Virus record (IMG/VR): IMGVR_UViG_3300028172_000069
Source of the DNA: a virus
Lineage: Duplodnaviria; Caudoviricetes
Reading direction: 5' to 3' (one strand)
DNA: 64,000 nt
In this document: positions 1 through 64,000 of the stretch, in pieces
Position numbering within the stretch: position 1 is the first letter of the stretch
Layout: every line of letters begins with the position of its first letter
Notes under the pieces: generated by a model
What the model saw: the letters and a program-made list of their open reading frames with translations, nothing else
Databases searched by the model: none
Told to the model about the DNA's origin: nothing
Made by a program: the position numbers and the translations under genes

Positions 1-1641
1 GAATTTGGGCATCACCTTCGCTGCGGTGACAGCCAATTCCTTGAAGCCCTTGACGCGCTGAATCTCCTCGATCATGCGCTTCTCACTCCAGTCCGCATAG
101 ACGATACCTGGGAGGGCTTTGAACAGATCACTCAGGCGAGACTCACCGAACTTATCACCGAAGAGCACACTGCCTGCGCCGAGCTTGGCGAGTGTTGCAT
201 TCTTGGCAAGACTGTTACGGATGTTGCGCTCCAGCGTCACGGCTTTGGAGTGACCGAAACGAGGAATCTCCTCGAAGTCGGCTGCCGTGGCGTTGATGAT
301 CTTCTTGATCGTGGTGAAGCCATTGTCGATCAGAATGTCGATGGTGCCACGCTTCAATCCATCCACTTCAAGGGCCGTGAAGAAGTTGAGCAGCGACTTG
401 GCTTTACGGTCGTCACCGCCTTCAACAGCGTAATAATGCACACCATCAGACTCGAACGCGACACTTGGCTGTGCAGGCTTCTTGGCGGCCTTGACAACTT
501 CCACGATGTACGGAATCACGTCACCAGAGCGCACGCAACGAATGATTGCACCCTTGTTGATCGGGCGTGGCTCGTATGGAATCTTGGAGTCTTTGAGTTT
601 CGACGTGTAGCCGTGCTCGATGTAGAACCCGTTGTGCCCAGTGAAGTGCTCGACCATGACTCCGCCAATGCGAGTTGGCTTGATCAGGATGCGTGGTGCC
701 AAGCGACCATAGCGCGACTCGTTGAACTCGACGTCCAGCACAGGTACTTCCACAGCAGCTTCCAGATCGTTGATCTTGAAGGCGAAGGAATGTGTTGGAT
801 ACTTACCGACAACGGTGTACGAGCGGTCTTGTGCAACCACGATGCCGTCGATTGCACGCTTGGCGCGAGTGCGACGGATGTTCAGGAGATTCGTGAGGAT
901 GGTCTCGTTGAGTTTCGGGTAGACCTTGTGTGGTACTACGTCGAAGCCCAGAGCTTTGAGGTATGCGAACTGCTTGGAGGGTGCAACGCGAGCATTTGGA
1001 CCAGCCATGATTTCGTGCGCAATGCACTTGACCTTGGTGATCGCAGTCGTCGGTTGGTTACGGTTGAGCAGGCCACCAGCGCCGTTACGCGGGTTGTCGT
1101 ACTCGCCACCGTTCTCCTTGTTGAAATGTCGATTGAAGGTCTGCTCACTCATGGTGAACTCGACACGCACAATCAGGTCTTTCGGCTTGACGCGATGCGG
1201 CACTTTCAACGCCGGGATTACTCCAGACGAATCAGTGCCGATCTTACCGTCACCGCGCTGTACTGCCTTCACCAGCACATGGTTTTCATACACCAACTGC
1301 AGGCTGATGCCGTCTTCCTTGTCGCTGACAACGAATGGGCCTTTTTCCAAGAACGCCAAAAGCCCGGACGAGCCGGGCTTGAGTTTGCTAAGACTACCCA
1401 TGGCAACGGCCAGCTTAGTGCGGCGCGCTACATGAGTGGATTTGGAGCCGACGCGAGCATACGGCTTCTTGGCGCGTTCGTCGTGAACATCGCGCAGGGT
1501 GTCGTACACTTTGTCGCCTACGCTTGGCTTGTTCTGGTCGTGGTACTCGTAGTCGAACTTTTGGAGGAGCTTACGCAACTCGCCCAGAGTCATACCCTGG
1601 GCTGCTGCTCTTGGATTCCGTTTGATCTGCGCGAGGTTCAT
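1..1641 (-). CDS. ligA: NAD+-dependent DNA ligase (C-terminus runs off the window)
   Basis: Absent from the ORF track; translated by hand from ATG at 1641. Contains YH..P.VGDKVYD (domain Ia), the adenylation motif SDKEDGISLQLVY, the RGDG motif and an HhH-like C-terminal region. Confidence 0.93.
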   Translation of the reverse strand, partial: MNLAQIKRNPRAAAQGMTLGELRKLLQKFDYEYHDQNKPSVGDKVYDTLRDVHDERAKKPYARVGSKSTHVARRTKLAVAMGSLSKLKPGSSGLLAFLEKGPFVVSDKEDGISLQLVYENHVLVKAVQRGDGKIGTDSSGVIPALKVPHRVKPKDLIVRVEFTMSEQTFNRHFNKENGGEYDNPRNGAGGLLNRNQPTTAITKVKCIAHEIMAGPNARVAPSKQFAYLKALGFDVVPHKVYPKLNETILTNLLNIRRTRAKRAIDGIVVAQDRSYTVVGKYPTHSFAFKINDLEAAVEVPVLDVEFNESRYGRLAPRILIKPTRIGGVMVEHFTGHNGFYIEHGYTSKLKDSKIPYEPRPINKGAIIRCVRSGDVIPYIVEVVKAAKKPAQPSVAFESDGVHYYAVEGGDDRKAKSLLNFFTALEVDGLKRGTIDILIDNGFTTIKKIINATAADFEEIPRFGHSKAVTLERNIRNSLAKNATLAKLGAGSVLFGDKFGESRLSDLFKALPGIVYADWSEKRMIEEIQRVKGFKELAVTAAKVMPKF

Positions 1642-1650
1642 GTGGACTCA

Positions 1651-2841
1651 CTAATCGTGAATGGATGCGGTGGTGAACTTCTTGTTCTTTACAGCTCCAT
1701 TGAAGGCTCGTTTGCCTGCCGCCAACTCCGATTTGGTGGCTTCGCCTTTCACCGATACAGATTTGTAGTTCGCCATATCGACGCCGTCTGCGAGGCGCAA
1801 CTTGCGCACATCCTTCTTCGCTACCGAGTACAGCGCAAACTCGGTGTAGCCTTCGTGCTTTGTGGCATCGACTACAACGAACTCGTTGCTCGGGCGCTTG
1901 GCAGACTGCACGATGGCACCAACTTTCAGCACTTGGCTAGGCTGGTGACCCTTCGGCACTTCAGGCTCGTCCAGAGGAATCTCGTGGATGTCCTCATCGT
2001 CCTCGATTTCATCGTCGTCAATGTCGTGATTGCTGACAAGGTCATCGTGGATATCGCGCTTGATGCGACTTGGCGACTTCGGTGAGATAGCTTCACGTGG
2101 AGCAACCGCAGTTTCCTTGGGCTTGCGAATGCGCGTCTGCTTGGGCTGACCAGCTTTCAGATCGGCGAGAATCACCAAACCCTTCTGCTGTTTGCTCGTT
2201 GGCAGAATGCGTGCACCAGATACAAGCTCCATGTAGGTCTCGTGACTGATGTTGACACGCTGCTCGTTCGGCAGGATAACGAACCCGCCACGGGCTTTGG
2301 TCATGTAACGCAGACCGATGATATCGCCTTCTTGGGTCGTGTACTTGCTACGGCCCTGTTTCAGCGACTTGACTTTGGCACCAGCATGGATGACTTTGCG
2401 CCACTGATAGTTGGCACGGTCATACATGGTGTTTTCCCTGATCGTGCCCGTAGGTTTGAACAGGTCGTCAGTCTGCTTGTCGGAGCTGACCTTGTCACTG
2501 ATGGTCACCTTCTTCACGCGCTTCTGCCCATCGAGAAGCTGGTTGTGCTCAGGCGTTTTGCCTTTGTACTTCACCAGCTTCTTGATGATCTTGTTGATCT
2601 GGGCTTCAGGCACGTTACGGAAGAGGACGTGCAGTGCGTGACCCAGGACAACTTGGTAGTTACCTGCGCCTGAGCCACGAGTCGCTTGCTTCATGCCGAC
2701 CAGCTCGCCCGGACGCACCACGAGAGGGTGCTTCTGGTTGAATTCCTTGTCGGCGCCGAGCTTGACTGATCGGTCACCCTCGAAGGTGTACCAAGTCAGC
2801 GTCGCCAGGTCTTTTACCTTAGCTTCGGCTGTCCACTGCAT
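1651..2841 (-). CDS. hypothetical protein with a basic region and an acidic tract
   Basis: 396-aa ORF co-oriented and tightly packed between neighbours; no recognisable motif. Confidence 0.75.
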   Translation of the reverse strand: MQWTAEAKVKDLATLTWYTFEGDRSVKLGADKEFNQKHPLVVRPGELVGMKQATRGSGAGNYQVVLGHALHVLFRNVPEAQINKIIKKLVKYKGKTPEHNQLLDGQKRVKKVTISDKVSSDKQTDDLFKPTGTIRENTMYDRANYQWRKVIHAGAKVKSLKQGRSKYTTQEGDIIGLRYMTKARGGFVILPNEQRVNISHETYMELVSGARILPTSKQQKGLVILADLKAGQPKQTRIRKPKETAVAPREAISPKSPSRIKRDIHDDLVSNHDIDDDEIEDDEDIHEIPLDEPEVPKGHQPSQVLKVGAIVQSAKRPSNEFVVVDATKHEGYTEFALYSVAKKDVRKLRLADGVDMANYKSVSVKGEATKSELAAGKRAFNGAVKNKKFTTASIHD

Positions 2842-2845
2842 TACA

Positions 2846-3778
2846 TTACTCCATCGGAAGTACAGTCATCTGGAGCGCAACTGCGGCGTGTGCTTGGCCC
2901 GCGTTGGTGATCCGGACATACACCTTGTTGTCACCACCGCTGTTTGCCGACCAGAAGCCGTAGCGACGCGAGACAACTTCACCACCATCTTCAAAGGTGG
3001 TGATGCCGTCGTCTTCCAGCTTGAGGTTACTGGAGGTGAAGGTGTACGGGTTGGTGTCGCTGTACGCTGGGCTGCTGTGCAACTCGACAGTAATGTCGGG
3101 CTGATCCACAGAGAGCTTGAGGATCATCAGCGTTGGGCTAGGCACCTGAATGGTGTTTTGCACGCTGGCGCCTTGACCGACGTTCAGGTAGGTAGAGTTG
3201 AGTACGGAGCGCGCACGCTTACCGCCTGCAGCTTCGCCCCACTTGGCATTACCGTCTTCGCCAACAACAAGCGCAGAGCCTTCGTCAACACCTTCGGTAG
3301 ATGGCAAGCCACTGACCTTGGCCCATACAGCAGCGCCTTCGGCATTGCGAACAATCGCATCACCCGTGGTACCGCCAGCTGGTAGGCCGTCGATCCACTC
3401 ACTGCCGTTTTCACCAACAGCGAGCACCTTACCTTTTTCAACGCCTTCCATCTCTGGCACAAGGCGCAGTTCGTCGATGGAGACCTCGAATTCTTCGCTG
3501 ATGGCCAGCGGAGCTTTGAAGTCGAAGCCAACATACTTGCGGGCGTCAAACTTCTTCCAGGCATCAGCACCCGCTAGGGTTGTACCTGGGATTTCGTACA
3601 GGGTGTTGTCCTCGCGAACGTAGACAAGCATACCCTGCTTTCGTGCTGCTGTTTTGATGGCATCGCGCTCGGCTACGGTTGCGACTGAGCGATAGCCACC
3701 CTTCTGATACACGTCTTCGAGAATATACGGGATACCCGCACTCGAAGGGATGAAAAAGCCGGAGGCATAAAGTGGCAT
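2846..3778 (-). CDS. putative tail fibre/baseplate-associated structural protein
   Basis: SD GGAG before ATG 3778. RKQGMLVYV motif and LPAGGTTG/LPSTEG-type fibre segments; lies downstream of the Ig-repeat fibre gene. Confidence 0.55.
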   Translation of the reverse strand: MPLYASGFFIPSSAGIPYILEDVYQKGGYRSVATVAERDAIKTAARKQGMLVYVREDNTLYEIPGTTLAGADAWKKFDARKYVGFDFKAPLAISEEFEVSIDELRLVPEMEGVEKGKVLAVGENGSEWIDGLPAGGTTGDAIVRNAEGAAVWAKVSGLPSTEGVDEGSALVVGEDGNAKWGEAAGGKRARSVLNSTYLNVGQGASVQNTIQVPSPTLMILKLSVDQPDITVELHSSPAYSDTNPYTFTSSNLKLEDDGITTFEDGGEVVSRRYGFWSANSGGDNKVYVRITNAGQAHAAVALQMTVLPME

Positions 3779-3794
3779 AGCGAACTCCAAGTAA

Positions 3795-3814
3795 GAGGGA
3801 CCCGAAGGCCCCTC
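3795..3814 (-). terminator. UUCG hairpin, possible weak terminator
   Basis: GAGGGGCC-TTCG-GGTCCCTC after the Ig-repeat gene; poor U-tract. Confidence 0.45.
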
Positions 3815-3831
3815 CTGTGATGGTTAACCTA

Positions 3832-6800
3832 TCAAGCGTAAGTAACCTTGAAGGTGACCGCACCCAGGCTATCCCAGTCCGTACGGTACACCAGCCACTG
3901 CTGAGGACCGTTGCCATCGTGGCAATCGTAGGTGACTTCGATTGGGTCGTAGTTGTCGCCAACTTCGCCCTCTGGCGTCCACTGAATACCGCCAAAGCCG
4001 CCCGGTACGTTGATCGCTTGATCGGTGAAGGTCGCACGGCCCAGCGACTTCAAGTGCATGAAGTAGCCATACTGTGCATCGCCGATGTTGATGTTGAACG
4101 TCTCGCCCGAAGTACCCAGCGGCAGGACGTTGGTCATCACCTTGTCACCGAAGTCCTGAATGCCAGACCAGCGAGTGTACGGGATGTTGTACGTCTCGTT
4201 CGTGCCAGTCTTGCCGCCAGTGAAGTCAGTGTCGGAGAACATCGCTACGCCGAAGCGTGGACGATTGTTGCCCGAGACAACGGCTGCTTTCACTGTCAGG
4301 TTCGCAGTTGCCTGCTTGCTCACGCCAGCTGCGGTGTAGTTGAAGGTCAGCACAGTCGCAGTATCCGAAGACACGTTGGCCGCGTTGAAATCACCTTTGG
4401 TCGACTGCGAGAACGAACCGGCCGAAGCAACGCTGGTGCTGTATGTGGCAGTGCTGGTCACATCCTGAGTCGTGGAATCAGTGAAGTTCGCAGTTACCAC
4501 ATACTTGCCAGTGGCGCCCGATGCCAACTGAGTCGGACCCGATACAGTGATCGAAGCCAGCTCAACTGCTTTCTTACCAGTGACCGTCTTATCGGCGGCT
4601 ACGGTGATACCAGCTGCGGTGTAAGTCGCGTGCAGCGGGATTGCAGTGTCAGCACTCAGGTGCTTGACAGCCAGCGTACCATCAGTCGCCAGAGTTGCCA
4701 CAGTGGAGCTGGCAGTTGTCGACCAGGTGGCCAGTACGTCAGAGACGCTGCCGTCAGTCATGGTTACCTTGGCCGAGTAGGTACCGCTGCTATCGCTGTT
4801 CACGGTAGCTGGACCGTTGATAGCGAGCGACGACGGTACTGGTACAACGACGAGCGACACAGACTTCGTGCCGTTGACGGTGCGACCGAACTCGGTATAG
4901 GCGACCTTCACCGTGATGTTGCGGGTAGTGCCACCAGGCTTCTGGTTCGGAGTGAACACGCCAGATGCGTTGATGCTGCCGATTGGATCGCTAGGCGTGG
5001 TGCCTTCAACAGCCCAGGTACCAACTACATCAGCGCTGGTACCGTCAAGGTACGTTACCTTGGCGAGATACTGCGCGCTACCTGCACCGTTCGCAGCGGA
5101 CGAATTCACAGAGTTCGGGCCGGTGATCGCGATGGACGCTGGATAGTTCGTCACGTCATGCACAGCGATGGTCTTCGTCGCGGTAACCGTCACGCCGTCC
5201 AGCGTATACTTGCCAGTCAGGATGGTGTTGATGTTGGTACCCGACTTGTTCTCTTTGGCAGTGAACAGGCCGTTCGCGTCTATGGTACCAGCAGTGCTGG
5301 TGTTGCTCGACAGCCACTCGGTAGCTGGCATCACGACAGTGGTCTGGTCTTCGAAGGTGACGCGCAGTTCGTACTGCTCGGTCTTCAAGGAGTCCACCAC
5401 GGCACCACCGGTGATGCTTGCGCTCACTGGATAAACGGTCTTGTCGCGGACAGTCACGTTCTTCTCAGCGCTCACGGTGATACCAGACGCGGTGTACGAC
5501 GCGCTTACCTTGGTGCTATCATCAGCCTTCAGGTTTGCGTTGGTCGCCAGTGCACCAGTCGTTGGGTTGATGACACCAACAGAGGTCTTCGAGGAAGCCC
5601 AGTCGATTACACCTACCAGCGAGCTGGTACCGTCGGTGAACGTCACGCGCAGCACGTAGTTGCCAGTGTCACCTTCGTCGAGGAAGTCAGGACCTTCTAC
5701 GACAGCCGAAACTGGGTAGTTGGTCGAGTCAGTCACGGTAACGTCCAGCTCGGCACCTACAGTCTTGCCAGCCGCCGTATACGACGCAGTGATCTTGGTC
5801 ACCTTGTTGCCAGTGGTGTCCAGACCGTTCAGCACACCAGTGTTGGCACCGATGGTCGCAGTCGAGATAACCGACGACTTCCAGTTGGTGACTGGCACGA
5901 TGGCCTTGGTCGCATCGGTGAAGGTCACTTCCAGCTGATACGTCTGGCTGGTGTTCTCAGGCAGAGAGTTCGGACCCAGGATACGCGCACTGCTTGGGTA
6001 AACAGTGGTGTCCATGATGGTGATAGTCTTCGCCGAAGCGGTGACAGTCTTGCCATCGAGGGTGTACGACGCGGTCAGCGACGCTGGGGTGTTGACGTCC
6101 ACGTTTGCAGGCGCAGTTACGCGACCCGAAGTGTTGACGCTGGCACCGTTGCCGCCAGTGATCGCCCAGTTACCCGAACGGTTCGAAGTGGTACCATCAG
6201 CAAAGGTAACTGCCAGAGTGTAGTCAGCAGTCGAGCCTTCGTTGATAGTCGCCTGGCCGTTGATGACGGCGCTCACCGGGTAGTTGGTGATATCGCGGAC
6301 GGTAAGCAGCATGTCCGCAGTCACGGTGCGGCCGTACTTGCTCCACGACGCGGCCACAGTAGTGGTACCGTTCGCTTGCAGGTTGACAGCAGCAGTCACC
6401 AGGCCGTTTGCAGCACCGATCGTTGCAGCACCGCTGTTGGTCGAGGTCCAGTTGGTCACTGGCTCGTTCACCTTGGTGCCATCGAGGTAAGTAACCTCGA
6501 ACGTCAGGGTCTGCGTGGTGTTCTCGTTCATCTGGGCGTTGCCCACGACGCGAGCGCTCACCGGGTAGTTGGTGATATCCTTGATCGTGACTTCCAGCTC
6601 GGCGGTTACAGTCTGGCCGAAGGCGGAGTACGATGCAGAGACCTTACCCTTGGTGTCTTGCTGCACGTCGGTAGCTGCGACCAGCTGACCGGTGTTCTTG
6701 TTGATCGTACCCATCGCAGGGTTGGACAGAGCCCAGTTGCTGACGGTGACAACGTTGGTGGTGCCGTTGCTGAACGAAACACGGAACTGGTACTGCGTCA

Positions 6801-8406
6801 CGGTGTTTTCGTTGATTGCCGCCGAGCCGAGGATCACTGCGCTACGTGGGTAGACAGTGGTGTCCTTGACCAGAATCTGACGGCTGCCGTTGACGGTACG
6901 ACCTTCCAGGGTGTACGAAGCGGACAGCGTGGTAGCCTTGTCCTCGAACAGGTTGTTCGGTGCCTCGAAGACGCCGCTGGACGGGTTGATGGTGCCAGCT
7001 TCTTCGTCGCTCGAACGCCAGTCGGTGACTGCAACGTCCTTCTGGGTGCCGTTGGTGAACGTCACGCGCAGAGTGAAGTTGGTCGAGGTACCTTCGTCTA
7101 CTTCTGCAGGACCAACGATCACAGCCGACGAAGGGTAGATGGTGGTGTCGATGCAGCGCACGGTCAGGTTCGCGTCCTTGGTCACGCCGTTGAAAGCGTA
7201 GGTCGCAGCGATGGTCGTGGTCTGATCGGTAGTCAGCTCGCCAACTTCAAGCACACCAGTCTTGCTGTTGAACGTGCCAGCGCCAGGGTTGGACGAGGTG
7301 AAGGTGGTTGGAGTAACACCGGCGCTGGTGCCGTCGTCGAAGTGCGCGATGACCGAGTAGGTCGCAATCGAGTTCTCTTCCAGCTCGTTGACACCCACCA
7401 GTTCGATGCTGGTGAGCACCAGTTTGATGGTCTTGTCGACGATGGTGATATCCACGTACTTCACGCGCAGCTGGCCACTTTCAGGATGAGTCCAGCGCAC
7501 CTCGATGCGCAGCACTTGGTCCTCGTCAATGTCCAGCGACTGGAAGATACCAGTCTGGTTGCTGATGGAGCCGTACGCACCGTTACCGATGACAGCCCAC
7601 GAACCTTGCACGTTGTTCAGCACGCTACCGTCGCTGAACTTCGCATTCGCCTTGAAGGTGAACGGTACGGTCTCGTCCAGCGTGTTGCCTTCTGGGCCAA
7701 CGATTTCCAGTTCGTCGAAGGTTGGACCGTCGTAAACGAGGTCAGCCTTGACTGGGCGACGCCACTCACCGATCCACTCACCGTCTTTAGCACCTGGGCC
7801 AGTGATGGTCAGCACTTCGCCTGGCTTCGGCGTGTTGCTGGTACCAACTTTGGCGAGCCAGGAGTTGACGCCCGTTGCGCCGCGAATCATGGTGATCGGC
7901 AGCTTCGGGTGAGTGTGTGGAAGGGGATCACGCGCATCGCTCATACGCGGATCGTTACCGCCGACAACCACAGGGCTGTCTTGATCGGGCGTATATTCAC
8001 GGTTCAGGATTACGAGGCCACGAACGTCGAGAGTCGCAGCACCTACCTGCGGAACGTCTACTTCACCGAGGTTGAAGCCGCTACTGAAATCCCAATATTG
8101 CTGCTCTGCGATCAGGTCCTCGAAGGTGTCGAGTTCCTGCCAGGTGTTACGGAAGCCCACGGAAGGCAGCGCCGAAGTACGACGCAGGACCTTACCATAG
8201 GAAGCGCTGTCTGGATCAACGACGATCCAGCTGACGTTGAACGGCAGGGTGACGTTGTTGGGTTCCATGAAGGCAACCACAACAATCATGTTCTCACCAT
8301 TGCCGAGCGGCAACTGCACGGGGATTGGGTTCTCCCGTGCAAGGTTGCGGTAGTCAGCGAGCGCCACGGTCTGAGCTACAAACTCAGCGAGTGTTGGCGT
8401 TGGCAT
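3832..8406 (-). CDS. large Ig-like (Big_2-type) repeat tail fibre/virion appendage protein
   Basis: 1524 aa with about 12 repeats of ~95 aa (YPxSAxIxGP...Y.L.VTFxDGT) and an N-terminal DPRMSDARDPLPHTH fibre motif; downstream of the tail sheath gene. Confidence 0.85.
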   Translation of the reverse strand: MPTPTLAEFVAQTVALADYRNLARENPIPVQLPLGNGENMIVVVAFMEPNNVTLPFNVSWIVVDPDSASYGKVLRRTSALPSVGFRNTWQELDTFEDLIAEQQYWDFSSGFNLGEVDVPQVGAATLDVRGLVILNREYTPDQDSPVVVGGNDPRMSDARDPLPHTHPKLPITMIRGATGVNSWLAKVGTSNTPKPGEVLTITGPGAKDGEWIGEWRRPVKADLVYDGPTFDELEIVGPEGNTLDETVPFTFKANAKFSDGSVLNNVQGSWAVIGNGAYGSISNQTGIFQSLDIDEDQVLRIEVRWTHPESGQLRVKYVDITIVDKTIKLVLTSIELVGVNELEENSIATYSVIAHFDDGTSAGVTPTTFTSSNPGAGTFNSKTGVLEVGELTTDQTTTIAATYAFNGVTKDANLTVRCIDTTIYPSSAVIVGPAEVDEGTSTNFTLRVTFTNGTQKDVAVTDWRSSDEEAGTINPSSGVFEAPNNLFEDKATTLSASYTLEGRTVNGSRQILVKDTTVYPRSAVILGSAAINENTVTQYQFRVSFSNGTTNVVTVSNWALSNPAMGTINKNTGQLVAATDVQQDTKGKVSASYSAFGQTVTAELEVTIKDITNYPVSARVVGNAQMNENTTQTLTFEVTYLDGTKVNEPVTNWTSTNSGAATIGAANGLVTAAVNLQANGTTTVAASWSKYGRTVTADMLLTVRDITNYPVSAVINGQATINEGSTADYTLAVTFADGTTSNRSGNWAITGGNGASVNTSGRVTAPANVDVNTPASLTASYTLDGKTVTASAKTITIMDTTVYPSSARILGPNSLPENTSQTYQLEVTFTDATKAIVPVTNWKSSVISTATIGANTGVLNGLDTTGNKVTKITASYTAAGKTVGAELDVTVTDSTNYPVSAVVEGPDFLDEGDTGNYVLRVTFTDGTSSLVGVIDWASSKTSVGVINPTTGALATNANLKADDSTKVSASYTASGITVSAEKNVTVRDKTVYPVSASITGGAVVDSLKTEQYELRVTFEDQTTVVMPATEWLSSNTSTAGTIDANGLFTAKENKSGTNINTILTGKYTLDGVTVTATKTIAVHDVTNYPASIAITGPNSVNSSAANGAGSAQYLAKVTYLDGTSADVVGTWAVEGTTPSDPIGSINASGVFTPNQKPGGTTRNITVKVAYTEFGRTVNGTKSVSLVVVPVPSSLAINGPATVNSDSSGTYSAKVTMTDGSVSDVLATWSTTASSTVATLATDGTLAVKHLSADTAIPLHATYTAAGITVAADKTVTGKKAVELASITVSGPTQLASGATGKYVVTANFTDSTTQDVTSTATYSTSVASAGSFSQSTKGDFNAANVSSDTATVLTFNYTAAGVSKQATANLTVKAAVVSGNNRPRFGVAMFSDTDFTGGKTGTNETYNIPYTRWSGIQDFGDKVMTNVLPLGTSGETFNINIGDAQYGYFMHLKSLGRATFTDQAINVPGGFGGIQWTPEGEVGDNYDPIEVTYDCHDGNGPQQWLVYRTDWDSLGAVTFKVTYA

Positions 8407-8419
8407 AGATGATCTCCGA

Positions 8420-9064
8420 TCAGTTCTGGATGTCCGAAGTGGTCAGCTTGCGCCACCGGGCAGTAGTCGCGCTATCTGCAACCAAGGCGGCGCCCGGAAC
8501 TGGCTGTTCACTACCCGAGACAGTCACGACGCCATTGGCAGTCTTGATCTGGGTAGCTGGCACTTCTTCGTGGGTGTGCGCTTTCGGCGTACGGGCATCG
8601 GAGAGACGCGGGTCACCTTCAGCCACGGCCACAGGGTTGCTCGATACCTGTGGAGCATACGACAGGCGAGCGACGCCCATGATCGAAGTGCTGGCGGCAG
8701 GCACCGGGTTCTGCGTGGTCAGCAGCGCGGTATCGGCGTCATCGTAGAACTGGGTGACGAACACCTCGTCGTAGGTCTCGATGATTTCCCAGGTATGATC
8801 CCGGCCGGTGACCGTGTCAGCTTCCTTGGAGACGCGACGCAGAGCCTTGCGGTAGTTCAGGCTCAGCGGGTCGAAGTCGATCCAAGTCACGTTCAGAGGC
8901 AGCACGAGGGTGCTTGGCTCTTTCTGCGCGCACGCGATCACGGTCACGGTACGGTTGGTTGGATGCGAGAGGCGCACAACGATTGGGTTGAGTGCGTCCA
9001 GGTTCTGGAGATTGGCGGCACTCTGCAGGTCGTCAATCAGAGTTTCCAGGCGTTTTTCAGACAT
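8420..9064 (-). CDS. short paralog of the N-terminal domain of the Ig-repeat fibre
   Basis: Aligns by eye with the first ~190 aa of 3832..8406 (LPLNVTWIDFDP vs LPFNVSWIVVDP; DPRLSDARTPKAHTH vs DPRMSDARDPLPHTH). Confidence 0.8.
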   Translation of the reverse strand: MSEKRLETLIDDLQSAANLQNLDALNPIVVRLSHPTNRTVTVIACAQKEPSTLVLPLNVTWIDFDPLSLNYRKALRRVSKEADTVTGRDHTWEIIETYDEVFVTQFYDDADTALLTTQNPVPAASTSIMGVARLSYAPQVSSNPVAVAEGDPRLSDARTPKAHTHEEVPATQIKTANGVVTVSGSEQPVPGAALVADSATTARWRKLTTSDIQN

Positions 9065-9075
9065 TGCAATGCCCC

Positions 9076-10719
9076 TTAGTTTTCGTCGAAGTACGTGCCA
9101 GTCGGCATGATGTGCGAGGTGAGGTGGACGCGCTTGGCTGGGATCACTGGATCGAGGTACACGTCCAGCATCAGGTCACCATTGGCAATGTCGGCTGCAA
9201 CGTTGTTGCGGCTGTCACACACGGCCTCGAAATCATACAGACCCCGACCTTGTTTGATCGGACGCAGGAAGTCGCCACAGATGTTCACCAGCGACAAGCG
9301 AGTGTAGCTGTCGTTGGGGTTGAAGTTCTCAACGGTGCACGCCGAAGCAATCGACTTCTTGACGTAGTTGACCAGACGGCGGACGTTGATGTTGGAGAAC
9401 GCAGACGCGAACGCTTGCAGAGTCTCCTGGCCCATGATGACGTAGCCACGACCCGGGATGTTGCGAATCGGGTTGATGTGGGCAGCATCGAGAGCGTCAC
9501 GCGCACCTTGGTTGTACTTGGTACGGATGCCGGTGATCTTGATGGTGCCGCGTGCCAGACCAGCAGGGGCGAACCACACCGCACGTTGGTGATCGGTGTA
9601 GGCCATCGCAGCGCACACATGACCAGACGGCGGAATGAAGATGTACTTGTCGTTGTACGTGTCGCGGATTTGCACGAACGGCGCGTACAGGGCTGCGTAG
9701 CTGCTGTCCACGTTGAGCGTGTTCACGGAGTAGTTCACGGCACGTGCCGCTTCGTATTCCTTGTCCGGCACGTCGAGCACCGCCAAGCAGTCAGCACGGT
9801 TCTCGGAAATGCTGACCATCTTGCGCTGGATCGCTGGAATGGTGTAGCCAGCGTTGCACAGGATGTTGACGTCCACGATTTCCGCGTCGGCGAACTCTTC
9901 CCAGGCCGCGATGATCTGCGCGTCAGTTGGGCGAGTACCGTCGCTACCGCCTTTGATGAACTCGAACGCTTCCTTCTTGATCTTCACAGGACCGCAGAAG
10001 GAGTTGTGCTTGACACGGATGTACTTCGAGGACAGGTTGATCGCATCCTCGATGAACATCTGGTTGCCGTTGCCGTCCAGCTCGTATTTCCGGGAGACGT
10101 AGAAGCTCTCCACAGGACGGCTGTTGGCGTTCTTGTAGTTCAGGTAGACGTCCACGTAGAACTTGTACGGATCGTAGTGGCGCTCGTCGCTGATGTCCAC
10201 ACCTGCTGGGCATGCCGGACGAATCTTGATGCTCAGTTGGTCGTTCCACTCGCCTGGGTTGGACGCAACGAAGTATGCAAGGATGCGCTCAACGCCAGCC
10301 TGGTCGGCGGTGAAACCGAGATTGTTCAGGGGATCGTACACGCCCAGAGGAGTGTTGCCACCATCGTCGAACACGGTGACGCGAATCTCAGGGATGTTCT
10401 GAGCCGGGTCATCCACCGTGAAGTATGCACCGGCGGTGAGAGCGTCTTTATTGACGACCCGCAGGAACTTCAGGCGTTTGGTTTGACCCAGGGCTTGGGC
10501 GGCACAGTACAGCGCGAAGCCGTACTTCTGGGCATTGGGTTGCCCAAAGTTGGAACGCAGGTCTTCGTTGTCAAACACATCGGTGATAACACCGACAGGC
10601 CCGATGGACGCTTCACCTACGACGCCGACGATCGAAGTCGCTGCGGCGGTTGCACGGGTGGACATATCCGTTTCGATCGGATACACACCAGCGCTTGGAT
10701 GCACTGCTTTACTGACCAT
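9076..10719 (-). CDS. contractile tail sheath protein
   Basis: 547 aa; N-terminal PSAGVYPIETD, WFAPAGLARG, INPIRNIPGRGYVIMGQETL and INVRRL motifs typical of myovirus sheath proteins. Confidence 0.93.
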   Translation of the reverse strand: MVSKAVHPSAGVYPIETDMSTRATAAATSIVGVVGEASIGPVGVITDVFDNEDLRSNFGQPNAQKYGFALYCAAQALGQTKRLKFLRVVNKDALTAGAYFTVDDPAQNIPEIRVTVFDDGGNTPLGVYDPLNNLGFTADQAGVERILAYFVASNPGEWNDQLSIKIRPACPAGVDISDERHYDPYKFYVDVYLNYKNANSRPVESFYVSRKYELDGNGNQMFIEDAINLSSKYIRVKHNSFCGPVKIKKEAFEFIKGGSDGTRPTDAQIIAAWEEFADAEIVDVNILCNAGYTIPAIQRKMVSISENRADCLAVLDVPDKEYEAARAVNYSVNTLNVDSSYAALYAPFVQIRDTYNDKYIFIPPSGHVCAAMAYTDHQRAVWFAPAGLARGTIKITGIRTKYNQGARDALDAAHINPIRNIPGRGYVIMGQETLQAFASAFSNINVRRLVNYVKKSIASACTVENFNPNDSYTRLSLVNICGDFLRPIKQGRGLYDFEAVCDSRNNVAADIANGDLMLDVYLDPVIPAKRVHLTSHIMPTGTYFDEN

Positions 10720-10815
10720 GTTAGGTCTCCGTCAACAGTTTCTGAATATAGTTGGTATGGAAACACAGGACAACCGTCTATGGTACTTGGCCACGTGACT
10801 GACATTGTACGCTGT

Positions 10816-10824
10816 AAATTAGCA
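10816..10824 (-). promoter_or_regulatory. candidate phage promoter motif TGCTAATTT
   Basis: Motif recurs just upstream of several minus-strand transcription units (see findings). Confidence 0.5.
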
Positions 10825-10849
10825 CACCGTATTCAGGTTGACGGAAACG

Positions 10850-10878
10850 AAAAACGGGGCACTAGGCCCCGAGTTTTT
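10850..10878 (-). terminator. intrinsic terminator
   Basis: CGGGGC/GCCCCG stem flanked by A and T runs, directly after the J-domain gene. Confidence 0.6.
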
Positions 10879-11611
10879 GCTTCAAGCGAACGATATAGTC
10901 GTCCACGAATGTTTTGAATGCCACCTTGGCATCGTATTGGCGCTTCTGGACATGGAACTGGAGAACCGTGTAGAGCTTGTGCATGGCAGTTGCCTGCATG
11001 TCCAGCGTCAGGTTACGGTGCTTCTCCTCAACAACATGGCGCATATCCTTGGAGAGTTTCTCCTCTTCACCCCGAACGTACAGCGCACGGATGTAGGCGG
11101 TCTCCAGATCGTATGGGTCCTTCCGAGCGTAGGCATCCTGGGCCATGTTTAGGATTTCGCGCAGCTTGGCAGTCTCCGTGTAGGAGAATCGCTTGCACTT
11201 ATCTGGATGGCACATCTGGCATAGGCGTCGGTAAGTCGCACGGATGTTCTCCGTCTTAAACTTCTCCAGACGCTCCTGCCGATTCTTCTCTATCCGTGCC
11301 TGCATGGCCTCATCAATCTCGGCCTGTGCCAGTTCCTGCGCTTCCAGCTCTTTACGCAAGGCATCGGCGTCTTCACGGAGTTCGTGGCTCAGGTCGATCA
11401 CACCACTTACTGGAACCACTGCACCGCCGATCGTACCGTGCTTAGGTGCGGACTGTTCGTCCACCATCTGCGCAGTGATGGCTCGGTTCAGGTCGTCGAT
11501 GACTGCTGCTTCGACTGGGTAGTGTGGAAGGTAAATGGCATACACCCTTTCCATTCCACGTTGGGCAGAGTTGATCTGCTCAACCATTTCGTCGATTTCG
11601 TCTAGTAACAT
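10862..11611 (-). CDS. J-domain (DnaJ-like) co-chaperone
   Basis: YRRLCQMCHPDKC: HPD motif in helical context, preceded by a coiled-coil. Confidence 0.7.
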   Translation of the reverse strand: MLLDEIDEMVEQINSAQRGMERVYAIYLPHYPVEAAVIDDLNRAITAQMVDEQSAPKHGTIGGAVVPVSGVIDLSHELREDADALRKELEAQELAQAEIDEAMQARIEKNRQERLEKFKTENIRATYRRLCQMCHPDKCKRFSYTETAKLREILNMAQDAYARKDPYDLETAYIRALYVRGEEEKLSKDMRHVVEEKHRNLTLDMQATAMHKLYTVLQFHVQKRQYDAKVAFKTFVDDYIVRLKQKLGA

Positions 11612-12391
11612 TTAAATGTCCAAGATCGAGGCCTTCTGCTCAGCACTGAGGTAGAAGGCGTATTTGAGAGGTAAGCGCACGCGCTCGGCGAAAAAGGTGA
11701 CTGGGTCGATGCCGTTTACCACGACGATCTTCGGGATGTTGTTGAACTTCTCCAGCAAGTCCCGCAGCTTCTCCAGTTTGGTACGGCTGCTGTCAACACC
11801 AACGTTGGTGATGACCAGCATACTCATGTTCTCGGGTTCGCGTGCATCGCGCAGTGAATCCCACTGGTTGCCCATGAGCGGGTGCCAGAGTGGATATGCA
11901 CGACCACGGTGAACACCCTTCATCTGCGCGTCAATCGCACGGTTCATGAAGTTGGCTGCAAGCACCTTGGCGCGCACGTCGCTCGGGTAACTGCCAATTG
12001 CCATCGTGTAGTTGCCGTGCAGAGGATTGTCCAGCACCTTCTGGATGCCGTTGATCTGCTTCTTCACGCTGATGGATCGCAGAACGAAACCTTCAGGTAA
12101 CCACGTGATCGAACTCGGTGCCAACTCGATCTGGTTATTCTTCACCAGGTTCTCGATGTTGCGCACGACTGGCTTGATCCTTATCAGCGCTTCCTCAACT
12201 TGGAACGGAGAGCGAGCGAGGCTAAACGCATGACCATCGACGCCGCGCGACTTCAAGAGGTTCTGACGTTGCGTGTCGAACTTGAAGTCCATCCTGATAT
12301 CGGATTCGGACGTTGGTGTAGCTCGCTTGGAGGGCGGCAGCTCTGCTTGCAGATCGCTGTCCAAGTTCTTTAAGAAATCTTTTCTGGACAT
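11612..12391 (-). CDS. hypothetical protein, possibly a degenerate DnaC/IstB-like helicase loader
   Basis: SD GAGG before ATG. Alpha/beta C-terminus (MLVITNVG...KIVVVNG) resembles an AAA+ core with no intact Walker A; lies in the helicase block. Confidence 0.5.
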   Translation of the reverse strand: MSRKDFLKNLDSDLQAELPPSKRATPTSESDIRMDFKFDTQRQNLLKSRGVDGHAFSLARSPFQVEEALIRIKPVVRNIENLVKNNQIELAPSSITWLPEGFVLRSISVKKQINGIQKVLDNPLHGNYTMAIGSYPSDVRAKVLAANFMNRAIDAQMKGVHRGRAYPLWHPLMGNQWDSLRDAREPENMSMLVITNVGVDSSRTKLEKLRDLLEKFNNIPKIVVVNGIDPVTFFAERVRLPLKYAFYLSAEQKASILDI

Positions 12392-12743
12392 AGTCCTCGG
12401 ACCTTATGACGTGTAGTTCGTGTGCGTCCAACAACGCATCCAATTTGGCGTCGTTTATGTTAGCAGGACGCACAGGGCAGTAGACTATCTCAGGTCTGTT
12501 TACAGTACGCTCAAATTCGGACAACGTCATTACGGTCAGTGCGTGTCCGTTGAGATAGGTGGCGAGTGCCTTCCGACCACTAGGTGTTTCGCAAATGAAC
12601 ACGCAATCACGCGCTCGGCTAAGTGCATCCCGCACCATGTATTGCCAAACGCGCGTGTGCGATGCCCACTCTTGCATGAAGCCACTGAGGACAGAAAGTT
12701 CAGCACGAAGATCGAACTTGGCGGGCAAACCACCTAGGGCCAT
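12222..12743 (-). CDS. hypothetical protein (start uncertain; overlaps downstream gene by 170 nt)
   Basis: Fills the gap between the helicase and 11612..12391; ORF track 12222..12905, with internal ATG 12743 avoiding overlap with the helicase. Confidence 0.45.
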   Translation of the reverse strand: MALGGLPAKFDLRAELSVLSGFMQEWASHTRVWQYMVRDALSRARDCVFICETPSGRKALATYLNGHALTVMTLSEFERTVNRPEIVYCPVRPANINDAKLDALLDAHELHVIRSEDYVQKRFLKELGQRSASRAAALQASYTNVRIRYQDGLQVRHATSEPLEVARRRWSCV

Positions 12744-12771
12744 GAACCCGCCGTAGCGATACTCGAAGAAC

Positions 12772-14373
12772 TCACGACCCGAAAGGTCTTCCTCCAAACT
12801 TGGAACGGACGGCTTTGGTGTCTTCCATGAAGGCTTGCTCACCTCCGCCACCGTGCCCACTCCTTCGACTATTGTGTTTGTCCATAAGTATGATGGCGCG
12901 CTCATGGGCTACTTCCGTAGGCTTGTGTTTGAATTCCATGCACTGCTTGTAGGTTGACACAAAGCAACCAAGCGGCATTCCAATGTGCTCGTCCACAAAG
13001 AGTCGAATACCTGGTGGACGCTTGCCTTCAAACGGAGTCAGGATACGCGAACTCTCCTGCTTCCAGTTGGGCTTGTTGTTGATTGGCATGACGCAGTAGA
13101 TCATCGACCAACGAGGCACGTTCAGACCGCGCTGCATCAGAGAGCGGATGCCGATTACCACACGCACCTTACCAGACTTCGCATCGTCCAGTACGGCTTT
13201 GCGTCGAGTAATGTCTGCCTTGTTCTTCGCACCACCAGTGAACCCGTCAGCCACTTTCTTGCCGTACTGGTCGTTAATCATCTTGACCAAGTCCCAGACG
13301 TGCTCTTTGCGATACACTGGGATCAGCAGGTTGTGGCCTTTCTCCAAGTCCTTGAGCACCCAGTCAACGATGAACTGGTTGCGCTTCTTGTGGTTTGTCA
13401 GGAACGACACGCAACGGGTGAAGCCTGCACGACCCTTGTAGGCAGCTTTGGTCTTCACGAAGTCCATTGGGTGGACAAACACTTGAGCCTGCAACTGGTC
13501 ACGTTCAATCAGTGCAGTCACAGGCCCGACGATCTGCTCCACGATCTTGTACTTGCCGTCCTTGCGATCATCGGTACCGGTTGCACCAATGCGGATGCGC
13601 TGACGGAGCTCGTTCAAGGTCTTGGAATATTCACTCGCACCGGAGCTGTGCACCTCGTCAATGAACACCAGACCAAAGTTCTTGTTCAGGAGCTTGAGCA
13701 GCTTCTTGCCCTTGTCGCTCAGGAACGTCTGGTAGGTGCAGACGATAATCTCGAAGTCCTCGAAGTCCTGCGGCTTCTTGCCAAAGCCGTAGAGTTTCTT
13801 CTTGTACTTCTCCTGCAGATCAGGCAGGTTGGTGAACTCGGTGATGTGGTCGACGAACTGCTCCAGAAACTCTTTCTGGTCAGCAATCACGGCAATACGA
13901 TACTTGTACTGCGTGATGCCAGTGTACAGCATGGTCGGCGTCTTACCAGAACGCGGTGGTGCCTTGAGAACACCGTATCCGTGCTTCTTCAAGAGCTTGA
14001 TCGCAGGCTCCTGATAGTCGTACGGTTTGAAGCCGACCATCTTGACGTTATAACGACGTTTAGCCCGGGTCCGTAGGTCACGAACGCCGAGCTCCTTCAA
14101 ATCTAGGCCAAAGACCTTTGCGATGTTCTTGCGATCACCCAACGGGAAGCCGAAGTACTCGGTGTCACCTTTGATTTCACGGTTGACCGTTACCGATTTG
14201 CCCTTGTAGGCTTCGCACTTGTTGCAGATGTAGTTGTGGCGCTCAGGACGATTTTCACAGCGTCGGCAAGCGGATTCCTCGTAGAACCGATGGATGTAGC
14301 GCTTCTTTACTTCACGCTCGTCCACCAAATGCGATGGCACGAACATCCGTTCGCGGACAATGATTTCGCCCAT
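12772..14373 (-). CDS. UvsW-like superfamily 2 helicase with N-terminal Cys4 motif
   Basis: APPRSGKT (motif I), DEVH (II), GATGT (III), QRGLNVPRWS (V); CRRC...CNKC near the N-terminus. Confidence 0.88.
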   Translation of the reverse strand: MGEIIVRERMFVPSHLVDEREVKKRYIHRFYEESACRRCENRPERHNYICNKCEAYKGKSVTVNREIKGDTEYFGFPLGDRKNIAKVFGLDLKELGVRDLRTRAKRRYNVKMVGFKPYDYQEPAIKLLKKHGYGVLKAPPRSGKTPTMLYTGITQYKYRIAVIADQKEFLEQFVDHITEFTNLPDLQEKYKKKLYGFGKKPQDFEDFEIIVCTYQTFLSDKGKKLLKLLNKNFGLVFIDEVHSSGASEYSKTLNELRQRIRIGATGTDDRKDGKYKIVEQIVGPVTALIERDQLQAQVFVHPMDFVKTKAAYKGRAGFTRCVSFLTNHKKRNQFIVDWVLKDLEKGHNLLIPVYRKEHVWDLVKMINDQYGKKVADGFTGGAKNKADITRRKAVLDDAKSGKVRVVIGIRSLMQRGLNVPRWSMIYCVMPINNKPNWKQESSRILTPFEGKRPPGIRLFVDEHIGMPLGCFVSTYKQCMEFKHKPTEVAHERAIILMDKHNSRRSGHGGGGEQAFMEDTKAVRSKFGGRPFGS

Positions 14374-14909
14374 TACAGACTCTCTGGTTTGCCCAGCAGC
14401 TTGATCGCCTCGATAACATCACGGAAGCGGTAGCTCGCCTTGTCAATATCCTCAACGAGGTACTCGGCGTGCTTTTTCAACTGCTCGACCTTGTGAATGT
14501 AACGGAAGAACGGACGCAGTACGTTCTCCATGAATTGGCGCCTCTCCTCTTTGGAGCTGCGGCCTGTGGTGATTCTCCCACCGTACTCCAACATCAGGTA
14601 GTCACGCAAATTATTCAGCGTGTCCTGGAAGTCACCGGTGATTGCCAAGCAGGACATGAGAATCTCTGCGCAACGGCTACGACAACTGGTGTCGTGGGTC
14701 ATTGCGTCGATCACGTCTTTGGTGAAGCGCTTACTCTTCCGATTCAGGCTGCGCGTCAGGCGCATCTTGTGCATCGAGTTGAGTTCGTCGTGCAGGTCAT
14801 CGAAGGCCAGTTTCAGATTTGGGTTCTTCTCGACGGCTGCACGGAAGCGCTTGTACTTCTCGTCACGCTTTACAAGTTTCCGAACGTGCTCCAGATCAAC
14901 CTTATTCAT
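14373..14909 (-). CDS. helical protein, possible UvsY-like recombination mediator
   Basis: SD GGAGG before ATG 14909; all-helical; C-terminus LVEDIDKASYRFRDVIEAIKLLG resembles the UvsY C-terminus; adjacent to the UvsW-like helicase. Confidence 0.45.
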   Translation of the reverse strand: MNKVDLEHVRKLVKRDEKYKRFRAAVEKNPNLKLAFDDLHDELNSMHKMRLTRSLNRKSKRFTKDVIDAMTHDTSCRSRCAEILMSCLAITGDFQDTLNNLRDYLMLEYGGRITTGRSSKEERRQFMENVLRPFFRYIHKVEQLKKHAEYLVEDIDKASYRFRDVIEAIKLLGKPESL

Positions 14910-15346
14910 TAACCCTCCCGCACCAGATAGGCTGAATCTTCTTGCCCTGCGATCAGCGTCAGCAAGCATCCACTGCTTGACTTGAAGAACAGGAGTTTGG
15001 TTTTGTCGTTGCTGATGGTCAAGGTCTCAAAGTCATACTTCTCCCTGACGTTGCAACGGACGATCATGCGGTTGTCCACAATCTCCAGCTTGGACTCGTC
15101 GACCACAAATAGGTGCCCGTATACGGTACCGCGTCGGTTGACGAAGTTGTACATGGTGCAGAACCGATTGAGCACCACGGGATTCTTGTGGTCGATCAGA
15201 AGTAAGGTCTGCACCACTGGGCGAAAGAACACGGCGGCGTGGTAGCCATCGTGCGCAGTGCCCAGCTTGACAAACTCGTTGATGCTTTTGCTGGTGATTT
15301 CGACTTCATCCGCAAGACTGAAAATCAGGCTCACGTCATTCGTCAT
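14909..15346 (-). CDS. hypothetical protein
   Basis: ORF tightly coupled to both neighbours. Confidence 0.65.
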   Translation of the reverse strand: MTNDVSLIFSLADEVEITSKSINEFVKLGTAHDGYHAAVFFRPVVQTLLLIDHKNPVVLNRFCTMYNFVNRRGTVYGHLFVVDESKLEIVDNRMIVRCNVREKYDFETLTISNDKTKLLFFKSSSGCLLTLIAGQEDSAYLVREG

Positions 15347-16484
15347 AGAAGGTCCCAAGCTGGGTCAACTGCACACCCTTAGCGGGCTGAGTGACGATGC
15401 AGAAGGTCGAGGTCGCACCTTTGTTGCGCGCCTTGAACAGGTTCATCGGCACTTCGTCGTCCTTGATCTTGTCGAACAAGTCCTTGAGGATGCGCGGGTC
15501 GACGTGAATGGTACGTGGGTCACCTTTGATCTGCGCCTTGCACGCATCCTCGACGCTGCCGCTCTTGGTGAGCATCTTCATCTTGATGCCCTTGTCCTTG
15601 AACTGCATTGCCATCTTGGTATCTTCGGTGACGATGGCGAACATATTGTCCACGGCCTTGAGCGATTCCGGGTTGAACGTCACGGTCATGGACGGTGCTG
15701 GCAGCGACTTCAGGAACTCGGCCACCATGCTGAACTTGAACTCGTCTTCCTGAATCTCAGGTACCGACACAACGTAGTCGTCACCACGGATGCACAACTG
15801 GCTACCGTTGAGACTGATCTTCGGCTCACTGTCGCCGATGAAACGGTCCAGCATGTTGAACGTGCGAGTTGGAATTGCGAAGCGCAGCGTCACGTCAGAC
15901 TTCACTTTCGCCTTGTATTGGCTCAGGTGGAAGTTGTCTGCGGACTCGATCACCACACCCTTCTCGGAGACCTTGACGAACGAAAGGATAATGTCGTCGG
16001 TGTAGAAGTTGGTGAGCGATGCGGCTTTGATACCTTCGCGGATCGCCTTGATAACTTCACGGCTGAGCTTCTTGGACTTCGGCGGATTGAACACGTCCTT
16101 CAGGCGAACAATGTCGGCATCGTCGAGCAGTTGCAGTTCGGTAGTCGCTCGATACTTGCCCTTGAGCGCTTGCACGATCAACTCGGCTTTGTCACCACTG
16201 ATCGACAGGCCGTCACGATTCTTGATCAGGCCCTGCACTTTCGCGGGCTCGAAGATGAACGCGCCGTTCTTGCCGCCAGCAGACTTGCCGACGCAGACGC
16301 ACGCGAACGCATCTGGGGTAATACCTACGATGTAAGCCTTGCCATCACTGACCAGCATCGCATGGCGTCGCTCGGTATCGAGACAGTCCACGAAGGACGT
16401 GATGCTCACTACCTTTTGGATCGCTTGCTGCAACTCTTTGGCCTGAGCCTCGAATTGCAGATTCGGAGATTGGGAGATTTTCAT
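15336..16484 (-). CDS. DNA polymerase sliding clamp (DnaN/beta-type)
   Basis: 382 aa (beta-clamp size); SADNFHLS resembles ATDGHRL, followed by FAIPTRTF; replication gene context with a clamp loader in the window. Confidence 0.75.
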   Translation of the reverse strand: MKISQSPNLQFEAQAKELQQAIQKVVSITSFVDCLDTERRHAMLVSDGKAYIVGITPDAFACVCVGKSAGGKNGAFIFEPAKVQGLIKNRDGLSISGDKAELIVQALKGKYRATTELQLLDDADIVRLKDVFNPPKSKKLSREVIKAIREGIKAASLTNFYTDDIILSFVKVSEKGVVIESADNFHLSQYKAKVKSDVTLRFAIPTRTFNMLDRFIGDSEPKISLNGSQLCIRGDDYVVSVPEIQEDEFKFSMVAEFLKSLPAPSMTVTFNPESLKAVDNMFAIVTEDTKMAMQFKDKGIKMKMLTKSGSVEDACKAQIKGDPRTIHVDPRILKDLFDKIKDDEVPMNLFKARNKGATSTFCIVTQPAKGVQLTQLGTFYDE

Positions 16485-16492
16485 ACCTGTCC

Positions 16493-16879
16493 TTACTGTA
16501 GCAGCACGCTAGGCATTACGGTCGTACACTTGACGCCCTTGGGTGTAATGTCAGCGTATAGGATAATGACTTCGCCGAGTTGCATACCCACGGAAATATC
16601 ATGGCCGTCCAGTGCATCGCGCACATGGTGCATCAGCATATGCTTTACACTCACGGCGGCGTGGCGCAGAACATCAACCTGTTCCATACTCTGGCACAGG
16701 TCAATGAATCGCTGTTGATAGCGAGCTTGCCAGTCGCGCATGGTTCCGTTTTCGATCTGGTCTTGCGCAGTGCGATCACCCGAGCGACGAATCCGGTGCA
16801 TCAAGGCTTCGCTGAACTTCACCTCGATCCGCAAATCCCGGTATGTCGGCGGAGGAGAAAGAGCGCCGAATATGCCCAT
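16493..16879 (-). CDS. hypothetical protein
   Basis: SD GGAG before ATG; fills the gap upstream of the clamp. Confidence 0.55.
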   Translation of the reverse strand: MGIFGALSPPPTYRDLRIEVKFSEALMHRIRRSGDRTAQDQIENGTMRDWQARYQQRFIDLCQSMEQVDVLRHAAVSVKHMLMHHVRDALDGHDISVGMQLGEVIILYADITPKGVKCTTVMPSVLLQ

Positions 16880-17105
16880 CGACTGTCTCCGTTTGAATGA
16901 TCAGGCGCTGACCCGAAGAAGCCAGCAGCCCGTTGATAAGTCCGAGCGCATTGAGCATGCCCGTGTCAGGACCAACCATCATCACTTCGATATCGGTTGT
17001 CGCTCCCACCAGCGGACTGATGGGAGTGTTGACAGCAAACAAGTCAAACACGCGCGGGTCAAGCGTTGCTGCCTCATTGAGCAGCTCCAGCGCGTGTTGT
17101 ATCAT
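16776..17105 (-). CDS. hypothetical protein
   Basis: Starts at the polymerase stop (ATGA overlap); 3' end overlaps the next gene by about 100 nt. Confidence 0.55.
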   Translation of the reverse strand: MIQHALELLNEAATLDPRVFDLFAVNTPISPLVGATTDIEVMMVGPDTGMLNALGLINGLLASSGQRLIIQTETVDGHIRRSFSSADIPGFADRGEVQRSLDAPDSSLG

Positions 17106-20100
17106 GCAGCCTCCTTAAGGGACTTCTTCTTTTTCTTCTCGGCAGGCTTGGCGACCAGCTTCTCCATCAGAGACTTCGACTTCTTCTTGTCGATCACCTC
17201 GTCGGTAGTGCGTGGGTCCTTCTTCATGCCTTCCATCTTCATGCCAGTGTTCCAGGCTTGCTTCTTCGCCCAGTCAGGCATATCGACATACTGCTTGGAC
17301 ATGATTTGCTTGAATACGGCATCGACGTCCACATCGTACTTGAACTCGTCGCGCTGCTGCTTGAGCGCTTGGTAGATCAGGTTCTCGATACTTCCATCGT
17401 CTTCCTTCTTCTCGCCTTTCTTGTCCACTGGCTTCTTGCCTGCCACGTTGTCCTTGAAATCAGGATCGGCAGACTTGAGGCTGTAGTCCCAACCAGCGCA
17501 GTCGCGGATGTTCGCACCAATCTCGAAGTCAATCTCCAGCGGCACGAGGAACTTCATGCCATGGCGTTTCTCCATGACGTCCATCACACCGTAGGTAAGA
17601 CCGTGTTCGATAATACGGATCGCGTTCCACACGTCTTCATAAGCAACCGAGAACTCAAGGGAGTCGTGTACCGAGTTGGTCATGTAGAAGTCTGGGTAGT
17701 GCTTGGTCTCTTTGTAGTGCTTCCAGCGCAGTTGCTCAATCAGGCGAGCACCAGACACGAGGAAGTCAGAACCCATGCCCTGAATCGGCGAGTTCACTGC
17801 ACGACGACCAGTAGCCGCGTACACACCATCAAACGACTTGGCATCTTTCGGAATCAGGAACGCCCACAGGTTACGACGGCGACCCAGAGGAGACTCGACG
17901 AACAACTGGTCGGCAGCCTTCTTCTTGATCTTGTCGAACCAACCAGCACCAACTGGGAAGCGTTTGAAGAACGCCTTGATCAGTGCCTTAATCGCTTCGA
18001 CCGTCTGGCCAGTAGACTTCGCAGAACCTTCAACACCCTGCTGGTAGATCAGACCGAAGACTACCTGCTTAACGCTGTTACGCTTCGGCTTGTCAACGTC
18101 GTTGATATCCATGCCGAAGAAGTACGCGGCGTTGATACGGTGGACGTCACCTTCCATCGCGATCTTGTGCGCAAGCTCAGGCGTCGGGAACAGCTTGTAC
18201 TGGTTACGCATACGCAAGCCGTGCCAGAACAGGTCAGCTACTTCCTTGTCACCAGTGATGATCGACCAACCACGAACTTCGTGAGCCGCATAGTCGATCT
18301 TTAGGATCAGACGGCCCTTGTCCGCAATGAACAATCGCTTGATGAACTTACCAAGGTCGGCACGTCCCGGGAACATCTTCTTGATGAACTCGGTAATGTC
18401 GTTTCGACTTGGCAACTGGTGGAGCGACGGCTTCTTCGCAGAAGTACGGCCCGTCACAACGTCACGGAAGTTGAAGAACGGTCGGATGCAGGAGTCGAAC
18501 CGCATATCAGGGTCGGAACCCCATTGCTTCACGAACGCCTTGACGTAGCTGTTGAAGATTTTCTTGATCTTCTGGAGCTCGTTATACAGCGCGACCTCTG
18601 GGACGTCCGCATACTTCTTCTGGAAGTCCTTGTCGACGGCGCCTTGACCGTTCTTGCCGACAGACGTGGGTTTCAACTTGAGCACGTCGAACATCATCAT
18701 GTTCAAGTGCGCTTTCTTCGCCACGTTGAAAATCTTCATCTTGGTCTTGCCCCAGATACCTTTCGCTGGCGCGCCGGTATTCTTCTGGAGTCGGTTGTTG
18801 GTCTTCTCGGCACCTGCCGTTTCTTCCAACGCCTTGATGACTGCCTCGCGATGCTGGATGATCGGACTGTCGTTCGACTTGAGGTAGAACAACCAGTTGA
18901 TATCCGTCTTACATCCGTTGGTCTCCAGACAGGAGAACACGTGGAGCATATCGCTGATCTGCTCGCGCACGATGGACTTGAACTTGCGATAGCCAAAGTC
19001 CTTCGCACGCTGTATCTGCAGGCGACGAATGTGGATCAGGGTGATAACGTCCAGCGCACAGTAGTTCAGGAGCGGCTTGTCCAAGTCCACGGTTTCAATC
19101 GTGGCACGCTTGTCCTTACCGAAGTCCGACTCGTAGTACGCATGGCACCCGTACTGCATGGTGATGTTCAACAAGGTGTAGTAGGTGTTGCCGTACGAGT
19201 TCATGATCTTCATGTTCTCGTCCAGACCAAACTCACCTGCGAACACGTCCCACACGGCATTCTTGAAATGCCGCACACCCAGGTCAACGCGAATCCGATT
19301 CAGGTCGAACACGGCGTTGGCGTAGATGTGTTCCTTGTTCTTGTTGCGATGCTCGAAGTAGGCCTTGAGCTTCTTCTTGATGTACTTCAATTCCTCAGGC
19401 AGCCAAGGACTGTCCTTGTGCCCGATAGGAACGATGTACGCCGCATGTTCATCGACTGCGAACTGGATAGTCAGCATTCGGTTCACGATGCGGTTCAGGT
19501 TCTTGGTCTCTGTGTCGATTGCGACAACAGGCGCGTCGTACAGAGTCTCCATCATCTTGTCAAACTTCTCGATGGAGTCAACCAGTCGAGTCTTGAACTC
19601 CAGCTTCGGCATTTCGTATCGAAGCTTGCCGTACAGCGCGTTCATAATGTTGCGTGCCACGTACCCGGCTAGGTACATTGGCTCACCCTTACCTGTGGCA
19701 CCCACCAACGTGTTCAGGCTGAACGAACTGACGTGCTTGTACTTGTGCGTCTTGCCACCAGACTTGGCCTTCGTCTTGATTGGCACACCGTAGAAGTGCT
19801 CCCAGTGAATGCCTTTCTTGTCGCGGAACTTGCTGATGTATTCCCCATTGAGCGCACGCAGCGGGTCCATACCAAACGTCATCACAACGTCAGGCTTGTA
19901 CTCGGTGATGATGTGGTTGATGCGCTCGGTAAACTCCTGCTTGGCTTCTGTGCGGAATTGCTCAGGCATGCCAGCAGTCTTGAAAGCGTTGTAACTCACA
20001 GCCAGCCAGTTGCACTCGGAGAGTTTGACCTCAGAGTGATAGTGGCGTTCGACCACGGCGATCAGGTTGTCAAACAACTGACCAGTGGCACCAGACAGCA

Positions 20101-20278
20101 TCCGACCAGAGCGTAGGTCTTCGGTCGGCACATAATCGAGCACGAACAGGATTTTCCTCTTCGCGTTCTTCTTGGAAGATTTGGCGAGCCGGACATACCC
20201 ATAGTTGTTCTCGACTCTACGGAACTTCTTGGAGTATGTATAGTCCAACTCGACGTGATCGCACTTCGGCATTGTCAC
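17102..20278 (-). CDS. polA: family A DNA polymerase with N-terminal UDG-like domain and 3'-5' exonuclease
   Basis: Exo motifs VAIDTET, FDLNRI, YCALD; TGRTSAKKPSLHQLP; motif A DYAAHEVR, motif B RNSVKQVVFGLIY, motif C VHDS. N-terminal ILFVLDYVP..DLRSGRMLSGATGQLF resembles family-4 UDG. Confidence 0.95.
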   Translation of the reverse strand: MTMPKCDHVELDYTYSKKFRRVENNYGYVRLAKSSKKNAKRKILFVLDYVPTEDLRSGRMLSGATGQLFDNLIAVVERHYHSEVKLSECNWLAVSYNAFKTAGMPEQFRTEAKQEFTERINHIITEYKPDVVMTFGMDPLRALNGEYISKFRDKKGIHWEHFYGVPIKTKAKSGGKTHKYKHVSSFSLNTLVGATGKGEPMYLAGYVARNIMNALYGKLRYEMPKLEFKTRLVDSIEKFDKMMETLYDAPVVAIDTETKNLNRIVNRMLTIQFAVDEHAAYIVPIGHKDSPWLPEELKYIKKKLKAYFEHRNKNKEHIYANAVFDLNRIRVDLGVRHFKNAVWDVFAGEFGLDENMKIMNSYGNTYYTLLNITMQYGCHAYYESDFGKDKRATIETVDLDKPLLNYCALDVITLIHIRRLQIQRAKDFGYRKFKSIVREQISDMLHVFSCLETNGCKTDINWLFYLKSNDSPIIQHREAVIKALEETAGAEKTNNRLQKNTGAPAKGIWGKTKMKIFNVAKKAHLNMMMFDVLKLKPTSVGKNGQGAVDKDFQKKYADVPEVALYNELQKIKKIFNSYVKAFVKQWGSDPDMRFDSCIRPFFNFRDVVTGRTSAKKPSLHQLPSRNDITEFIKKMFPGRADLGKFIKRLFIADKGRLILKIDYAAHEVRGWSIITGDKEVADLFWHGLRMRNQYKLFPTPELAHKIAMEGDVHRINAAYFFGMDINDVDKPKRNSVKQVVFGLIYQQGVEGSAKSTGQTVEAIKALIKAFFKRFPVGAGWFDKIKKKAADQLFVESPLGRRRNLWAFLIPKDAKSFDGVYAATGRRAVNSPIQGMGSDFLVSGARLIEQLRWKHYKETKHYPDFYMTNSVHDSLEFSVAYEDVWNAIRIIEHGLTYGVMDVMEKRHGMKFLVPLEIDFEIGANIRDCAGWDYSLKSADPDFKDNVAGKKPVDKKGEKKEDDGSIENLIYQALKQQRDEFKYDVDVDAVFKQIMSKQYVDMPDWAKKQAWNTGMKMEGMKKDPRTTDEVIDKKKSKSLMEKLVAKPAEKKKKKSLKEAA

Positions 20279-20320
20279 GGACCTCTAGTCAAAGACTATG
20301 GTGTGTTTACAGTTCCAAAG

Positions 20321-20345
20321 AAAAAGGCGACCCGAAGGCCGCCTT
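20321..20345 (-). terminator. intrinsic terminator (repeated element)
   Basis: AGGCGGCC-TTCG-GGTCGCCT-TTTT; identical copies at about 50990 and 52537. Confidence 0.8.
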
Positions 20346-20349
20346 GGTG

Positions 20350-20853
20350 CTAGAAAACTCCAGCGAGTTTGGCGTAGCGCGTGAGTAACGCACTCTGCTC
20401 CTCGTAGGTTGCGAACAGCACATGGCGACGATTCAAGGTCACGATGTGGTCATGCGCAAGTTTCTTGGAGCCGCCAACGTTGGTGTAGTAGTGCCAGTTG
20501 AGCGCTTTCAGGTGAGTCAGTGGAACACCCTCTGCGTCCTCGGTCACGACATGGAACGTGTAGCCGTCGTGGGTGAAGAAGCCACTGAACCCATCCGTCG
20601 GCTGAGTCATCAGCGTCGAGATATAGGCCAGAGCGAATTCAGGGTCCGTGAAGACTTGCACCTTGACGCGCAGTCCGTCGAACTGCTGTGGGTGCTCACC
20701 TCCAAACTCACCACTGCCGAAACCAAAGTAACCGAGGAAGTCGAACGTGTTGTCACCGAAGTGAGGCTTCTCGTCGGTACGGCAGAACAGGTAACGTCGC
20801 GTGGCACCCCGGAGTCTGAATGCTGCATAGGTCAACTCAGCAGGGTGTTTCAC
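20350..20853 (-). CDS. hypothetical protein
   Basis: 167-aa ORF ending at the terminator. Confidence 0.7.
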   Translation of the reverse strand: MKHPAELTYAAFRLRGATRRYLFCRTDEKPHFGDNTFDFLGYFGFGSGEFGGEHPQQFDGLRVKVQVFTDPEFALAYISTLMTQPTDGFSGFFTHDGYTFHVVTEDAEGVPLTHLKALNWHYYTNVGGSKKLAHDHIVTLNRRHVLFATYEEQSALLTRYAKLAGVF

Positions 20854-21363
20854 TTAGCCGTTCCTTTTGTTCTTGTCGTGGTTACCCTCGTTGGTTTCGA
20901 GGACCTGGGCACGCGCTGTCTTCGACTGCACAGTGTCTTCGCGCTGTGGACTGTCGGTGACAAGGCGCTCTTCCTTGACCGTGGTCTTGTCGTTCACGTC
21001 GGCAGTAGGCTGCGGCGTTTGGACTTGACCAGCGGTCTTGGCAACTTCTGCCTGCGCACGGGCTTGCGAGGCTTCGATGCGCTTGGTGTGGTCTGCCATG
21101 ATTTCTTTCGCCTTCTCAGCGTCGAGCGAGCGATGGCCGATCAAACCCTTGGCCTGATAGACCCAGTTCTTCGGCAACTTGTCGCGCTCACCGAAAGGCA
21201 GGCCGCCGTTCGGGTACGCAGGCAGGAACGACACATCGGCCTCGAAGTCTTTCTTGGCTTGGATGGTGGCGGCGCTCCAGATACCGTCGATGTTACCCTT
21301 GTAGTAGCCGAGATGGAACAGCACCAGCTGCTGCGCCATCATCTTCTCTTTGGTGATTTGCAT
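20854..21363 (-). CDS. peptidoglycan-binding domain protein (PG_binding_1-like), no catalytic domain seen
   Basis: QQLVLFHLGYYKGNIDGIWSAATIQAKKDFE matches the LGY...DG..G..T..A...FQ pattern. Confidence 0.75.
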   Translation of the reverse strand: MQITKEKMMAQQLVLFHLGYYKGNIDGIWSAATIQAKKDFEADVSFLPAYPNGGLPFGERDKLPKNWVYQAKGLIGHRSLDAEKAKEIMADHTKRIEASQARAQAEVAKTAGQVQTPQPTADVNDKTTVKEERLVTDSPQREDTVQSKTARAQVLETNEGNHDKNKRNG

Positions 21364-21407
21364 TGCACTCTCCTCAAGAGTCAGGGGACCGAAGTCCCCG
21401 TTCTCAG

Positions 21408-24400
21408 TTAGTTGCGTTTCTTGGCAGCGCGGAACTTGATTTCCGCAATCTCTGCCTTGAGCACGTCAGGCTCGGCAATGTTGATGCCCGCCGCTTTCAG
21501 CTCCTTGACCTTGGCATTCAAGTCAGCCTTGTTGGCAGGGAAGTACATCAGTGCGCCCGGAGACAGCTGCCATTTGGTCGCTGCACCTTCGATTGCTTTA
21601 CCAATGTGCTTCTTGATGATCGGCGAAGTAGCAACGTCGACCACCAGCATCACCTTGTCTTCCATGAAGAACGGATAGATGCGGACCTCTTTGCGATCCT
21701 TAACCATCTGCTTGCGCGTGGCGAAGAAGTGCGGCAGCTCATGCTGCGAAGCCAGCTCCATCTGATACAGACCACGTCGACCTTTAGCGAACGTTTTGAA
21801 GAACGCATCCAGTCGGTCGATCGTCTGATCGCTCAGGTGGAAGTTGTCCTCGATGTAGTCCATCACCTTGTTCGCCTGATCACGACGCTTCACGGTGATG
21901 AACGCATACTCGCCGATTTCCTTGAACTTGAACTTCTTCAACGCCTTGGTGTAATCCAAGTCGTCAGTCTCAAGCGTCAGGAAGCCGTGGTAATATGCCG
22001 GGGCCAACTTCAACGGAGTATCTTCCGTCTCCTCATCCTCACGACGTACGGTCGTAGGAATCTTCATGCCAGGGTCATACTTCACACCCTGATTGACAGG
22101 CTTGCCTTCCTTGATGTTGCGCGAACGTTTCTCGCCAGCGTCAATGGAGCGCACGCGAACGTTGGCTTGGCGCGTCTCACGCTTGTTGCGACGTGCCTCT
22201 TTCGCAGCTTCCTTCTGGTCCAGGAGTTCCTGATCCTTCGCTGCACGCTCTGCACGGGCAATGTCCGCTTTACGATAAGCCAGGCTCACCGCGAAGTTTT
22301 GCTCGATTGCCTTCTTGCTGATGACAGTCGGTGCGTAGACAATACCCATGTCGTTGAAGGTAACCAGCTCGCCAGTTTCCTTGAGCTTGATCTGCAGGCT
22401 GGAGATCGGGCGATCCTTGTTGACCACGCCTTCTTTCGCAGTGCCGACGTAGCGGACCTTGACCGAGACAACCATGCCGTTGCCCATGTCAGTAATCATC
22501 GGCTGACCGACGAGCGACTGTGGGTTGTCAACGTACGGCTGACCTTCTGGATCGCGCAGCAGCTTCGACAGCGGCAGCGGTTTCCAACCATTCGGGTCCT
22601 TGATGTTTTGCGCGGACACGAACGGGGTCTTGATCTGCGCACTGCCCTCGATGACCGGAGTCTGAGGAACAGGCAGCATTTCGGCAGGCTGAGTCACGCG
22701 CATTTCGTGGAACTCGGCACGCATGATGCCGTTGAGTTGCGCGTAGCTGTTCACGTACTTCTGGAAGTCATGCAAGGAAGGACGTTCCTGCAGCACGTTG
22801 GTGATCGACAGACTCACCTCAGGCAGCGCGTTCTTACCAAGCACGTCGTTGTACAGCGGGTTCTCGGCCTCGTCGAAGCGGGTCTTGTTGAAGACCTTAG
22901 CGATCAGACGTGCCTGCTTCGGTACTTCCATGGTGTTGTCAGCGAGCACCCAGTCGAGGAACACGACTTCGCGGTAAATCTCACCTTCAGCAGCGCCCTT
23001 AGGATCAGGACGGAAGATACGCGATGCAGACTGGTCGAGTTCACCTGGACCCCACGGCGATTCAACACGAATCAGGCGCGATGCGATCTGAAGGTTGTGG
23101 CCTTCGGACATGCCCATTTCGTTCGCAATGAGAATCTTCACCTTCGGGTCAGACTTGAAGGCGTTCAGGTTGCCCCACTTGTCCACTTCCTTACCCGTGA
23201 ACTTGACAGCCATTGCCTTGTACTTCTCAGGCAGCGCGTCGTATACAGCATTCACCGAGTTGGTGTAGCGGCAGAAGATGATAACCTTACCAGGCGGCTC
23301 CTTCTTCCAGATATCGTTGTTGTCCTCAGGGCGTTTGCCCATGGTGTCGCGAGGCAGCAACGCACGACGGTACGACGACTGATCCTGCTTACGAGCCAGG
23401 TACAGGTCACCCTTACGCGCAACGAGTTGGTACTCGGTGTAGATAACACCCGGGTCCCACTCAGGCGGATTGAAGTGATCTTTGACAATGCCAGCGATCA
23501 CGTTCGCCTTACGCGAGGTGTACTTCTTGATGCCGTACGCACCGAAGATTTTGGGGAACGCAGGGTCTTGCTCGGGCGCGATAATCAGCCGCTCGATACG
23601 TTGCAGGTACGCCTTGACAAGATCGGCGTCCAGCATGCCGAGTTCGTCTTCGTCGCCCAGCTCCATGTCCTGCGAGCGTTCGCCGTCTTCGGACGATTCC
23701 CCGTCGTCACCGTCATCATCATCGTCTTCGTCTTCATCAGCCGAACGAGTACGCTTCTTGGCGGCGGCCACGAGTTTTTGCAGTTCCTCCACAGACTCGT
23801 CAACAACGAGGTCATAGAGTTGGCGATGCAGTTCGCCTTTACGTTGCTCGTCAGCTGGATCGGTGTCCACATGGAACTTGACAGCGTGGAACTCTTCGAT
23901 CGGAGAAGGCAACATGAACGCCCACTCTTTCTTCTTCTTGGTGACAACTGCGGCGTAGCGCGACAGACGTTGCCGTGCGCGTTGCGGCGTGTTCACCTTC
24001 CACAGCTGGACAGAATCGTCACCCAGCGTCAGTGTCTCTTCCAAGGCCTCGGCCAAGTTCGAGCCAGCCAGCTCACCTTTACGGAAGATGTGCGGCGAGT
24101 ACAGCGCTACCTGGCCTTCAATGTCAGTGACACGGTCAGCAATCAGGGTACCGGTGGCGATACGCAGGTAGTCGATGAACGAAGCTGTGGTCAACTGCTT
24201 GACGACCTTGTGCTTCGCAGTCTTCTGCCCTTTCAGCTTGTGGCTTTCGTCGATGATGACGTAGTTGAACTTGAAGGCCTTGATGAACTCCAGGTTGGTG
24301 CCAACGTCGATCACGGCGTTACCGATAACCACCGACATCTTGTTGTTGCGCAGGAAGTTGAAACCTGCAACGCAGATGGTGTTCGGTGGCGCAGTCGCGA

Positions 24401-27350
24401 TGATTTCCTGCAGGCGGTCAGCACCCCAACGGTTGAAGATCGCACCGTTGATCGGGATCATGTTCCACGTGTCACCAGCGAACTGGCGCATGTCGTCACA
24501 CCAGTTGAGGATCAGACCGTCTGGGCAGAGCACCAGTGGCTTGACCTTCTTGTTGATGGACTGCAGGTCCTTGATGATACAGGCCATGTCGCCCAAACCA
24601 ATCGAGGTCTTACCGCCACCAGGCGCAATGTCGAGCACAGCAAACTTCGGCGGCTCTTTCTTACGCAGGAAGCGGTGAGTGTCCAGCTGGTGTGGGAACA
24701 CGGAGAACTTTTCGGTCGAGCCAGCGAAGTGAATGTCTTCCACACCGACGCTAGTGTCGCGCTCAATCGACTTGATGCCTTCTTCGGCTTCTGCCTCGAT
24801 GGCCTCGTAGTTCTGCGCGTACTTGCCGAAGACAATAGCAATCGGCTTGACCTTGTCGAGGATGGTGCCCGAGTTAGGACGTAGCGCAGTGCGCTTGACC
24901 ATCTTCGGAGTTTGACCTTCCTCGGCAATGTTTTCTTCGGTCACCATCGACTTCTCACCAGAGGTGAGTTGCTCAACGGTCAGCGAGTTGATGCCGTCCA
25001 GAATCTGCTTGAGGACGTTACCACCGATGAAGTTGAACAGGCGAGCGAAGTGATGCGCGGGGCTACGATCTGGAACGAAGTAGTCTTCGTGATCCGCGAT
25101 CTGTTCGTTCGTGGTGAAGTAGTCCATGTCGGCACCACCACTCTCACGCACGTCGTTGTATACCCACGAACCAGACTTGCCACTACACGCGTCGGTGGTA
25201 CGAGAAATCAGCTCTTGGAGAAGCTCGATATCCTTGTCCTGATTGCGGCCAGCGCCCTTGATTTCACCCGCCTCGCTCAGCAGACCTTTGTAGATACGGT
25301 CTTGGCGACGTGGGGTTTCCTCGTCGAGCTTCTGAATGCCCAGGTCGTTGAACGCTCTGGTAATCAGTTCCTGCAGGCCCGGCACTTCGTTCTTGTACGC
25401 GTGGAAGAAGTACGTCAGGAAAATGTCGTGGAACAGGCTATCCTTGATGAAACGGCCTGGTTCACCCGAGCTGCCGTAGTAGAAGCTCGGAGGGTTTTCC
25501 ATACCCAGCGGATCGGCGTGGGTCATGAGAGCCAATGCGTCGGCGAACGACTTCTGCATCGGCGCTTCGCCTTCCTTGGCCATGTTGTAGCCGAGGTAGT
25601 CAGCGATGGTCAACGCATCAGGTTTCACTGCACCGATCTGCTGGCGGCAACGCACGATGCCAGGACGACCAGAAGCGTACACACGGAGACCGTAGTCCCA
25701 GTCGTAGCTCAGCAGGCTGTCTTCAAAGCCGATCAGCTTCTTCCAGTTCTCCTGCACTTCCTGATAGACGTTGTACGGGATACCGTAACGCGCCAACTTG
25801 TCGTACGGTTCGCTGAACAGGCTGGAGCTGATGCCGTACTGCGCAGCGATCTTGCCCACTTCGTTACCCAGGCGTTCGAACTCCTGGATGCCAGTAACCT
25901 TGGAGCGATCAGCGGCAGTCGGCAGGTAGGCCAGGGTACCATCAGGTGCAACGTACAGACCGTCTTCGTTCGCACGGGTCGACTCAACGGACATACCGCT
26001 GGCCTTACGAGCGTCGGTGACAGCAGCCATCTTCGACACTGGCAGGACGTAGCGCGGGATGTTGCGAATCTTCATCCGGCCGTCGGTCAGGGCGTTCTTG
26101 GCAGACGTGCCCTTCTTGCGCAGGTACTGGGAAGCCCAGATGCTGAACCAGTTGTCGAAGGTGGTGTAATTGAGCTGCTCCGACTTCTCGGTTTGCGTGA
26201 TGAACGCGGCAGTCGGCTTGTCGAAGGTAAAGGTGATAGTCGAACCCACCTTACGGTTGAGCAGCGACGCCTCTTCGGTGACGTTGTCCTGCACACGCTT
26301 CTTGAGCAGGGTCTCCGAGTTGAGCAACTCTTCTGGCGGGTTGGTTGCCAGCAGGTCGCTGTACTCTTTCGACAGTGCTTCACCAGCCATGCTCTCCGCA
26401 TGCAACACCAGAGTCAGGCGGCAGAAGCGCTCGGCGAAGGTCTTGCCATCGCTACCGAAGGTGATGTTGTCGAAGAAGTTGACACCCAGATCAACACCCA
26501 GTTCCTTCTCAAGGATGGACTGGAGTTCGGTGAAGTCAAAGTACAGCGGCAGGTTGACGCGCTGCGGCTCGAACGATGCGTACTCTGCACTGGCGCCGAA
26601 CAGGGTAGCCAAGATACCACGCGCGGCCTTGATGACAGCCAGCGAGGTGTTGGTGCTGTACGACTGGAGCTTGTTCGAGTCGTAGCCCATCTGGGTACGG
26701 TTCGATTCCAGGTAGTCGCCATAGCCCAGGTCCGAGCACATCAGGATGGAGTCGTGCGTCGAGCGCAGCAGGTTGACGTCCACACCGCCAGCGTACGTGG
26801 TCGAAGGAGTCACCGAGTGCTTGTTGCCAGCCATCATCGCGCCAATGAGCGAGTACATCGACGCGGTCAGTGGGCTGGAGCCGTCAGCTTCGGTCTGCAG
26901 GATTTCACGGAAGCGGATAGCGTCAGCCGCCATTTCCTGAATGCGTGCAGTCCACTGAGGCTTGTTGCTTTCCATGGCGAACAGCGTGCGGCCGTTCTCC
27001 AGCAGGCGACGCATGAACGTGAACAGGACGTTCAGGCTGTTGGTGACCTCGGAGAGTTCTTTGAACAACTCCAGGATCGACGCGCGGCTCTTCCGGAAGA
27101 AGAATGCGTTGAAAGCCGAGTACAGCTTCGGTTCGAGGCTGACTGGTTGCAGCGACTTGATAAGCTGCGTGGAACCGACGTTGGAAAGCGACACCATGTT
27201 CGCTTCAAAGTCGGAATCTGGGGTTGACGCCAGCACCTTGTACATCTCGGCCAGTTCACTACGGAACTCACCTTCTCTCGCTTCGGCCTGCTGGGCATTC
27301 GCGAGGTCAATCGCCGCAGAAATGCGGTTCAATTCAAATGTGGAACCCAT
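21408..27350 (-). CDS. giant SNF2-family ATPase/helicase (~1980 aa) with ~870-aa unknown N-terminus
   Basis: LDIAPGGGKT, IIDESHKLK, IATGT, SEGHNLQIASRLIRVESPW...DQSASRIFR; SD GAGG before ATG 27350. Confidence 0.85.
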   Translation of the reverse strand: MGSTFELNRISAAIDLANAQQAEAREGEFRSELAEMYKVLASTPDSDFEANMVSLSNVGSTQLIKSLQPVSLEPKLYSAFNAFFFRKSRASILELFKELSEVTNSLNVLFTFMRRLLENGRTLFAMESNKPQWTARIQEMAADAIRFREILQTEADGSSPLTASMYSLIGAMMAGNKHSVTPSTTYAGGVDVNLLRSTHDSILMCSDLGYGDYLESNRTQMGYDSNKLQSYSTNTSLAVIKAARGILATLFGASAEYASFEPQRVNLPLYFDFTELQSILEKELGVDLGVNFFDNITFGSDGKTFAERFCRLTLVLHAESMAGEALSKEYSDLLATNPPEELLNSETLLKKRVQDNVTEEASLLNRKVGSTITFTFDKPTAAFITQTEKSEQLNYTTFDNWFSIWASQYLRKKGTSAKNALTDGRMKIRNIPRYVLPVSKMAAVTDARKASGMSVESTRANEDGLYVAPDGTLAYLPTAADRSKVTGIQEFERLGNEVGKIAAQYGISSSLFSEPYDKLARYGIPYNVYQEVQENWKKLIGFEDSLLSYDWDYGLRVYASGRPGIVRCRQQIGAVKPDALTIADYLGYNMAKEGEAPMQKSFADALALMTHADPLGMENPPSFYYGSSGEPGRFIKDSLFHDIFLTYFFHAYKNEVPGLQELITRAFNDLGIQKLDEETPRRQDRIYKGLLSEAGEIKGAGRNQDKDIELLQELISRTTDACSGKSGSWVYNDVRESGGADMDYFTTNEQIADHEDYFVPDRSPAHHFARLFNFIGGNVLKQILDGINSLTVEQLTSGEKSMVTEENIAEEGQTPKMVKRTALRPNSGTILDKVKPIAIVFGKYAQNYEAIEAEAEEGIKSIERDTSVGVEDIHFAGSTEKFSVFPHQLDTHRFLRKKEPPKFAVLDIAPGGGKTSIGLGDMACIIKDLQSINKKVKPLVLCPDGLILNWCDDMRQFAGDTWNMIPINGAIFNRWGADRLQEIIATAPPNTICVAGFNFLRNNKMSVVIGNAVIDVGTNLEFIKAFKFNYVIIDESHKLKGQKTAKHKVVKQLTTASFIDYLRIATGTLIADRVTDIEGQVALYSPHIFRKGELAGSNLAEALEETLTLGDDSVQLWKVNTPQRARQRLSRYAAVVTKKKKEWAFMLPSPIEEFHAVKFHVDTDPADEQRKGELHRQLYDLVVDESVEELQKLVAAAKKRTRSADEDEDDDDDGDDGESSEDGERSQDMELGDEDELGMLDADLVKAYLQRIERLIIAPEQDPAFPKIFGAYGIKKYTSRKANVIAGIVKDHFNPPEWDPGVIYTEYQLVARKGDLYLARKQDQSSYRRALLPRDTMGKRPEDNNDIWKKEPPGKVIIFCRYTNSVNAVYDALPEKYKAMAVKFTGKEVDKWGNLNAFKSDPKVKILIANEMGMSEGHNLQIASRLIRVESPWGPGELDQSASRIFRPDPKGAAEGEIYREVVFLDWVLADNTMEVPKQARLIAKVFNKTRFDEAENPLYNDVLGKNALPEVSLSITNVLQERPSLHDFQKYVNSYAQLNGIMRAEFHEMRVTQPAEMLPVPQTPVIEGSAQIKTPFVSAQNIKDPNGWKPLPLSKLLRDPEGQPYVDNPQSLVGQPMITDMGNGMVVSVKVRYVGTAKEGVVNKDRPISSLQIKLKETGELVTFNDMGIVYAPTVISKKAIEQNFAVSLAYRKADIARAERAAKDQELLDQKEAAKEARRNKRETRQANVRVRSIDAGEKRSRNIKEGKPVNQGVKYDPGMKIPTTVRREDEETEDTPLKLAPAYYHGFLTLETDDLDYTKALKKFKFKEIGEYAFITVKRRDQANKVMDYIEDNFHLSDQTIDRLDAFFKTFAKGRRGLYQMELASQHELPHFFATRKQMVKDRKEVRIYPFFMEDKVMLVVDVATSPIIKKHIGKAIEGAATKWQLSPGALMYFPANKADLNAKVKELKAAGINIAEPDVLKAEIAEIKFRAAKKRN

Positions 27351-27357
27351 GATAACC

Positions 27358-27744
27358 TCACGCTTTATGCCCACGGGAGTCGAGGATGGCTTGCCAGTAC
27401 GGCGGCACTGGTTGCGTCTGCTCGCCTGCAATCACGATCAGCACCTGCACGATGGACAGCCGAGTGATCGGCTTGAACTGCGCGAAGTATTTGCTATCGT
27501 AGGCGATGAACAGGTCAGTAACCCGCTCTTTGTGCAGCTGGTCGTACACCTGCTTCTTGAACGCGGTGACTTCACCATCGCTCGGCAGATTGTCCTCGGA
27601 AGGCATGCGCTCGTACAGTAGGTCTTGCTGCGCCGTAGCCAGAGCCTTGCTCAGCGTGTCCACGATCTTGATTGCGTCTGCGCTCTTGGCGTCGGCCGCC
27701 AAGTCCGTCAGAGCTTTCTGGACTTTATCAAGTGCTTCGCTCAT
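27358..27744 (-). CDS. hypothetical protein
   Basis: SD GGGAG before ATG 27744; coupled to the upstream stop. Confidence 0.65.
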   Translation of the reverse strand: MSEALDKVQKALTDLAADAKSADAIKIVDTLSKALATAQQDLLYERMPSEDNLPSDGEVTAFKKQVYDQLHKERVTDLFIAYDSKYFAQFKPITRLSIVQVLIVIAGEQTQPVPPYWQAILDSRGHKA

Positions 27745-28424
27745 GCGAAAACTCCCATCATTGATTTTCGCCAAAGTCCTTTTAGAGCAACGTCTAGGCG
27801 TTGGTAAAGAGGCACAATGACACCAAACTTCGCTTCATACTTGATGATCAGGTCTTTCTCGGTGCGTGCCATGAGCACACGTAAGTCCGGCGACTCAAAG
27901 GCAATGAAGAAGTCGCGATCCTTCATCGTCTGGAGCTTAGGAAACTTGCGCTTGTCACCGTTGGGCATGGTAGCCATCAGTTGAATGGGCATGTCCTTGT
28001 ACAGCAAACCTTGGGTACGCTGAATCAGGTACTTCAGGTCGAAACGCTGCGGCCGTAAAACGACTGTACCCACAAACGTGGGTTCAAAAGCGGCGCAGAT
28101 GCTTGCAGCTTCCGACAGCAAGATAGACTGCTGATGGGAGCGCACGCGCATGTGGTCAAGAATGTTGGTCTTACGCAGGAAGCCACGCAACAAACCCGAT
28201 GGCTTACGCACGTCCACGAAGTCGGTGACCTTGTTCGCGAGCCGTGTTCGTGCACCTGCCTGGTTGATGAGGATTCGGAAGCACTCTGGAACAGCCTTGT
28301 CCGAGTTAGAGTACACTCGAAGTTGGGAGACTGCCTTCATGTTCAAGAATGCGTCCCAAACAGGACGATAATCCTCAGTTACGTCCTTTGGAAACTCGAC
28401 GTCTTTCACGATTTTTAGCTTCAT
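27741..28424 (-). CDS. hypothetical protein
   Basis: Long ORF in a tightly packed run; start uncertain. Confidence 0.6.
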   Translation of the reverse strand: MKLKIVKDVEFPKDVTEDYRPVWDAFLNMKAVSQLRVYSNSDKAVPECFRILINQAGARTRLANKVTDFVDVRKPSGLLRGFLRKTNILDHMRVRSHQQSILLSEAASICAAFEPTFVGTVVLRPQRFDLKYLIQRTQGLLYKDMPIQLMATMPNGDKRKFPKLQTMKDRDFFIAFESPDLRVLMARTEKDLIIKYEAKFGVIVPLYQRLDVALKGLWRKSMMGVFA

Positions 28425-28749
28425 GGAGGATGAGGTTCTTGGCAGCTTTGTGGCTTGGACGTGCAGCATGGCAGTACGGACACAAGGCTCTCAAGTTGTA
28501 GAAGGCAGTCTGACCGCCTTTCGACACCTCGATGATGTGGTCAACCTGCAACCCGTACTCGGACTCAGGCCGACTGCACTTCTGGCACTTGTGTCCGGCA
28601 CGCCGTTTCACTTCTGCGCAGATAGCGGCCCAGGTCCAACGATCACCATATGACTGCTCCTTGGTGCGACGTATCTTCGCCACGGTGCTTGCTTTCTTCG
28701 GCCCCGAGGTGATACGCGCTTTCGATTTGTGGACCTTAGGCCGCTTCAT
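28375..28749 (-). CDS. HNH endonuclease
   Basis: CQKC...QVDHIIEVSKGG..AFYNLRALCPYCH. Confidence 0.9.
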   Translation of the reverse strand: MKRPKVHKSKARITSGPKKASTVAKIRRTKEQSYGDRWTWAAICAEVKRRAGHKCQKCSRPESEYGLQVDHIIEVSKGGQTAFYNLRALCPYCHAARPSHKAAKNLILHEAKNRERRRVSKGRN

Positions 28750-29606
28750 GTGAGTACCGTCCGTACACGCTCAAGCATGGCTTGGTAGCCCAATTGAATC
28801 TTGTCTGACTCGTCTTTACAGAGTCCTTTGAGGCTGGCGATCAACTGCTCTTGCTGGTCACGGCTCTTAACTGTGGCCTTGATGTTGGTGTGCATCTGGT
28901 AGAACAGGTGAACGAACGATTGGCCGACGAGCGTCAGGAAGGAGCCGTATGCACGGTTCTCCAGTTCCAGAATCTGCTGGCTCACGTCTTTCGCACTACG
29001 GATGTCCGCAATCACCTCTCGCATCTGCGAATACAGCGTGCTGAGTGCGTACACGTCCCGACCGTTAGGGTTGTCCAGCATCTTGTCCTCAAAGAGGCCG
29101 ATGATGGTCTGCAGGTTCTCGAACATTTCACGGTACTGCGAGTCAAACTCATCCGTGTTCTTGTCGAGTGGAACCATTGCGAATTCTTTGTCCAGCTTCT
29201 CCTTGCGCTTCACCATCTTGGTGACTTGGCGCATGGTTGCGTCGCCATCGACAGCGCGGATTTTCTTCTCCCGTACCCGTTTCTTCTTGGGCTCCTTGGG
29301 AACAGCTTCACCGTCTGCCTTTTTCTTCTTGTGAGAACGCTTTGGCTTCTCCGCAATGGCGAGGTCAAGGTCATCCTCAGGCTTTTTCTTCTTGTGCGAA
29401 CGTTTCTTCTTCGGAGCTTCTTCGGCATCAGCAACGAGCTTGGCTACGCGCTCCTTCTTGGCATCAGCCGAGGTGCGTTTCTTCTTACCCGTCTTGGCGC
29501 CACGTCGAGCATCGTCTGGAACGTCGCGATTTACAAAGCGTCCACGTTCGTCCACGTCGCCAGAGACGTCAAATTTAGAGTCTTTCGATCTTTTTGGCAT
29601 ACGCAT
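28746..29606 (-). CDS. hypothetical protein with Lys-rich N-half and helical C-half (possibly terminase small subunit-like)
   Basis: Repeated KKRSHKKKK segments and a helical C-terminal domain; coupled to the HNH gene. Function is a guess. Confidence 0.55.
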   Translation of the reverse strand: MRMPKRSKDSKFDVSGDVDERGRFVNRDVPDDARRGAKTGKKKRTSADAKKERVAKLVADAEEAPKKKRSHKKKKPEDDLDLAIAEKPKRSHKKKKADGEAVPKEPKKKRVREKKIRAVDGDATMRQVTKMVKRKEKLDKEFAMVPLDKNTDEFDSQYREMFENLQTIIGLFEDKMLDNPNGRDVYALSTLYSQMREVIADIRSAKDVSQQILELENRAYGSFLTLVGQSFVHLFYQMHTNIKATVKSRDQQEQLIASLKGLCKDESDKIQLGYQAMLERVRTVLT

Positions 29607-29658
29607 GACCTAAAAAGGGGAACCCGGAGGCTCCCCTTGACCGCTAGGAAGCCACTGA

Positions 29659-30522
29659 TTAACGAACGTGGCTGGTGAAGCGAGCCCAGAACTTCTCGAA
29701 GTATTCCGGACGGCGAATGAACATCTTGCGGTAGTATTCGCGGATGCGCTCGATGCTCAGGCTACCAGCAGCCACGGCCTCGAACTCGGCAGTCTCGTCG
29801 GCTTCGATATCGGCAGCTTTGACGCAGGCAACGACCAAATTGCGGTCGATCTGCTCCATGTCGTTTTCACGGTCAACAACCAGCAGCACGCTGGCAGTCG
29901 ATTCTTCGGTCTCGTACACAGAGGCCAGAGCGAAGCCCATGGTGACGCGGCCGTCGTGGTTGACGTAGGTGATCAGGTCACCGCCTTCGACTTCGTTACG
30001 CGCGGTGCCGAGATTGGCAGTCGCCACGGAAGTTTCACGTTCCCAGGTGGTGGACGAGGCGACGCACTGCATCAGACCCTTCATGACTTCCAGATCATCG
30101 CCGGCGTGCGACTTGATCAGGATTTCGCCAGCGTCGGTCTTCTTCGCGCTCCAGAGACGCTCCTCGGAATCGAGGTACATGTTGGATGCGATGGACTCGA
30201 ACTGGTCACGGTTTTCGTCGGAGAGCACGATGCGCTCTTGCAGCAGACCAACAACACCTTCGATGGTCTTGGTGGTGCCGTCAGACGCTACGGTGACGAA
30301 GGTGCCTTCGATCGGAGACAGCTTGCCGTTCAGCTTGCGTACGGCGGCTGCGATATCGGTAGCACTGGCAGTAGCCAGAATGGTGCCGGTGATGCGAGCG
30401 AACTTGTTACCAGCGCAGGCAGTAGCGCGACGCAGGTTGAGTTCAGGGCCGCCTTTGCGGACAGTGCGAATTGCTGCGGTGACATTGTTGCGGGCGTGTT
30501 TATGTGCGGACATGGTGGACAT
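29659..30522 (-). CDS. hypothetical protein, probably virion structural
   Basis: Strongly GC3-biased ORF followed by a terminator-like hairpin at about 29614-29638. Confidence 0.7.
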   Translation of the reverse strand: MSTMSAHKHARNNVTAAIRTVRKGGPELNLRRATACAGNKFARITGTILATASATDIAAAVRKLNGKLSPIEGTFVTVASDGTTKTIEGVVGLLQERIVLSDENRDQFESIASNMYLDSEERLWSAKKTDAGEILIKSHAGDDLEVMKGLMQCVASSTTWERETSVATANLGTARNEVEGGDLITYVNHDGRVTMGFALASVYETEESTASVLLVVDRENDMEQIDRNLVVACVKAADIEADETAEFEAVAAGSLSIERIREYYRKMFIRRPEYFEKFWARFTSHVR

Positions 30523-30534
30523 TGGCTGTCTCCG

Positions 30535-30984
30535 TTAGTCGAGGGTGTAGACCGTTTTATTGGCCGAGTTTTTCGTTGCACGCAGCTTCTGCCGACGTGG
30601 CTTCACGCCAGCATCAGCGAGGCCAACGTGTACCCAGCTACCGAACTCTTGAATGACCTGATCGAATTCCAGATCAGAGTCGCGGATAGCCACGTACAAC
30701 TGCTCAACGGTCATGCCCGGCACGCGGATATCAGCGGCCAGAGCTTTCGAGTGGCTGGAGGTACTGACACCGCCAACCATACGATTCAGTGCATCACCGC
30801 GGTAACCCGAGGTGATATCAATGCGCTTCAACTGCATGGAATCGCGCAGCTTCTGCAGGAACTCTGCGAGGCGTTGGATGTTCGGCAGCAGCGCCTTGGG
30901 CACGGTGTTGTCGAGCCCATGTTGAGTAGCGGTATCCGAACGCTCGAACTCAGCGAGCTTGAAGTTGGGAGTGAGTTGCGACAT
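30535..30984 (-). CDS. peptidase M15A (D-Ala-D-Ala carboxypeptidase-like; endolysin candidate)
   Basis: SD AAGGAG before ATG 30984; ITSGYR...SSHSKALAADI...WVHVG zinc-ligand pattern. Confidence 0.88.
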   Translation of the reverse strand: MSQLTPNFKLAEFERSDTATQHGLDNTVPKALLPNIQRLAEFLQKLRDSMQLKRIDITSGYRGDALNRMVGGVSTSSHSKALAADIRVPGMTVEQLYVAIRDSDLEFDQVIQEFGSWVHVGLADAGVKPRRQKLRATKNSANKTVYTLD

Positions 30985-31003
30985 TGGCTGTCTCTCCTTG
31001 AAA

Positions 31004-32221
31004 TTACGTGACATTGCGCAGCCACGACGTGTTGCGACCATAGCCGAACTTCGTGGTAGGTGCGTTGATAACAGACAGGCGACCCAGTTGGCGGCTGCCG
31101 TCGATGAACTGTCCACCTTGCGAACCATCACCAGAGTTGACGCCAGCGCGGGCGAGCAGCTTCTTGGCAGGCTTCACATGGTTGTCGAGGGCAGATTCGA
31201 TACGACCCAGAGCAGACTCAATCGCAGGCGTACGGTCCACGTTCAAGCTCACGGTCTGACCCGAGAAGTCGAACGCCATTGCACCTTCTGCTTGAAGCTG
31301 TGCGCCAAGCGCGTAGTAGGCGCTGCACTGCAACCAACCGTCGAAGATCAGGCCCTGCATGTTCGTGCCTGTGAAGGACGTCAATTGTGGCGGGAACGAG
31401 TTAAACAGGTTCAGGCCACGGGCGAGATACTCCAGCAGGTCGCTCTGCGTGTAGTCCAGCTCAGGGATCACGTTGCTCAGGCGCGCCTTGTTGATGTACT
31501 GCTCCAACGATGCGCAACCCACGAGAATCTGAGGTGTGATGACCCAGACCTTGAAGGTGTACATGGTCGGCGTGAACGCTTTGAGCGGCGTGTGTTCGAC
31601 AGTCAGCAGCAACGGCTCCAGCTTCGGCAGACCAGCAGCGTTCGGCAAGCGTACCATCGTGCGATTGGAGAAGCACTCCATCGCTACGCCAGCGTTATCC
31701 CAAGGCAGGTTGACCATGAGTGGCTGGTTGTTGCGGTACAGGCTGAAGGTGAGCATATCACCAGCGACTGCAGGTTGTGCTGGCGTACCCTTGCGTGGGT
31801 TTGCTTCGACCTTCTTCTTACCCTTGTTGAATGCGAACGGGAGCGCCACGTTCAAGCTGGAACCATCACCGTAGAGCACGACGATATCACCAGTGCGCTC
31901 TTCGGAATCGGGGCTGACCTGAATGCCATGAGTGATGCGGTACGACTCACCGTCGTTACCCTTCATGATCCAGACAGCTTTGAGCTCCACTACATCAGTG
32001 AGGCCCATCATCGGAATCGGAAGGTCTGCACGCCAAGCGCCAGGCTCACGCGCATCGACCGTCGCAATAACCTCTGCGATGATCGACTTGTCCGTGTCGT
32101 ACAAGCGTACCAGAGGGCCCGCCGTATCGTTTGCTGGATGGACTGGCTGCTCAAACTCGTCGAGGATAACCTCGATAATCGGCAGCGTGACGCCCTCCAT
32201 GCACTTATGGATGTTAGCCAT
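31004..32221 (-). CDS. putative neck/head-tail adaptor-like structural protein
   Basis: ATG 32221 overlaps the upstream stop; C-terminal FDFSGQTVSLNVDR recalls adaptor proteins. Function inferred. Confidence 0.45.
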   Translation of the reverse strand: MANIHKCMEGVTLPIIEVILDEFEQPVHPANDTAGPLVRLYDTDKSIIAEVIATVDAREPGAWRADLPIPMMGLTDVVELKAVWIMKGNDGESYRITHGIQVSPDSEERTGDIVVLYGDGSSLNVALPFAFNKGKKKVEANPRKGTPAQPAVAGDMLTFSLYRNNQPLMVNLPWDNAGVAMECFSNRTMVRLPNAAGLPKLEPLLLTVEHTPLKAFTPTMYTFKVWVITPQILVGCASLEQYINKARLSNVIPELDYTQSDLLEYLARGLNLFNSFPPQLTSFTGTNMQGLIFDGWLQCSAYYALGAQLQAEGAMAFDFSGQTVSLNVDRTPAIESALGRIESALDNHVKPAKKLLARAGVNSGDGSQGGQFIDGSRQLGRLSVINAPTTKFGYGRNTSWLRNVT

Positions 32222-33143
32222 TGCCTTTACCTGTGCAAATGTCGAGAACGATGCGCTCAACGTTAACGGCTACACCAGCGTCAATGTCGTGGCGATCCAT
32301 GGATGAAACGAAAGGCGCAACGAGACTACTCACCGAAGTGGGTTGTTTCTGCACCATGTCCAGTACACCAGAACGCACGATGTGCTGGACTTCTTCAAAG
32401 AAGGGCTTGACGTTGGGATCGTCGATCTTCTTGAAGAACTTCGTCTGATACGTCAGGAAGTAGCGCACGAATTCATCACTGGTGTCCAGCTCCAGAACAT
32501 CAGGAGCCCTATCCCAGAACTCACGCGCATACTTCCAGTCTTCCCATGGGTAACGCCACATCATCTGCGGGATGGTCTTGAAGTACAGGTTGTCGTGGAT
32601 CAACTTCACGTCGTCGCTACGCAGGCTGAAACTGTTTCGATCCAGCGCAATCGCTTTGGTGAAGCCGCCACAAATCTTGTACAACCATTCCAGCTGACGG
32701 CGCAGGGTGTTGTTCAGCCTGCACTGCACGCACAAATCAATCGGCAAGTTGATCGTCAGGTAGTCGTGACCTTCTTGCAGGTTCGGACCCCAGAGAGCAG
32801 TCATACCTGTGTTCCAGATGATCTGGCGGGGCAGCGCGAACTCACGTTGACGGCGCGTCATGGCGAAGGTGAATGACACGGGTCCTCTGCGCACGCGCGC
32901 ATGTGGCTTGAGCATCGGACCGTAGCTCATATCCGTGAACCCGCTGAACACGTTGACCAGAGTGAACGTGGTATCACGAACCTTCACCGTTGGGCTATTC
33001 TCCAACTCCTGTTTCAGGTAGTCGAGGATGGGCTTGAACAGGATGTTGTGGGCGCGGTAGTTGAACGTCCCTATGTAGGACGAACCACCCCACGGCCATG
33101 CTGACAGTCGAAACGACAGCGGGTCAGGGAAATGTTGGTACAT
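32214..33143 (-). CDS. hypothetical protein
   Basis: 309-aa ORF in the operon. Confidence 0.7.
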   Translation of the reverse strand: MYQHFPDPLSFRLSAWPWGGSSYIGTFNYRAHNILFKPILDYLKQELENSPTVKVRDTTFTLVNVFSGFTDMSYGPMLKPHARVRRGPVSFTFAMTRRQREFALPRQIIWNTGMTALWGPNLQEGHDYLTINLPIDLCVQCRLNNTLRRQLEWLYKICGGFTKAIALDRNSFSLRSDDVKLIHDNLYFKTIPQMMWRYPWEDWKYAREFWDRAPDVLELDTSDEFVRYFLTYQTKFFKKIDDPNVKPFFEEVQHIVRSGVLDMVQKQPTSVSSLVAPFVSSMDRHDIDAGVAVNVERIVLDICTGKGNG

Positions 33144-33145
33144 GA

Positions 33146-34198
33146 TTAGCCTCGCTGGGTAATCACGAACTGCCAGTGCTTGTCTTCGGTCCAGGTGCTG
33201 TGCAAGCGATTGGAACGACCCAGCTTGCGACGAACTTCAACATCGGACGCGATGACGGCGAAGATTTCAGTCTCCTGCGCAGGTGTCTTCTTGTTGAACT
33301 TCACCCAAACGTTGATGGCAGTTTTGCTGATCTGCACATCCTTGACGAAGTCCAGTGCCTTGAGAGCTTTGGTGATGCGTGTTGCATCGACCTTGAACGC
33401 AAGAGCACCTGTGACGGCCACGACACCTTCGGACGCGAACAGGAAGCGCACGTCGTTCTTGATATCCTTGACCGCATCGCCCACGTCATAGTTGAACGGT
33501 GCTTGGAACCGATCAAGGATGTTGACGTGTGTGGTCAGCACGTATTCGCGGCCGACGACAGCGAGCGAGCAGGTGACCACAATCCAGAGCTTGGACTCGG
33601 TGTACTCAGTCGCTTCGTGGTACTGGACGAAGTCGATGCGGTCGTCTTCACTACCAACGAGCACCATTGGGTCGAGAGCAACCTTGGTGTCGGCGTACAC
33701 GCTCAGGAAAGCGTTGACCGCGTCTTGTGCCTTCTGGAACTCTTCTGCCACTTCACTTGGGATGTGCTTGTTGGCAAAGTTCTCCACGGCCTCGAGAGCG
33801 TTGTTGTACTCTTCGGTCATGGCGGCGTGCTGGGCAAAGATTGCCTTGGCAGCACGCGAGTTGTTCGGGTTGTCGGAGCGCGACAGCTTGGTGACGATGC
33901 GATCCAACTCGTCAATGTCGTCGCTGTCCTGCAGTGCGCCGATGTGAGCTTTCAGCTTGGTGAAGCTGGGTGCCTTGAACGAACTCAGACGCAGGCCACC
34001 ACCAGTCTTGATGCCGTCACCTTCGGTCACGTCGATCTTGTAGTCACCAGCGGCCGTTGCAGTGTTGCGACGGAAGCCGAACAGGGACTTCATGAAGGAG
34101 CGCAGACGCGCGGTGATTAGCCGATACTTCGGCATCTTCTTGGTGGCATAGTCAATGAGCTGCTGGTCGCTCATGCCTTCAATATCAATGGCACTCAT
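33146..34198 (-). CDS. hypothetical protein
   Basis: 350-aa ORF in the operon. Confidence 0.75.
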   Translation of the reverse strand: MSAIDIEGMSDQQLIDYATKKMPKYRLITARLRSFMKSLFGFRRNTATAAGDYKIDVTEGDGIKTGGGLRLSSFKAPSFTKLKAHIGALQDSDDIDELDRIVTKLSRSDNPNNSRAAKAIFAQHAAMTEEYNNALEAVENFANKHIPSEVAEEFQKAQDAVNAFLSVYADTKVALDPMVLVGSEDDRIDFVQYHEATEYTESKLWIVVTCSLAVVGREYVLTTHVNILDRFQAPFNYDVGDAVKDIKNDVRFLFASEGVVAVTGALAFKVDATRITKALKALDFVKDVQISKTAINVWVKFNKKTPAQETEIFAVIASDVEVRRKLGRSNRLHSTWTEDKHWQFVITQRG

Positions 34199-35196
34199 GG
34201 CTTCTCCAGTATGGAATTCATTTGGGTTACTTGGGAGCGCGACAGTGCCAGCATCTTGGTCAAGCGATTGAGCGCACGTTGGTCAATCACTTTGCGCTTG
34301 GCGATGATGAACTGCAGGCGCTTACTGCCCGGCTCATTGTTGAAGCGGTGGAGAATCTCCATGGGCTTCTGAGCCAAGGCAACCTTGATCAAGGGCAGGA
34401 CCGCGCGCAGGATATTGCTGATATCGACTGGACGAACGGCCGAGTCTAACCACAGGTTCAGGGAATCCGTGATATCGACTTTGGTGACGCCTTCAATGCG
34501 CAGCAGTTTCTCTTCCTTGGGCTTGGGAGCCGCAGCAGACTGATAGTTCAGCGTGCCTTTGAGGAAGTAGTTGAGGTCTTTGGTCGACGACACTGGGATG
34601 TTGTCTGTCTCGACGAAAGGCGAATACGGGAGGGAGACATAGAACTGGCCGTCTTCTTCCTTGAGCTTGATGCAGACCTCAGGCGATACGAACCCGCTAT
34701 TGGCGCGCACGTCACGGGCGACAAAAGCCACATAAGTGGCATCTTGGTCTGCCATGTGGATCGAATACAGCTTCTCGCACAGCGGGCGCAGGAAGTCGTG
34801 AATGACATTGGCTAGGTCATTCATGCGTTCGCCAATCAGCGGCCGTGAAGCCGAGTTGACTCTGGAGATTAGCGTCCGCTTGAGGTCAAGCAGATCAGCG
34901 TTGAGAATTCGGATAGCGGAGATACAGCGCTCGCGCTTGGCATCGTTCAGATGCTGCACCATAGACATGGCGCATTGCAGTTCAGCTTGCGTCTGCAACA
35001 CCCAACTGAGGCTTTCATACAGCTTCGACAGCGGGCCGAATTTGACTTTCGTCCGCTCGGTGCTGTTGAGAGTTTGCTGAGCACGCAAGGCAGTATTGAT
35101 CCGACCAATGACAGTGATTAGCTCATTGGCATTTCGAGCCTTACGAATGTCCACGACATTCTGGCTGGTATCAATTGACTTTGGTTGTAGTTGCAT
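34195..35196 (-). CDS. hypothetical protein
   Basis: 333-aa ORF preceded by the GCTAATTT motif at 35229-35236. Confidence 0.75.
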   Translation of the reverse strand: MQLQPKSIDTSQNVVDIRKARNANELITVIGRINTALRAQQTLNSTERTKVKFGPLSKLYESLSWVLQTQAELQCAMSMVQHLNDAKRERCISAIRILNADLLDLKRTLISRVNSASRPLIGERMNDLANVIHDFLRPLCEKLYSIHMADQDATYVAFVARDVRANSGFVSPEVCIKLKEEDGQFYVSLPYSPFVETDNIPVSSTKDLNYFLKGTLNYQSAAAPKPKEEKLLRIEGVTKVDITDSLNLWLDSAVRPVDISNILRAVLPLIKVALAQKPMEILHRFNNEPGSKRLQFIIAKRKVIDQRALNRLTKMLALSRSQVTQMNSILEKP

Positions 35197-35254
35197 CGGA
35201 ATGCTCTGCCACGTTAGTTCGTGACAATAAATTAGCGATTTGGACCTCAGAAAC

Positions 35255-35293
35255 GAAAATACCCAGGCCTCTGTTAGGAGACCCGGGTATTTT
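35255..35293 (-). terminator. intrinsic terminator
   Basis: AAAATACCC...GGGTATTTT inverted repeat after the histone-like gene. Confidence 0.7.
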
Positions 35294-35317
35294 GGTGTAG
35301 CTTAGCCGGCGCGGGAA

Positions 35318-36322
35318 TTAACCGCGGGCGACTTTACGCGCGCGAGTCGAGGTCTTCGCGGCTGGTGCTTTTGCTGCGGTCTTGACGGCTTTCTTGGCCG
35401 GAGCTTTTACTGCCTTGGTGGCGGCCGCTTTGGTCGCTTTCTTGGCAGGAGCTTTAACGGCTTTGGTAGCCGCGGCTTTGGTAGCCTTCTTGGCCGGAGC
35501 CTTCACAGCTTTCTTGGCTTCGGTCTTGGCAGCAGGTTTAACTGCTTTCTTGACTTCGGCTTTGATTGCCTTCTTCACCGGAGCCGACTTAACGGCTTCT
35601 TTTACGGCTTTCTTGGCCGGAGCCTTGACTGCCTTGGTGGTCGCTGCCTTGGCCGGAGCCTTGGTGGCGCGAGTCTTTTTCGCTGGAGCAGCGGCAGCAG
35701 CAGGAGCAGCCTTCACCTTACGGTGCGGGTTGGCGCCTGGGTGCTTTTTCGCCAGCTTCGACTTGATGCTCTCGATGGTCTTCTTGTGCGAAGCCGACAG
35801 CTTGGTACGCTTGGTAGCCAGCTTGGCTTTGGCCGCGGCGAACTTGGTGCGCAGGGCAGCAGCTTTCGCTTTGCGCTTGTCAGCCGGCAGGCCTTTCAGA
35901 GCAGCGCGAGCTTGCTTGTACTTCGCGGACAGTTGCTTGCCAGCGGCGGACAGAGCGGTGCGAGCGGACTTGGCCTTTTCGCGAGCCTTGCCAACGGCTT
36001 CTTTCGACTTCGACTTGGCAGCGCCGTGAGACTGCTGCTTTTTGAACCAGGCGCGGTACTCTTTGGCGGCAGCGCGCGGGTCGCGGCCTTCTTTCTGAGC
36101 GCGGCGGATGGCGCGTTTTTCACCGGCTTCCAGGCGCTCGGCCGGGGTGCGGGTTTTGCGCTCGGTACGAGCTTTGGCGTTGGTGGCGGCTTTGGTCGAT
36201 TGGCGAGCTTGCTTGGCTTTCTTGGCCTTGGCTTTCGCTTCTGGACTGTTGTCCACTTTGACCATCTTCGGCTTGGCGAACTTACCAGCCTTCGGGTCTT
36301 TTACGGCACGGGTCTTTGCCAT
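35318..36322 (-). CDS. histone H1-like / AlgP-like Lys-Ala-rich DNA-binding protein
   Basis: SD GGAG before ATG 36322; dominated by K/A with tandem KKAVKAPA / KKATKAAAT repeats; has its own promoter motif and terminator. Confidence 0.85.
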   Translation of the reverse strand: MAKTRAVKDPKAGKFAKPKMVKVDNSPEAKAKAKKAKQARQSTKAATNAKARTERKTRTPAERLEAGEKRAIRRAQKEGRDPRAAAKEYRAWFKKQQSHGAAKSKSKEAVGKAREKAKSARTALSAAGKQLSAKYKQARAALKGLPADKRKAKAAALRTKFAAAKAKLATKRTKLSASHKKTIESIKSKLAKKHPGANPHRKVKAAPAAAAAPAKKTRATKAPAKAATTKAVKAPAKKAVKEAVKSAPVKKAIKAEVKKAVKPAAKTEAKKAVKAPAKKATKAAATKAVKAPAKKATKAAATKAVKAPAKKAVKTAAKAPAAKTSTRARKVARG

Positions 36323-36494
36323 TTTGGCAATCTCCATCTGGGTAAGGGTTGTATTTTGCATCGAGGACGCAGGACACAACCTTAGCGCCAAGGTATGCAA
36401 GTCTCTCGATGTAGAAAAAATTAGCATTATCTACAGCAAGAGACGAGCGCACAGAGAAAACCCAGGAATGTTTTTGGAATGTCCTAGGAATCTC

Positions 36495-37556
36495 CTAGGA
36501 GTCCGTTTGGATTCCCAAGGAGTTCATGGCATCCCGTACTAAATCCCGGGCATACTTGATTTCCTTCTTGTTGTGGCCGGCCGCCGCCAAGTAATCCTTC
36601 AGGCCGTGGGTAGGTTTCACCCGTGGACGAGCAACCACCTCACCAACGTGTTCCACAATCTCCCCATCGTCCGTCTTCTTGGCCTTGGTCTCGGCGTTGA
36701 AGAAGCCACCGGTGATGTTCGGGTAGTTGATTCGCAGGTCGGCCGGGATCAATACGTCAGGCGCAATGAGGAGCTTGTACCTGATGTTGTTGTCCTGCCG
36801 AAGCTTGGCAAAGTCGGCCGGCGATTCAATCAACACGGTCTCCAGTCGGAAGTTCGGCTGGTTGTCGATGAACCGATGGCGGAACTGCATTTCGTTCTTT
36901 TCGCACTTGGCCTTGAAGTGGATGAAGCCCTTCGGTAGGCTCTCACCGAAGTTCTTCTGGAACGGGTTACCGTTGAACACAACACGTCGGGACTTGATGT
37001 GCTGGTACTGGTGGATGTGGCCACTGATCGTGAAGTCGCGCTTGTGGGCTGCGAACTCATGCTTGGTCTTCAAGGAGCGACCGTTGTCACCGATTGCTCC
37101 ATTGTATTCGACGTGGGCGAAGTTCAACGCGCCTTCCTTCTCGGTCAGCGTCTCGTAACACGGCCATGCACAGAAGTTGACCAACTGTCCGTCGATCCGA
37201 TCCTGATCAGGCTTCAGGAAGATACGGAACGATTTGAAGAACTTGTGCTCACACAACAACTGGAGCAGGTCGCAGGACGTCGTGGTGGAGTCACTGCGAT
37301 CGTGGTTGCCGCCGATGTAGTAGCTGTTCAGAATCCCGTCGTACTTCTTCAAGAACAGGAGCAGCGACAGGTAGGTGGACTCCGGCATGTGCGGCGTGTC
37401 GGAGATATCACCTGGGATGAAGACGTGCTGAATGCCTTTGGACAGCGCGTACTTGTAGATTTTCTCCACCTCTCGGAGCTGTCGTTGGACAGCATCCAAG
37501 AAGTGCTTGTTCATCCCGTCAAGGTGCCAGTCGCTGGTTGAGAGAGCTTCGAGCAT
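36495..37556 (-). CDS. SbcD/Mre11/gp47-like metallophosphoesterase nuclease
   Basis: SDWH, PGDISD, GGNHD, FAH and GHIH motifs. Confidence 0.88.
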   Translation of the reverse strand: MLEALSTSDWHLDGMNKHFLDAVQRQLREVEKIYKYALSKGIQHVFIPGDISDTPHMPESTYLSLLLFLKKYDGILNSYYIGGNHDRSDSTTTSCDLLQLLCEHKFFKSFRIFLKPDQDRIDGQLVNFCAWPCYETLTEKEGALNFAHVEYNGAIGDNGRSLKTKHEFAAHKRDFTISGHIHQYQHIKSRRVVFNGNPFQKNFGESLPKGFIHFKAKCEKNEMQFRHRFIDNQPNFRLETVLIESPADFAKLRQDNNIRYKLLIAPDVLIPADLRINYPNITGGFFNAETKAKKTDDGEIVEHVGEVVARPRVKPTHGLKDYLAAAGHNKKEIKYARDLVRDAMNSLGIQTDS

Positions 37557-38428
37557 TATGCGGTATCCGTGGAAATGTATGGGAGCTGGAAGTCCACATC
37601 ACTCAGGAAGCCGGCCGCGTTCTCATGGCCAGAGCCAAAGAACTCCTCAGCAATGCGCTGAGCGACACCGTTCGTTTGTGGTGCAGATCGTACACTCCAT
37701 TTACGCTTTCCATCGCCCCAGTCTTCGTAGGCAATCGCCACCATGTGAATCGGCAGTAGCGAGTCCAAGACCAAGGATTGCAGCACGCGGTTGCAGTTCA
37801 CGACAGGGACCATGTAACCTTGCAGTGAAGCAAAGCGTGCCTTCGACGTGATCTGCGGGATTGCCGTGTTGCTGATGAAAGCGTGGACGGAACGCCCGGC
37901 AAGAACGAGGTTGTTCACTTCCTTGTTGTCGAGAATGAGCGAGGTCCAGTACGCAATGGTCTGTTCCTTGGTCATCACGCCGTAGAAGAAGTAGTCGTCC
38001 TCGATTGTCTTGTGAACGTGGAGGTCGTGATTGCGCACCAGCTCCACAACCTTCGGCATCGGGTTCTGCGTGTAGTGTTTCCACGTAGCCGACGCACCAG
38101 ACTCATGGCTGTGATACGCCACTGTGATCTTGTCCTCGTTGGCCTTACACAGCGCTTCAAGAATCGGCACCGCTTTCGCGTGGTGGTCGATCACCGTAAG
38201 GTGCTGGCAAGTGTCGAGGATATTGAGCATCATGCCCAGGTCGTCATGGCAGAAATCTACCATGATTACCTCTGCACCGTTGGGAATCTCAGGCAGAGGT
38301 ACCTTGTAGTTCACGGGATGATACGTGATGGTTGGATCACGTTCAAAGTAAGACACAACGGCGGCGGCCATGATGCCGTCATTGCATTCTGCGTGGTAAA
38401 GAACGACCTTGGGCATGATAGACCTCAA
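37556..38428 (-). CDS. DHH/DHHA1 phosphoesterase (NrnB-like)
   Basis: YHAECNDG, VDF, IDHH and GSGHENAAGF motifs. Confidence 0.88.
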   Translation of the reverse strand: MRSIMPKVVLYHAECNDGIMAAAVVSYFERDPTITYHPVNYKVPLPEIPNGAEVIMVDFCHDDLGMMLNILDTCQHLTVIDHHAKAVPILEALCKANEDKITVAYHSHESGASATWKHYTQNPMPKVVELVRNHDLHVHKTIEDDYFFYGVMTKEQTIAYWTSLILDNKEVNNLVLAGRSVHAFISNTAIPQITSKARFASLQGYMVPVVNCNRVLQSLVLDSLLPIHMVAIAYEDWGDGKRKWSVRSAPQTNGVAQRIAEEFFGSGHENAAGFLSDVDFQLPYISTDTA

Positions 38429-39153
38429 CTCTTGGCTACGATGGCGCGCATGTAGTTTATCTCATACGCGCTGATGCCATAGCGACGGGCTAGGTCATTC
38501 GACTCCCCGCCTTCACGCATAGCCTCCTTGTAGATCAAGGCGGTCTCGGAAGACAGGATTTCGTTGAGCCGTGCGCGCTGCTTTGGCGTTAATGGACTTC
38601 CCTTCAACTTATCCAGGTTGTTGTTGAGTGTCACCAGTGTCCGAGTGGAGCACATCCAACCACAGACGAGCTCCTTGATCGGAGTTTGGTGCGTAGCCCT
38701 GGGAAGCTGATAGATGAATGTCATCAGTTGGTTGAGCAGAGTCCGCAGCGTCTTCACTTCATCCACCGACGCTTGAACGATATCGAACCCAGTGCGCGCA
38801 AGCGTAGTGGGCTCTACATCCAAATTGAGATTCAGAGGAGAGCACTCAAAGCCGTCGATGTGAATGTCACCGCCGATTTTGAAATCCATACGCGGGATGT
38901 TGAAAGCGCTAAGCGCAATTGGTGTATCGAACACTAGGAAGGTCACATCCTTGAAGGAAGCGTGACAAACCAGATTACGCCGTAGGTCCTTCAAAGAGAA
39001 CGCGACGACGTACTGGACGCCGTCAGGTTTCTTTTTAGGCAGCTTTCCTTCGGGCTCGATCATCAGAACGTGGCTTCTTTTTACGCCCTTTTCTCGATTC
39101 AGCCTCACCAGCACTTCGTCTGGCGCGTGGCACCCGAAGCTCACCATCTTCAT
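38425..39153 (-). CDS. hypothetical protein
   Basis: SD GGAG before ATG 39153; overlaps the SbcC tail by about 119 nt. Confidence 0.6.
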   Translation of the reverse strand: MKMVSFGCHAPDEVLVRLNREKGVKRSHVLMIEPEGKLPKKKPDGVQYVVAFSLKDLRRNLVCHASFKDVTFLVFDTPIALSAFNIPRMDFKIGGDIHIDGFECSPLNLNLDVEPTTLARTGFDIVQASVDEVKTLRTLLNQLMTFIYQLPRATHQTPIKELVCGWMCSTRTLVTLNNNLDKLKGSPLTPKQRARLNEILSSETALIYKEAMREGGESNDLARRYGISAYEINYMRAIVAKS

Positions 39154-41461
39154 TGTAGTTCTCCATGACCTGTGAAACGCCTTTGTGTTTGACAACCGTC
39201 AGGTACGCGCATTCGGTGTACAGGTGTTTATCCAGAGGAGTAATCAGGAACACATGCGGCACCAGCGAACGCAGTGCTGGCAGGTAGCGCTCAACGAACA
39301 ACGACCGAGTGGTCGGGTCCATGTGGCTATCTGGTTCATCCAGTACGGCGAAGTTTGTACGACGATCATCTTCCACCATAATGAGCATTACAAAGAACCA
39401 GAGCAACCTGAAACAGTCACTCTCGGCACCAGAGAGCAAGCGGACGTCAGTCGGCTTCTTCCCGTTGCCACGGTCAACGATGCAATGCACACCATTCTCC
39501 TTTGCGAAGACGTTGAACTTGAACGGCTCGGCAAAGATCAGGTGGGAGTTGCGATTGAGTTGCTCCTCGATCTGGAAGAGAATCTCGTTCGCGGCGTTTA
39601 CTTTCAAGCCCTTGGCGGAGTACGCCTTCTCCAGCGACTTAATGAGGTCGCGTTGAGCAATGATGGGCTTCAGGTCTTCCAGCTTCACAAGGGCGTCGTT
39701 GCGCTCGCGCTTGAGCACCTTGAACTCACTGGCTTTGGAACCGTAGGAGCTTACAATGTCCTGCGCACGGCTGTACTTGCGCTCGACTTTTGCATACCGC
39801 TGCTTTGCCTCTGCTAGCTTATTAGACAACGAATCTACATCAATAGTTCCGTAATCTTCCAATAAACTTTCAAGCACGGAGTCGATGCGTGCAATCTCCG
39901 AGTGATCTTCCAGCATGGCGCGTAGGTCCTTCCGAGTGTAGTTCGGAATCGCCTTAGGCTCCTTCGGCTGTTTCAGTTCACCCAGTCGATCTTTCAACTT
40001 CTGCGCTTGGCGGGCATCGTTCAGCTTCTCACGGAGCTCGTCAAGCTTGGCATCGCGCTTGCGATACTTCTCACGGCGCTCAACGAACTCTTCCTCGTTG
40101 AACTCCAGCTTGCGGCTTTTGGTACGCAGTTTGGCGAGCACCACGGCGGCGTCAGCGATCTTGATGGACCGCTTGGCTTCCTTGATCTTGCCTTTCGCCT
40201 GATCAATCTGCTTCCTGAACTTCTTGACGTTAACCGTCTGCTGGCAAGTTGGACACTCACCATCTGCACAGTCATCGACAATCGAAGCCAGTTGCATCAC
40301 AGGTTGGTATTGCAGGAGCACGCGCTCGAACTCGGCAGTGCCGAATGCGACAGCAACGTTCACCTCTTTGAGCTTACCACCAACGGCCTTGTAGGCTTCT
40401 TCCGCCTCTTCCAAGTCTTTGGCGATCTGCTTGACCTGCTGGCGCTTGCTATGCGCTTCGGTCAACCACTCTTCTTCCTTCTCCAGCTCCTTCTCGATCT
40501 TGGCCATGTGCGCCTTTAGCACAGCAGGCGCGCTCACTTCACCGATTTCGGTAAGCTGGTTGGTGTATTGCTTAACCTGAGCGCGGAACGACTTCAGGTC
40601 GGACTCGTACTCGGCCAGGTCTTCGTGCAGTTGCAACTCGGCCTGTGCAGCTTTGCGTGACAGCTTGGGCTTGAGCTTCTTCCGTTGCTTCTTGAGCTTG
40701 GAGATTCGCTCGCTTGCGGCGATGGCACCCTTGAGCTTTTCGATCTTGGAGTGCAGCTTCTTGGATTCGTCACCCAGCGCCTTGATGACACCACGTGCTT
40801 CTTCCAGCTTCTCCGCCTTCTCCTTGTCCCAGTCGAGACGTTCGAGGATGCCGTTGATTTTCACCAACTGCGCATTCACCACGTCAAACTCGACCTGCTT
40901 GTTCTTGATTTCGCCCAGCTTCTGGGTGAAGTGCCGCTTCAACCGATCGTACACGTCCAGTTGGAACAGCGAGGTGATGTACTGGAGACGCGCCGCTGGC
41001 TTGTCGCTTTGGAACGACAGCGGGCGTTGCGACTGCAGGTACACATACGAATAGAACTCATCCTCAGTCAGCGGGAAAATCCGCTCAATCTCCTTCTTCT
41101 GGAGAGGGATGGTTCTGACTTCTTTGTCGGTGCCGTCACATTCAATGATGAACTTGGAATTTGTTTGAGTGATCGAATAGGGCTTGCCGTCATTTCCGAT
41201 AAGCCCAATTCGGATGCTCGACTTCGCCGTCTCAAGCATATCTTTCTTGCTTTTGGTGGTGGCGAGGGGAGCGGCTTCATAACGAAGGTTTGGCACAGAG
41301 GACAACAGCAGGGACTTGCCCGCACCGTTGCTGGTCTCTGTGGAAATGCGACTATCCTTATTATGGCCAGTGATGACCGTAAAAGGATGTCGGGTAATGT
41401 CCAGTTTCACTTTTTTGAAGTTGACGACGTCGGTGAGTTCAACGTCAGTCAGCTTGAGCAT
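39035..41461 (-). CDS. SbcC/Rad50/gp46-like ATPase
   Basis: NGAGKS Walker A, coiled coils with CPTC zinc hook, LSGAE signature, LDEPD Walker B. Confidence 0.93.
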   Translation of the reverse strand: MLKLTDVELTDVVNFKKVKLDITRHPFTVITGHNKDSRISTETSNGAGKSLLLSSVPNLRYEAAPLATTKSKKDMLETAKSSIRIGLIGNDGKPYSITQTNSKFIIECDGTDKEVRTIPLQKKEIERIFPLTEDEFYSYVYLQSQRPLSFQSDKPAARLQYITSLFQLDVYDRLKRHFTQKLGEIKNKQVEFDVVNAQLVKINGILERLDWDKEKAEKLEEARGVIKALGDESKKLHSKIEKLKGAIAASERISKLKKQRKKLKPKLSRKAAQAELQLHEDLAEYESDLKSFRAQVKQYTNQLTEIGEVSAPAVLKAHMAKIEKELEKEEEWLTEAHSKRQQVKQIAKDLEEAEEAYKAVGGKLKEVNVAVAFGTAEFERVLLQYQPVMQLASIVDDCADGECPTCQQTVNVKKFRKQIDQAKGKIKEAKRSIKIADAAVVLAKLRTKSRKLEFNEEEFVERREKYRKRDAKLDELREKLNDARQAQKLKDRLGELKQPKEPKAIPNYTRKDLRAMLEDHSEIARIDSVLESLLEDYGTIDVDSLSNKLAEAKQRYAKVERKYSRAQDIVSSYGSKASEFKVLKRERNDALVKLEDLKPIIAQRDLIKSLEKAYSAKGLKVNAANEILFQIEEQLNRNSHLIFAEPFKFNVFAKENGVHCIVDRGNGKKPTDVRLLSGAESDCFRLLWFFVMLIMVEDDRRTNFAVLDEPDSHMDPTTRSLFVERYLPALRSLVPHVFLITPLDKHLYTECAYLTVVKHKGVSQVMENYNEDGELRVPRARRSAGEAESRKGRKKKPRSDDRARRKAA

Positions 41462-41467
41462 GTTCGA

Positions 41468-42604
41468 TTAGCCTTTGTTCTCGATCACGAAACGGCCGAG
41501 ATAGGTTTGCAGGAGCACCGATTCGTCGATGCTGGTCGAGTTGAGTTGCAGCTCCAGTTCAACGATGGTGTGCTGGAGCATCACCAGGCCCTTGAGCCCG
41601 TACTTGATATCCATTTTCTTTGCAAGCTGCTCGAAGATGCGCCCGGAGTACGGCAGGAACTTCGCCGTCTTGGTCTTTGCGCCAATCAGGTAGTCGAGCA
41701 GGGCGCGTGTCTTGTACACGATGCCGCGTGGGTTCTGCGCTTTACGGATGATGGCGATCAACCCAGGCAGGTCGAGGTTCATCGTGGCCGCAACGACAGA
41801 CGCTGCGGCCTTGTCGAGGTCTGCTGCCGACGATTCGACGTATGCCTTGAGTGCACCTTCTGCGTCGAGCTTCTTGCCGCCGAAGCCTGCGAACATCACA
41901 GCTTCAAGGTGGGCAATGGCGTTGCGCATACTGCCGTCGCACATGGCAGCGATCAGCTCCAGCGCCTTCTTACCTTCCTTGCCTTTAACGAAGTCCATCT
42001 TCTCTTGCTCGACGATGTACTGCAGGCGAGAGACGATGTGCTCTGGTTCGATGCGGTTCAGGTTGATCTTGGTGCAACGACCTGCGATGGTGTCGACCAG
42101 TTTCTCCGGGTTCGTCGTGCAGAGAATCCAGATGGTGTGGATGCTCGGCTCTTCGATAGGAACCAGCAGCGCTTCTGCGGACGCACCGGTGAGCTTGTGA
42201 GCCTCGTCGATGATGAACACGCGGTAGTTGGTGTGCGGCGCAGCGTTGGCACCACGGACGAGAGAGCGAATGTCCTCGACCTTACCGTGAGTACCTGCGT
42301 TGACGATGGTGACGTCTGGATGCTTCTCGCCCAGCTTGTACGCCATGGACTCACGGACGTTCTTCGGATCGTCGGCGTTCATGTACGTCGCAAGGATACG
42401 CGCCAGTGTCGTCTTGCCAGTGCCTGTGACACCGCTAATCAGGATCGCGCCCGGGAAACGGTTGCGCTTAATCATACCCTTGATGATGGAAACGCTGTCG
42501 TCTTGACCAACAACGTCTTTGAGTGTGCGCGGTCGGTGAGTAACGGCGAGAGACTGAGTGGCTGATGCCGTCTCTTCAATCGCAGCCTTCTGCTTCTTCG
42601 CCAT
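41468..42604 (-). CDS. clamp loader AAA+ subunit (DnaX/RFC-like)
   Basis: HRPRTLKDVVGQ, GVTGTGKTT, IIDEAHKLT, AGRC. Confidence 0.92.
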   Translation of the reverse strand: MAKKQKAAIEETASATQSLAVTHRPRTLKDVVGQDDSVSIIKGMIKRNRFPGAILISGVTGTGKTTLARILATYMNADDPKNVRESMAYKLGEKHPDVTIVNAGTHGKVEDIRSLVRGANAAPHTNYRVFIIDEAHKLTGASAEALLVPIEEPSIHTIWILCTTNPEKLVDTIAGRCTKINLNRIEPEHIVSRLQYIVEQEKMDFVKGKEGKKALELIAAMCDGSMRNAIAHLEAVMFAGFGGKKLDAEGALKAYVESSAADLDKAAASVVAATMNLDLPGLIAIIRKAQNPRGIVYKTRALLDYLIGAKTKTAKFLPYSGRIFEQLAKKMDIKYGLKGLVMLQHTIVELELQLNSTSIDESVLLQTYLGRFVIENKG

Positions 42605-42608
42605 GCTA

Positions 42609-43175
42609 TTAGAGCTCCGTATCTTCGCGGAAGAAATGGTAGGCCATCGTGTACAGGATGTCCTCGAGTTGATGTATGCTGGTGTAATGATGGTTTACAC
42701 TACCCAGCGCAATTCGCAGATCAATAACGCCCACTTCGTCGCTCAGGTAGTACGCGAGTCGCAGCTGGGTGAAGTACCGATTGAGTTCTTCGATCGGATA
42801 GTCCACGCCTCGCCACCGAGCCGTCACGAAACGAAACACCACTTTGTCGTCGGTCAGCATAGTCACGTAGTTGGTGACGTTGCGTTTGCGCAGCATATTT
42901 GCAGGCATAGCCAACGATAGGCTCTGCAGGTCCTCAGCTGTAGCAGTGCGATGCACCGTCTGAGTTCCAATGGGCGAGCGGATGTAGTCCATCCACTCCT
43001 CAACATCTTCGAAGGCGTCGTCGTTGATTGTCAGGACGATGCCGTTTTCCACAGAGCCATGCGCGCTGAGGCGTTCAAACTTGAAGCGGTTGAACGCAAT
43101 GTCACGCGGGCGATTGCCGAGAGTAGCGATCGGCATAATGTTCGTAAGGGACTTCAAGGTAGCGAGGTCGTTCAT
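42609..43175 (-). CDS. hypothetical protein
   Basis: 188-aa ORF in the operon. Confidence 0.65.
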   Translation of the reverse strand: MNDLATLKSLTNIMPIATLGNRPRDIAFNRFKFERLSAHGSVENGIVLTINDDAFEDVEEWMDYIRSPIGTQTVHRTATAEDLQSLSLAMPANMLRKRNVTNYVTMLTDDKVVFRFVTARWRGVDYPIEELNRYFTQLRLAYYLSDEVGVIDLRIALGSVNHHYTSIHQLEDILYTMAYHFFREDTEL

Positions 43176-43187
43176 CAGTGAACTCCT

Positions 43188-44213
43188 TTAGATGCTCTGG
43201 AGCGCCTTCAGGGTTTTCTCCATAGCCTTGGTAATGTCTTTAGGCATCGTCTTCCCAGTCATGTGGAATGCGAATGCCTCTGCAAAGAACTCGTCCGGGC
43301 TCACCATGGAGTATTCGGACAGATCAGGACGCGACTCCACGATCGTTGTACGCTTCGGCCACATCGAGGCGAACTTCTCGCTGTCCTCAAGATAGAGGAT
43401 TTCGAGGCTGCGGCCGTCGAGCTTGTGGTAGCGCTTGTAGTGGCTGAGCACTTCGCGGAACACCAGAGAGTCTTGATCTTCAAGCTCTTTATAGAATTCC
43501 TTGAACGTGCCGCTGAACTCGATCAGTTCACCAAGCATCGACTCCAACCGATCTTTCAGGATGCTGTTCAGCTCCAGACGCTTGTGGTAGAGCTTGATCC
43601 AGCGCGCCTTGTACGCACCAGGCACCATGCGGAACCAGACTGCGTGCGCGTACTCGTGGTACAGGACATACTCGTTGTACGCACGGTCGGTGAACGTGTC
43701 TGGGTACAGGTCGATGCCGTCAGTGAACTCGCTCATGGAGCGCTTGATGTGGTAGCAGCCTGCGTACTTTCCACGCTTCGGGAACAGCTTGATGCTGCCA
43801 AGCGGGAAGATGTTCAGGTTGTTCTCCAGCATCGCATCGTAGGTACGACGCAGCGCAGACTTGAGCGCTTTCTTCTCCAGGTCTTCCAGCACACGGAAGA
43901 AGTGCATCGGTCCGTACTTGGAATCGACGCTGGTGATGTATGGGTTGATCTTCACGCCGAACGCATTACCACCTGGCTTCGGGTTCAGACCGAGGTTGGC
44001 AACCAGTGTTTGGTCATCGTACTCAATGGTCTGGTGTTCTTCGTCAGCCAGAGTGCGGTCGATCACTGCGCGATTGCGCTCAGGGTTGATCGCGAGGCAC
44101 AGATGATGCTTGGTGCCAACACGCACGATGATGTAGCTGTCCTTCTGGATCGCCATCATCGCAGGAGACTTGGACTTCTTCTCCTTTTTCTTCTCTTTGT
44201 CTTTCTTGGCCAT
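43188..44213 (-). CDS. putative zincin-like metallopeptidase
   Basis: LYHEYAH (HExxH) plus downstream YSMVSPDEFFAEAF third-ligand motif. Confidence 0.6.
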   Translation of the reverse strand: MAKKDKEKKKEKKSKSPAMMAIQKDSYIIVRVGTKHHLCLAINPERNRAVIDRTLADEEHQTIEYDDQTLVANLGLNPKPGGNAFGVKINPYITSVDSKYGPMHFFRVLEDLEKKALKSALRRTYDAMLENNLNIFPLGSIKLFPKRGKYAGCYHIKRSMSEFTDGIDLYPDTFTDRAYNEYVLYHEYAHAVWFRMVPGAYKARWIKLYHKRLELNSILKDRLESMLGELIEFSGTFKEFYKELEDQDSLVFREVLSHYKRYHKLDGRSLEILYLEDSEKFASMWPKRTTIVESRPDLSEYSMVSPDEFFAEAFAFHMTGKTMPKDITKAMEKTLKALQSI

Positions 44214-44222
44214 GGGAATTCC

Positions 44223-44825
44223 TTACGAGCTGATCCAGCCACGTGGGTTGTTGGCAGCGCGAACGAGAATGTCCACACGCTCTTGCGGGGTTTGCCCGCG
44301 TGGATAGTAACCGCCACGTGGATCGTCACGGAAGTGCGCTTCACGGAACATGGCGATGCGGGCTTCGACAAACTCGTCGAGTGTCTTGATGCCGTACTGC
44401 GGCTCTGCAAGCGAGCGGCGGCTGTAACGCTCAACACTGCAATCGCTACTGTCCTGATCGTACCACATCAGAAAGTAGCTGTTGTCGGTTTCGTACAGTA
44501 CCAACCAGTCGTCGCCTTTGGCCTTGAAGTGGTGTTTCGCGGTTGCAGCATCTGCAAACGCTTGGTAGTTCTCGACAGTAGGTGCGATCCAGTTGGCATC
44601 GTTGTCTTCGTCATTGTCAACGCGCTCACCCTCTGGCTTTTCAAGACCGTAGCGCGCCAGCAGGAACGCGACGTGGTTCTTCCCGTAGTTTACCAGACCA
44701 TCGAGAAACGAACTAGCAACGTAGTCGTAGCGGGTGTCGAAGGCGATACCTCCATCGCGCATGATCTGCGCAGTTGGATAGTCGTATTCCTCCATTGGGA
44801 AATCTTTCAGCTTGTACTGAGACAT
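44223..44825 (-). CDS. hypothetical protein
   Basis: 200-aa ORF in the operon. Confidence 0.7.
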   Translation of the reverse strand: MSQYKLKDFPMEEYDYPTAQIMRDGGIAFDTRYDYVASSFLDGLVNYGKNHVAFLLARYGLEKPEGERVDNDEDNDANWIAPTVENYQAFADAATAKHHFKAKGDDWLVLYETDNSYFLMWYDQDSSDCSVERYSRRSLAEPQYGIKTLDEFVEARIAMFREAHFRDDPRGGYYPRGQTPQERVDILVRAANNPRGWISS

Positions 44826-44827
44826 GG

Positions 44828-45463
44828 TCAGCCCTCGGAACGAGTCTTGCCAACGATGCCGTAGTAACCGCCGATCGCTGGGATGAAGATTTGATTGTCG
44901 AACTTCTTGTGGTGCTCAAGCGGATCGAGGCTGAACATCACTTCACCTTCCGACGTTGGAGCACGCAGAGTACGCACGCCGTAGCGCTTGCAGTCGTCAG
45001 CCAAACGGATCACGATGAAACGGGGATCGACATGGGTCTGCTGGATTGCACGGCGAGCGATGTAGTCGTAGGCACCTTTGCCTAGGTCAACGAAGCGAGC
45101 GAACAGGTCGATCACATGCTTGTCTTCGCTGATGTGGTAGCCTTCTTTCGGGTCGAGGCCTTCGAACGCGAGGAAGGTGTACACGGCGGTCGCGCTTGGC
45201 GATGCCGAGTCGAAGTATTCTTCAACCAGCTTGGCCACACCTTCTGCGAACTCGATCTGGAGAGGCGTCAGTGCTGGACACTCAGCAGGACGCTCAAATT
45301 CTGGACGATCAACACCGCCGTCCATGATCTTGTCGTAGGCTGCGCGCAACTGTGCCTTGTTCGGATGATCGAACGTTGGGTACAACTCGGCGCAGGCTTG
45401 TTTGAAGTACAGCTCGGCCGTGTTCAGGTTGATCCGAGTGTACTTGGTCATCACGGTGCTCAT
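44828..45463 (-). CDS. hypothetical protein
   Basis: ATG 45463 overlaps the upstream stop. Confidence 0.7.
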   Translation of the reverse strand: MSTVMTKYTRINLNTAELYFKQACAELYPTFDHPNKAQLRAAYDKIMDGGVDRPEFERPAECPALTPLQIEFAEGVAKLVEEYFDSASPSATAVYTFLAFEGLDPKEGYHISEDKHVIDLFARFVDLGKGAYDYIARRAIQQTHVDPRFIVIRLADDCKRYGVRTLRAPTSEGEVMFSLDPLEHHKKFDNQIFIPAIGGYYGIVGKTRSEG

Positions 45464-46317
45464 TCGTCGTCCCACCCTGTATCTGGTTCGCTTACTGCTG
45501 GACCGTGAGTACGCACCAGCTCGTTGTAGATGCCGACTACAGACTTGTAGCCTTTGGTGTTCAGTGGGCTTTCGAGCAGATGCTCCTCGAAGCCAGCCTT
45601 GATGCCAGTGTCACCCAACTGAAACGGTTGGTGAACGTACACACGCACGCGCTCGAAATACTCCTCGAATGCCATGCGGCTGACTGCCTTCTGAATAGGC
45701 TTGTTCAGGTCAGCAGGGGTCGCACCCTGGAAGATTTTCAGAATCTTCGGTGTGAAGAAGATCGGGCAGTACGCAAGGTCACCGCCGTTCTCTGCACACC
45801 ACTTCTCGATCAAGCCCTTCTGGAAGGCTTTGTTGGACGAGAATGCGAGCGCACGGAATTCGTCTTCGCGCCCAGCGTAGTGCTGGCAGGCTTTGCGACT
45901 CAGGCAGTACAGGCTGTCTGCACCGTGACCAGTGAAGAACACGTCTTCCTTGATCTTGGGCAGCAGATGGTACATTGGCCAGAAGCACTCGAAGTCGGTC
46001 TTCGATCGGCAGCCAAACTCGGCGAGCTTCACGACGTCCTTCATCAAACGCTTCTGACCAGTGGGCAATGTGACTTTGGTAAACGGCAGTCCGAACTCTT
46101 TCGCAGTCAGTTGGGCGATGCGCACGTCGCGGCTCTCGACACCTTCGAGGTGGAAGCTGTACACATGCGGCTTCAACCCAGCCTCAAGGCAAGCGAACAG
46201 GGCGCAGTGACTGTCCACACCGCTGCTCATTGGCACGGCTACCTTCTTCACGCCGTACGACGCTGCCCGTTCAACAAGGGCTTTACGGAGCTTTCTGGCT
46301 CGCGTCTTCTGATCCAT
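45460..46317 (-). CDS. asparagine-synthetase-like N-type ATP pyrophosphatase (synthetase domain only)
   Basis: PP-loop MSSGVDS and FTGHGADSLY (compare AsnB LSGGLDS and LSGEGADE); no glutaminase domain. Confidence 0.75.
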   Translation of the reverse strand: MDQKTRARKLRKALVERAASYGVKKVAVPMSSGVDSHCALFACLEAGLKPHVYSFHLEGVESRDVRIAQLTAKEFGLPFTKVTLPTGQKRLMKDVVKLAEFGCRSKTDFECFWPMYHLLPKIKEDVFFTGHGADSLYCLSRKACQHYAGREDEFRALAFSSNKAFQKGLIEKWCAENGGDLAYCPIFFTPKILKIFQGATPADLNKPIQKAVSRMAFEEYFERVRVYVHQPFQLGDTGIKAGFEEHLLESPLNTKGYKSVVGIYNELVRTHGPAVSEPDTGWDDE

Positions 46318-46325
46318 GATCGCTC

Positions 46326-46778
46326 CTAGCGTTTCTTCTTGCCTTTGAATTTTACCCAGTGATTACCCTGGAGTCCGCCTTCAAGTTTGTGCAGGCGAAC
46401 AATGTCACCGTTGGACTTGATGCCCACGATGTAGTAACCCAGGTACTTGTCCTTCGTCACTTTAAGGAAGGCGGCTGGCGACGTGCGCAAAGGCATGCCG
46501 CTGATATCCTTCTTCTTGGTGATCGTGTACGCCACGTAATCGCTGTTGGTCCAATCGTCCAGCAACTTCATCATCACGTCTGGCATCACGAACTTCATAT
46601 CGTTGCCGTTGACGGCATAGAAGAACGTGTTGGCATCGCCCTTACCAACGGTGTACATGATGCCTGCTTGGGTTGCAGACACTTGCCACTGATGAAGGCG
46701 ACGCTCATTCGGGCTCAGGCCCTCTTCCATTTTCCACAGCGTTTTCACACGCTTGCGGAGCAATTGGAGTTCGCGCAT
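46326..46778 (-). CDS. hypothetical protein within the modification cluster
   Basis: 150-aa ORF between cmoA and the Asn-synthetase-like gene. Confidence 0.65.
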   Translation of the reverse strand: MRELQLLRKRVKTLWKMEEGLSPNERRLHQWQVSATQAGIMYTVGKGDANTFFYAVNGNDMKFVMPDVMMKLLDDWTNSDYVAYTITKKKDISGMPLRTSPAAFLKVTKDKYLGYYIVGIKSNGDIVRLHKLEGGLQGNHWVKFKGKKKR

Positions 46779-46781
46779 TGC

Positions 46782-47567
46782 TTAGTCCTTGATGGCGATG
46801 TAGCCCACGAAGTTGAGGTTGCGGAAGAACGTCTCGACGCTACGGAAGCCAGCGGTGCGCAGCATTTCGATATTGTTCTCATGGGTCACTGGGACCTGAA
46901 CACCTTCGAGGGCTGCACGCTTGCGCTCAATGTCTTCCCAGCTATAGCCGTTGTCGTGCTTGTACTCATGGTAGGCATCGACCAGCAGTTCTTGCATCAC
47001 TGCCGTGTTGCCCAGCACCTTCTCTACCATGAAGAAGGCACCGCCAGATTCCAGACCATCGTACACGCCCTTTAGGATGGACGGTCGGAAATTGATCGGC
47101 ACGAAGATCATGGTAAGGATCGACAGCACGAGGTTAGTCGGCAGCGTCTGCACTTTGTGGAATTCCACACTGCCACTCATGTGCGCACTCGGCCAGCGAA
47201 TGGCGTCGGCAATCTCTTTGGCCTTCTTGCGCAGGTCGTAGCTGCACGGGTGTACGTTGAACTGGTCGGCGAAGCGCCCACGCATTTCTTCAAGCATCGG
47301 GTCCGAGATTTCGCTCAGATAGAACTGGGCTTCTGGGAACGCACCAATGAACTTGGCACTCGCTTCACCGCGGCTTGCACCGAGGTCAATGACGTTGCAC
47401 GGTGTCTTGACGAAGTTCTTGCCCAGTCGCCACACCAATTCACGCATCGAACCATAGCCGGGGATGCTGCGCTCCAGCATGTTGTCAAACTTCTTGGCGA
47501 CGTCCTCGTTGAACTCCCACTTCTGGCCGGGTACGTGATCGTCGCGCAGGGTTTCGATTGGTTGCAT
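46782..47567 (-). CDS. cmoA: carboxy-S-adenosylmethionine synthase (CmoA-like)
   Basis: WEFNEDVAKKFDNMLERSIPGY, VIDLGASRG, EKV and IERKRAALEGV match E. coli CmoA ([22 protein letters not shown] ... ISQKRSMLENV), including the Arg that binds the carboxylate. Confidence 0.88.
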   Translation of the reverse strand: MQPIETLRDDHVPGQKWEFNEDVAKKFDNMLERSIPGYGSMRELVWRLGKNFVKTPCNVIDLGASRGEASAKFIGAFPEAQFYLSEISDPMLEEMRGRFADQFNVHPCSYDLRKKAKEIADAIRWPSAHMSGSVEFHKVQTLPTNLVLSILTMIFVPINFRPSILKGVYDGLESGGAFFMVEKVLGNTAVMQELLVDAYHEYKHDNGYSWEDIERKRAALEGVQVPVTHENNIEMLRTAGFRSVETFFRNLNFVGYIAIKD

Positions 47568-47629
47568 GTCCGTAACTCCATGTTTGATGCCCATGTGGGC
47601 TTACTGGTCATTTACAGTTTCAAGGCCAC

Positions 47630-47656
47630 AAAAAGGGAGCGCGATGGCTCCCTTTG
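47630..47656 (-). terminator. terminator-like hairpin between the MTase and cmoA
   Basis: AAAGGGAGC-catcgc-GCTCCCTTTT. Confidence 0.65.
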
Positions 47657-47664
47657 TGCGAGGC

Positions 47665-48678
47665 TTACAGCTTTTCGAGGATATTGCGGCGAAGCTCGCG
47701 GCAAACGTGGTACATCATGAGCGGTGGTACCGAGCGGCCGATGCGCTCAAACTGCTGCTTGTAGGTACCAGTGAAGATGAAGTCTTCGGGGAAGGTGAAG
47801 ATGGTCTTCAACTCGTCGATGGTGTACTTACGGCGCTCACCGCTCAGCGTCTCGATGAATCCACCTGAGGAGAATCCAGCAGTCTCGCTGTTGGTGCCAT
47901 CCGAAGCCACGATTGTAGGTGACGGGATCGACGCAGGCACGTACTTCAGGTCACCCTTGTGCTTCGACTTCAGGTACGCCACGTGAGGTAGAACGTCATT
48001 CACGTTGATGGCATACTTGTGCGGCGTTGGGAATACAGGGTCGAAACCTTTCTTCACCAGATCGTCACGCACGCCGACGAAGATCACACGCTCACGGGCT
48101 TGCGCCACACCAAGGTATGCAGCGTTGAGCACTTGCGCACGCACGCTGTAACCGATCGCCTTCAAGTCACGGAGAATTTCGACGAAGTAGCCTTTCGCGT
48201 CACCCTCGACCATGCCTTTGACATTCTCGCAAACAAATACCTTCGGCATGAAGGCTTCCAGCTTGCGCATTTCCTCGTAGAAGAGGTCGTCTGTGCGCTG
48301 GTAGACGTTCTCGCTGTACAGCTTCTCCTTGCCCCAGTCATCACTGCCAGTACCAGACGTGGAGAATGACTTGCACGGTGGGCTACCTTCCGAGAAGTCG
48401 AGCTGGCCACGTTTCAGGCCAAGCTCTTTGCGAATGGCTGCCCAGTCAACCTTGCGAATGTCTTCGCCGATGACCATGGTGCCTTTGTGGTTCTTCTGGT
48501 AGGTTTCGATGGCCGGCTTGATGAACTCGGTAGCCGCGAGCACTTGGATGCCCGCCATCTTCACGCCAGTAGACGAGCCGCCACAGCCACTGAAAGAACT
48601 GATGCCTTTGAAGTGCTTGGGCAGCGCGTTGATCTTCTTCATCGAAGGGATCTTGGGAATGCGTTTCTCATTGGCCAT
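47665..48678 (-). CDS. C5-cytosine DNA methyltransferase-fold enzyme, probable carboxymethyltransferase
   Basis: FSGCGG (I), GSPPCKSFS (IV), ENV (VI), QARERVIFVG (VIII); motif X reads IGRSVPP instead of GNSV. Confidence 0.88.
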   Translation of the reverse strand: MANEKRIPKIPSMKKINALPKHFKGISSFSGCGGSSTGVKMAGIQVLAATEFIKPAIETYQKNHKGTMVIGEDIRKVDWAAIRKELGLKRGQLDFSEGSPPCKSFSTSGTGSDDWGKEKLYSENVYQRTDDLFYEEMRKLEAFMPKVFVCENVKGMVEGDAKGYFVEILRDLKAIGYSVRAQVLNAAYLGVAQARERVIFVGVRDDLVKKGFDPVFPTPHKYAINVNDVLPHVAYLKSKHKGDLKYVPASIPSPTIVASDGTNSETAGFSSGGFIETLSGERRKYTIDELKTIFTFPEDFIFTGTYKQQFERIGRSVPPLMMYHVCRELRRNILEKL

Positions 48679-48688
48679 GGCTGCGTCC

Positions 48689-49495
48689 TTACTTCTTTTT
48701 CTTCGCTGGCATTTTCAGCTCTGTTTTCTTCGGAGCCGCGAGCTTGGATTTCTTGGGCTTGTCACCCTTGTCCTTACTCTTGACCTTCTCTTTGTCTTTC
48801 GACTTTTCCTTCTTGCCGTCTTTCTCTTTCAGCTTGAGCTTCGGAGCTTTCGGCTCAGCCTTGGCCGCAGGCTGCGACTTGGCACTGGTGTTGAACTGGA
48901 ATTTGCACTTCGGGCAGCAATGCTCGAACTCGAAGCTGTCCTCGCCGAACTCTTGGAACGACTCCTTGCCTTCGCCATCGTTGTCGATTTCGCGACCTTT
49001 GGAGTCGAGCGTTGGCATCTTTGGCATCAAGCCACGCAGGCTCAGTGGGTCGATACCCAGAACGTTCACGTCGAACGACTTGCCGGCGTCGAGCTTCTCC
49101 AGCATAACGCCCAGCTTGGTACGGTCGAAGTCGCCACCGTGCGCGTTCGCTGCGATGTTGGCCGCCATCTCGGATTTCTTGTCGCTCCAGTCCACGATGC
49201 GTAGTGGGATACGGATTTCGCCGCTCGCAGTCTTCGCAACGATGTGACCTTCTGCAACGGTACCGAAGGCGTCCTTCACAGGCTTTGTGACGATCTTGGT
49301 CTTGACGTCCTTACCGCGCAGACGCTTCAAGCGCTGGTGACCGGAAATCAGGTTCTGGGTCTTCTTGTTGAAGACGACGCCGGACAGGTCACCGTAGGTA
49401 GTCATGGACAGGTGCAGGTTGTCCAGTCGCTTTTCACTGATGACACGCGGGTTATACTTGGCCTCTTTGAGGTCCTTGATGGTCAATTCTGCCAT
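48689..49495 (-). CDS. ParB/Srx-like domain protein with Cys motif and Lys-rich tail
   Basis: YNPR...LISGHQRL ParB-N motifs; HCCPKCKFQF. Confidence 0.8.
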   Translation of the reverse strand: MAELTIKDLKEAKYNPRVISEKRLDNLHLSMTTYGDLSGVVFNKKTQNLISGHQRLKRLRGKDVKTKIVTKPVKDAFGTVAEGHIVAKTASGEIRIPLRIVDWSDKKSEMAANIAANAHGGDFDRTKLGVMLEKLDAGKSFDVNVLGIDPLSLRGLMPKMPTLDSKGREIDNDGEGKESFQEFGEDSFEFEHCCPKCKFQFNTSAKSQPAAKAEPKAPKLKLKEKDGKKEKSKDKEKVKSKDKGDKPKKSKLAAPKKTELKMPAKKKK

Positions 49496-49510
49496 TTGCT
49501 TAATAGCCTG

Positions 49511-49744
49511 TTAGTTCTTGGGAATTGGGTAGCAGTCGGTCGCGACACCGTCCGTGCCAGTTGCGATGAAACACTCGATGCCGGGCCGCGGCGAGTAAAC
49601 TTGCTTTTGCACGGAAGTCGCTGCCATCCAACGACTCCATGCAGTGAACCCGTAGATCATCAACATGATGAATACTACCACGCCCGCAACAGCCAGAAGG
49701 ATGAGGGCGAACGTTTTACGGTCGTTTTGTGCTGAATGTGCCAT
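49511..49744 (-). CDS. small membrane protein
   Basis: One hydrophobic helix; preceded by the ACTGTAAA motif. Confidence 0.65.
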   Translation of the reverse strand: MAHSAQNDRKTFALILLAVAGVVVFIMLMIYGFTAWSRWMAATSVQKQVYSPRPGIECFIATGTDGVATDCYPIPKN

Positions 49745-49778
49745 AGCATTCTCCAGTGGTTTGTCTGGAGTTTACAGT

Positions 49779-50282
49779 TTAGATCACCACTCCGAGTTCC
49801 TCACGCATGATGCGCAGGCACTCATCCTTCTGCATGAACATCCAGCGCTTCGGTAACGGGATGCGCTTACCAGAGCCCGTCATGAGCAGCACGCAGAACT
49901 TGAAGCCGCGCTCTTGGCATGCCTTGGCCTTAGCCTTGTTCATGCTCCAGCCGCGCTTCTTGTTGTTGATCAGGCCCATCGTTGCCTTCGACTTCACTTC
50001 CACGATGATGTTGTGGTTGCGAATGAAGATATCAGGCATGTAGGTACGCCAGCGCTTGCCGTACTTGTAGCGAATGTTCAGGGCGTTACCCATTTCGCAC
50101 TCGGTACGAATGTCGGCCGGGTCGAATCCGCCTTTCTCGACAAGGTACTCCAGCGCTTGTCGCTCGTAGCCTTGAACCAGCAGTTGCCGACCGTGGAACT
50201 CATAGTGGTACTGCTTGTACTTCTCGGAACGCTTCTGTCTGCGTTTCTTCATCGGTGCGTTGTTTCCAAACAGACCTTGCAT
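49779..50282 (-). CDS. PD-(D/E)xK endonuclease (TnsA-N / T4 gp4-like)
   Basis: GYE...YMPDIFI...IVEVKS. Confidence 0.7.
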   Translation of the reverse strand: MQGLFGNNAPMKKRRQKRSEKYKQYHYEFHGRQLLVQGYERQALEYLVEKGGFDPADIRTECEMGNALNIRYKYGKRWRTYMPDIFIRNHNIIVEVKSKATMGLINNKKRGWSMNKAKAKACQERGFKFCVLLMTGSGKRIPLPKRWMFMQKDECLRIMREELGVVI

Positions 50283-50340
50283 ACGGTAACCTCCCAGTCA
50301 ATGCTGGAAAAATTACCAAGGGAAATGAAAACGGGAACCA

Positions 50341-50634
50341 CTAGGGCTCCCGTATTGCCATTGCGCGTATGGCACTGCGCAGTCTGACTGGATCATTGCT
50401 ATGTACAGGGTTCTCGAAGAACTCGCGCAGTGGTTCCTTGTACGGTCCACGTGCGAAGAACACCAGCACGGTATCTGTCACTTGGATGCGCACGTTGTCG
50501 TGCGGAGCCTTGCGCTTGAACGTAGTTGCTGACTGGTCGAACTCACCAATCACTGTACCCATATCGTCAGCCAGCGTGGTCAGTTTCGAGAACACCTCCG
50601 CTGCTCTCTCGGAGGAAGGAAACAAGTTCGTCAT
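50341..50634 (-). CDS. hypothetical protein
   Basis: 97-aa ORF followed by a hairpin. Confidence 0.55.
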   Translation of the reverse strand: MTNLFPSSERAAEVFSKLTTLADDMGTVIGEFDQSATTFKRKAPHDNVRIQVTDTVLVFFARGPYKEPLREFFENPVHSNDPVRLRSAIRAMAIREP

Positions 50635-50965
50635 ACGTGCGGTCCTTGTTGAATGGGTCGAATATCAGGACGTCCGGATGTTGTCGCAGGACGTAGTCAC
50701 AGAAGTCCAGATAGCCTTGCGCGTCCACGTCATGCGTGGATGCTGCAACGTGGAGAACATCGTGCCTGCGTATTTGGGAGCAGACAACTTCGGGGAATCT
50801 TGGCAGGGTAGCGTATACCTGAATGTCGAACTCAGGATAGGTGCGCTCGCTACTCGCCGCAGCATGGGTGATAAACAGGTCTAGACCAGGGACGTTCTCT
50901 TTCCAGAGTTCCTCCAGCAGGCGAGTGCGCGTTGCGCTGTCGTCCCACAGAATGTTCAGCTTCAT
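50567..50965 (-). CDS. hypothetical protein
   Basis: SD AAGGA before ATG 50965. Confidence 0.55.
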   Translation of the reverse strand: MKLNILWDDSATRTRLLEELWKENVPGLDLFITHAAASSERTYPEFDIQVYATLPRFPEVVCSQIRRHDVLHVAASTHDVDAQGYLDFCDYVLRQHPDVLIFDPFNKDRTYDELVSFLRESSGGVLETDHAG

Positions 50966-50989
50966 GCACTCAGTCCTTTTACAGATACC

Positions 50990-51013
50990 AAAAAGGCGAC
51001 CCGAAGGCCGCCT
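50990..51013 (-). terminator. intrinsic terminator (repeated element)
   Basis: Identical to the elements at 20321 and 52537. Confidence 0.8.
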
Positions 51014-51032
51014 CAGAGGATGTTGCGTTTGC

Positions 51033-51206
51033 TTACAAGCGTAAGCCACTCACCACTCCCAGCGCGCTCAGGAGGTAGATGATGGCAATGATGATGAAGA
51101 TGACGATGACGACTTGCTTGATCCGCGGAGGCAGAGGAAGCAGGGTGAGCAGATAGTAAATCAGCACACCGACCAGCACCAACACCAAAAGGCCTACAAG
51201 AGACAT
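51033..51206 (-). CDS. 57-aa two-helix membrane protein (missed by the ORF track)
   Basis: SD GGAGG; MSLVGLLVLVLVGVLIYYLLTLLPLPPRIKQVVIVIFIIIAIIYLLSALGVVSGLRL, two TM helices joined by LPLPP. Confidence 0.8.
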   Translation of the reverse strand: MSLVGLLVLVLVGVLIYYLLTLLPLPPRIKQVVIVIFIIIAIIYLLSALGVVSGLRL

Positions 51207-51231
51207 AGCAACCTCCTATGCAGCCCGAGTG

Positions 51232-51966
51232 TTACTTCGGATTGCCGGTGACGATGCGTTGATGGTAGCTGTTCAGCACGTCAGCTTCGTCGTCGCTGAT
51301 CTTGCCATCATCAGGCTTTACCGCCAGGCGCTTTTGGCCGTGATGGTCTTCGGTCGCGAAGGTGGCCAGACGGTTGTCTTTGCGATACACCGCCGAGCTG
51401 GTAGCACCGCCGTACGACAGAGCTTCGAAGGCTTTGGCCGAGGCTTCCTGAATGTCCAGGTCTTCTTCACGCTGGCCGTTGATTTCGACAGCGTAGTCCT
51501 TCGGCAGCTTCTTCTCTTCGGCCTTGGCCGCGGCTTTCTGCTTGGAAGGTTGCAGGTCGCGAATGTCTTCTTTCTCGACCTTGTCTTCCGCAGAAGCGTT
51601 TGGATCAGGCTTGATGATCGGCTGGTTACCAGCGTTGCCGGTCGATGCCACTTTGGATGCGCTGCTGCCTGCACCGGTCGCGTTCACACCCTCGGTGCCA
51701 ACGGTGTGGCTGGCGTATGGGTATTCGCGCGATGGGTCCTTGTCAGCTTCCTTGGTGACGTCAACATGGACTTTGACTTCGCCGTCTTTCGGAGCAACGT
51801 TCTGGTTGTTGCCCTTCACGTCGCCAGCACTGGTAGTGTTGGGATCGTTGCTCTCACCGCCGTTGAGTTTGGCCTGAGCCTCGTCGTTGGCTTTTTGAGC
51901 TTCTTTCGGGTCTTTGTCGGTAGTCATGGCAGTATCCTCAGTGGTTGGACATTGCGAAGAAGACAT
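51232..51966 (-). CDS. low-complexity acidic hypothetical protein
   Basis: SD GGAGG before ATG 51966 (alternative start 51927); strong codon bias. Confidence 0.7.
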   Translation of the reverse strand: MSSSQCPTTEDTAMTTDKDPKEAQKANDEAQAKLNGGESNDPNTTSAGDVKGNNQNVAPKDGEVKVHVDVTKEADKDPSREYPYASHTVGTEGVNATGAGSSASKVASTGNAGNQPIIKPDPNASAEDKVEKEDIRDLQPSKQKAAAKAEEKKLPKDYAVEINGQREEDLDIQEASAKAFEALSYGGATSSAVYRKDNRLATFATEDHHGQKRLAVKPDDGKISDDEADVLNSYHQRIVTGNPK

Positions 51967-52070
51967 TCTGTCTCCTCCTATTAGATTAGACGACATACCC
52001 AGCAGAAAGTTCCGTGAAAGTTGACGAACGGTAAAAATAAAAAGGGCCACCCGAAGGCAGCCCTGAGAGG

Positions 52071-52508
52071 TCATGCGGCGATGCTAAACACTGGTACTTC
52101 GGTTGGCGAGGCAGTGTAGGCTTTGCGCCCGCCGATGCGCACACCAGCGTAGAACATCCAAGCACGCCAGCGAGCTACGCCTTCTGCCCGCAACGCACGG
52201 TACAGGACTTGGTCACACTCCTTACGGTTCGGGTAGTAGATCGACCCGTCCGCTTGGCGAATGCCGTAGCCTGAGTACAACCAGTCGTGAATCGTGGCGG
52301 CCTTGTCACCGTAGTTGGCGAGCAGGGCGTAGAACACGAACAGCCAGATGTTGTGCAGCACGTCAATCGAGGCGTAGTTGGTCTGGAAGCCTTTATCTAC
52401 CTCGATCTTGCCGAACACAGAGTCCTGATAGGTGAACACGGCGAGCATCTGATACAGCCGCCGTTGGAGCTCGCGTGTGTCAAAGTGGGAGAATACGCCT
52501 GATGCCAT
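52071..52508 (-). CDS. DUF1353-like protein
   Basis: GFQTNYAS...AATIHDWLY...CDQVL...AGVRIGG pattern. Confidence 0.75.
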   Translation of the reverse strand: MASGVFSHFDTRELQRRLYQMLAVFTYQDSVFGKIEVDKGFQTNYASIDVLHNIWLFVFYALLANYGDKAATIHDWLYSGYGIRQADGSIYYPNRKECDQVLYRALRAEGVARWRAWMFYAGVRIGGRKAYTASPTEVPVFSIAA

Positions 52509-52536
52509 GATATACCTTCGGTAGCGTGTGGAAATG

Positions 52537-52560
52537 AAAAAGGCGACCCGAAGGCCGCCT
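52537..52560 (-). terminator. intrinsic terminator ending the RNA island
   Basis: AGGCGGCC-TTCG-GGTCGCCT-TTTT. Confidence 0.8.
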
Positions 52561-52561
52561 T

Positions 52562-52885
52562 AGTGTCCACTGTTTCCCGCACACCAGCACTGTCGCCCGA
52601 ACAACACTGCGGTCTGCGGAGAGGCTGTAGACGTGCCTACTCAACGGGCCCTTCCCCCGTACGCAACAACTGCCGAGCCGGAAAACCCTGGGCAGTTATC
52701 GGTAGTCTCCGCTTTCGCGGGCTCATGCTGGAGCTAGGCTCCGAATGGGTGCAGGCTCTTACCCTGCTTGGTGTAGAGGCTCGGCGGCGCGGCGCTTGGG
52801 GAGGGCTGGCTTCAAGGAGCATGGCAGCTGGATGAGTGTCTACCAATGGTGCCTTACGGCTACACGCATTACCTCTCACGAGGAG
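52562..52885 (-). ncRNA. candidate ~320-nt structured RNA rich in GNRA tetraloops
   Basis: No credible ORF; hairpins CCUC-GUGA-GAGG, GCC-GUAA-GGC, CCGC-GAAA-GCGG; helices AACUGCC/GGCAGUU and GUGUAG/CUACAC; bounded by a tRNA and a terminator. Confidence 0.6.
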
Positions 52886-52891
52886 AACAGT

Positions 52892-52965
52892 TGGGACGTC
52901 TGGGACTTGAACCCAGGACCACGCCGATTAACATTCCGGTGCTCTACCGACTGAGCTAACGTCCC
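52892..52965 (-). tRNA. atypical tRNA: GTT (Asn) anticodon on a Lys-like body, bulged anticodon stem, no encoded CCA
   Basis: GGGACGT/ACGTCCC acceptor, GCTC/GAGC D-arm, loop ATGTTAA, CTGGG-TTCAAGT-CCCAG T-arm, A73. Confidence 0.7.
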
Positions 52966-52966
52966 A

Positions 52967-53275
52967 TTAGTCTTTGAGTGCAACTCCGACACTCACTGCC
53001 AGACAGAACTTGCCATCGGGATTCGTGAAGAACGATCCGCCATAGGTGTAAGCCTGTCTGGTTTTGTTCTTGATCTTGCGCAAGTGATTCTTCATCAACT
53101 TGCGGATCGAGGAAAGAAGCAAGCGACGGTCGCTGGTGTCGTTGACCGCCAGCACTTCGTTGACCGTGACATACTTGTCGCCGAGCTTCGGAACTTGACC
53201 CTGGTCCAAATGGACAATGTCCAATGAGCACGAGGTAAACAGCAGTTTGATTTCTTCCGCAGTCATCTGACTCAT
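52967..53275 (-). CDS. hypothetical protein inside the tRNA cluster
   Basis: 102-aa ORF ending next to the 5' end of a tRNA. Confidence 0.6.
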   Translation of the reverse strand: MSQMTAEEIKLLFTSCSLDIVHLDQGQVPKLGDKYVTVNEVLAVNDTSDRRLLLSSIRKLMKNHLRKIKNKTRQAYTYGGSFFTNPDGKFCLAVSVGVALKD

Positions 53276-53382
53276 GGATCAGTTTCCAAAGCAGCGTGTA
53301 GGCAGGGCCAGTAACCGGTAATACCGTCACTGCTCTGATGTACTAGCGAATAGCGTTCTATCAGAACTCTGGCCCACAAAAA

Positions 53383-53458
53383 TGGTAGGACGTCCGAGAC
53401 TCGAACTCGGGACCCTCGGATTAAAAGTCCGGTGCTCTACCAACTGAGCTAACGTCCT
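53383..53458 (-). tRNA. tRNA-Lys(TTT)
   Basis: 76-nt cloverleaf, loop CTTTTAA, CCA encoded; C27-A43 mismatch. Confidence 0.95.
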
Positions 53459-53640
53459 AGAAAACAATCCCGCTTGCACAGACGAGTGGGCTTCTGTACT
53501 TGTGAACAGAGTCAGGGCGGGTACCTGTGGTCATTGCCAATACAGCGCCGTCCACGAGTTTCAGGCCGCATCAACAATCTAACTCTGGTTCGCTACCTCG
53601 GGCACGGCCAGCTTTGCAGCGCCCACTGAGGTTTTGAATA

Positions 53641-53716
53641 TGGCTCCCGCTCCTGGACTCGAACCAGGGACGCCACGGTTAACAGCCGTGTGCTCTACCG
53701 ACTGAGCTAAGCGGGA
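53641..53716 (-). tRNA. tRNA-Asn(GTT)
   Basis: 76-nt cloverleaf, CACGG-CTGTTAA-CCGTG, G73, CCA encoded. Confidence 0.96.
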
Positions 53717-53890
53717 AGGGTAAAGTGTGCGGTTTCGTGCGCATCGCCAAGGATAAACGTGCAAATCGTATCTTGGCTAACAGGCACAGCTCGTTCAAAT
53801 TGCGAAGCAGCCTCCGCGTACGGTCAGCGCTCTTTTACGTTTCCCAGTAATCCACCACAAGCTTGCTGGGTGTGCTCGCTTTGCAACGAA

Positions 53891-54106
53891 TCAGGCATTG
53901 CCGGTATACGCGACAAACACCTGCATGTTTTCTTTCACCTCGACAGGACTGCCTCGAGGTGTGAGGACACCACCGCCGTGACCTTTAACTGACCAGGTCA
54001 CTGTGTACACCACGCTCGGGTCTCGACCGTCGAGTTTGACGGCTTCTTCGTAGCTGATGGTGCGGCAGACAAACTCATGCGGCTTTGCATTCACAAAAAT
54101 TTGCAT
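53891..54106 (-). CDS. stand-alone ubiquitin-like (multi-ubiquitin-type beta-grasp) protein
   Basis: IFVNAK...ISYEEAVKL...YTVTW...GVLTP.GSPVEVKENM.V.V..T matches the bacterial multi-ubiquitin domain pattern as I recall it. Confidence 0.6.
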   Translation of the reverse strand: MQIFVNAKPHEFVCRTISYEEAVKLDGRDPSVVYTVTWSVKGHGGGVLTPRGSPVEVKENMQVFVAYTGNA

Positions 54107-54123
54107 GGCGGTGCTCTCGGATG

Positions 54124-54200
54124 TGGCGACTCCAACGGGACTCGAACCCGTGACCTCTGGCGTGACAGGCCAGCATTCTAACCGACTGAACTATGGAGCC
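54124..54200 (-). tRNA. tRNA-Asp(GTC)
   Basis: 77-nt cloverleaf, loop CTGTCAC, CCA encoded. Confidence 0.96.
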
Positions 54201-54205
54201 GAAAG

Positions 54206-54282
54206 TGGCGACCCGGACGGGACTCGAACCCGTGACCTCTGGCGTGACAGGCCAGCATTCTAACCGACTGAACTACCGGGTC
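54206..54282 (-). tRNA. tRNA-Asp(GTC), tandem copy
   Basis: Identical to 54124..54200 except in the acceptor stem; CCA encoded. Confidence 0.96.
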
Positions 54283-54488
54283 TATGATCGTAGCTTGCTC
54301 AACAAATTAGCTATCTGCAATTTCGCGCTCGGCAGCATAAGGGCAATGCTGAGCCCGATAGGTGCGACGTGTGCGTACTTCACAAGTGTGTTGGTGAAAT
54401 ACAACGCAACACCGACTAGCACGTAGGCAGTCCAAACACACGCATCGTACCGCGTTTCGCAGAATGGCTTGAAGATTCGCTTGAGCAT
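54282..54488 (-). CDS. small membrane protein
   Basis: Two hydrophobic segments; TCTGTAAA motif upstream at 54523-54530; start uncertain (54500 or 54488). Confidence 0.5.
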   Translation of the reverse strand: MLKRIFKPFCETRYDACVWTAYVLVGVALYFTNTLVKYAHVAPIGLSIALMLPSAKLQIANLLSKLRS

Positions 54489-54534
54489 GTGTATTACCAA
54501 AAGCAGAATTGTGTGGCTCTGCTTTACAGAATTG

Positions 54535-55323
54535 GTGCCAGCAGGTAAACTTACCGCACGTACTCGTTGCTGGGGCGGGCAACGTGGACCAGTGTGCGTA
54601 CCAAGCAGCGTGGCATTACCTTATCGAACAGCTTGGGTGCCGTATTCCCAAACGCTCTATCTGACGTGCTGCATTTCATCGGCTCCGCGTAGGTACCAGA
54701 CGAATGATTAGGTGCCTCAGACTCGTTACCGCGTCAGAACCAGAAGGAGATTAGAGTTCACCATGTGCCAGGAGTTGAAATTGGGTAGCCCGGTCATTCG
54801 ACCGTAGCATCTGTTCTCTATCCTGCGCGCAGCGGGCGATCCTGTAACGTCTCTTAAATTCTCAGTAAGAAGTCGAGCCTGAGGCGAAAAATGAAACCCA
54901 CCTAGAAGATGGAAGGCTTATGCTAATGTCGCGGCGGAATTCCTGCTGTCACTACCCAAAGCTGAAGGGCTTGATCTGGCTGGCTCGAAGCTGCGTTGTG
55001 TTGGCTTTCTTTCCTTTACACTTCTAGGTGGGAGTGGTTGCGACTTCCGAAGAAGCCGAGCGAGCAACTGATTCCTGGGTTAGAGGCCCAACACCGCATC
55101 CAGTAATACAGAAGGCAACCGTGCGCTTGATAGGCGATCACTCTAGTCCCTTGTACGTTGCGCAGAGACAAACGCAACGGCACGCCAACGCAAGACTCAC
55201 GCGGCCTATGCTCCGCAATTCATCCATTAACCACAGCAGGAAATTCCGTGGTGACGGTCCGGGAAATCGCCCCTTTGACCGCTGAACTCAGCCGCACAGC
55301 TTATCAGGCCGTTGGCTGTCGCA
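54535..55323 (-). ncRNA. candidate giant (~790 nt) ornate non-coding RNA
   Basis: No minus-strand ORF of 60 aa or more; several long-range helices of 7-15 bp, a C(UUCG)G hairpin and many local stems. The 3' boundary is approximate. Confidence 0.7.
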
Positions 55324-55385
55324 GACTCCGTAGAGTTTCGTGGGCCTTTCACCCATACACGGACTTGAACCGTTCATCAGTGCGA
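55319..55385 (-). ncRNA. type I hammerhead ribozyme with an extra hairpin in the core
   Basis: UCGCA-CUGAUGA-[ACGG UUCAAGU CCGU]-G UA UGGG..CCCA C-GAAAC UC UACG GA GUC-UGCGA; predicted cut between 55324 and 55323. Confidence 0.8.
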
Positions 55386-55399
55386 GTAATGAATTAGCA

Positions 55400-55645
55400 T
55401 TTCGAGATTGGCCTGCACCGTACATCTGGCTTCGTGCAAGCCTCTCCTCGATTCAGCAACCGCAGCCAATGGCGGCGCCTTTGTGGTTTGTGCGGGATGG
55501 GATCGCTGGCCGGATCAGGTACCCATCCCTATCTACATCGCGCAGCCTGACTTCCGGCAGGCGATGGTTCTGTTTGTGGTTGCAGCGCTTCACCCGATTC
55601 CGGCGGGTGTTGCACTGTCTGGAGCCTGACGCTGCACAGGCTCAA
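55400..55645 (-). ncRNA. candidate ~245-nt multi-hairpin RNA
   Basis: Perfect stems GAGCCUG/CAGGCUC, CACCCG/CGGGUG, GCCUG/CAGGC and GGGAUGGG/CCCAUCCC; no credible ORF. Confidence 0.6.
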
Positions 55646-55669
55646 AATGAAGATCAGCAAGGTGTGTCC

Positions 55670-56170
55670 TTACGCAGGTTGTTCGACGTGCTCGGTGAGA
55701 CGGCCGAATGCCAGTTTGTGAACAGCAAACAGTTCGGTACCGTCTGCACCGTTGAAGGCGCGCTTGACGCTGGCGTGCACCACGTTTGCCAGTTTGAGAT
55801 ACTTGACAGTTTCACCATCAGCTCCAAACTGACGCAGGATGATCGCGTCAAGCTTGGTGGTCTTGAAGGCTTCGATACCGTCGAGCACTTCCTGTTCGGC
55901 TGGAACGAAGTCGCTGAACGCAAACTCCGCAGCTTGCATCATTGCACCCGCAGCAGGATCAGACGCAAAGACGAAATCTTGTTCGGTGATCTTCACAGTT
56001 CTCAGGTTCAGCTGGAGTGCCTGAATGGCATTCACCAGAACTGGCGCCACTTCCTGAGAACAGTCGATCCGCCACAGGTCAAAGTTGTCGTTCAATGCGA
56101 TCTGTTTGATCGCGGTAACGTCATCCAAACTAACCTTGCCTGCAACGGTAAGCTGTACTGAATCCGACAT
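55670..56170 (-). CDS. hypothetical protein
   Basis: SD GGAG; GCTAATTC motif about 25 nt upstream. Confidence 0.75.
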   Translation of the reverse strand: MSDSVQLTVAGKVSLDDVTAIKQIALNDNFDLWRIDCSQEVAPVLVNAIQALQLNLRTVKITEQDFVFASDPAAGAMMQAAEFAFSDFVPAEQEVLDGIEAFKTTKLDAIILRQFGADGETVKYLKLANVVHASVKRAFNGADGTELFAVHKLAFGRLTEHVEQPA

Positions 56171-56209
56171 AGCAATCTCCGTGCTTGTCAATGAATTAGC
56201 AATCGCGGT

Positions 56210-56875
56210 TTACACTTCCGCCTTGCGTGGAAGGATGATCCAGTCGTTGGCGGTCACGTCCGACTGACTGGCAACCCAGGCAACGCAGTCACCCTGCGCC
56301 GTGTACATATCAATGTGGTCACGGTAGCTGATGACCTTGCCCTCTGGGAAGATGCTCGCCAACGGCGCGCGGTTGACCGTGAAGGTCGACGCAGGCACGT
56401 AGTAGATGAACATATTCTTGCCGTTCCAGTTCTGGCGGCAGGCACGATAGCCAGCCTTGATCGCTTCGACAGCAGTGCCGAAAGACTGCGGCGCTTGGCT
56501 TTCAACCAGGGAATCGAAATCCTGAACTTCTGGGAAGCACGGGTGGTGATCGTCGGCGCGACGGGCGAATGCGACCTTGAGCGTGATCGTGGTCTGCGGC
56601 ACTGGCGGAACTTTGGTGAGCAACACCTGCGATACGTGACCTTCGAGGAAGTACACGGCAGTCGCATCACCCTTGAGTTCGCGCAGCTTGAGCTCCAGAC
56701 GTGGAATCACCTCACGCACATCGTCAGTATCGACGGTGGCGGATACGTCGGTGTAGTCAACGACGCGGGTGTTACCTGCGACGTCCATGTAGGTACCGTG
56801 ATCGAGGCCGCGGATCACATGCAGACCCAGCGGCTTCAGGATGTTGAGCAACAAATCTTGTTCGAGCGGAATCAT
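56210..56875 (-). CDS. DUF2829/Tad2-like domain protein with N-terminal extension
   Basis: SFGTAVEAIKAGYRACRQNWNGKNMFIY...WVASQSDVTANDW matches the DUF2829 pattern F..A...K.G....R.GWNG..M...W..SQ.D.LA.DW. Confidence 0.75.
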   Translation of the reverse strand: MIPLEQDLLLNILKPLGLHVIRGLDHGTYMDVAGNTRVVDYTDVSATVDTDDVREVIPRLELKLRELKGDATAVYFLEGHVSQVLLTKVPPVPQTTITLKVAFARRADDHHPCFPEVQDFDSLVESQAPQSFGTAVEAIKAGYRACRQNWNGKNMFIYYVPASTFTVNRAPLASIFPEGKVISYRDHIDMYTAQGDCVAWVASQSDVTANDWIILPRKAEV

Positions 56876-56882
56876 GTTTGCC

Positions 56883-57536
56883 TCACAGTAGGTTGTCGAG
56901 TTCGTCACAGATGAAACGATCGCGGTGGAGCTCCATCGGGAAAGAGTCACGCACACACTTGAGTGCATACATTATCTTTTCCATGGTAGGTTCGGTAAGC
57001 AACTGAACCAGCATGACACGTGGCGCGAGCAGCGTCAGGTAGCTGCGCTTCCACGGCATTCTGCGCGCCATCACAACATCGCGGACGAGTTGTAGGTAGG
57101 AACCCCACTGCACCAGATCGTCATACAGTGCGCCAACGTTCAGAGCCTTCAACGTGCTCTGGTAGAGCTGGTAGCCACGATAGATGCGCCGCGCATTAGG
57201 ATCGAGTCGATTCATCCGCAGGAACATCAGCGCCTCGGATGAATGCTCAGGCCTGAACAGCATGAAGTGGCGGGCGTTGCAGACGTGCATGAACTGCCGG
57301 CGCTCAAAGAAGTCGCGGGTGTAGTCATGCGCCTCGATGAACAGGACTTCCGCGCTCGGGTCAACCCACGGGCTCAAGGCGTTTTCGAGATATGCCTCAG
57401 CGTTCCGACCTGCATCAGGCGGAGCACACGACACCGTCGCAGTTGATCGCAGGTAGTTGCCAAACTCCAGAGCGTTGAGTCCAACAACCATGAGCGGGCG
57501 ATTGAGTTCTTCGACTCTGGCCAGTTGGAAGTTCAT
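56883..57536 (-). CDS. hypothetical protein
   Basis: SD GGAGG before ATG 57536. Confidence 0.65.
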   Translation of the reverse strand: MNFQLARVEELNRPLMVVGLNALEFGNYLRSTATVSCAPPDAGRNAEAYLENALSPWVDPSAEVLFIEAHDYTRDFFERRQFMHVCNARHFMLFRPEHSSEALMFLRMNRLDPNARRIYRGYQLYQSTLKALNVGALYDDLVQWGSYLQLVRDVVMARRMPWKRSYLTLLAPRVMLVQLLTEPTMEKIMYALKCVRDSFPMELHRDRFICDELDNLL

Positions 57537-57862
57537 ACGCCTTCCTCCGGCACCAACACCTGCATGTAATGCGTGCTGTGCTCCATGATGATCTGGCGAG
57601 CGTAGAAGTCGAACAGCCAAATGGCGTACCACCAAGTGACAGGCTCCTTGCTCAAGTCCATGAACTCGAGGTCGAAGAACTCACCGTTGGCAGGATCGAA
57701 CGTACCGTCCTCGATCTGGTCGAACAGGACTTCGCACTTGGTTGCGTCAACAATGGCTTGCGCCACGTTCAGGTAAATCTCGTTGTACGCCTTCTGCCAG
57801 AGGTAGGCGAACAGGTAGTAGGCAACGAGCAGTCCACCGACAATCCAGATACTGTTCATCAT
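57533..57862 (-). CDS. hypothetical protein with N-terminal TM helix
   Basis: Coupled to both neighbours. Confidence 0.65.
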   Translation of the reverse strand: MMNSIWIVGGLLVAYYLFAYLWQKAYNEIYLNVAQAIVDATKCEVLFDQIEDGTFDPANGEFFDLEFMDLSKEPVTWWYAIWLFDFYARQIIMEHSTHYMQVLVPEEGV

Positions 57863-58677
57863 TCCACTCCATAGAATGCGTGGAGGATCCCCACCAGAGT
57901 CGTGAACACGTAGGTCAGTTCACGTTCCAGCAGGAGCTGTCGCAGATAGTGCTTCAGGTCATCCGGCTCCGTGATCACGCGGTCCCAAATATCCGTCAGC
58001 AGGACATTGACGACGCTCGCTTCCACTTCAATGAACGGAGCCAGCGCGGCCTGTGAGCGTAGCACCAGCGAGTCGCTATCGCTGAACAGCAGGTTCTGGC
58101 GGATCAGTGCCGACTGCTTGATCGCTGCCCGGTACTCGGTGCGAGTGATAAACTCCACGCCACCTGGCCGTTCATAGCACTGGGTCAACATCGACACGCC
58201 AGTAAGGGCAATGTAGATCACGTCCCGAATCACATGCACGCGAGCCTGCGACAGGTAGTCGAAGCCCAGCTCGTCGATCATCAGCTTGGACTTGATCTTC
58301 GGCCCCACAAGGTCCAGCGCGTAACGTGCGAGCTTCACGGAGGCGGCAAGCGCTTCCAAGTGCTCAGCGAGTTCGCGGCCTTCTTGAGTATCGACGACTG
58401 GCGTGTAGAGGTCATACTCTTGGCCGAAGCGCGGAATGTTGCGAGCCGCGAGCTTCATGCTTGGAGTTGAACAGCCTCCGTATTCCAGTAGCGCAACGGT
58501 GCTCCGCGTTGAAATCGGGAACAGCAAACCGACGGGCAAGCCGTTTGCATAGTGGACGCTGTGCGCTTGCGGGCATTTGTCCAACAGACTCCGCGGATCA
58601 GCGATTGCTTCCTCGCCTTGAGTGAGTTTCACCGCATCAACAATTGATTTCTCCGTGACACGTAGGTATAGTCCCAT
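57859..58677 (-). CDS. hypothetical protein
   Basis: 272-aa ORF at the head of the operon. Confidence 0.65.
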   Translation of the reverse strand: MGLYLRVTEKSIVDAVKLTQGEEAIADPRSLLDKCPQAHSVHYANGLPVGLLFPISTRSTVALLEYGGCSTPSMKLAARNIPRFGQEYDLYTPVVDTQEGRELAEHLEALAASVKLARYALDLVGPKIKSKLMIDELGFDYLSQARVHVIRDVIYIALTGVSMLTQCYERPGGVEFITRTEYRAAIKQSALIRQNLLFSDSDSLVLRSQAALAPFIEVEASVVNVLLTDIWDRVITEPDDLKHYLRQLLLERELTYVFTTLVGILHAFYGVE

Positions 58678-58679
58678 GT

Positions 58680-60110
58680 TCGAGTTATCCAGCTTTGTCG
58701 CATAGCGACGAGTTCTGATTTGTGCGAACTTTTCAGCCGCACGCCTTTTCGACCGCGGGCGAATAGCTTCCTTGTTACCTCACCCTAGCGAGTAGGCTCC
58801 TGAAAGCCGAAGGCTAAAGAAAAGACCACGACCTCCGAGCGAAGCGAGAGGTCAAAGAAATCCCACCGACAGCTACCAGCTACCAGTTCTCTCAACCAAT
58901 AGCTCTGGAACCTACGTTCCGACCTAAGCACTGAACAACTTTCAGAGGCGACCTGTTCACAAGGTGAATTCAGGAAGCAGACTTTGGCCTTTCGATTAAC
59001 GCCGGAGCGTTACGTTAAAGCACTGGAGGCAGTGCCCTAACGTAAATCCCCGTTGGTGTGCGGTGCTCGAAAGAGCTGGTGTCTTTCGGTACACGCTTCC
59101 CTCACTTCGTTCGGTCTGTGCCTTCGGCACATGGACTTTTCTTTCTCTATCGCTTCGCTTCGCTCCGCTGGTCCGTGCCTGAGTGTCACCCTGATGCGTC
59201 TTGGAAGACTTCCTGGGTAGGCGACGAATTACAGAGAAGCGCATTCTGAAAAGGCACCGTGTGTGCCGAAGGTGGAGAATGGAATGGTCAGATGAGGACG
59301 AACGGACGTGAGTGCGAAGATGCGAAGTAACTTCGTGAGTGTTGACAGTTCCTAAAACCAGCAAACTGAGGGGTCAGTGGTCATTTTTTGGACAATTTGG
59401 TTAAAAAATAACCGTCCGCTCTGGAAGCAGCGTGTGGACTGACTTCCAGCGTGGTCGAAGGCAAACAAAAACATGGTGAGAAACGACAGGTCCTCGTAGT
59501 CCTAGCGCAGCTACGCATACGCCTAGGAGGGTCACTTTGGAGCTTCAATGTTTTTCGTCCAAACAACTGCACTTTTACAACTGCAATCAGTAGTGCAGCC
59601 GCTTGGGTCGATTTGCTGTTTGGTCCATTCCTCGGCACCGCGGTTGCTCGGGGCGTGCACCAAATGCGAAAAGTTGGGTACTGCTGTAATCAGTAGTTTT
59701 GCTGTAATCAGTAGTGCAAACCGACGACTTTGCACGAGGCACTCATTTCCTGACGCTGGCGGTATGTCTGGCCTAGGCCTAGCGCGATTTCTCACTTTCC
59801 GAGGGGTCAAAAACGCTGTACAAAAATTGATCAAATCGCGAATTATATTTTCAAACGGGCGTTTGAACAGCCCTTCATACACACCAAAGCGAGGTCACTT
59901 TGCCAAGAAACGAACCTACACGCTAACCGCGGTCCTCTGTGGCATGGTACAGCGCGATTCCTCAGGACCGCACTTTTGAGGACGATCCTGAGAAACGCAC
60001 GAAAGGTCGCGTGGAACTAGCGTATCCTGACGAAACAAGCACCGACGGGATTTTTCGATTTTAGCTGCAATCAGTCGTGCAAATGCAGGTCCCGTGCGGC
60101 CAAAGCAGGT
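58680..60110. other. long non-coding region with mini-hairpins and iterated 17-mers; candidate replication origin
   Basis: No credible CDS; GCGAAGC/GCCGAAGGC hairpins in both orientations, AT-rich patches, four CTGYAATCAGTMGT repeats. Confidence 0.5.
59581..60081 (+). repeat. four copies of CTG(C/T)AATCAGT(A/C)GT(GCA)
   Basis: Copies at 59581, 59684, 59702 and 60065. Confidence 0.85.
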
Positions 60111-60112
60111 TT

Positions 60113-60439
60113 TCAGGAAATTTGAGCGACGTGGTTTTCACCGAGCTGGATCAGCGCGTCGGAGATTTCCTCTGCTCCGATTTCAGCACTATCGGCAGAA
60201 GCGTGCGCACGATTGCGATGCAGTGTCGCTGCAATCTCGGCGCGCACGTGGTTCCACACCTTCGTGAACTCGGTCGGGTTGTTGCCGATGATAGCGTCGG
60301 CAAGTTGGTCGCCGGTCTTCTGGCTCAAGAAAGGCATGACGGTGCGCAGCATGACGCTTCGCTTGTTCTTCCCTTTCTTCCCACCCTTGCGAGCGAGTGC
60401 CAGCATGTTGCCAACGATCTTCAGGTCACGGTTATTCAT
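60113..60439 (-). CDS. hypothetical protein
   Basis: SD GGAG before ATG 60439. Confidence 0.65.
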   Translation of the reverse strand: MNNRDLKIVGNMLALARKGGKKGKNKRSVMLRTVMPFLSQKTGDQLADAIIGNNPTEFTKVWNHVRAEIAATLHRNRAHASADSAEIGAEEISDALIQLGENHVAQIS

Positions 60440-60734
60440 TGATAGGCTCCACTTCGAGGTAAATGATTTCGGCACCCTTGTTGCGCAAGGTCATGGTGCC
60501 AATGTCGAATTGCTGAACGAGTTCTGGATGCAGCTGGTCGGGCTTCAAGCCGTGCAGAACGACACGCCCGATTGTACGGCCACGCAGCTTCACGGCTTCA
60601 CCGAGTTGGTTACGCACACCCATCAGGTTGGGAAAGTTGTAGCTCGACTCTGGATATGGTGCACGGTCACCCGGCTTGCGCACGATCACTGTGGTCACGG
60701 TGAGTTGCGGGTTTTCTTGCAGGATGGCTTCCAT
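60432..60734 (-). CDS. hypothetical protein
   Basis: 100-aa ORF coupled to the downstream gene. Confidence 0.65.
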   Translation of the reverse strand: MEAILQENPQLTVTTVIVRKPGDRAPYPESSYNFPNLMGVRNQLGEAVKLRGRTIGRVVLHGLKPDQLHPELVQQFDIGTMTLRNKGAEIIYLEVEPINE

Positions 60735-60746
60735 CTAGGTTTCCTA

Positions 60747-61859
60747 TCAGTAGAGTTTGAACCCGTACGCCAACAGGCGCAGGGCTTCGGTGGGTTGCAG
60801 CACTCGGGTTGAAACGCTCCACTCAAGGCGTCGCGTGCTCGCGGTGATCTTGCGCTCCTTGTCACGCACCTTGAGAGCGAGGTTCCGCTTCTTGATAATG
60901 ATGACGTCACCCGGCTCCACTTCGGAAAGCGATGGCGGCAGAATGACGTTAATGTCGCTGATGGTTGTCAGGCGCTCATAGTCCAGAGCCATTTGCTCGG
61001 CGCTGATGTTCGCGATGATCTTTGGCACCGACAGGTCGAACTCGATCACGACGTGGGTGAACTGCGAAGCCTTAACGAGAAACTCCAACGCCCGACCAGC
61101 ATGTGCTTTGAAATCGCGCAGGCCCAGCAGCGTACCATCGGTGTTGAACAGCTTACCTTGTGGCAGGTACTGGATGTTGTCGCGCACGCTGAACGTTACG
61201 CCAGCGAAATACTTCGGCACGATGGTCTTGAACTTCACCCAGCCTTGGCCGATGCTGTGCGCCTTGAACTTGTGCGGCTGCTCGGTGCTGTCAAGGAAGA
61301 ACCCATCAATGTCAGCCACTTCGTAGTTCGTGAACAGGAAGCGCTGCTTGCCATACGCTTTGTACGGCGGCACCATGCCTGTGCGGTAGCAGATGCCACA
61401 GTTTACGCTGCCGCCACCGAGCGCAGTATCGTCGTATTGCTGCGGCCCGTCGTCGATTTCCTCGAAGTGCGTGTGGCGTTCGCCGGTGACGTCAATCACC
61501 TCGTCGGCCGCATCGTTGAACACCTTCTCGGCAATCGACTCACCAAACACGTCGTCGTCCTGGAACTTCAACTTGATGCCGGAGTTGTCGCTGTGCTTGT
61601 GCGGAATCACAGGCGCCACGCCGGTGTCGTAGTCGTGCGACCCCAACGGCAGGACAGCCGTCTTCTCGCAGGTGCACGGCACACCGACGCGCTGCTGAAT
61701 GCTGTAGTAGTCGACCTCCACACCGTCAACGGCCAGCGAGTTCTCCACCTGACGGTTGAAAGGTGCAACGGTTTCATCCAGCCTGCGCTGGGCAATGTCT
61801 TGCGTGAAGTTCTTGGCATTCACGCGACTGATCGTGCGGGTACCACGTTTGATCGCCAT
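60747..61859 (-). CDS. hypothetical protein, probably virion structural, with Cys motifs
   Basis: SD GAGGAG before ATG 61859; GVPCTC and NCGICYRTG motifs; GTAATTT motif upstream. Confidence 0.65.
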   Translation of the reverse strand: MAIKRGTRTISRVNAKNFTQDIAQRRLDETVAPFNRQVENSLAVDGVEVDYYSIQQRVGVPCTCEKTAVLPLGSHDYDTGVAPVIPHKHSDNSGIKLKFQDDDVFGESIAEKVFNDAADEVIDVTGERHTHFEEIDDGPQQYDDTALGGGSVNCGICYRTGMVPPYKAYGKQRFLFTNYEVADIDGFFLDSTEQPHKFKAHSIGQGWVKFKTIVPKYFAGVTFSVRDNIQYLPQGKLFNTDGTLLGLRDFKAHAGRALEFLVKASQFTHVVIEFDLSVPKIIANISAEQMALDYERLTTISDINVILPPSLSEVEPGDVIIIKKRNLALKVRDKERKITASTRRLEWSVSTRVLQPTEALRLLAYGFKLY

Positions 61860-61948
61860 AGTGACTCTCCTCTTTGGGTAGTAAATTACTCCGTATGGTC
61901 GAGGTGCGAAATACTTATTTTGCCTCAAAGACTGATGGAGCGTTACCA

Positions 61949-62614
61949 ATGACTGAGTTACGCATCCTTGCAATGGACCCAGGCACCAGCAACTTCGCAG
62001 TGTCGATCATGCGCGTGCGGTACGTTCAGGGAAAGTTTCAATTCAAGTGCGAAGGCACGGCGATGCTGGACAAGGCGCGCCTGCTCAAGGACATGAAGAC
62101 CATGCGAGCCTCGCTCAAGCAGTTCGAGGACTACGTGCGCCCTTTGTTCGAAGGCCAGTATGACATTTTCGTGGCTGAGCGCTTCCAAGCCCGTGGCGGC
62201 AAAGGTCCAACCATCGAATCGGTGAACTGCATGCTCGGCCGTATGGCTGGCATGAGCGAGCACATCGAGACAGCAGACTTCATCACCGCTGGCGTCTGGA
62301 AGAACGAGTTCAACCGCCATGCAGACCTGAAGGAAATGTATCTGGACCTTGCTGAACTGCGCAAGGAGAACCGGGCCAACAAGCTGCCAGTGCCTATCGC
62401 CATTCACCAGCTGGACTCCATGTTGCTGGGTATCTACGCCGCGTGCAAGAAGCTTGGCATCAAGCCATTCAACTTCGTTAACACCCGTGCGAAGGAGGAG
62501 AAGCTCCTGCGTCGCCTGGCGTGCGCTCCGGCTCTCACCTGCCTTGCCCCAGCGCTCAAGGTTCCACGTCGCACAAGTCGGCGCAAAACCAAAAGTGTAA
62601 GGAAGCGTGCCTAA
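61949..62614 (+). CDS. RuvC-like Holliday junction resolvase
   Basis: RILAMDPGTSNFA, IFVAERFQ, HQLDS (RNase H-fold acidic residues); SD GGAG. Confidence 0.78.
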   Translation: MTELRILAMDPGTSNFAVSIMRVRYVQGKFQFKCEGTAMLDKARLLKDMKTMRASLKQFEDYVRPLFEGQYDIFVAERFQARGGKGPTIESVNCMLGRMAGMSEHIETADFITAGVWKNEFNRHADLKEMYLDLAELRKENRANKLPVPIAIHQLDSMLLGIYAACKKLGIKPFNFVNTRAKEEKLLRRLACAPALTCLAPALKVPRRTSRRKTKSVRKRA

Positions 62615-62664
62615 GGAACTGTAAAGGGAGACCAAGGAACGCTCAGGCGTTTAGGAGGTTTCCC

Positions 62665-63243
62665 ATGTTCAAATGTCCGCTCGACGAAGAGTACCGATTT
62701 CGGACTCAGTGTCGCATTACCACCTGCAAGATGTACAACGAGAAGACCAAGTGCAATTGCCTGAGCTTGGACACCAACTTCGCTGCTCACGATAAATCCA
62801 TCAGTGACTCCGAGCTGGTCCTCTACAAGTTTCCAGACAAAACTCCGCGTGAGGTCTCCTCGATACGCAAGCGCGCAGTCAGCCGAGTGCAGGCTGTCGT
62901 TGCGTTGCACACCCTCACCACAAAAATCCGTGCGAAGGAGCGACCTGAGGCGGGACTCAACACCAAGCTGATGAAGCTGCTCTCTGGAGAAGCCAGAAGG
63001 TTGTTGAAGAAGTCCTTCCGCAGCAAGCTCTTCCGTATCAAACATCTGGACTTTGAAGTCTGGATGATCCCATTCGTGCTCGACAAAGAGTACGCAAACG
63101 AAGTCGTGCCTGATTTCGACCGCTTCGCCATCCATTTGCTTTTCCGATGGACTGCGAAGGAGCTTGAGATTGTTGCAGACTCCCTTAATGAAGCGAGGAA
63201 CCATCGTGGCCAAAGTAAAATTCACTCCCAGAACCATTCGTGA
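62665..63243 (+). CDS. hypothetical protein with Cys-rich N-terminus
   Basis: SD AGGAGG; C-x10-C-x3-C-x8-C pattern; ACTGTAAA motif upstream. Confidence 0.7.
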   Translation: MFKCPLDEEYRFRTQCRITTCKMYNEKTKCNCLSLDTNFAAHDKSISDSELVLYKFPDKTPREVSSIRKRAVSRVQAVVALHTLTTKIRAKERPEAGLNTKLMKLLSGEARRLLKKSFRSKLFRIKHLDFEVWMIPFVLDKEYANEVVPDFDRFAIHLLFRWTAKELEIVADSLNEARNHRGQSKIHSQNHS

Positions 63244-63811
63244 AGCTGAACGCGATACCGACGACAGCCGCCTGTTCGTACTGAACCGCAGCAATCCTGC
63301 CGGTAACATCAACTTCAACGTCACCGACAGCGCTGGCGAGCGTATCGTGGTCAGCCTGCCGTTGACCTCGGCTCCTGTCGACCTGTCGAACTTCGTCGAG
63401 AAGGTGAGCATCCTGCGTAACCCGGACTTCCGTCGCATGGTCTCCAAGACCGCGATCGTCCTGATCGACAACGACGAAGCCGAGAAGTTCATCACCACCG
63501 ACGAGCGCGGCATCGCCGAAACCAAGCGTATCTACCAGGTCATCGAAGGTGACGAAGACCTCGAAGCTGGCATGGCTCAGATCGCGCAAGACCTGAAGCT
63601 GAAAGCCAGCCTGGGCGTCGAGTCCGAAAACCCTTTCATCGAGTCCATCGTTCTGCGCTCGAAGAAAGACGAAGAAGACGTTGCCGACCTGATCAGCGAA
63701 GTGGACAGCAAGAAGCACACCCTGACCAAGGAAGACTTCGAGTACCTGGCCGCACACGCCGGTCACAGCGACCTGAAGGAATACGCCAGCTCCGAGCTGG
63801 AAGACCTGTAA
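63206..63811 (+). CDS. hypothetical acidic protein, probably highly expressed
   Basis: SD GAGG before GTG 63206; strong codon bias; terminator follows. Confidence 0.75.
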   Translation: MAKVKFTPRTIREAERDTDDSRLFVLNRSNPAGNINFNVTDSAGERIVVSLPLTSAPVDLSNFVEKVSILRNPDFRRMVSKTAIVLIDNDEAEKFITTDERGIAETKRIYQVIEGDEDLEAGMAQIAQDLKLKASLGVESENPFIESIVLRSKKDEEDVADLISEVDSKKHTLTKEDFEYLAAHAGHSDLKEYASSELEDL

Positions 63812-63825
63812 CGTCGGCGTTCGCG

Positions 63826-63861
63826 CAAAGAAAAGGGAGACCATGTGGTCTCCCTTTTTTA
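63826..63861 (+). terminator. intrinsic (bidirectional) terminator
   Basis: AAAAGGGAGACCA-TG-TGGTCTCCCTTTTT. Confidence 0.8.
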
Positions 63862-64000
63862 GGTCTCCGATTGGAGAAAAGTTTGTAGATTGGACGCCAA
63901 AAAATAGGGAGGCCAAACGAATGGTCCTCCCTATAATGGATACAGCAACATATCGAGCCAACCACTTCGCACCTTGAACATGATGCCAAACGTTCTGCCC

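Follow-up and report, generated by a model that had tools for sequence, protein, structure and literature searches.

Gene content of the locus

In the window, the 64,000-nt stretch of Caudoviricetes DNA analysed here, positions 45460-49495 hold five tightly packed genes, all on the (-) strand and separated by intergenic gaps of 10, 70, 3 and 8 nt. Verification of the ORF coordinates bore out the five-gene cluster that an earlier note, made from the sequence alone, had placed there. Along that strand they encode a ParB-fold protein (48689-49495, 268 aa), a C5-cytosine methyltransferase (C5-MTase) homolog that is a candidate CmoX (47665-48678, 337 aa), a putative CmoA-type carboxy-SAM synthase (46782-47594, 270 aa), a protein here called ORF150 (46326-46778, 150 aa; phrog_23597) and a putative CmoY-type amide ligase (45460-46317, 285 aa). 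The next gene overlaps the ligase gene by 16 nt; the two genes at 44828-45475 and 44223-44825 were considered as further parts of the module and rejected, since they are present in close relatives only.

The same set (ParB, CmoX with the Arg described below, CmoA, CmoY and ORF150) recurs in shuffled order in contigs whose CmoX is just 48-58% identical. The window comes from a jumbo Pseudomonas phage related to PaBG. To judge from homologous proteins, their catalytic motifs and the recurrent linkage of the genes, the cluster is probably an operon for DNA hypermodification of the published CmoA/CmoX/CmoY type. The operon also appears in soil metatranscriptome libraries, on contigs of 35-174 kb, where transcription and DNA carry-over are indistinguishable.

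Candidate CmoX and CmoA

The C5-MTase homolog matches PF00145 (Pfam, E 1.5e-49) and has the motifs F29xGxGG, S99-P-P-C102 (catalytic Cys102 codon at 48373-48375), E151-N-V, Q193xRxR197 and GRSVPP. The last of these is motif X, in which Arg315 (CGC, 47734-47736) replaces the usual Asn, exactly as the earlier note had it; M.HaeIII reads IGNAVP at the aligned position. The closest solved structure in a PDB search is SpCmoX (8YF3, E 1e-57) of Synechococcus phage S-B43, the phage in which CmoA, CmoX and CmoY have been shown experimentally (Yang et al., Nat Commun 2025, PMC12783734). The window segment ERIGRSVPP aligns with ERVGRMVPP of SpCmoX, so that R315 corresponds to R350 of 8YF3. Wild-type CmoX of S-B43 takes Cx-SAM only, and the R350N mutant is dead (PMC12783734). 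Yang et al. recognize CmoX by SPPC plus Arg (PMC12783734); the window protein has both, and the motif X Arg is kept in all CmoA-linked MTase homologs inspected. We regard it, from these sequence features, as a candidate CmoX-type DNA cytosine C5-carboxymethyltransferase. Its target-recognition region is not alignable with that of SpCmoX, so the GC specificity of the latter is not transferable.

The adjacent protein matches the solved CmoA structures 1im8 (E 1e-27) and 4gek (E 1e-25) over its full length. Its match to TIGR00740 (NCBIfam, E 1e-37) scores 130 bits, below the equivalog cut-off of 193; the clade is a divergent one of phages. An alternative start, the ATG at 47567 with GGAG ahead of it, would give 261 aa. 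In E. coli CmoA, Arg199 forms a salt bridge with the Cx-SAM carboxylate, and Tyr39, Asp62, Gly64 and Ser66 bind the cofactor (PMC3663124). The claim that the phage homolog retains this carboxylate-binding Arg stands: its IERKR aligns with E. coli ISQKR, and in the alignment to 4gek R226 (46917-46919) is the equivalent of Arg199, while Y47, D70, G72 and S74 are those of the other four residues. All 57 of 57 relatives have these four residues unchanged and carry either R or K at position 226. Outside the window, phage CmoA also occurs in another setting: 29 of 80 loci pair it with phrog_5475, a ParB-fused MTase-like protein, in place of CmoX.

Putative amide ligase

The ligase belongs to phrog_26038 (E 4e-117) and matches PF00733 (E 8e-7) over the synthetase part alone. 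A Pfam/NCBIfam domain search found no glutaminase domain in it, and it has the PP-loop S31-S-G-V-D-S36 (46210-46227), in agreement with its earlier description as a glutaminase-less AsnB-like ATP pyrophosphatase. It is 33% identical to SpCmoY of S-B43 (E 2e-26) and stays linked with CmoA and CmoX across loci. To judge from its sequence, it is a homolog of the CmoY-type ATP-dependent amide ligases.

The glycine amide is the joint product of CmoX and CmoY of S-B43, both in E. coli and in vitro, and it is present in virion DNA (PMC12783734). Glycine cannot be assumed for the window ligase, since its identity to SpCmoY is only 33% and it falls in a different clade: in the ligase tree its clade also holds the ligase of PaBG, those of one Erwinia phage group and one that is linked to PALP, and SpCmoY sits in a separate starred (99/99) clade. 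The chance that the final base is some other amide, either carbamoylmethyl-C, with free ammonia as the amine, or the product of coupling to another amino acid or amine, we put slightly below even. Besides the tree, this alternative draws on the ligase clusters with differing pocket residues described by Yang et al., whose amines are not known (PMC12783734), and on relatives in which DUF1611, PLP-dependent or oxygenase genes lie beside the ligase and suggest varied chemistry; yet many conserved basic and polar residues are common to SpCmoY and the window ligase, and no additional gene for making an amine occurs in the window or in PaBG, consistent with a common metabolite, for instance glycine. 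Within one phage lineage, ligases of one clade have been swapped for those of another, and this exchange suggests that several distinct cytosine amides exist.

ParB-fold protein

The gene at the head of the cluster encodes a member of phrog_620 (PHROG, E 6e-33) whose match to Pfam ParB_N is below threshold (E 0.14). Its AF2 model has pLDDT 85-92 over residues 1-130, and the top 20+ PDB matches of the model in Foldseek are all ParB/KorB/Noc, with probability 1.00. The motifs NPR (49445-49453) and GHQR (49331-49342) are invariant in the family alignment; fold and GHQR motif together confirm the ParB/Srx protein that had been proposed to head the cluster. An N-terminal ParB/Srx-type domain and a clade-specific beta-hairpin insert are accompanied by a C-terminus with a conserved CPxC element and a Lys-rich tail. 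The gene is kept adjoining CmoX in diverged loci.

ORF150

ORF150 is basic (pI 9.9), as is its family throughout (pI 9.0-10.1), and has a conserved loop, GKG(G/D)ANT, at 46626-46646. Its relatives number 61 among 1.84 billion representatives. The AF2 model has pLDDT 96, and its fold found nothing above noise in PDB, AFDB clusters, Swiss-Prot, BFVD, ESM Atlas or the wide and second-look VIA-align searches, the PaBG ortholog being the sole return from BFVD. There was no Pfam or NCBIfam match, language-model neighbours were uninformative, and a predicted CmoA-ORF150 complex scored 0.04 and gave no answer. Several candidate identities were considered. A PUR/Whirly-like fold is a lead at most, the best Pur-alpha match (Z 6.3, rmsd 3.2 A over 78 residues) being within the noise range of the tool and the plp-1 match (E 0.29) likewise in the noise range. 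One homolog is labelled 'YwqK antitoxin' by JGI, and phmmer gave matches to Big_13 Ig repeats; both look compositional. A chorismate mutase that supplies prephenate is unsupported by any structural match; a CM_2 domain is fused to CmoA in one relative and has no counterpart in the window.

The gene neighbours Cmo genes in 28 of 30 IMG/VR loci, and adjoins them, in varying order, in all six informative metagenomic contigs. It may follow CmoA, follow CmoY or head the cluster, often with gaps of 2-14 nt or a 4-nt overlap. The other two IMG/VR loci hold ParB plus DNA glycosyltransferases.

It is possible, though we lean against it, that ORF150, and perhaps the ParB-like gene too, is a jumbo-phage backbone gene lying at a hot spot for insertion of modification genes, and has no role in modification. 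The hot spot would lie upstream of the genes for SbcCD and the clamp loader; a TnsA-like endonuclease, a peptidase and the clamp loader recur as flanking genes; and all ORF150 carriers found are large phage contigs (mostly >150 kb) akin to PaBG or to the Erwinia jumbo phages. ORF150 is missing from the Cmo modules of S-B43, a Salmonella phage, a Staphylococcus phage and many IMG/VR contigs, and it is retained in the two loci without Cmo genes (L120 and L123). In both of those, however, it is interleaved with the ParB and DNA glycosyltransferase genes, and elsewhere gene order is reshuffled around it, yet it never leaves the module: no copy away from DNA-hypermodification genes was found in 50,697 phage records or the 30 IMG/VR loci.

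A more ambitious proposal, which we consider unlikely when taken whole, is that, in a lineage of jumbo phages, ORF150 acts as a pair with the stand-alone ParB-fold protein, both being accessories of post-replicative DNA hypermodification whatever its chemistry, that ORF150 is a basic, DNA-directed protein of new fold, and that the window ligase, being of a non-glycine clade, makes an undescribed cytosine amide. The task of ORF150 might then be to open duplex DNA or present it, to mark the DNA of the phage, or to read the modified base, and it would serve Cx-SAM/amide modules and glycosyltransferase modules alike.

Proposed mechanism

Under the favoured identification of the locus as a CmoA/CmoX/CmoY operon, CmoA would convert SAM and prephenate to carboxy-SAM. 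Cys102 of CmoX would attack C6 of a flipped-out cytosine, and the carboxymethyl group of Cx-SAM would be moved onto C5 while Arg315 holds the carboxylate. CmoY, the PP-loop ligase, would adenylate the 5-carboxymethyl group and couple an amine to it, and the resulting amide-linked hypermodified cytosine may shield phage DNA against host nucleases. We infer the three chemical steps from S-B43 biochemistry; the roles of ParB and ORF150, the choice of amine and the target motif are speculative. The route from SAM through Cx-SAM and 5-carboxymethyl-C to an amide, as drawn in the earlier note, is supported by the gene-for-gene match with S-B43; the amide may be carbamoylmethyl, glycyl or other.

The ParB-fold protein would most likely aid the enzymes on duplex DNA, as its counterpart does for the ParB-dependent thymine dioxygenases of phages, and ORF150 would most likely be a DNA-directed accessory factor and not a catalyst. 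The chemistry as such requires neither ParB nor ORF150, for SpCmoX and SpCmoY are active in their absence.

That these are unrelated genes, i.e. an ordinary 5mC MTase, a CmoA whose product raises cmo5U synthesis in host tRNA and an enzyme of metabolism resembling asparagine synthetase, accords with the PaBG annotation ('DNA cytosine methylase', 'tRNA (cmo5U34)-methyltransferase', 'asparagine synthase') but is highly improbable, since the motif X Arg is kept in every CmoA-linked MTase examined and excludes SAM in S-B43, CmoB (PF08003) was not found in the nearest record of the present phage (44% complete), the three genes remain linked despite wide divergence and reshuffling, and the ligase is a homolog, free of a glutaminase domain, of a proven DNA 5cxmC ligase.

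Comparison with known systems

Among the closest known systems is the 5-glycylcarboxymethylcytosine system of S-B43 (PMC12783734), and the window proteins are homologous to SpCmoX, SpCmoA and SpCmoY. Both systems have three enzymes, with an SPPC + Arg CmoX, an adjacent CmoA and a glutaminase-less AsnB-like ligase. S-B43 is a T4-like cyanophage, whereas the present host of the genes is a jumbo Pseudomonas phage with a different gene order, with an unalignable CmoX target-recognition region and a ligase of the other clade, and with a separate ParB gene and ORF150; the window CmoA has the Arg199 equivalent, where SpCmoA has Glu at the aligned position.

The engineered M.MpeI N374K is alike in having a basic residue in place of the motif X Asn, a change that opens the C5-MTase fold to Cx-SAM (cited in PMC12783734), but it is a CpG MTase with an introduced Lys; the window enzyme occurs naturally, carries Arg and is encoded together with its cofactor synthase. 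The bacterial CmoA/CmoB tRNA cmo5U34 pathway shares the CmoA chemistry and the Arg199 carboxylate contact, whereas here the Cx-SAM consumer would be a DNA C5-MTase homolog, its target DNA, and CmoB was not found in the nearest record. With the C-terminal domain of asparagine synthetase B and beta-lactam synthetase the ligase shares the SxGxDS PP-loop and the adenylate-then-amidate logic; it differs in its size (~285 aa, with no N-terminal glutaminase domain) and in a carboxylate that would be on DNA.

Two parts that had been thought possibly new turn out to have precedents. The AsnB-like finishing enzyme is already characterized as CmoY, which makes a glycine amide (PMC12783734). The ParB association was noted by Yang et al., with 1660 ParBc proteins among CmoX contigs (PMC12783734), and experiments have since demonstrated that a ParB-like protein can activate enzymes by which phages modify DNA: the phage thymine dioxygenase 5mYOX176 depends on ParB176 when its substrate is duplex DNA (O'Toole et al., PNAS 2026, PMC13229309). 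As here, a stand-alone ParB-fold protein lies beside a post-replicative phage base-modifying enzyme; that partner, however, is an Fe/2OG dioxygenase acting on T, here it is a C5-MTase-fold enzyme, and the dioxygenase is ParB-dependent, whereas SpCmoX works alone. The core enzymes being already known as a system, the sole undescribed part is ORF150, the third candidate for novelty, which is absent from the searched text of Yang et al. (PMC12783734).

The locus flags ORF150 as an undescribed, module-linked protein that matches no known fold, and re-annotates three PaBG genes ('DNA cytosine methylase', 'tRNA methyltransferase' and 'asparagine synthase'). Carboxymethyl-cytosine hypermodification would thereby extend from a cyanophage to PaBG-type Pseudomonas jumbo phages and a large group of Erwinia/Dickeya/Yersinia jumbo phages; these are cultivable, so the chemistry is directly testable on virion DNA.

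A predicted carboxymethyl-cytosine module in a PaBG-like phage

Five co-directional ORFs occupy 45460-49495, all on the minus strand and exactly where the earlier note had placed them: a ParB-like gene (48689-49495), a C5-cytosine methyltransferase of the CmoX type (47665-48678; PF00145), a CmoA homolog (46782-47594, with a likelier start at the ATG at 47567, which has GGAG ahead of it), a 150-aa protein that we call ORF150 (46326-46778; phrog_23597) and an Asn-synthetase-like ligase of 285 aa (45460-46317). They are separated by 10, 70, 3 and 8 nt. In the vicinity there is one strong terminator-like site, upstream of the cluster (50353-50331), which fits a single transcription unit. The window is phage DNA, its nearest record being the Pseudomonas jumbo phage PaBG, with 76% nucleotide identity over the cluster and identical gene order; PaBG is available in culture and its CmoX has 89% identity to that of the window. 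Near-identical contigs were found in IMG/VR and soil metagenomes.

The methyltransferase matches PF00145 (E 1.5e-49) and has motif I as F29xGxGG, the catalytic S99-P-P-C102, E151-N-V and Q193xRxR197. In its motif X, GRSVPP, the CGC codon at 47734-47736 specifies Arg315, so the Asn-to-Arg change noticed earlier is present; M.HaeIII, a methyltransferase of the ordinary kind, has Asn in the aligned position. The closest solved structure is CmoX of Synechococcus phage S-B43 (8YF3, E 1e-57), in which R350 aligns with Arg315.

The CmoA homolog aligns over its full length with solved CmoA structures (1im8, E 1e-27; 4gek, E 1e-25) and matches TIGR00740 at E 1e-37, yet scores under the equivalog cut-off. 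In the alignment to these structures R226 falls on E. coli Arg199, which forms a salt bridge to the carboxylate of carboxy-SAM (Cx-SAM) (PMC3663124). Y47, D70, G72 and S74 align with residues that bind the cofactor (Tyr39, Asp62, Gly64 and Ser66), and these four are invariant in 57 relatives. Unlike the experimentally active S-B43 enzyme, SpCmoA (L002:5255-5950, +), which has Glu at the Arg199 position and Lys two residues on, the window protein and all 57 relatives have Arg or Lys there.

The ligase matches PF00733/TIGR01536 in the synthetase half only, with the PP-loop SSGVDS and no glutaminase domain; with the S-B43 ligase it shares 33% identity (E 2e-26).

The route proposed in the earlier note, from SAM through Cx-SAM and 5-carboxymethyl-C to an amide, is correct by homology, though already published: in S-B43, CmoA makes Cx-SAM, CmoX uses Cx-SAM as its sole cofactor to form 5-carboxymethyl-C at GC sites in an R350-dependent manner, CmoY ligates glycine onto the carboxymethyl group at the expense of ATP, and the glycine amide is present in virion DNA (Yang et al., Nat Commun 2025, PMC12783734). 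The window module is a further instance of this CmoA/CmoX/CmoY system, and homology to the experimentally proven system lends good support to the mechanism predicted for it. A survey in the same paper counted 5,615 CmoX candidates (by SPPC plus Arg), 4,257 CmoA, 2,251 ligases in several clusters whose amines were not assigned there, and 1,660 ParB-domain proteins (PMC12783734). Thus two of the parts once thought possibly new, the ligase step and the association with ParB, are already described; the third, ORF150, is the only part of the cluster that goes unmentioned in the literature as far as its text could be searched. The searchable text and supplements of PMC12783734 make no mention of Pseudomonas, Erwinia, jumbo phages, chorismate mutase, DUF1611 or inteins. 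What remains novel is modest: a module-linked ORF150 with no recognised fold, the identity of the amide and the part played by ParB.

Several features near the module or in its relatives were recorded. In soil, 14 metatranscriptome libraries cover window positions 44000-50600 at very high depth, with contigs of 35-174 kb in the four runs examined; the phage is abundant in those libraries, whether the reads come from transcription or from DNA carry-over. A TnsA-like/Vsr-type endonuclease (DUF7487, PF08722) is encoded just upstream (49779-50282, -), as it is in PaBG and the comparison locus L007, and might be an enzyme that leaves modified DNA uncut. CmoX of Erwinia phage Yoloswag (gp43; L006:2663-4771, +) and of one IMG/VR contig (L021:7347-9644, +) contains a Hint/intein domain; such homologs, from Erwinia jumbo phages and that contig, are 700-766 aa long, with the intein after about residue 96-128, beside the catalytic SPPC motif. 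In these Erwinia phages ~15 kb separates CmoX from CmoA and the ligase. At another phage locus (L014:8001-9050, +), within a ParB-CmoX-CmoA-CmoY-ORF150 module, a chorismate mutase domain (PF01817), absent from the window, is fused to the CmoA N-terminus (protein P0146). The fusion implies that the prephenate needed for Cx-SAM is made by the phage itself, and suggests that prephenate supply can be limiting.

Ligase exchange and the amine

A maximum likelihood tree of 28 ligases distributes those of ORF150-carrying phages over at least three clades, indicating that the ligase has been swapped within the phage lineage. The first clade groups the window ligase with those of PaBG and an Erwinia group and with a PALP-linked ligase; the second, Erwinia phage Y3 and several ligases linked to DUF1611 or CM; and the third (starred, 99/99), the glycine ligase SpCmoY of S-B43 with DUF1611-linked ligases from other Erwinia phages. 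The window ligase therefore lies outside the glycine-ligase clade. Since neither the window nor PaBG carries an additional amine-making gene, a common metabolite is favoured as their amine, and this may be glycine, ammonia or another compound.

Some relatives have extra enzyme genes beside the ligase (L007:5429-6457, L008:6075-7088, L012:3917-4975, L010:6142-7269, L003:7038-7676), namely DUF1611 (in many, Erwinia phages included), a PLP-dependent PALP enzyme and an annotated oxygenase. Their products may serve to make the amine or to modify it further; such inserts are absent next to the ligase in the window and PaBG.

ORF150 and the ParB-like protein

A search of 1.84 billion representatives detected only 61 relatives of ORF150. 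The family is basic throughout (pI 9.0-10.1), with a conserved loop, GKG(G/D)ANT, and invariant K46, T51, P66 and W141. Its AF2 model is very confident (pLDDT 96) and found no significant fold match in any structure library searched. Weak hits to PUR/Whirly-type nucleic-acid binders recur (Pur-alpha, Z 6.3, and plp-1); since both are inside the noise range stated for the tools, the modelled likeness is taken as a lead only.

The strongest evidence on ORF150 is its genomic association. It occurs in 53 phage records of INPHARED and the ligase in 58. The two have equal tallies for Erwinia, Pseudomonas, Dickeya and Yersinia, and the ligase is also present in five other phages; phages with ORF150 thus seem to form a subset of those with the ligase. 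Among 80 CmoA-centred IMG/VR loci, ORF150 is present in 14, all 14 with the ligase, and in 0 of the 53 that are ligase-less. In six metagenomic contigs of diverged sequence (24-40% identity in ORF150) it lies inside a ParB-CmoX(Arg)-CmoA-CmoY set whose order differs every time, often translationally coupled to CmoA or CmoY.

When loci were centred on ORF150, CmoA and CmoY were found within 10 kb in 28 of 30. At the two exceptions, L123 and L120, ORF150 and a ParB-like gene are interspersed among genes for TET-associated glycosyltransferases and dTDP-sugars. These stretches (L123:6312-10393, L120:9609-17341) lack Cmo genes; besides the glycosyltransferases (PF20691) they encode sugar epimerases, an N6/N4 methyltransferase and an RmlA/RmlC-like set, and they look like a glycosylating DNA-hypermodification module in the same genomic position. 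Because glycosyltransferase and sugar genes here replace the Cmo genes, ORF150 and ParB stay while the modification chemistry is swapped. They may be backbone genes of the lineage, located upstream of the clamp loader and SbcCD in a hot spot for modification genes; every ORF150 carrier is a related jumbo phage, so phylogenetic inertia could account for the association. That ORF150 and ParB are chemistry-independent, DNA-directed accessories, a reading that claims no mechanism, we hold to have a somewhat better than even chance of being right.

The ParB-like protein matches Pfam weakly (E 0.14) and PHROGs at E 6e-33. Together with NPR and GHQR motifs invariant across 19 relatives, and an AF2 model for which each of the 20+ best PDB matches is a ParB, KorB, Noc or PadC structure, the PHROGs match supports a ParB-like product. 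A beta-hairpin insert and a conserved C-terminal CPxC element mark its clade, and the window protein has a Lys-rich tail. A ParB partner has a tested precedent: a paper later than Yang et al. shows a phage thymine dioxygenase whose activity on duplex DNA, specifically, is switched on by a ParB-like protein (PMC13229309).

CmoA loci with phrog_5475

Directly upstream of CmoA, 29 of the 80 CmoA-centred loci encode a ParB_N-fused protein of phrog_5475 (e.g. L064:8443-9993, +, and L085:7522-9111, +, plus 27 more IMG/VR loci). It is 517-560 aa long (~520), a ParB N-domain followed by a ~400-aa region, with the invariant motifs DFGAG (class-I methyltransferase-like), FEPY and NSVPF. Its distribution and that of CmoX are mutually exclusive: CmoX and CmoY are missing from all 29 loci, and the phrog_5475-type protein from every CmoX locus among the 80. 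Yang et al. state that they found no candidates for non-C5 Cx-SAM-dependent DNA carboxymethyltransferases (PMC12783734). The phrog_5475-type protein is a candidate for such an enzyme, different from CmoX and undescribed.

What the first reader, a model, noticed from the sequence alone, without database searches (positions are those of the whole stretch)
55319..55398. Hammerhead ribozyme with a tRNA T-arm-like hairpin in its core, between a promoter motif and a giant RNA
Seen on the minus strand: stem I UCGCA/UGCGA, core CUGAUGA, an extra hairpin ACGG-UUCAAGU-CCGU, stem II G(UA)UGGG/CCCAC, GAAAC, stem III capped by a C(UACG)G tetraloop, and a GUC cleavage triplet. The insert GG-UUCAAGU-CC is a perfect T-arm consensus with the same loop as the tRNA at 52892. 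It sits between A9 and G10.1, where known hammerheads usually carry at most a small bulge. The GCTAATTC promoter-like motif is about 6 nt upstream. Inference: co-transcriptional self-cleavage removes the 5' leader and gives the downstream RNA a defined 5'-OH end, and the T-loop may replace the usual loop I/II tertiary contact.
Basis: partly seen in the sequence, partly recalled or inferred. Interest (0 to 1): 0.85.

Follow-up and report, generated by a model that had tools for sequence, protein, structure and literature searches.

The report
Hammerhead ribozyme with T-loop hairpin
This is very probably a real self-cutting hammerhead RNA of a giant bacteriophage, built in an undescribed way: a tRNA-style T-loop hairpin sits inside its catalytic core, and at least six phage lineages keep the design.

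Summary
The motif is at 55385-55319 (minus strand) exactly as described. A generic hammerhead descriptor finds this one site in the window, against 0.01 per shuffle at the same stringency. The isolated 67 nt fold into the proposed structure as their minimum-energy fold.

The decisive evidence is comparative. Single-copy homologues exist in Pseudomonas phage PaBG (same gene neighbourhood), in RSL2-like Ralstonia/Burkholderia jumbo phages and in three uncultured contigs.
- Every invariant hammerhead core base is invariant. Only N7 (U/C/A) and H17 (C/A/U, never G) vary.
- All five stem I pairs, three T-stem pairs and the stem III pairs covary.
- The T hairpin always follows A9 directly, with a G-C closing pair and a UUCRA loop.
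- One subgroup carries 156-202 nt inside stem III.

No Rfam hammerhead model detects any member. I found no paper describing this design; the nearest precedent is a single extra base at the same spot in a viroid hammerhead.

Cleavage itself is not shown. The only hint is that, in one of four RNA-library assemblies, a contig ends exactly at C17. The proposed promoter and the role of the T-loop remain untested.

Verdict: a new structural variant of a known ribozyme class. First readers of this scan had noted the PaBG copy as possible tRNA remnants.

The parts
55381..55385 (-). Stem I, 5' strand (UCGCA)
   Evidence: Pairs with 55323-55319. All five pairs covary across homologues, with 3-4 Watson-Crick types per pair.
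55374..55380 (-). Core strand C3-A9 (CUGAUGA)
   Evidence: Invariant in all homologues except N7, which is U, C or A. That is the hammerhead consensus CUGANGA.
55359..55373 (-). T-arm-like hairpin ACGG-UUCAAGU-CCGU, inserted directly after A9
   Evidence: Present in every homologue at the same place. Stem pairs 1-3 covary, the G-C closing pair is invariant, and the loop is UUCAAGU or UUCGAGG.
55356..55358 (-). G10.1 (55358) and the 2-nt linker UA. In homologues this linker grows to 4-43 nt and can hold a further hairpin.
   Evidence: Position 10.1 is G (7 sequences), A (3) or U (1), opposite an invariant C11.1. PaBG and the RSL2-like phages carry an extra hairpin here.
55341..55355 (-). Distal stem II hairpin U-GGG-UGAAAGG-CCC-A (10.2-11.2 pair, GGG/CCC, 7-nt loop)
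   Evidence: The 10.2-11.2 pair covaries: U-A (3), C-G (7), C.A (1). GGGUGAAAGGCCC is invariant, but it was part of most search patterns. A scan that left the stem free found no variants.
55337..55340 (-). C11.1 and core G12 A13 A14
   Evidence: Invariant in all homologues. GAAA was part of the search patterns, except for PaBG, which was found by gene neighbourhood.
55325..55336 (-). Stem III ACUC(UACG)GAGU, including A15.1-U16.1
   Evidence: A15.1-U16.1 is invariant and the next three pairs covary. The stem is 4-10 bp, with loops of 4-9 nt or 156-202 nt in homologues.
55324..55324 (-). C17. The predicted cleavage is between 55324 and 55323 (GUC triplet).
   Evidence: H17 is C, A or U in homologues and never G. 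In RNA-library run X16 the upstream contig ends exactly at 55324.
55319..55323 (-). Stem I, 3' strand (UGCGA). This would be the 5' end of the released downstream RNA.
   Evidence: Complementary to 55385-55381 and covaries with it.
55389..55400 (-). TGCTAATTCATT motif, a possible phage promoter element. Its link to the ribozyme is uncertain.
   Evidence: A second exact 12-nt copy lies at 56202-56191, ahead of the next gene upstream. PaBG has AATGCTAATTG at the place matching that second copy. The motif is absent upstream of the homologous ribozymes.

Best explanation
The element is a type I hammerhead self-cleaving ribozyme of a PaBG-like jumbo phage with a non-standard stem II domain. The transcript runs on the minus strand, like all neighbouring genes.

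Proposed fold:
- Stem I (5 bp, open) and stem III (4 bp, UACG loop) flank the canonical core: CUGAUGA, GAA, A15.1-U16.1 and C17.
- A 4-bp hairpin with a true T-loop signature (G-C closing pair, UUCAA..) is spliced in between A9 and position 10.1.
- It is followed by R10.1, a variable linker and an invariant hairpin, Y-GGG-UGAAAGG-CCC-R.
- The usual three-way junction therefore becomes a four- or five-way junction.

Proposed action:
- The RNA cuts itself between C55324 and U55323.
- The whole ribozyme, ending in a 2',3'-cyclic phosphate, stays on the upstream fragment.
- The ORF-poor RNA of about 1 kb that runs to the tRNA-Asp genes is released with a 5'-OH and only five ribozyme-derived bases.

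Shown: the motif, its conservation and covariation, its single copy per genome, and its intergenic setting, often in a tRNA island.

Inferred: catalysis; the 5'-OH product; and that the T-loop and the GG-ending loop of the neighbouring hairpin dock on each other, as the T and D loops do in the tRNA elbow. Such docking would make a rigid block that stands in for the usual loop I/loop II contact.
For: - Motif and coordinates.
- Chance level: 1 hit in the window against 0.01 per shuffle.
- The minimum-energy fold of the 67-mer equals the proposed fold.
- PaBG has a homologue in the same gene neighbourhood. It is the only conserved island in otherwise unalignable non-coding DNA.
- Further homologues: RSL2-like phages, L040, L041 and L048.
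- Across 11 sequences from 6 lineages, every stem I pair has 3-4 Watson-Crick types. T-stem pairs 1-3, stem III pairs 15.2-15.4 and the 10.2-11.2 pair covary. Core bases are invariant except N7, and H17 is never G.
- On the four compact members, 96.9% of cells pair and 10 of 16 pairs change on both sides. No shuffle out of 500 reaches the covariation score, and slid controls reach at most 2 pairs.
- In the RSL2 class the long-range stem III shows a C-G to U-A double change.
- There is one copy per genome in five phage records.
- A single extra base between A9 and G10.1 is tolerated in the CChMVd hammerhead (PMC3705267).
- In RNA-library run X16, contigs break with a 30-nt overlap at 55324-55353, so the upstream contig ends at C17. 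The 1106-nt downstream contig has about twice the depth of both neighbours.
Against: - No cleavage assay exists.
- Rfam hammerhead models give no hit even at E<=10, in the window or in the homologues.
- A 15-nt hairpin next to the A9/G10.1 metal site has no precedent and could slow or abolish catalysis.
- 10.1-11.1 is A.C or U.C in four lineages instead of G-C.
- With flanks, the 91-nt stretch prefers another fold and has an unremarkable z-score of -0.31.
- The contig break appears in only one of four runs. Contigs cannot prove RNA ends, and these libraries hold the whole phage genome at high depth, so DNA may be present.
- The invariance of the GGGUGAAAGGCCC hairpin is partly produced by the search patterns.
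Confidence: 0.8

Rival explanations
1. The RNA has the hammerhead fold, but cleavage is conditional. The elaborate stem II domain (T-loop hairpin, invariant hairpin, optional third hairpin) would be a sensor or docking site. Candidates are the tRNA elbow, a T-arm enzyme such as TruB, TrmA or RNase P, or a phage protein. The element would then be a natural switchable ribozyme or mainly a binding platform.
For: - The T-loop signature is kept exactly, with a G-C closing pair and UUCRA, while its stem covaries.
- The two hairpins always occur together.
- Four of the five lineages with enough context sit in ORF-poor tRNA islands.
- Stem I is only 5 bp with no loop or bulge for the usual tertiary contact.
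- From general knowledge: T-loop modules recognise tRNA elbows in RNase P and T-box RNAs, and stem II is where engineered aptazymes carry their sensors.
Against: - No ligand or partner is indicated by any result.
- RSL2-like copies have no tRNA within 2.5 kb.
- The neighbouring genes are not shared between the PaBG-like and RSL2-like groups.
- Strict conservation of all catalytic bases argues that cutting itself is under selection.
Confidence: 0.13
2. The element is a catalytically dead hammerhead relic or a look-alike structured RNA. The hairpin inserted at the A9/10.1 metal site has inactivated it, and it persists for another structural reason, such as a transcript-stabilising 3' or 5' structure.
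For: No Rfam hammerhead hit. The insertion at a catalytically sensitive place has no precedent. 10.1-11.1 is non-canonical in several lineages. Perreault et al. list hammerhead-like sequences that proved inactive (PMC3088659).
Against: A relic would not keep all 11 invariant core bases, A15.1-U16.1 and a non-G at position 17 across six diverged lineages while the stems drift by compensatory changes. The contig end at C17 in X16 also argues against it.
Confidence: 0.05
3. The element is a decayed tRNA gene fragment (a T-arm remnant in a tRNA island) that happens to lie beside hammerhead-like words. Alternatively, it is the extended hairpin predicted when flanks are included.
For: The T-loop is identical to that of the nearby tRNA-Asn. 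Earlier first-reader notes on PaBG read it this way. The minimum-energy fold of the 91-nt stretch is an extended hairpin that buries CUGAUGA.
Against: ARAGORN and the Rfam tRNA model see no tRNA here. The generic descriptor is hit 0.01 times per shuffle. Stems I and III covary, including over 150-200 nt. The extended hairpin cannot form in PaBG: after the T stem, A9 would face A and A6 would face G.
Confidence: 0.02

Closest known systems
Type I hammerhead ribozymes of bacteria and phages (Rfam RF00163; Perreault et al. 2011, PMC3088659)
   Same: Strand order is the same: open stem I, CUGANGA, stem II, GAAA, closed stem III, NUH. All invariant core bases and A15.1-U16.1 are present. The setting is intergenic, in phage operons, and stems I and III covary.
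   Different: Stem II is not a simple hairpin closing on G10.1-C11.1. A T-loop hairpin is inserted after A9, and the rest of stem II is a conserved hairpin, sometimes with a third one. There is no loop or pseudoknot partner on the 5-bp stem I. Rfam models do not score it.
CChMVd (+) hammerhead with the extra A10 between A9 and G10.1 (De la Pena & Flores 2001, as summarised in PMC3705267)
   Same: The insertion is at exactly the same backbone position, and activity is retained.
   Different: That case is one bulged base. Here it is a 15-nt structured hairpin that is conserved and covaries.
Core-insertion variants A6a, U13a and G2a/C2b (Perreault et al. 2011)
   Same: These are natural hammerheads that tolerate extra bases in or beside the core.
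   Different: They have different positions, 1-2 nt only, mostly with reduced or salt-dependent activity. None adds a helix.
tRNA T-arm / T-loop motif
   Same: G53-C61-like closing pair, a 7-nt loop U-U-C-R-A-N-N, and a loop identical to the window's tRNA-Asn.
   Different: The stem is 4 bp, not 5 bp. There is no acceptor, D or anticodon arm, and tRNA finders do not call it. The T-loop fold itself is inferred from sequence only.
Hammerheads that head large non-coding RNAs in Klebsiella jumbo phages
   Same: A hammerhead at the front of an ORF-poor, roughly kilobase-sized RNA island in a jumbo phage.
   Different: Those were described as canonical, pseudoknot-stabilised hammerheads. I did not re-examine them.

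Membership tests
Hammerhead ribozyme | Invariant core bases C3 U4 G5 A6 (N7) G8 A9 and G12 A13 A14 | tested here: met
   Present in the window. Invariant in 11 homologous sequences from 6 lineages, with variation only at N7 (U/C/A).
Hammerhead ribozyme | A15.1-U16.1 pair followed by H17 (not G) at the cleavage site | tested here: met
   A-U in 11 of 11 sequences. H17 is C, A or U and never G.
Hammerhead ribozyme | Stems I and III are real helices flanking the core, supported by covariation | tested here: met
   Stem I has 5 of 5 pairs with 3-4 Watson-Crick types, and stem III pairs 2-4 covary. 96.9% of cells pair, and 10 of 16 pairs change on both sides against at most 2 in slid controls.
Hammerhead ribozyme | Stem II is a helix that starts directly after A9 with the 10.1-11.1 pair (three-way junction) | tested here: not met
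   A 15-nt hairpin separates A9 from 10.1 in all members. 10.1-11.1 is G-C in 7 sequences, A.C in 3 and U.C in 1. The junction has four or five helices.
Hammerhead ribozyme | Recognised by the curated Rfam hammerhead covariance models (RF00163, RF00008, RF02275-7) | tested here: not met
   No hammerhead hit at E<=10 in the window region or in five homologous loci.
Hammerhead ribozyme | Site-specific self-cleavage giving a 2',3'-cyclic phosphate and a 5'-OH | not testable with these tools
   The only hint is that in RNA-library run X16 a contig ends at C17 (55324) and depth doubles downstream. This was not seen in X11, X14 or X1.
Hammerhead ribozyme | Tertiary contact between stem I and stem II (loop-loop or pseudoknot) | tested here: inconclusive
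   Stem I is 5 bp with no loop or bulge. No conserved complement to the T-loop or the UGAAAGG loop was seen in the flanks. Any contact would have to be of a new type.
T-loop motif (tRNA T-arm type) | G-C closing pair and a 7-nt loop U-U-C-R-A-N-N | tested here: met
   The G-C closing pair is invariant. Loops are UUCAAGU (5 lineages) or UUCGAGG (RSL2 group). The outer stem pairs covary.
T-loop motif (tRNA T-arm type) | Three-dimensional T-loop fold with an intercalating partner base | not testable with these tools
   No RNA 3D tool or probing data was available. The candidate partner loop (UGAAAGG) is invariant, so covariation says nothing.
tRNA gene or tRNA remnant | Cloverleaf detectable by ARAGORN or the Rfam tRNA model | tested here: not met
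   Five tRNAs are called in the window and none is at 55319-55400.

The most novel reading that the evidence does not exclude
The T-loop hairpin and the invariant GG-ending hairpin form a tRNA-elbow-like or elbow-binding module inside the ribozyme core. Cleavage would then depend on a cellular partner: a tRNA, a T-arm enzyme such as TruB, TrmA or RNase P, or a phage factor. That would make this a natural allosteric hammerhead that ties processing of the phage's tRNA and non-coding RNA island to the state of the host translation machinery.
Probability: 0.12. Interest if true: 0.9.

Novelty: new variant of a known kind. Interest (0 to 1): 0.66.

Why it matters
The hammerhead is the most studied small ribozyme, and its core is treated as a fixed three-way junction. 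A conserved, covarying natural form with a whole T-loop hairpin spliced in beside the A9/G10.1 metal site would show three things:
- the core tolerates far more than single-base bulges;
- a new way to stabilise or control the active fold is available when stem I is too short for the usual contact;
- current covariance models miss a whole subclass, so hammerhead surveys of phage genomes undercount.

It also adds to a recurring picture of jumbo phages placing a ribozyme at the head of large non-coding RNA and tRNA islands. PaBG and the RSL2-like phages are cultured, so the predictions can be tested at the bench directly.

Tried and rejected
- **Rfam scans.** Scans at gathering and at E<=10 gave no hammerhead or other family at the site or in the homologues.
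- **Folding with flanks.** The 91-nt stretch gave a different extended hairpin and z = -0.31. I rejected this as the functional fold because it cannot form in PaBG.
- **Upstream protein as a handle.** The 173-aa upstream protein brought only near-identical contigs.
- **Pattern scans for T-hairpin hammerheads with other distal hairpins.** These returned only this lineage, PaBG and L040, plus coding or chance hits.
- **Metagenome and genome scans.** Scans with the conserved 19-mer gave one true member (L048) and 12 chance hits that lack CUGANGA plus a T hairpin.
- **First reading of the RSL2-like copies.** A local stem III with a bulged C gave no stem I. I replaced it with a long-range stem III plus stem I.
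- **MAFFT and the covariance model.** MAFFT misaligned the 3' halves. Model R1 misaligns the class with the giant stem III, so I parsed that class by script.
- **BLAST of the non-coding kilobase.** Against PaBG and RSL2, nothing is conserved except the ribozyme.
- **Sigma-70 promoter and terminator scan.** Nothing useful near the element.
- **Read laying.** These 'metatranscriptomes' hold the whole phage as long contigs, so they cannot show expression.
- **Literature.** Searches for a T-loop or T-arm hammerhead, hammerheads in jumbo or nucleus-forming phages, and PaBG ribozymes found nothing relevant. Subscription-only papers were not searchable.

Full report
**1. The observation**

Reading the minus strand confirms every element at the stated coordinates:
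- stem I: UCGCA (55385-55381) with UGCGA (55323-55319)
- core CUGAUGA: 55380-55374
- hairpin ACGG-UUCAAGU-CCGU: 55373-55359
- G at 55358, then UA
- U-GGG-UGAAAGG-CCC-A: 55355-55341
- C at 55340, then GAA (55339-55337)
- stem III ACUC-UACG-GAGU: 55336-55325
- C17 at 55324

The strand order is that of a type I hammerhead. The T-loop UUCAAGU equals that of the tRNA-Asn at 52892-52965. GCTAATTC lies 5 nt upstream.

I wrote a generic hammerhead descriptor: CUGANGA, 6-70 nt of anything, GAAA, a stem III closed by A-U, a non-G base, then stem I. It finds exactly this one site on both strands of the window. Two hundred dinucleotide-preserving shuffles give 0.05 hits each at relaxed settings and 0.01 at the observed stringency.

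The isolated 67-mer has the proposed secondary structure as its minimum-energy fold, at -19.2 kcal/mol. With flanks, a 91-nt stretch prefers an extended hairpin and has an ordinary z-score.

No Rfam family matches the site even at E<=10.

**2. Setting**

The window is part of a jumbo myovirus. It encodes a tail sheath, a DNA polymerase and large helicases, at 55% GC, with genes almost all on the minus strand.

The element lies about 285 nt after the stop of a 173-aa ORF (55670-56191). It is about 1.04 kb ahead of an array of five tRNA genes.

The nearest held record (G001, 98% identical here) and one more viral contig have the identical element.

**3. Homologues**

*PaBG.* The DUF2829 protein two genes upstream pointed to Pseudomonas phage PaBG. 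The two gene neighbourhoods match, with 25-78% protein identity. PaBG has an unannotated gap of about 1.5 kb before its tRNA cluster. In that gap sits a complete counterpart with these parts:
- stem I GCGGA/UCCGC
- core CUGAUGA
- T hairpin GUGG-UUCAAGU-CCAC
- an extra GGC-GAAA-GCC hairpin
- the same GGGUGAAAGGCCC hairpin, then AC-GAAA
- stem III CUC-AAAC-GAG
- cleavage triplet GUA

BLAST between the two non-coding regions aligns nothing except this element.

*Other lineages.* BLAST and pattern scans then found:
- RSL2-like Ralstonia and Burkholderia jumbo phages
- two large uncultured viral contigs, L040 (310 kb) and L041 (218 kb)
- one metagenome contig, L048

Twelve other hits to the 19-mer pattern in metagenomes and genomes lack the CUGANGA-plus-T-hairpin arrangement. 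I take them as chance.

*The RSL2 class.* In the RSL2-like phages and L041 the partner strands of stems III and I lie 156-202 nt downstream. Stem III there is 9-10 bp. It shows a C-G to U-A double change between SURPRISE13/RsoM3USA and RSL2/FLC6. It is followed by U17 and a perfect 5-bp stem I.

*Copy number.* Each of five phage records searched with a covariance model has exactly one copy.

**4. Covariation and core conservation**

The set is 11 sequences from 6 lineages.
- All five stem I pairs show 3-4 Watson-Crick types. The only mismatch is a C.A at 2.1-1.1 in L048.
- T-stem pairs 1-3 show 2-4 types, while the loop-closing G-C never changes.
- A15.1-U16.1 never changes, and the next three stem III pairs covary.
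- The pair next to GGG/CCC (10.2-11.2) is C-G, U-A or, once, C.A.
- The core reads CUGANGA and GAA throughout. N7 is U, C or A and position 17 is C, A or U. This is the textbook pattern of which hammerhead positions may vary.

On the four compact members aligned to the model:
- 96.9% of cells pair.
- 10 of 16 pairs change on both sides.
- No shuffle out of 500 reaches the covariation score.
- Sliding the partners by 1-3 columns leaves at most 2 such pairs.

One caveat applies. GGGUGAAAGGCCC and GAAA were part of most search patterns, so their invariance is partly by construction. PaBG was found independently by gene neighbourhood. A scan that left the GGG/CCC stem free found no variants.

The T hairpin, CUGANGA, stem I, stem III and H17 were not in the 19-mer pattern. 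Their presence in every true hit is therefore independent evidence.

**5. What it is**

This is a hammerhead in every respect but one. Stem II does not start after A9.
- A 4-bp hairpin with the sequence signature of a T-loop is spliced in between A9 and position 10.1.
- Position 10.1 (G, A or U) faces an invariant C11.1.
- A linker of 4-43 nt follows and can form one more hairpin. That hairpin covaries in the RSL2 group.
- A conserved hairpin then closes the domain.

The junction therefore has four or five helices. That is why the Rfam models fail on all members.

The only precedent I could document for an insertion at this backbone position is the single extra A10 of the CChMVd (+) hammerhead, which keeps activity (PMC3705267, citing De la Pena & Flores 2001). 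Perreault et al. 2011 describe other small core insertions (A6a, U13a, 2a/2b) but nothing like this. Eckert & Weinberg 2023 describe permuted hammerheads, not this form. Searches for T-loop or T-arm hammerheads, for hammerheads in jumbo phages, and the PaBG genome paper gave nothing.

**6. How it most likely works**

*Shown:* a conserved, covarying hammerhead fold on the coding strand of an intergenic region.

*Inferred from what hammerheads do:* the transcript cuts itself after C17.
- The upstream fragment keeps the whole ribozyme, with a 2',3'-cyclic phosphate.
- The downstream RNA starts with a 5'-OH and only five ribozyme-derived bases (UGCGA).
- In the window that RNA would run about 1.04 kb to the first tRNA-Asp, where RNase P would be expected to cut.

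*A hint from public data.* Nineteen soil 'metatranscriptome' runs hold this region. In four runs laid on it, the phage appears as long contigs, so DNA may be present and expression cannot be read. In run X16, however, two contigs meet with the usual 30-nt overlap at 55324-55353. The upstream contig therefore ends exactly at C17. The 1106-nt contig from there to the tRNA repeat has depth 2774, against 1377 upstream and 1454 downstream. The other three runs show no break. I count this as suggestive only.

*The role of the T hairpin is inference.* Stem I is 5 bp with no loop or bulge, and I saw no conserved flank complementary to either loop. The usual stem I/stem II contact therefore seems unavailable. 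The T-loop and the neighbouring UGAAAGG loop always occur together, and the latter ends in GG like a D-loop. My preferred guess, at about 40%, is that they dock on each other as in the tRNA elbow and form a rigid block that holds the core in its active shape.

*A rarer and more interesting alternative:* this block binds or mimics a tRNA elbow and makes cleavage conditional. Four of the five lineages with enough context sit in ORF-poor tRNA islands. The RSL2-like copies do not.

**7. The promoter idea**

GCTAATTC twice in the window is not above chance. However, the 12-mer TGCTAATTCATT is shared by two intergenic sites, and PaBG has a related word at the place matching the second one. PaBG encodes its own sigma factor.

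If the motif is a promoter, the ribozyme would sit at the very 5' end of its transcript and simply remove itself. The homologous ribozymes do not have the motif upstream, so it is not part of the conserved unit.

**8. Rival readings**

- *tRNA remnant plus chance words.* Earlier first-reader notes on PaBG read it this way. The covariation excludes it.
- *The extended hairpin.* It cannot form in PaBG.
- *A dead relic.* This is unlikely given purifying selection on all catalytic positions, but only a cleavage assay can exclude it.

**9. Verdict**

Catalysis, the 5'-OH product, the promoter and the T-loop's role are still to be tested.

It is a new structural variant of a known ribozyme class. 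It is found once per genome in PaBG-like and RSL2-like jumbo phages and in a few uncultured relatives, and it is missed by current models.

Noticed in passing
window 54283-55323 (minus): The ORF-poor stretch of about 1.04 kb between the predicted cut and the first tRNA-Asp is not alignable with the corresponding PaBG region. Its last ~200 nt hold a possible small membrane-protein ORF (54282-54500, with an internal ATG). A weak terminator-like hairpin lies at 54913-54897. In run X16 the contig 54248-55353 has about twice the depth of both neighbours.
   Followed up: partly
window 52500-57500, runs X1-X19: Nineteen soil 'metatranscriptome' runs, filed as separate studies in 2018-2019, hold all sampled words of this region. 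Four runs were laid and all hold it in contigs of 4.5-79 kb, at word depths in the thousands in three of them. The phage, as DNA or RNA, is therefore abundant or a shared contaminant in these libraries.
   Followed up: partly
window 55389-55400 and 56191-56202 (minus); PaBG NC_022096 120113-120122: The 12-mer TGCTAATTCATT occurs twice, each time in an intergenic spot just ahead of a transcription unit. PaBG has AATGCTAATTG at the place matching the second copy. PaBG encodes its own sigma-70-type factor (PMC7412058), so this may be a phage-specific promoter element.
   Followed up: partly
L037 2439-2701, L038 2434-2717, L039 2440-2719, L056 540-817, L041 1857-2171 (minus): In RSL2-like phages and contig L041 the same ribozyme carries 156-202 nt inside stem III. 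This insert includes hairpins and a repeated GGCCGCC / GCCGCC motif. The linker after the T hairpin forms a further hairpin that covaries (GUG../..CAC against GUC../..GAC).
   Followed up: partly
L034 (PaBG) 3160-3185 and 3607-3789: PaBG has a second T-loop-like hairpin (GGGUUCAAGUACACC) about 25 nt after its ribozyme. It also has an unannotated 60-aa ORF with a membrane-like sequence and a GAGG ribosome-binding site just before tRNA-Ala. That tRNA-Ala is 94 nt long, so it may carry an insertion or intron.
   Followed up: no
L174 (G002 70000-82000) 5115-7545: In the 310-kb uncultured phage the ribozyme (about 6820-6891) again lies in an ORF-poor stretch of about 2.3 kb, beginning at a tRNA-Ile with the unusual anticodon AAT.
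   Followed up: no
L037-L039 and L056, about 20-60 nt upstream of the ribozyme: RSL2-like copies have a strong hairpin followed by a U-rich run (terminator-like) immediately upstream of stem I. Its loop shares AAUCUCG with the sequence just upstream of the window's motif.
   Followed up: no

Follow-up and report, generated by a model that had tools for sequence, protein, structure and literature searches.

Genomic context of the locus

The window, a stretch of 64,000 nucleotides from the virus record IMGVR_UViG_3300028172_000069, comes from a soil phage related to the jumbo phage PaBG of Pseudomonas (Baikalvirus). The locus lies on its minus strand and carries the following features, listed 5' to 3'.

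55399..55669, minus strand: structured leader between the stop of a gene for a 173-aa protein (55670) and the hammerhead, with hairpins such as 55609-55592, 55529-55493 and 55443-55409
55324..55385, minus strand: type I hammerhead of an unusual variant, recognised by its conserved core and stem I covariation
55323-54500, minus strand: predicted gene for a large RNA of ~0.8 kb (~825 nt)
54499..54525, minus strand: terminal hairpin AAAGCAGA...UCUGCUUU, then UGG; stem kept and loop variable in the window, L001, L002 and L057
54282..54488, minus strand: gene for a small protein of 68 aa with a hydrophobic stretch, from the ORF list, between the RNA and the tRNAs and outside the RNA
54124..54282, minus strand: two tRNA-Asp(GUC) genes, from ARAGORN and Rfam

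The tRNA cluster that follows the RNA comprises five genes (Asp twice, Asn, Lys and Asn), in agreement with a first-pass annotation of this DNA, which had placed the region in a phage tRNA cluster. The RNA lies upstream of tRNA genes in all lineages, that is, wherever enough sequence is available. The element immediately downstream varies by lineage and is a small ORF, a homing-endonuclease-type gene or a tRNA directly: PaBG, L060 and L065 have called genes of 60-62 aa at the place of the 68-aa gene, homing-endonuclease-type genes (PDDEXK_5, HNH_3) adjoin the RNA in L065, L068 and L072, and in L070 and L072 the RNA abuts tRNA-Lys. The region carries no annotation in the PaBG record (KF147891) and is not mentioned in the PaBG genome paper. 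On a wider scale, the RNA sits between a Tad2-like gene and the Asp/Asn/Lys tRNA cluster, in a locus termed counter-defence.

Conservation and distribution of the RNA

Homologues of the RNA were found in eight lineages that form two clades, five window-type and three PaBG-type (PaBG, L060 and L065). The window-type lineages could be aligned over 630-800 nt, and the PaBG-type lineages have the 5' part (the first ~180 nt 3' of the cleavage site) and one 3' domain, domain III, in common with the window. L070, L072 and L068 showed 64-72% identity to the window over 500-700 nt 3' of the hammerhead. Compared with L057, a 91%-identical relative, identity was 95-99% over 55376-54977 and 87-94% down to 54479, versus 58-90% in the flanking genes, the adjacent 173-aa protein being 59% identical; in this comparison, conservation within the locus is highest in the RNA. 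The leader was 82-91% identical to L057, versus 59-74% in the gene immediately upstream, and showed compensatory changes at 55605/55595 (C-G to U-A) and 55522/55501 (G-C to A-U), as well as a change of U.G to C-G at 55439.

The RNA was not found in nine of the ten related jumbo-phage records that are at least 90% complete, G003 set apart, and is therefore dispensable for this phage type. A covariance model of domain III gave no match anywhere in the records of 18 further jumbo-phage loci found via a DUF1353 gene, and those loci had neither tRNAs nor a hammerhead at that place. When viral contigs were scanned with two hammerhead words, only the window's group, PaBG and G003 were returned. With blastn, the region was unmatched in 50,697 phage records, a set from which those close to the window are excluded. 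Metagenome and genome contigs contained 21 matches to an 18-mer from the second hairpin of the hammerhead, all of them chance matches in coding DNA. The stretch was also present in 14 soil runs labelled as RNA ('metatranscriptome'), where it lay in long whole-phage-genome contigs at flat depth, and these runs are therefore uninformative as to expression, ends or cleavage of the RNA itself.

The region lacks a conserved reading frame

Stop-free stretches on the two strands extended to 65-109 codons at most, with a frame that differed between lineages, and no reading frame was common to the lineages across the region. Substitutions within it were without three-base periodicity (for example 58/50/59 and 84/72/76), whereas both flanking genes were periodic; the 68-aa gene, in which identity to L057 falls to 73%, showed strongly 3-periodic substitutions (9/6/21). 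Between 9 and 14 of the 13-17 indels in the region broke the frame, and tblastx against PaBG returned nothing there except the hammerhead bases. Several ORFs of 41-91 codons do overlap the region on both strands of the window, and small proteins overlooked by gene callers could in principle be encoded; given a frame that is not shared, non-periodic substitutions and indels that are mostly not multiples of three, we consider this reading extremely improbable. These results bear out the earlier description of the region as a large RNA without a conserved ORF.

An unusual type I hammerhead precedes the RNA

As listed below, the hammerhead was resolved into the following parts.

55385-55381, minus strand: 5' strand of stem I, UCGCA
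55380-55374, minus strand: core CUGAUGA
55373-55359, minus strand: T-arm-like hairpin
55355-55341, minus strand: second hairpin
55339-55336, minus strand: core GAAA
55335-55326, minus strand: stem III with a UACG loop
ending at 55324, minus strand: cleavage triplet GUC

The cores, CUGAUGA and GAAA, were identical in the eight lineages, the A15.1-U16.1 pair was present, and an NUH triplet, GUC or GUA, preceded the cleavage site. The first five bases from U55323 onward make up the 3' strand of stem I, which covaries in five forms (UCGCA/UGCGA, GCGGA/UCCGC, GCGAA/UUCGC, ACGGA/UCCGU and UUGCA/UGCAA). The T-arm stem likewise covaries (ACGG/CCGU, GUGG/CCAC, CCGG/CCGG and GCGG/CCGC), and stem III is kept across lineages with varied loops. 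In the window, two hairpins stand in place of stem II, and a 10.1-11.1 pair is not apparent. Five lineages carry the T-arm-like hairpin and the second hairpin (loop UGAAAGG) between CUGAUGA and GAAA, and L068, L070 and L072 have a canonical minimal hammerhead with a canonical stem II at the same place. We know of no described hammerhead with hairpins in that position. The window hammerhead was unmatched in Rfam, and that of L068 reached 28.8 bits with Hammerhead_3, short of the 48.5-bit cut-off. The same odd hammerhead occurs in G003 in an unrelated context, where the ~260 nt 3' of it are not homologous. The covariation of stem I and the canonical minimal versions in three lineages indicate that the upstream hammerhead is real, and self-cleavage is predicted from its anatomy. 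The first-pass annotation had proposed such a ribozyme and an RNA starting at 55323, which is exactly the start given by the predicted cut after C55324.

Covariation supports a fold of four domains

The RNAalifold consensus contained 162 pairs, 49 of them with compensatory changes, a count that comes from the same alignment as the structure itself. With about eight lineages in two clades, each helix is backed by few independent changes. In the test of this consensus, 96.7% of cells were paired and 51 compensatory pairs were counted, compared with a range of 5-13 for slid controls and 26 on average for permuted ones. When the structure was taken from the window alone, pairing was kept at 74 of 104 double substitutions versus 63 of 167 (38%) in slid controls. 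Full-length pairs were counted with a custom script on a 687-column alignment, and domain III on a model-derived alignment. Many G.U pairs were invariant in the consensus, and the RNA was therefore assigned to the minus strand; the single-sequence folding energy was unremarkable (z = -0.42 for the minus and +0.32 for the plus strand).

The predicted fold has four domains. The first, at the 5' end, carries three covarying hairpins and a pseudoknot between a loop and an internal loop; the next two are each closed by a long-range stem, B and F respectively, and the last, at the 3' end, is more variable.

55040..55323, minus strand: domain I, 5' end U55323, from RNAalifold and covariation; 95-99% identical to L057
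55312-55308/55300-55296, minus strand: P1, loop CUGAUAA, compensatory changes in 5 of 5 pairs
within domain I, minus strand: T-loop-like GUUCAG junction
55282-55270/55264-55254, minus strand: P2, 4 compensatory pairs
55252-55246/55236-55230, minus strand: P3, 3 compensatory pairs
55242-55239 with 55214-55211, minus strand: pseudoknot PK1, covarying
55209-55192/55150-55130, minus strand: long irregular helix, 3 compensatory pairs
55183-55172/55163-55153, minus strand: hairpin, 3 compensatory pairs
55103-55100/55078-55075, minus strand: further pairing of domain I
55057-55042, minus strand: C(UUCG)G hairpin, 3 compensatory pairs
54897..55032, minus strand: domain II, closed by helix B (55032-55024 with 54905-54897; 12 bp in the window), interior differing by lineage
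54952-54942/54937-54928, minus strand: AAUU-loop hairpin of domain II; GGAAUUCC and the 3' arm of A (see below) lie within it
54886..54896, minus strand: U-rich linker UUUCAUUUUUC, 3' of helix B; a terminator-like signal was flagged here behind the stem of B
54714..54885, minus strand: domain III; its long-range closing stem is helix F, newly identified here (54885-54874 with 54725-54714)
54869-54835/54762-54729 and 54828-54815/54780-54767, minus strand: inner helices of domain III
54545..54713, minus strand: domain IV, more diverged, from the five-lineage alignment and RNAalifold; 88-93% identical to L057

PK1 takes the forms UUCC/GGAG, CUCC/GGAG and UCCC/GGGA, and in the PaBG clade GCUUCU/AGAAGC and ACUUCU/AGAAGU. 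Window and PaBG seemed to differ by compensatory changes in a long-range helix of 55311-55305 with 55208-55202; this helix was rejected, as it fails in L060 and competes with the supported P1. The U run in the linker after domain II is 5, 7 and 10 long in the window, L057 and L058, respectively.

Domain III, which contains the invariant blocks CUGAGAAUUUAAGAGA and CCUUCUGGUUCUGACGCGG, is the only domain recognisably common to both clades. Covariance model R1, built for it from alignment A5, matched all 8 lineages at 115-172 bits, and 13 of its 23 pairs were changed on both sides, which was reached by 0 of 500 shuffles, with 0-4 such pairs in slid controls. A long stem in PaBG had been considered as the counterpart of helix B, and the sequence blocks assign it to helix F. 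In domain IV, a conserved hairpin at ~54703-54672 reads UUCGUC...GAUGAA in the window and CCUG...CAGG, CCUG...CGGG or CCCG...CGGG in relatives, and the conserved words include AUGCAG and GAUAGA.

Pairing-preserving changes and G.U pairs on one strand are a signature of an RNA and not of DNA sites. This bears on the reading of the region as a DNA-level element or a mobile-element relic carried with the tRNA cluster and homing endonucleases, in which A and B would be protein-binding or recombination sites and recent transfer would account for the conservation. Only a subset of related phages do carry the RNA together with the tRNA cluster and the 173-aa gene, homing-endonuclease-type genes stand beside the RNA in the three lineages named above, and G003 carries the hammerhead variant in another context; however, conservation reaches lineages at 64-72% identity, which is beyond recent transfer, and such an origin is highly improbable. 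Taken together, 55323-54500 is quite probably the gene for a large, conserved and folded non-coding RNA.

Only one of five previously proposed helices is conserved

The first-pass annotation had described the RNA as multiply pseudoknotted on the basis of five complementarities, all of which were found exactly where it had put them.

55248-55233 with 54949-54935, minus strand: A, 15 bp with one bulged U
55032-55021 with 54908-54897, minus strand: B, 12 perfect bp
54959-54952 with 54788-54781, minus strand: C, 8 bp
55316-55310 with 55190-55184, minus strand: D, 7 bp
54738-54732 with 54666-54660, minus strand: E, 7 bp

The C(UUCG)G hairpin and the GGAAUUCC word that it had pointed out were also present. 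Helix lengths were compared with 200 dinucleotide shuffles. One perfect helix of at least 12 bp was seen versus 0.02 expected, and in none of the 200 shuffles did the best one-bulge helix reach 15 bp; A and B are thus longer than chance would give. Helices of 8 bp or more numbered 3 against an expected 4.1, and those of 7 bp or more 19 against 15.4, which places C, D and E at chance level.

Across five lineages, only B was conserved, with 5 compensatory pairs. The pairs of helix A drop from 15 to 12 in L057, 10 in L070, and then 8 and 7, without compensation; helix C is largely deleted in relatives, and D and E gather mismatches. Moreover, the 5' arm of A consists of the loop and 3' strand of P3 and includes the PK1 bases, and both P3 and PK1 covary. 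Its 3' arm lies in the local AAUU-loop hairpin, where, in L057, 54933 C>U turns an A.C mismatch into a pair and 54944 A>C is located in the bulge. The AAUU of this hairpin (54952-54928) was the only palindromic loop seen, and it is missing from L072 and L068.

These observations weigh on the earlier model of A, B and C mutually crossing, with GGAAUUCC in the 3' arm of A pairing between molecules. Although A and B are longer than in any or nearly any shuffle and L070 keeps 10 of the 15 pairs of A, the uncompensated loss of A, its clash with P3 and PK1, and the deletion of C make this topology hard to sustain, and it was rejected because B alone among the five is conserved. The pseudoknot supported by covariation is a different one, PK1.

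Proposed processing and role of the RNA

The RNA would be transcribed from the minus strand together with neighbouring genes. The type I hammerhead would cut after C55324, so that the RNA starts with a 5'-hydroxyl at U55323, apart from the message that precedes it. The predicted PaBG counterpart is shorter, ~450 nt at KF147891 ~121,637-122,090, with the expected cut at ~121,637. For the window, the 3' end would probably be formed at 54525-54499, a hairpin that may end or terminate the RNA throughout the window's clade. In the two lineages where the RNA runs straight into a tRNA, RNase P cleavage there would make the 3' end.

The same folded RNA might instead act in cis, as a long leader or processing platform of the transcript carrying the small membrane-protein gene and the tRNAs; the hammerhead would then merely free that transcript from the upstream mRNA, and the domains would govern stability, termination or read-through (at the U-tract after B) or tRNA maturation. 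The RNA is always 5' of same-strand tRNAs with no clear promoter or terminator between, as in L070 and L072, where it meets tRNA-Lys without a terminator; in PaBG-type lineages, ~20 nt separate the closing stem of domain III from the ribosome-binding site that follows it, that of the 60-aa ORF; the U-run after helix B is attenuator-like; and phage intergenic hammerheads have been proposed to divide long transcripts into units (PMC3088659). However, 800 nt of covarying structure in four domains far exceeds the needs of known leaders and attenuators, and one and the same RNA is followed by different downstream elements, a pattern that speaks against control of any single gene. We regard a cis-acting leader as possible but rather unlikely.

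Our best guess, and a weak one, is that the RNA is like GOLLD and ROOL in kind, a stable structural molecule complete in itself, and would act in trans during infection. Its targets would be tRNAs or the translation apparatus, or it would have a part in the counter-defence locus. A more specific version, which we put forward only tentatively, is a self-processing 'ornate' RNA with a hammerhead 5'-OH and a 3' end from RNase P or a terminator, which would assemble into a higher-order particle like GOLLD and ROOL or dock tRNA elbows via T-loop-like elements and so serve tRNA-based take-over or counter-defence. If true, it would join the few large phage RNAs that can be studied genetically, as PaBG can be grown on P. 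aeruginosa PAO1. More generally, the family includes a cultured phage with a tractable host, and direct tests of the RNA are possible.

Comparison with known RNA families and hammerheads

To our knowledge, Rfam holds only a handful of large 'ornate' RNA families, and large structured RNAs with unknown jobs are rare. Searches with cmscan against Rfam, at the gathering score for the window and at E <= 10 for 52500-56200, returned only tRNAs and noise, and six homologous loci at E <= 1 gave no match to GOLLD (RF01998) or ROOL (RF03087). Group I and II introns, RNase P RNA, OLE, HEARO and 6S (covariance models) and tmRNA (models and ARAGORN) were likewise unmatched. The first-pass annotation had left the choice between a GOLLD/ROOL-like class and a new one; membership fell away at E <= 10, and novelty stood. 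The predicted RNA is therefore placed as a new family of the GOLLD/ROOL kind without an Rfam match.

GOLLD and ROOL are large phage and prophage RNAs, without an associated protein and of unknown function, which were recently shown to form RNA-only cages (Nature 2025, PMC12286853). The window RNA resembles them in size class (several hundred to more than 800 nt), in being phage-encoded and, as they often are, beside tRNA islands, in having no associated protein, and in its many covarying helices with at least one pseudoknot; at ~825 nt it is above 500 nt and non-coding, and many of its helices are supported by covariation. As in GOLLD, one part is widely common, here domain III, and the remainder is clade-specific. 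In contrast, there is no sequence or covariance-model similarity to either, the window RNA occurs in Pseudomonas-type jumbo phages from soil and water, and its 5' end would be set by a hammerhead, a feature not mentioned for GOLLD or ROOL in PMC12286853. An unrelated family with the GOLLD/ROOL genomic habit, phage-encoded and beside tRNAs, is thereby added.

The hammerhead, in turn, shares with those of phages and prophages (Perreault et al. 2011, PMC3088659) the CUGAUGA and GAAA core, a probable three-stem layout, the NUH triplet and a site between phage genes. It differs from them in the two hairpins that take the place of a simple stem II in five lineages and in not reaching the Rfam threshold. 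Whereas theirs flank protein genes, the window ribozyme heads a large non-coding RNA; a ribozyme-defined 5' end would be a new feature, hinting that a precise, unphosphorylated end matters.

Genomic context and homologues

Proteins encoded nearby, together with an almost identical contig in IMG/VR, showed that the window comes from a large phage. Judged by protein-level synteny at 30-88% identity and one exact protein match, no named phage is closer to it than Pseudomonas phage PaBG (KF147891, genus Baikalvirus, 258 kb). All genes in the RNA-bearing part of the window are on the minus strand, and the RNA stretch is bordered as follows:

Stop at 55670, minus: 173-aa gene, upstream border
54488-54282, minus: probable 68-aa membrane-protein gene, directly before the tRNAs
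54282-54124, minus: two tRNA-Asp genes, downstream border

Rfam, searched at gathering score and at E <= 10, returned tRNAs only. The PaBG record carries no annotation at the RNA position, and the PaBG genome paper mentions no ribozyme or non-coding RNA. PaBG and a third phage, G003, were found by search with a hammerhead word, and large protein collections contained homologues of the upstream 173-aa protein that led to further assemblies. Near-identical contigs (98%) held too few changes for structure testing. The lineages comprised L057/L058 (RNA 91-93% identical to the window), L060 (PaBG-like, 83% to PaBG), L065/L066, L067 (cut off), L068, L070/L071 and L072. The window was 64-72% identical to L070, L072 and L068 over 500-700 nt 3' of the hammerhead. 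A second clade, made up of PaBG, L060 and L065, has a shorter RNA (~450 nt), which matches that of the window in its first ~180 nt (nhmmer E 8e-9) and in one 3' domain, domain III. When 17 related jumbo-phage records were searched with a domain III model, the RNA was found only in the window's near-twin and PaBG. The RNA is an accessory element travelling with this tRNA cluster.

The tRNA genes were downstream of the RNA in all cases: tRNA-Lys directly abuts it in L070 and L072 with nothing between, in the window, PaBG, L060 and L065 the two are separated by a 60-68-aa ORF, and in L068 by a PDDEXK_5 gene. On the upstream side, the 173-aa gene is accompanied by a Tad2-like (PF11195) gene, which lies two places upstream (window 56210-56968, minus) and whose match to this anti-Thoeris sponge family was seen in the relatives. 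The window tRNA cluster (52890-54282) holds Asp, Asn and Lys only, and relatives carry Thr, Ala and Lys/Asp, tRNA species that are typical targets of anticodon nucleases. The whole locus has the look of a counter-defence island. Homing-endonuclease-type genes (PDDEXK_5, HNH_3) are inserted there in some relatives.

In PaBG-type phages the first tRNA 3' of the RNA is 93-94 nt long with a low tRNA score (47-49 bits). There seems to be a ~20-nt insertion in or near its anticodon arm. ARAGORN called it Ala in PaBG and L065, Arg in L066, and undetermined with a 4-base anticodon in L060.

L013 (PaBG locus) 3296-3389: long first tRNA, tRNA-Ala, 94 nt
L060 2071-2164: long first tRNA
L065 5997-6089: long first tRNA

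A second ORF-poor stretch lies ~3.5 kb upstream of the RNA (window 58680-59375, minus; L057 about 2056-3379; L059 1829-3297), and relatives have no called genes there. Its identity between window and L057 (87-98%; 97-98% over 59375-59176) exceeded that of flanking genes; over 58680-59375 neither an Rfam match nor a hammerhead core was seen. This stretch, too, may be a conserved non-coding RNA.

The phage genome (window 45000-64000) occurred in 20 small public soil runs from 20 study records (14 labelled RNA, 6 DNA); in each, its contigs were tens to hundreds of kb long, with a depth of about 100-3000. This points to a bloom within a single series of experiments, or to DNA carried over into the RNA libraries. 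In the 14 runs labelled metatranscriptomes, contigs ran the full length of the phage genome at even depth, just as in the DNA runs, so these runs were uninformative on this RNA specifically.

The RNA region is non-coding and strongly constrained

Identity between the window and L057
Flanking genes: 58-90%
Final 100 nt of the 173-aa gene: 59%
173-aa protein: 59% (amino acids)
55376-54977: 95-99%
Remaining RNA to 54479: 87-94%
Small ORF (54488-54282): 73%

Substitutions in the RNA by codon position (58/50/59, 84/72/76 and 74/74/79) showed no periodicity; in contrast, third-position changes prevailed in the 173-aa gene (73 vs 43 and 44) and the small ORF (21 vs 9 and 6). The majority of RNA indels were not multiples of three, and no reading frame common to the lineages was found over the RNA. 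Together with the identity profile, these results demonstrated that the region is non-coding and strongly constrained.

A covarying fold replaces the proposed crossing topology

The first-pass annotation had listed five complementarities (A-E), a C(UUCG)G hairpin and the word GGAAUUCC, all of which were found in place. In 200 dinucleotide shuffles, a perfect helix of at least 12 bp, such as B, was expected 0.02 times (1 observed), and no shuffle (0/200) gave a one-bulge helix reaching 15 bp, as observed for A; helices of at least 8 bp (C; 3 observed vs 4.1 expected) and at least 7 bp (D, E; 19 vs 15.4) were not enriched. Hence A and B were unusual, and C, D and E at chance level.

Helix B (12 pairs in the window) was kept in relatives with 5 compensatory pairs. 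Helix A fell from 15 pairs to 14, 14, 12, 12, 10, 10, 8 and 7 without compensation, and its three changes in L057 (55243, 55242, 54944) were each disruptive. The 8 pairs of C were mostly deleted, and mismatches built up in the 7 pairs each of D and E. Of the five helices, B alone was supported; A, C, D and E were rejected. The 5' arm of A uses the same bases as the loop and 3' strand of hairpin P3, which covaries in both clades (CCACGG/CUGUGG, CCGAGG/CUUCGG, UCGAGG/CUUCGA, UCUCGG/CUGAGA), and its 3' arm forms a local hairpin with an AAUU loop, whose A.C mismatch is repaired in L057 by 54933 C>U. With A uncompensated and its arms engaged elsewhere, and C mostly deleted, the proposed A/B/C crossing was unsupported. 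The large folded RNA region itself stood, given covariation and the lack of a common frame.

The sequences support a different pseudoknot, PK1, in which the P3 loop (55242-55239) pairs with 55214-55211, immediately 5' of an invariant CAUAGG. Its arms covary in the window clade (UUCC/GGAG, CUCC/GGAG, UCCC/GGGA) and the PaBG clade (GCUUCU/AGAAGC, ACUUCU/AGAAGU).

Domains of the RNA (minus strand, covariation fold)
55323-55040: domain I
55312-55308/55300-55296: P1, conserved loop CUGAUAA, 5/5 pairs compensatory
Domain I: conserved GUUCAG junction, T-loop-like
55282-55270/55264-55254: P2
55252-55246/55236-55230: P3
55209-55192/55150-55130: long irregular helix
55183-55172/55163-55153: hairpin, then invariant GUACAAGG
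55103-55100/55078-55075: short helix, U-A to G-C in L057
End of domain I: UUCG hairpin
Domain II: closed by helix B, five compensatory pairs; then a U-rich linker of varying length
54885-54874/54725-54714: new 12-bp helix F closing domain III, which has the longest invariant blocks and is the 3' part common to both clades
Domain IV: greater divergence, one covarying hairpin kept
54525-54499: terminal hairpin, probable 3' end, before the small ORF

RNAalifold on alignment A4 (8 sequences, 5 lineages) gave 162 pairs, and 49 of these showed one or more compensatory double changes. In the control count on this structure, 96.7% of cells were paired and 51 pairs compensatory, against 5-13 for slid partners and a mean of 26 (maximum 34) for permuted partners. 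Because the A4 structure was derived from the same alignment, the window's single-sequence fold was also tested in L070, L072 and L068, where pairing was kept at 74/104 double changes vs 63/167 in slid controls. Invariant G.U pairs were numerous, which assigned the RNA to the minus strand. Folding of the 789 nt gave an unremarkable minimum free energy (z = -0.42). The domain III covariance model scored 115-172 bits in 8/8 lineages; in its alignment both sides had changed in 13/23 pairs, a count reached by 0/500 shuffles (slid controls 0-4).

Four short segments show parallel covariation from lineage to lineage (window 55273-55261, 55195-55192, 55150-55147): GGGG/GACA/GGCA pairs locally with UCCC/UGUC/UGCC, and UCUU/UAUU/UACU/UGCU with GGGA/GAUA/GGUA/GGCA. 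The second could pair equally with the fourth, so an alternative pairing or switch may exist.

A hammerhead at the 5' end

Every lineage carries the core CUGAUGA ... GAAA, stem III and the triplet GUC or GUA, with five mutually compensating forms of stem I. Cleavage is predicted after 55324, and the RNA would thus start at 55323, as first annotated. A textbook minimal hammerhead (CUGAUGA-GUGG-loop-CCAC-GAAAC) occurs in L068, L070 and L072. In the window, PaBG, L065, L067 and G003, a variant places a T-arm-like hairpin and a second hairpin with loop UGAAAGG between the core strands, and both stems covary. Rfam left the variant unscored and gave L068 only 28.8 bits.

Variant hammerhead
Window 55324-55385 (minus)
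L013 2562-2640
L014 about 5600-5480
L065 5246-5330
L067 1262-1320

The T-arm-like hairpin is a perfect tRNA T-arm look-alike (NNGG-UUCAAGU-CCNN), and together its loop and that of the second hairpin could imitate a tRNA's T-loop/D-loop elbow; in three sister lineages stem II is plain. In G003 the same variant precedes unrelated sequence. In L072 (4114-4172), an intrinsic-terminator-like hairpin (AAAAGCCCGC...GCGGGCUUUU) ends ~12 nt 5' of the hammerhead, so either the RNA is made by read-through or this hairpin is part of a ribozyme-removed leader.

Phage transcripts are known to contain hammerheads, whose proposed role is to divide long RNAs into units (PMC3088659). The hammerhead at this locus is presumed to self-cleave. 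The earlier interpretation as a large structured, hammerhead-matured RNA of a new family holds in outline, with maturation presumed; the topology it proposed is wrong. Beyond processing and folding we can only infer the mechanism: a cis-acting leader is the main rival, and a trans-acting structural RNA is the reading we prefer.

Comparison with known RNAs

GOLLD and ROOL are phage-encoded, heavily structured RNAs of unknown function, often beside tRNA islands, and were recently found to form RNA-only cages (PMC12286853). The RNA described here belongs to neither, nor to any other Rfam family, and has a predicted ribozyme-made 5' end, which PMC12286853 does not mention for GOLLD or ROOL. They are the closest known kind, and this RNA resembles them in size, context and degree of structure.
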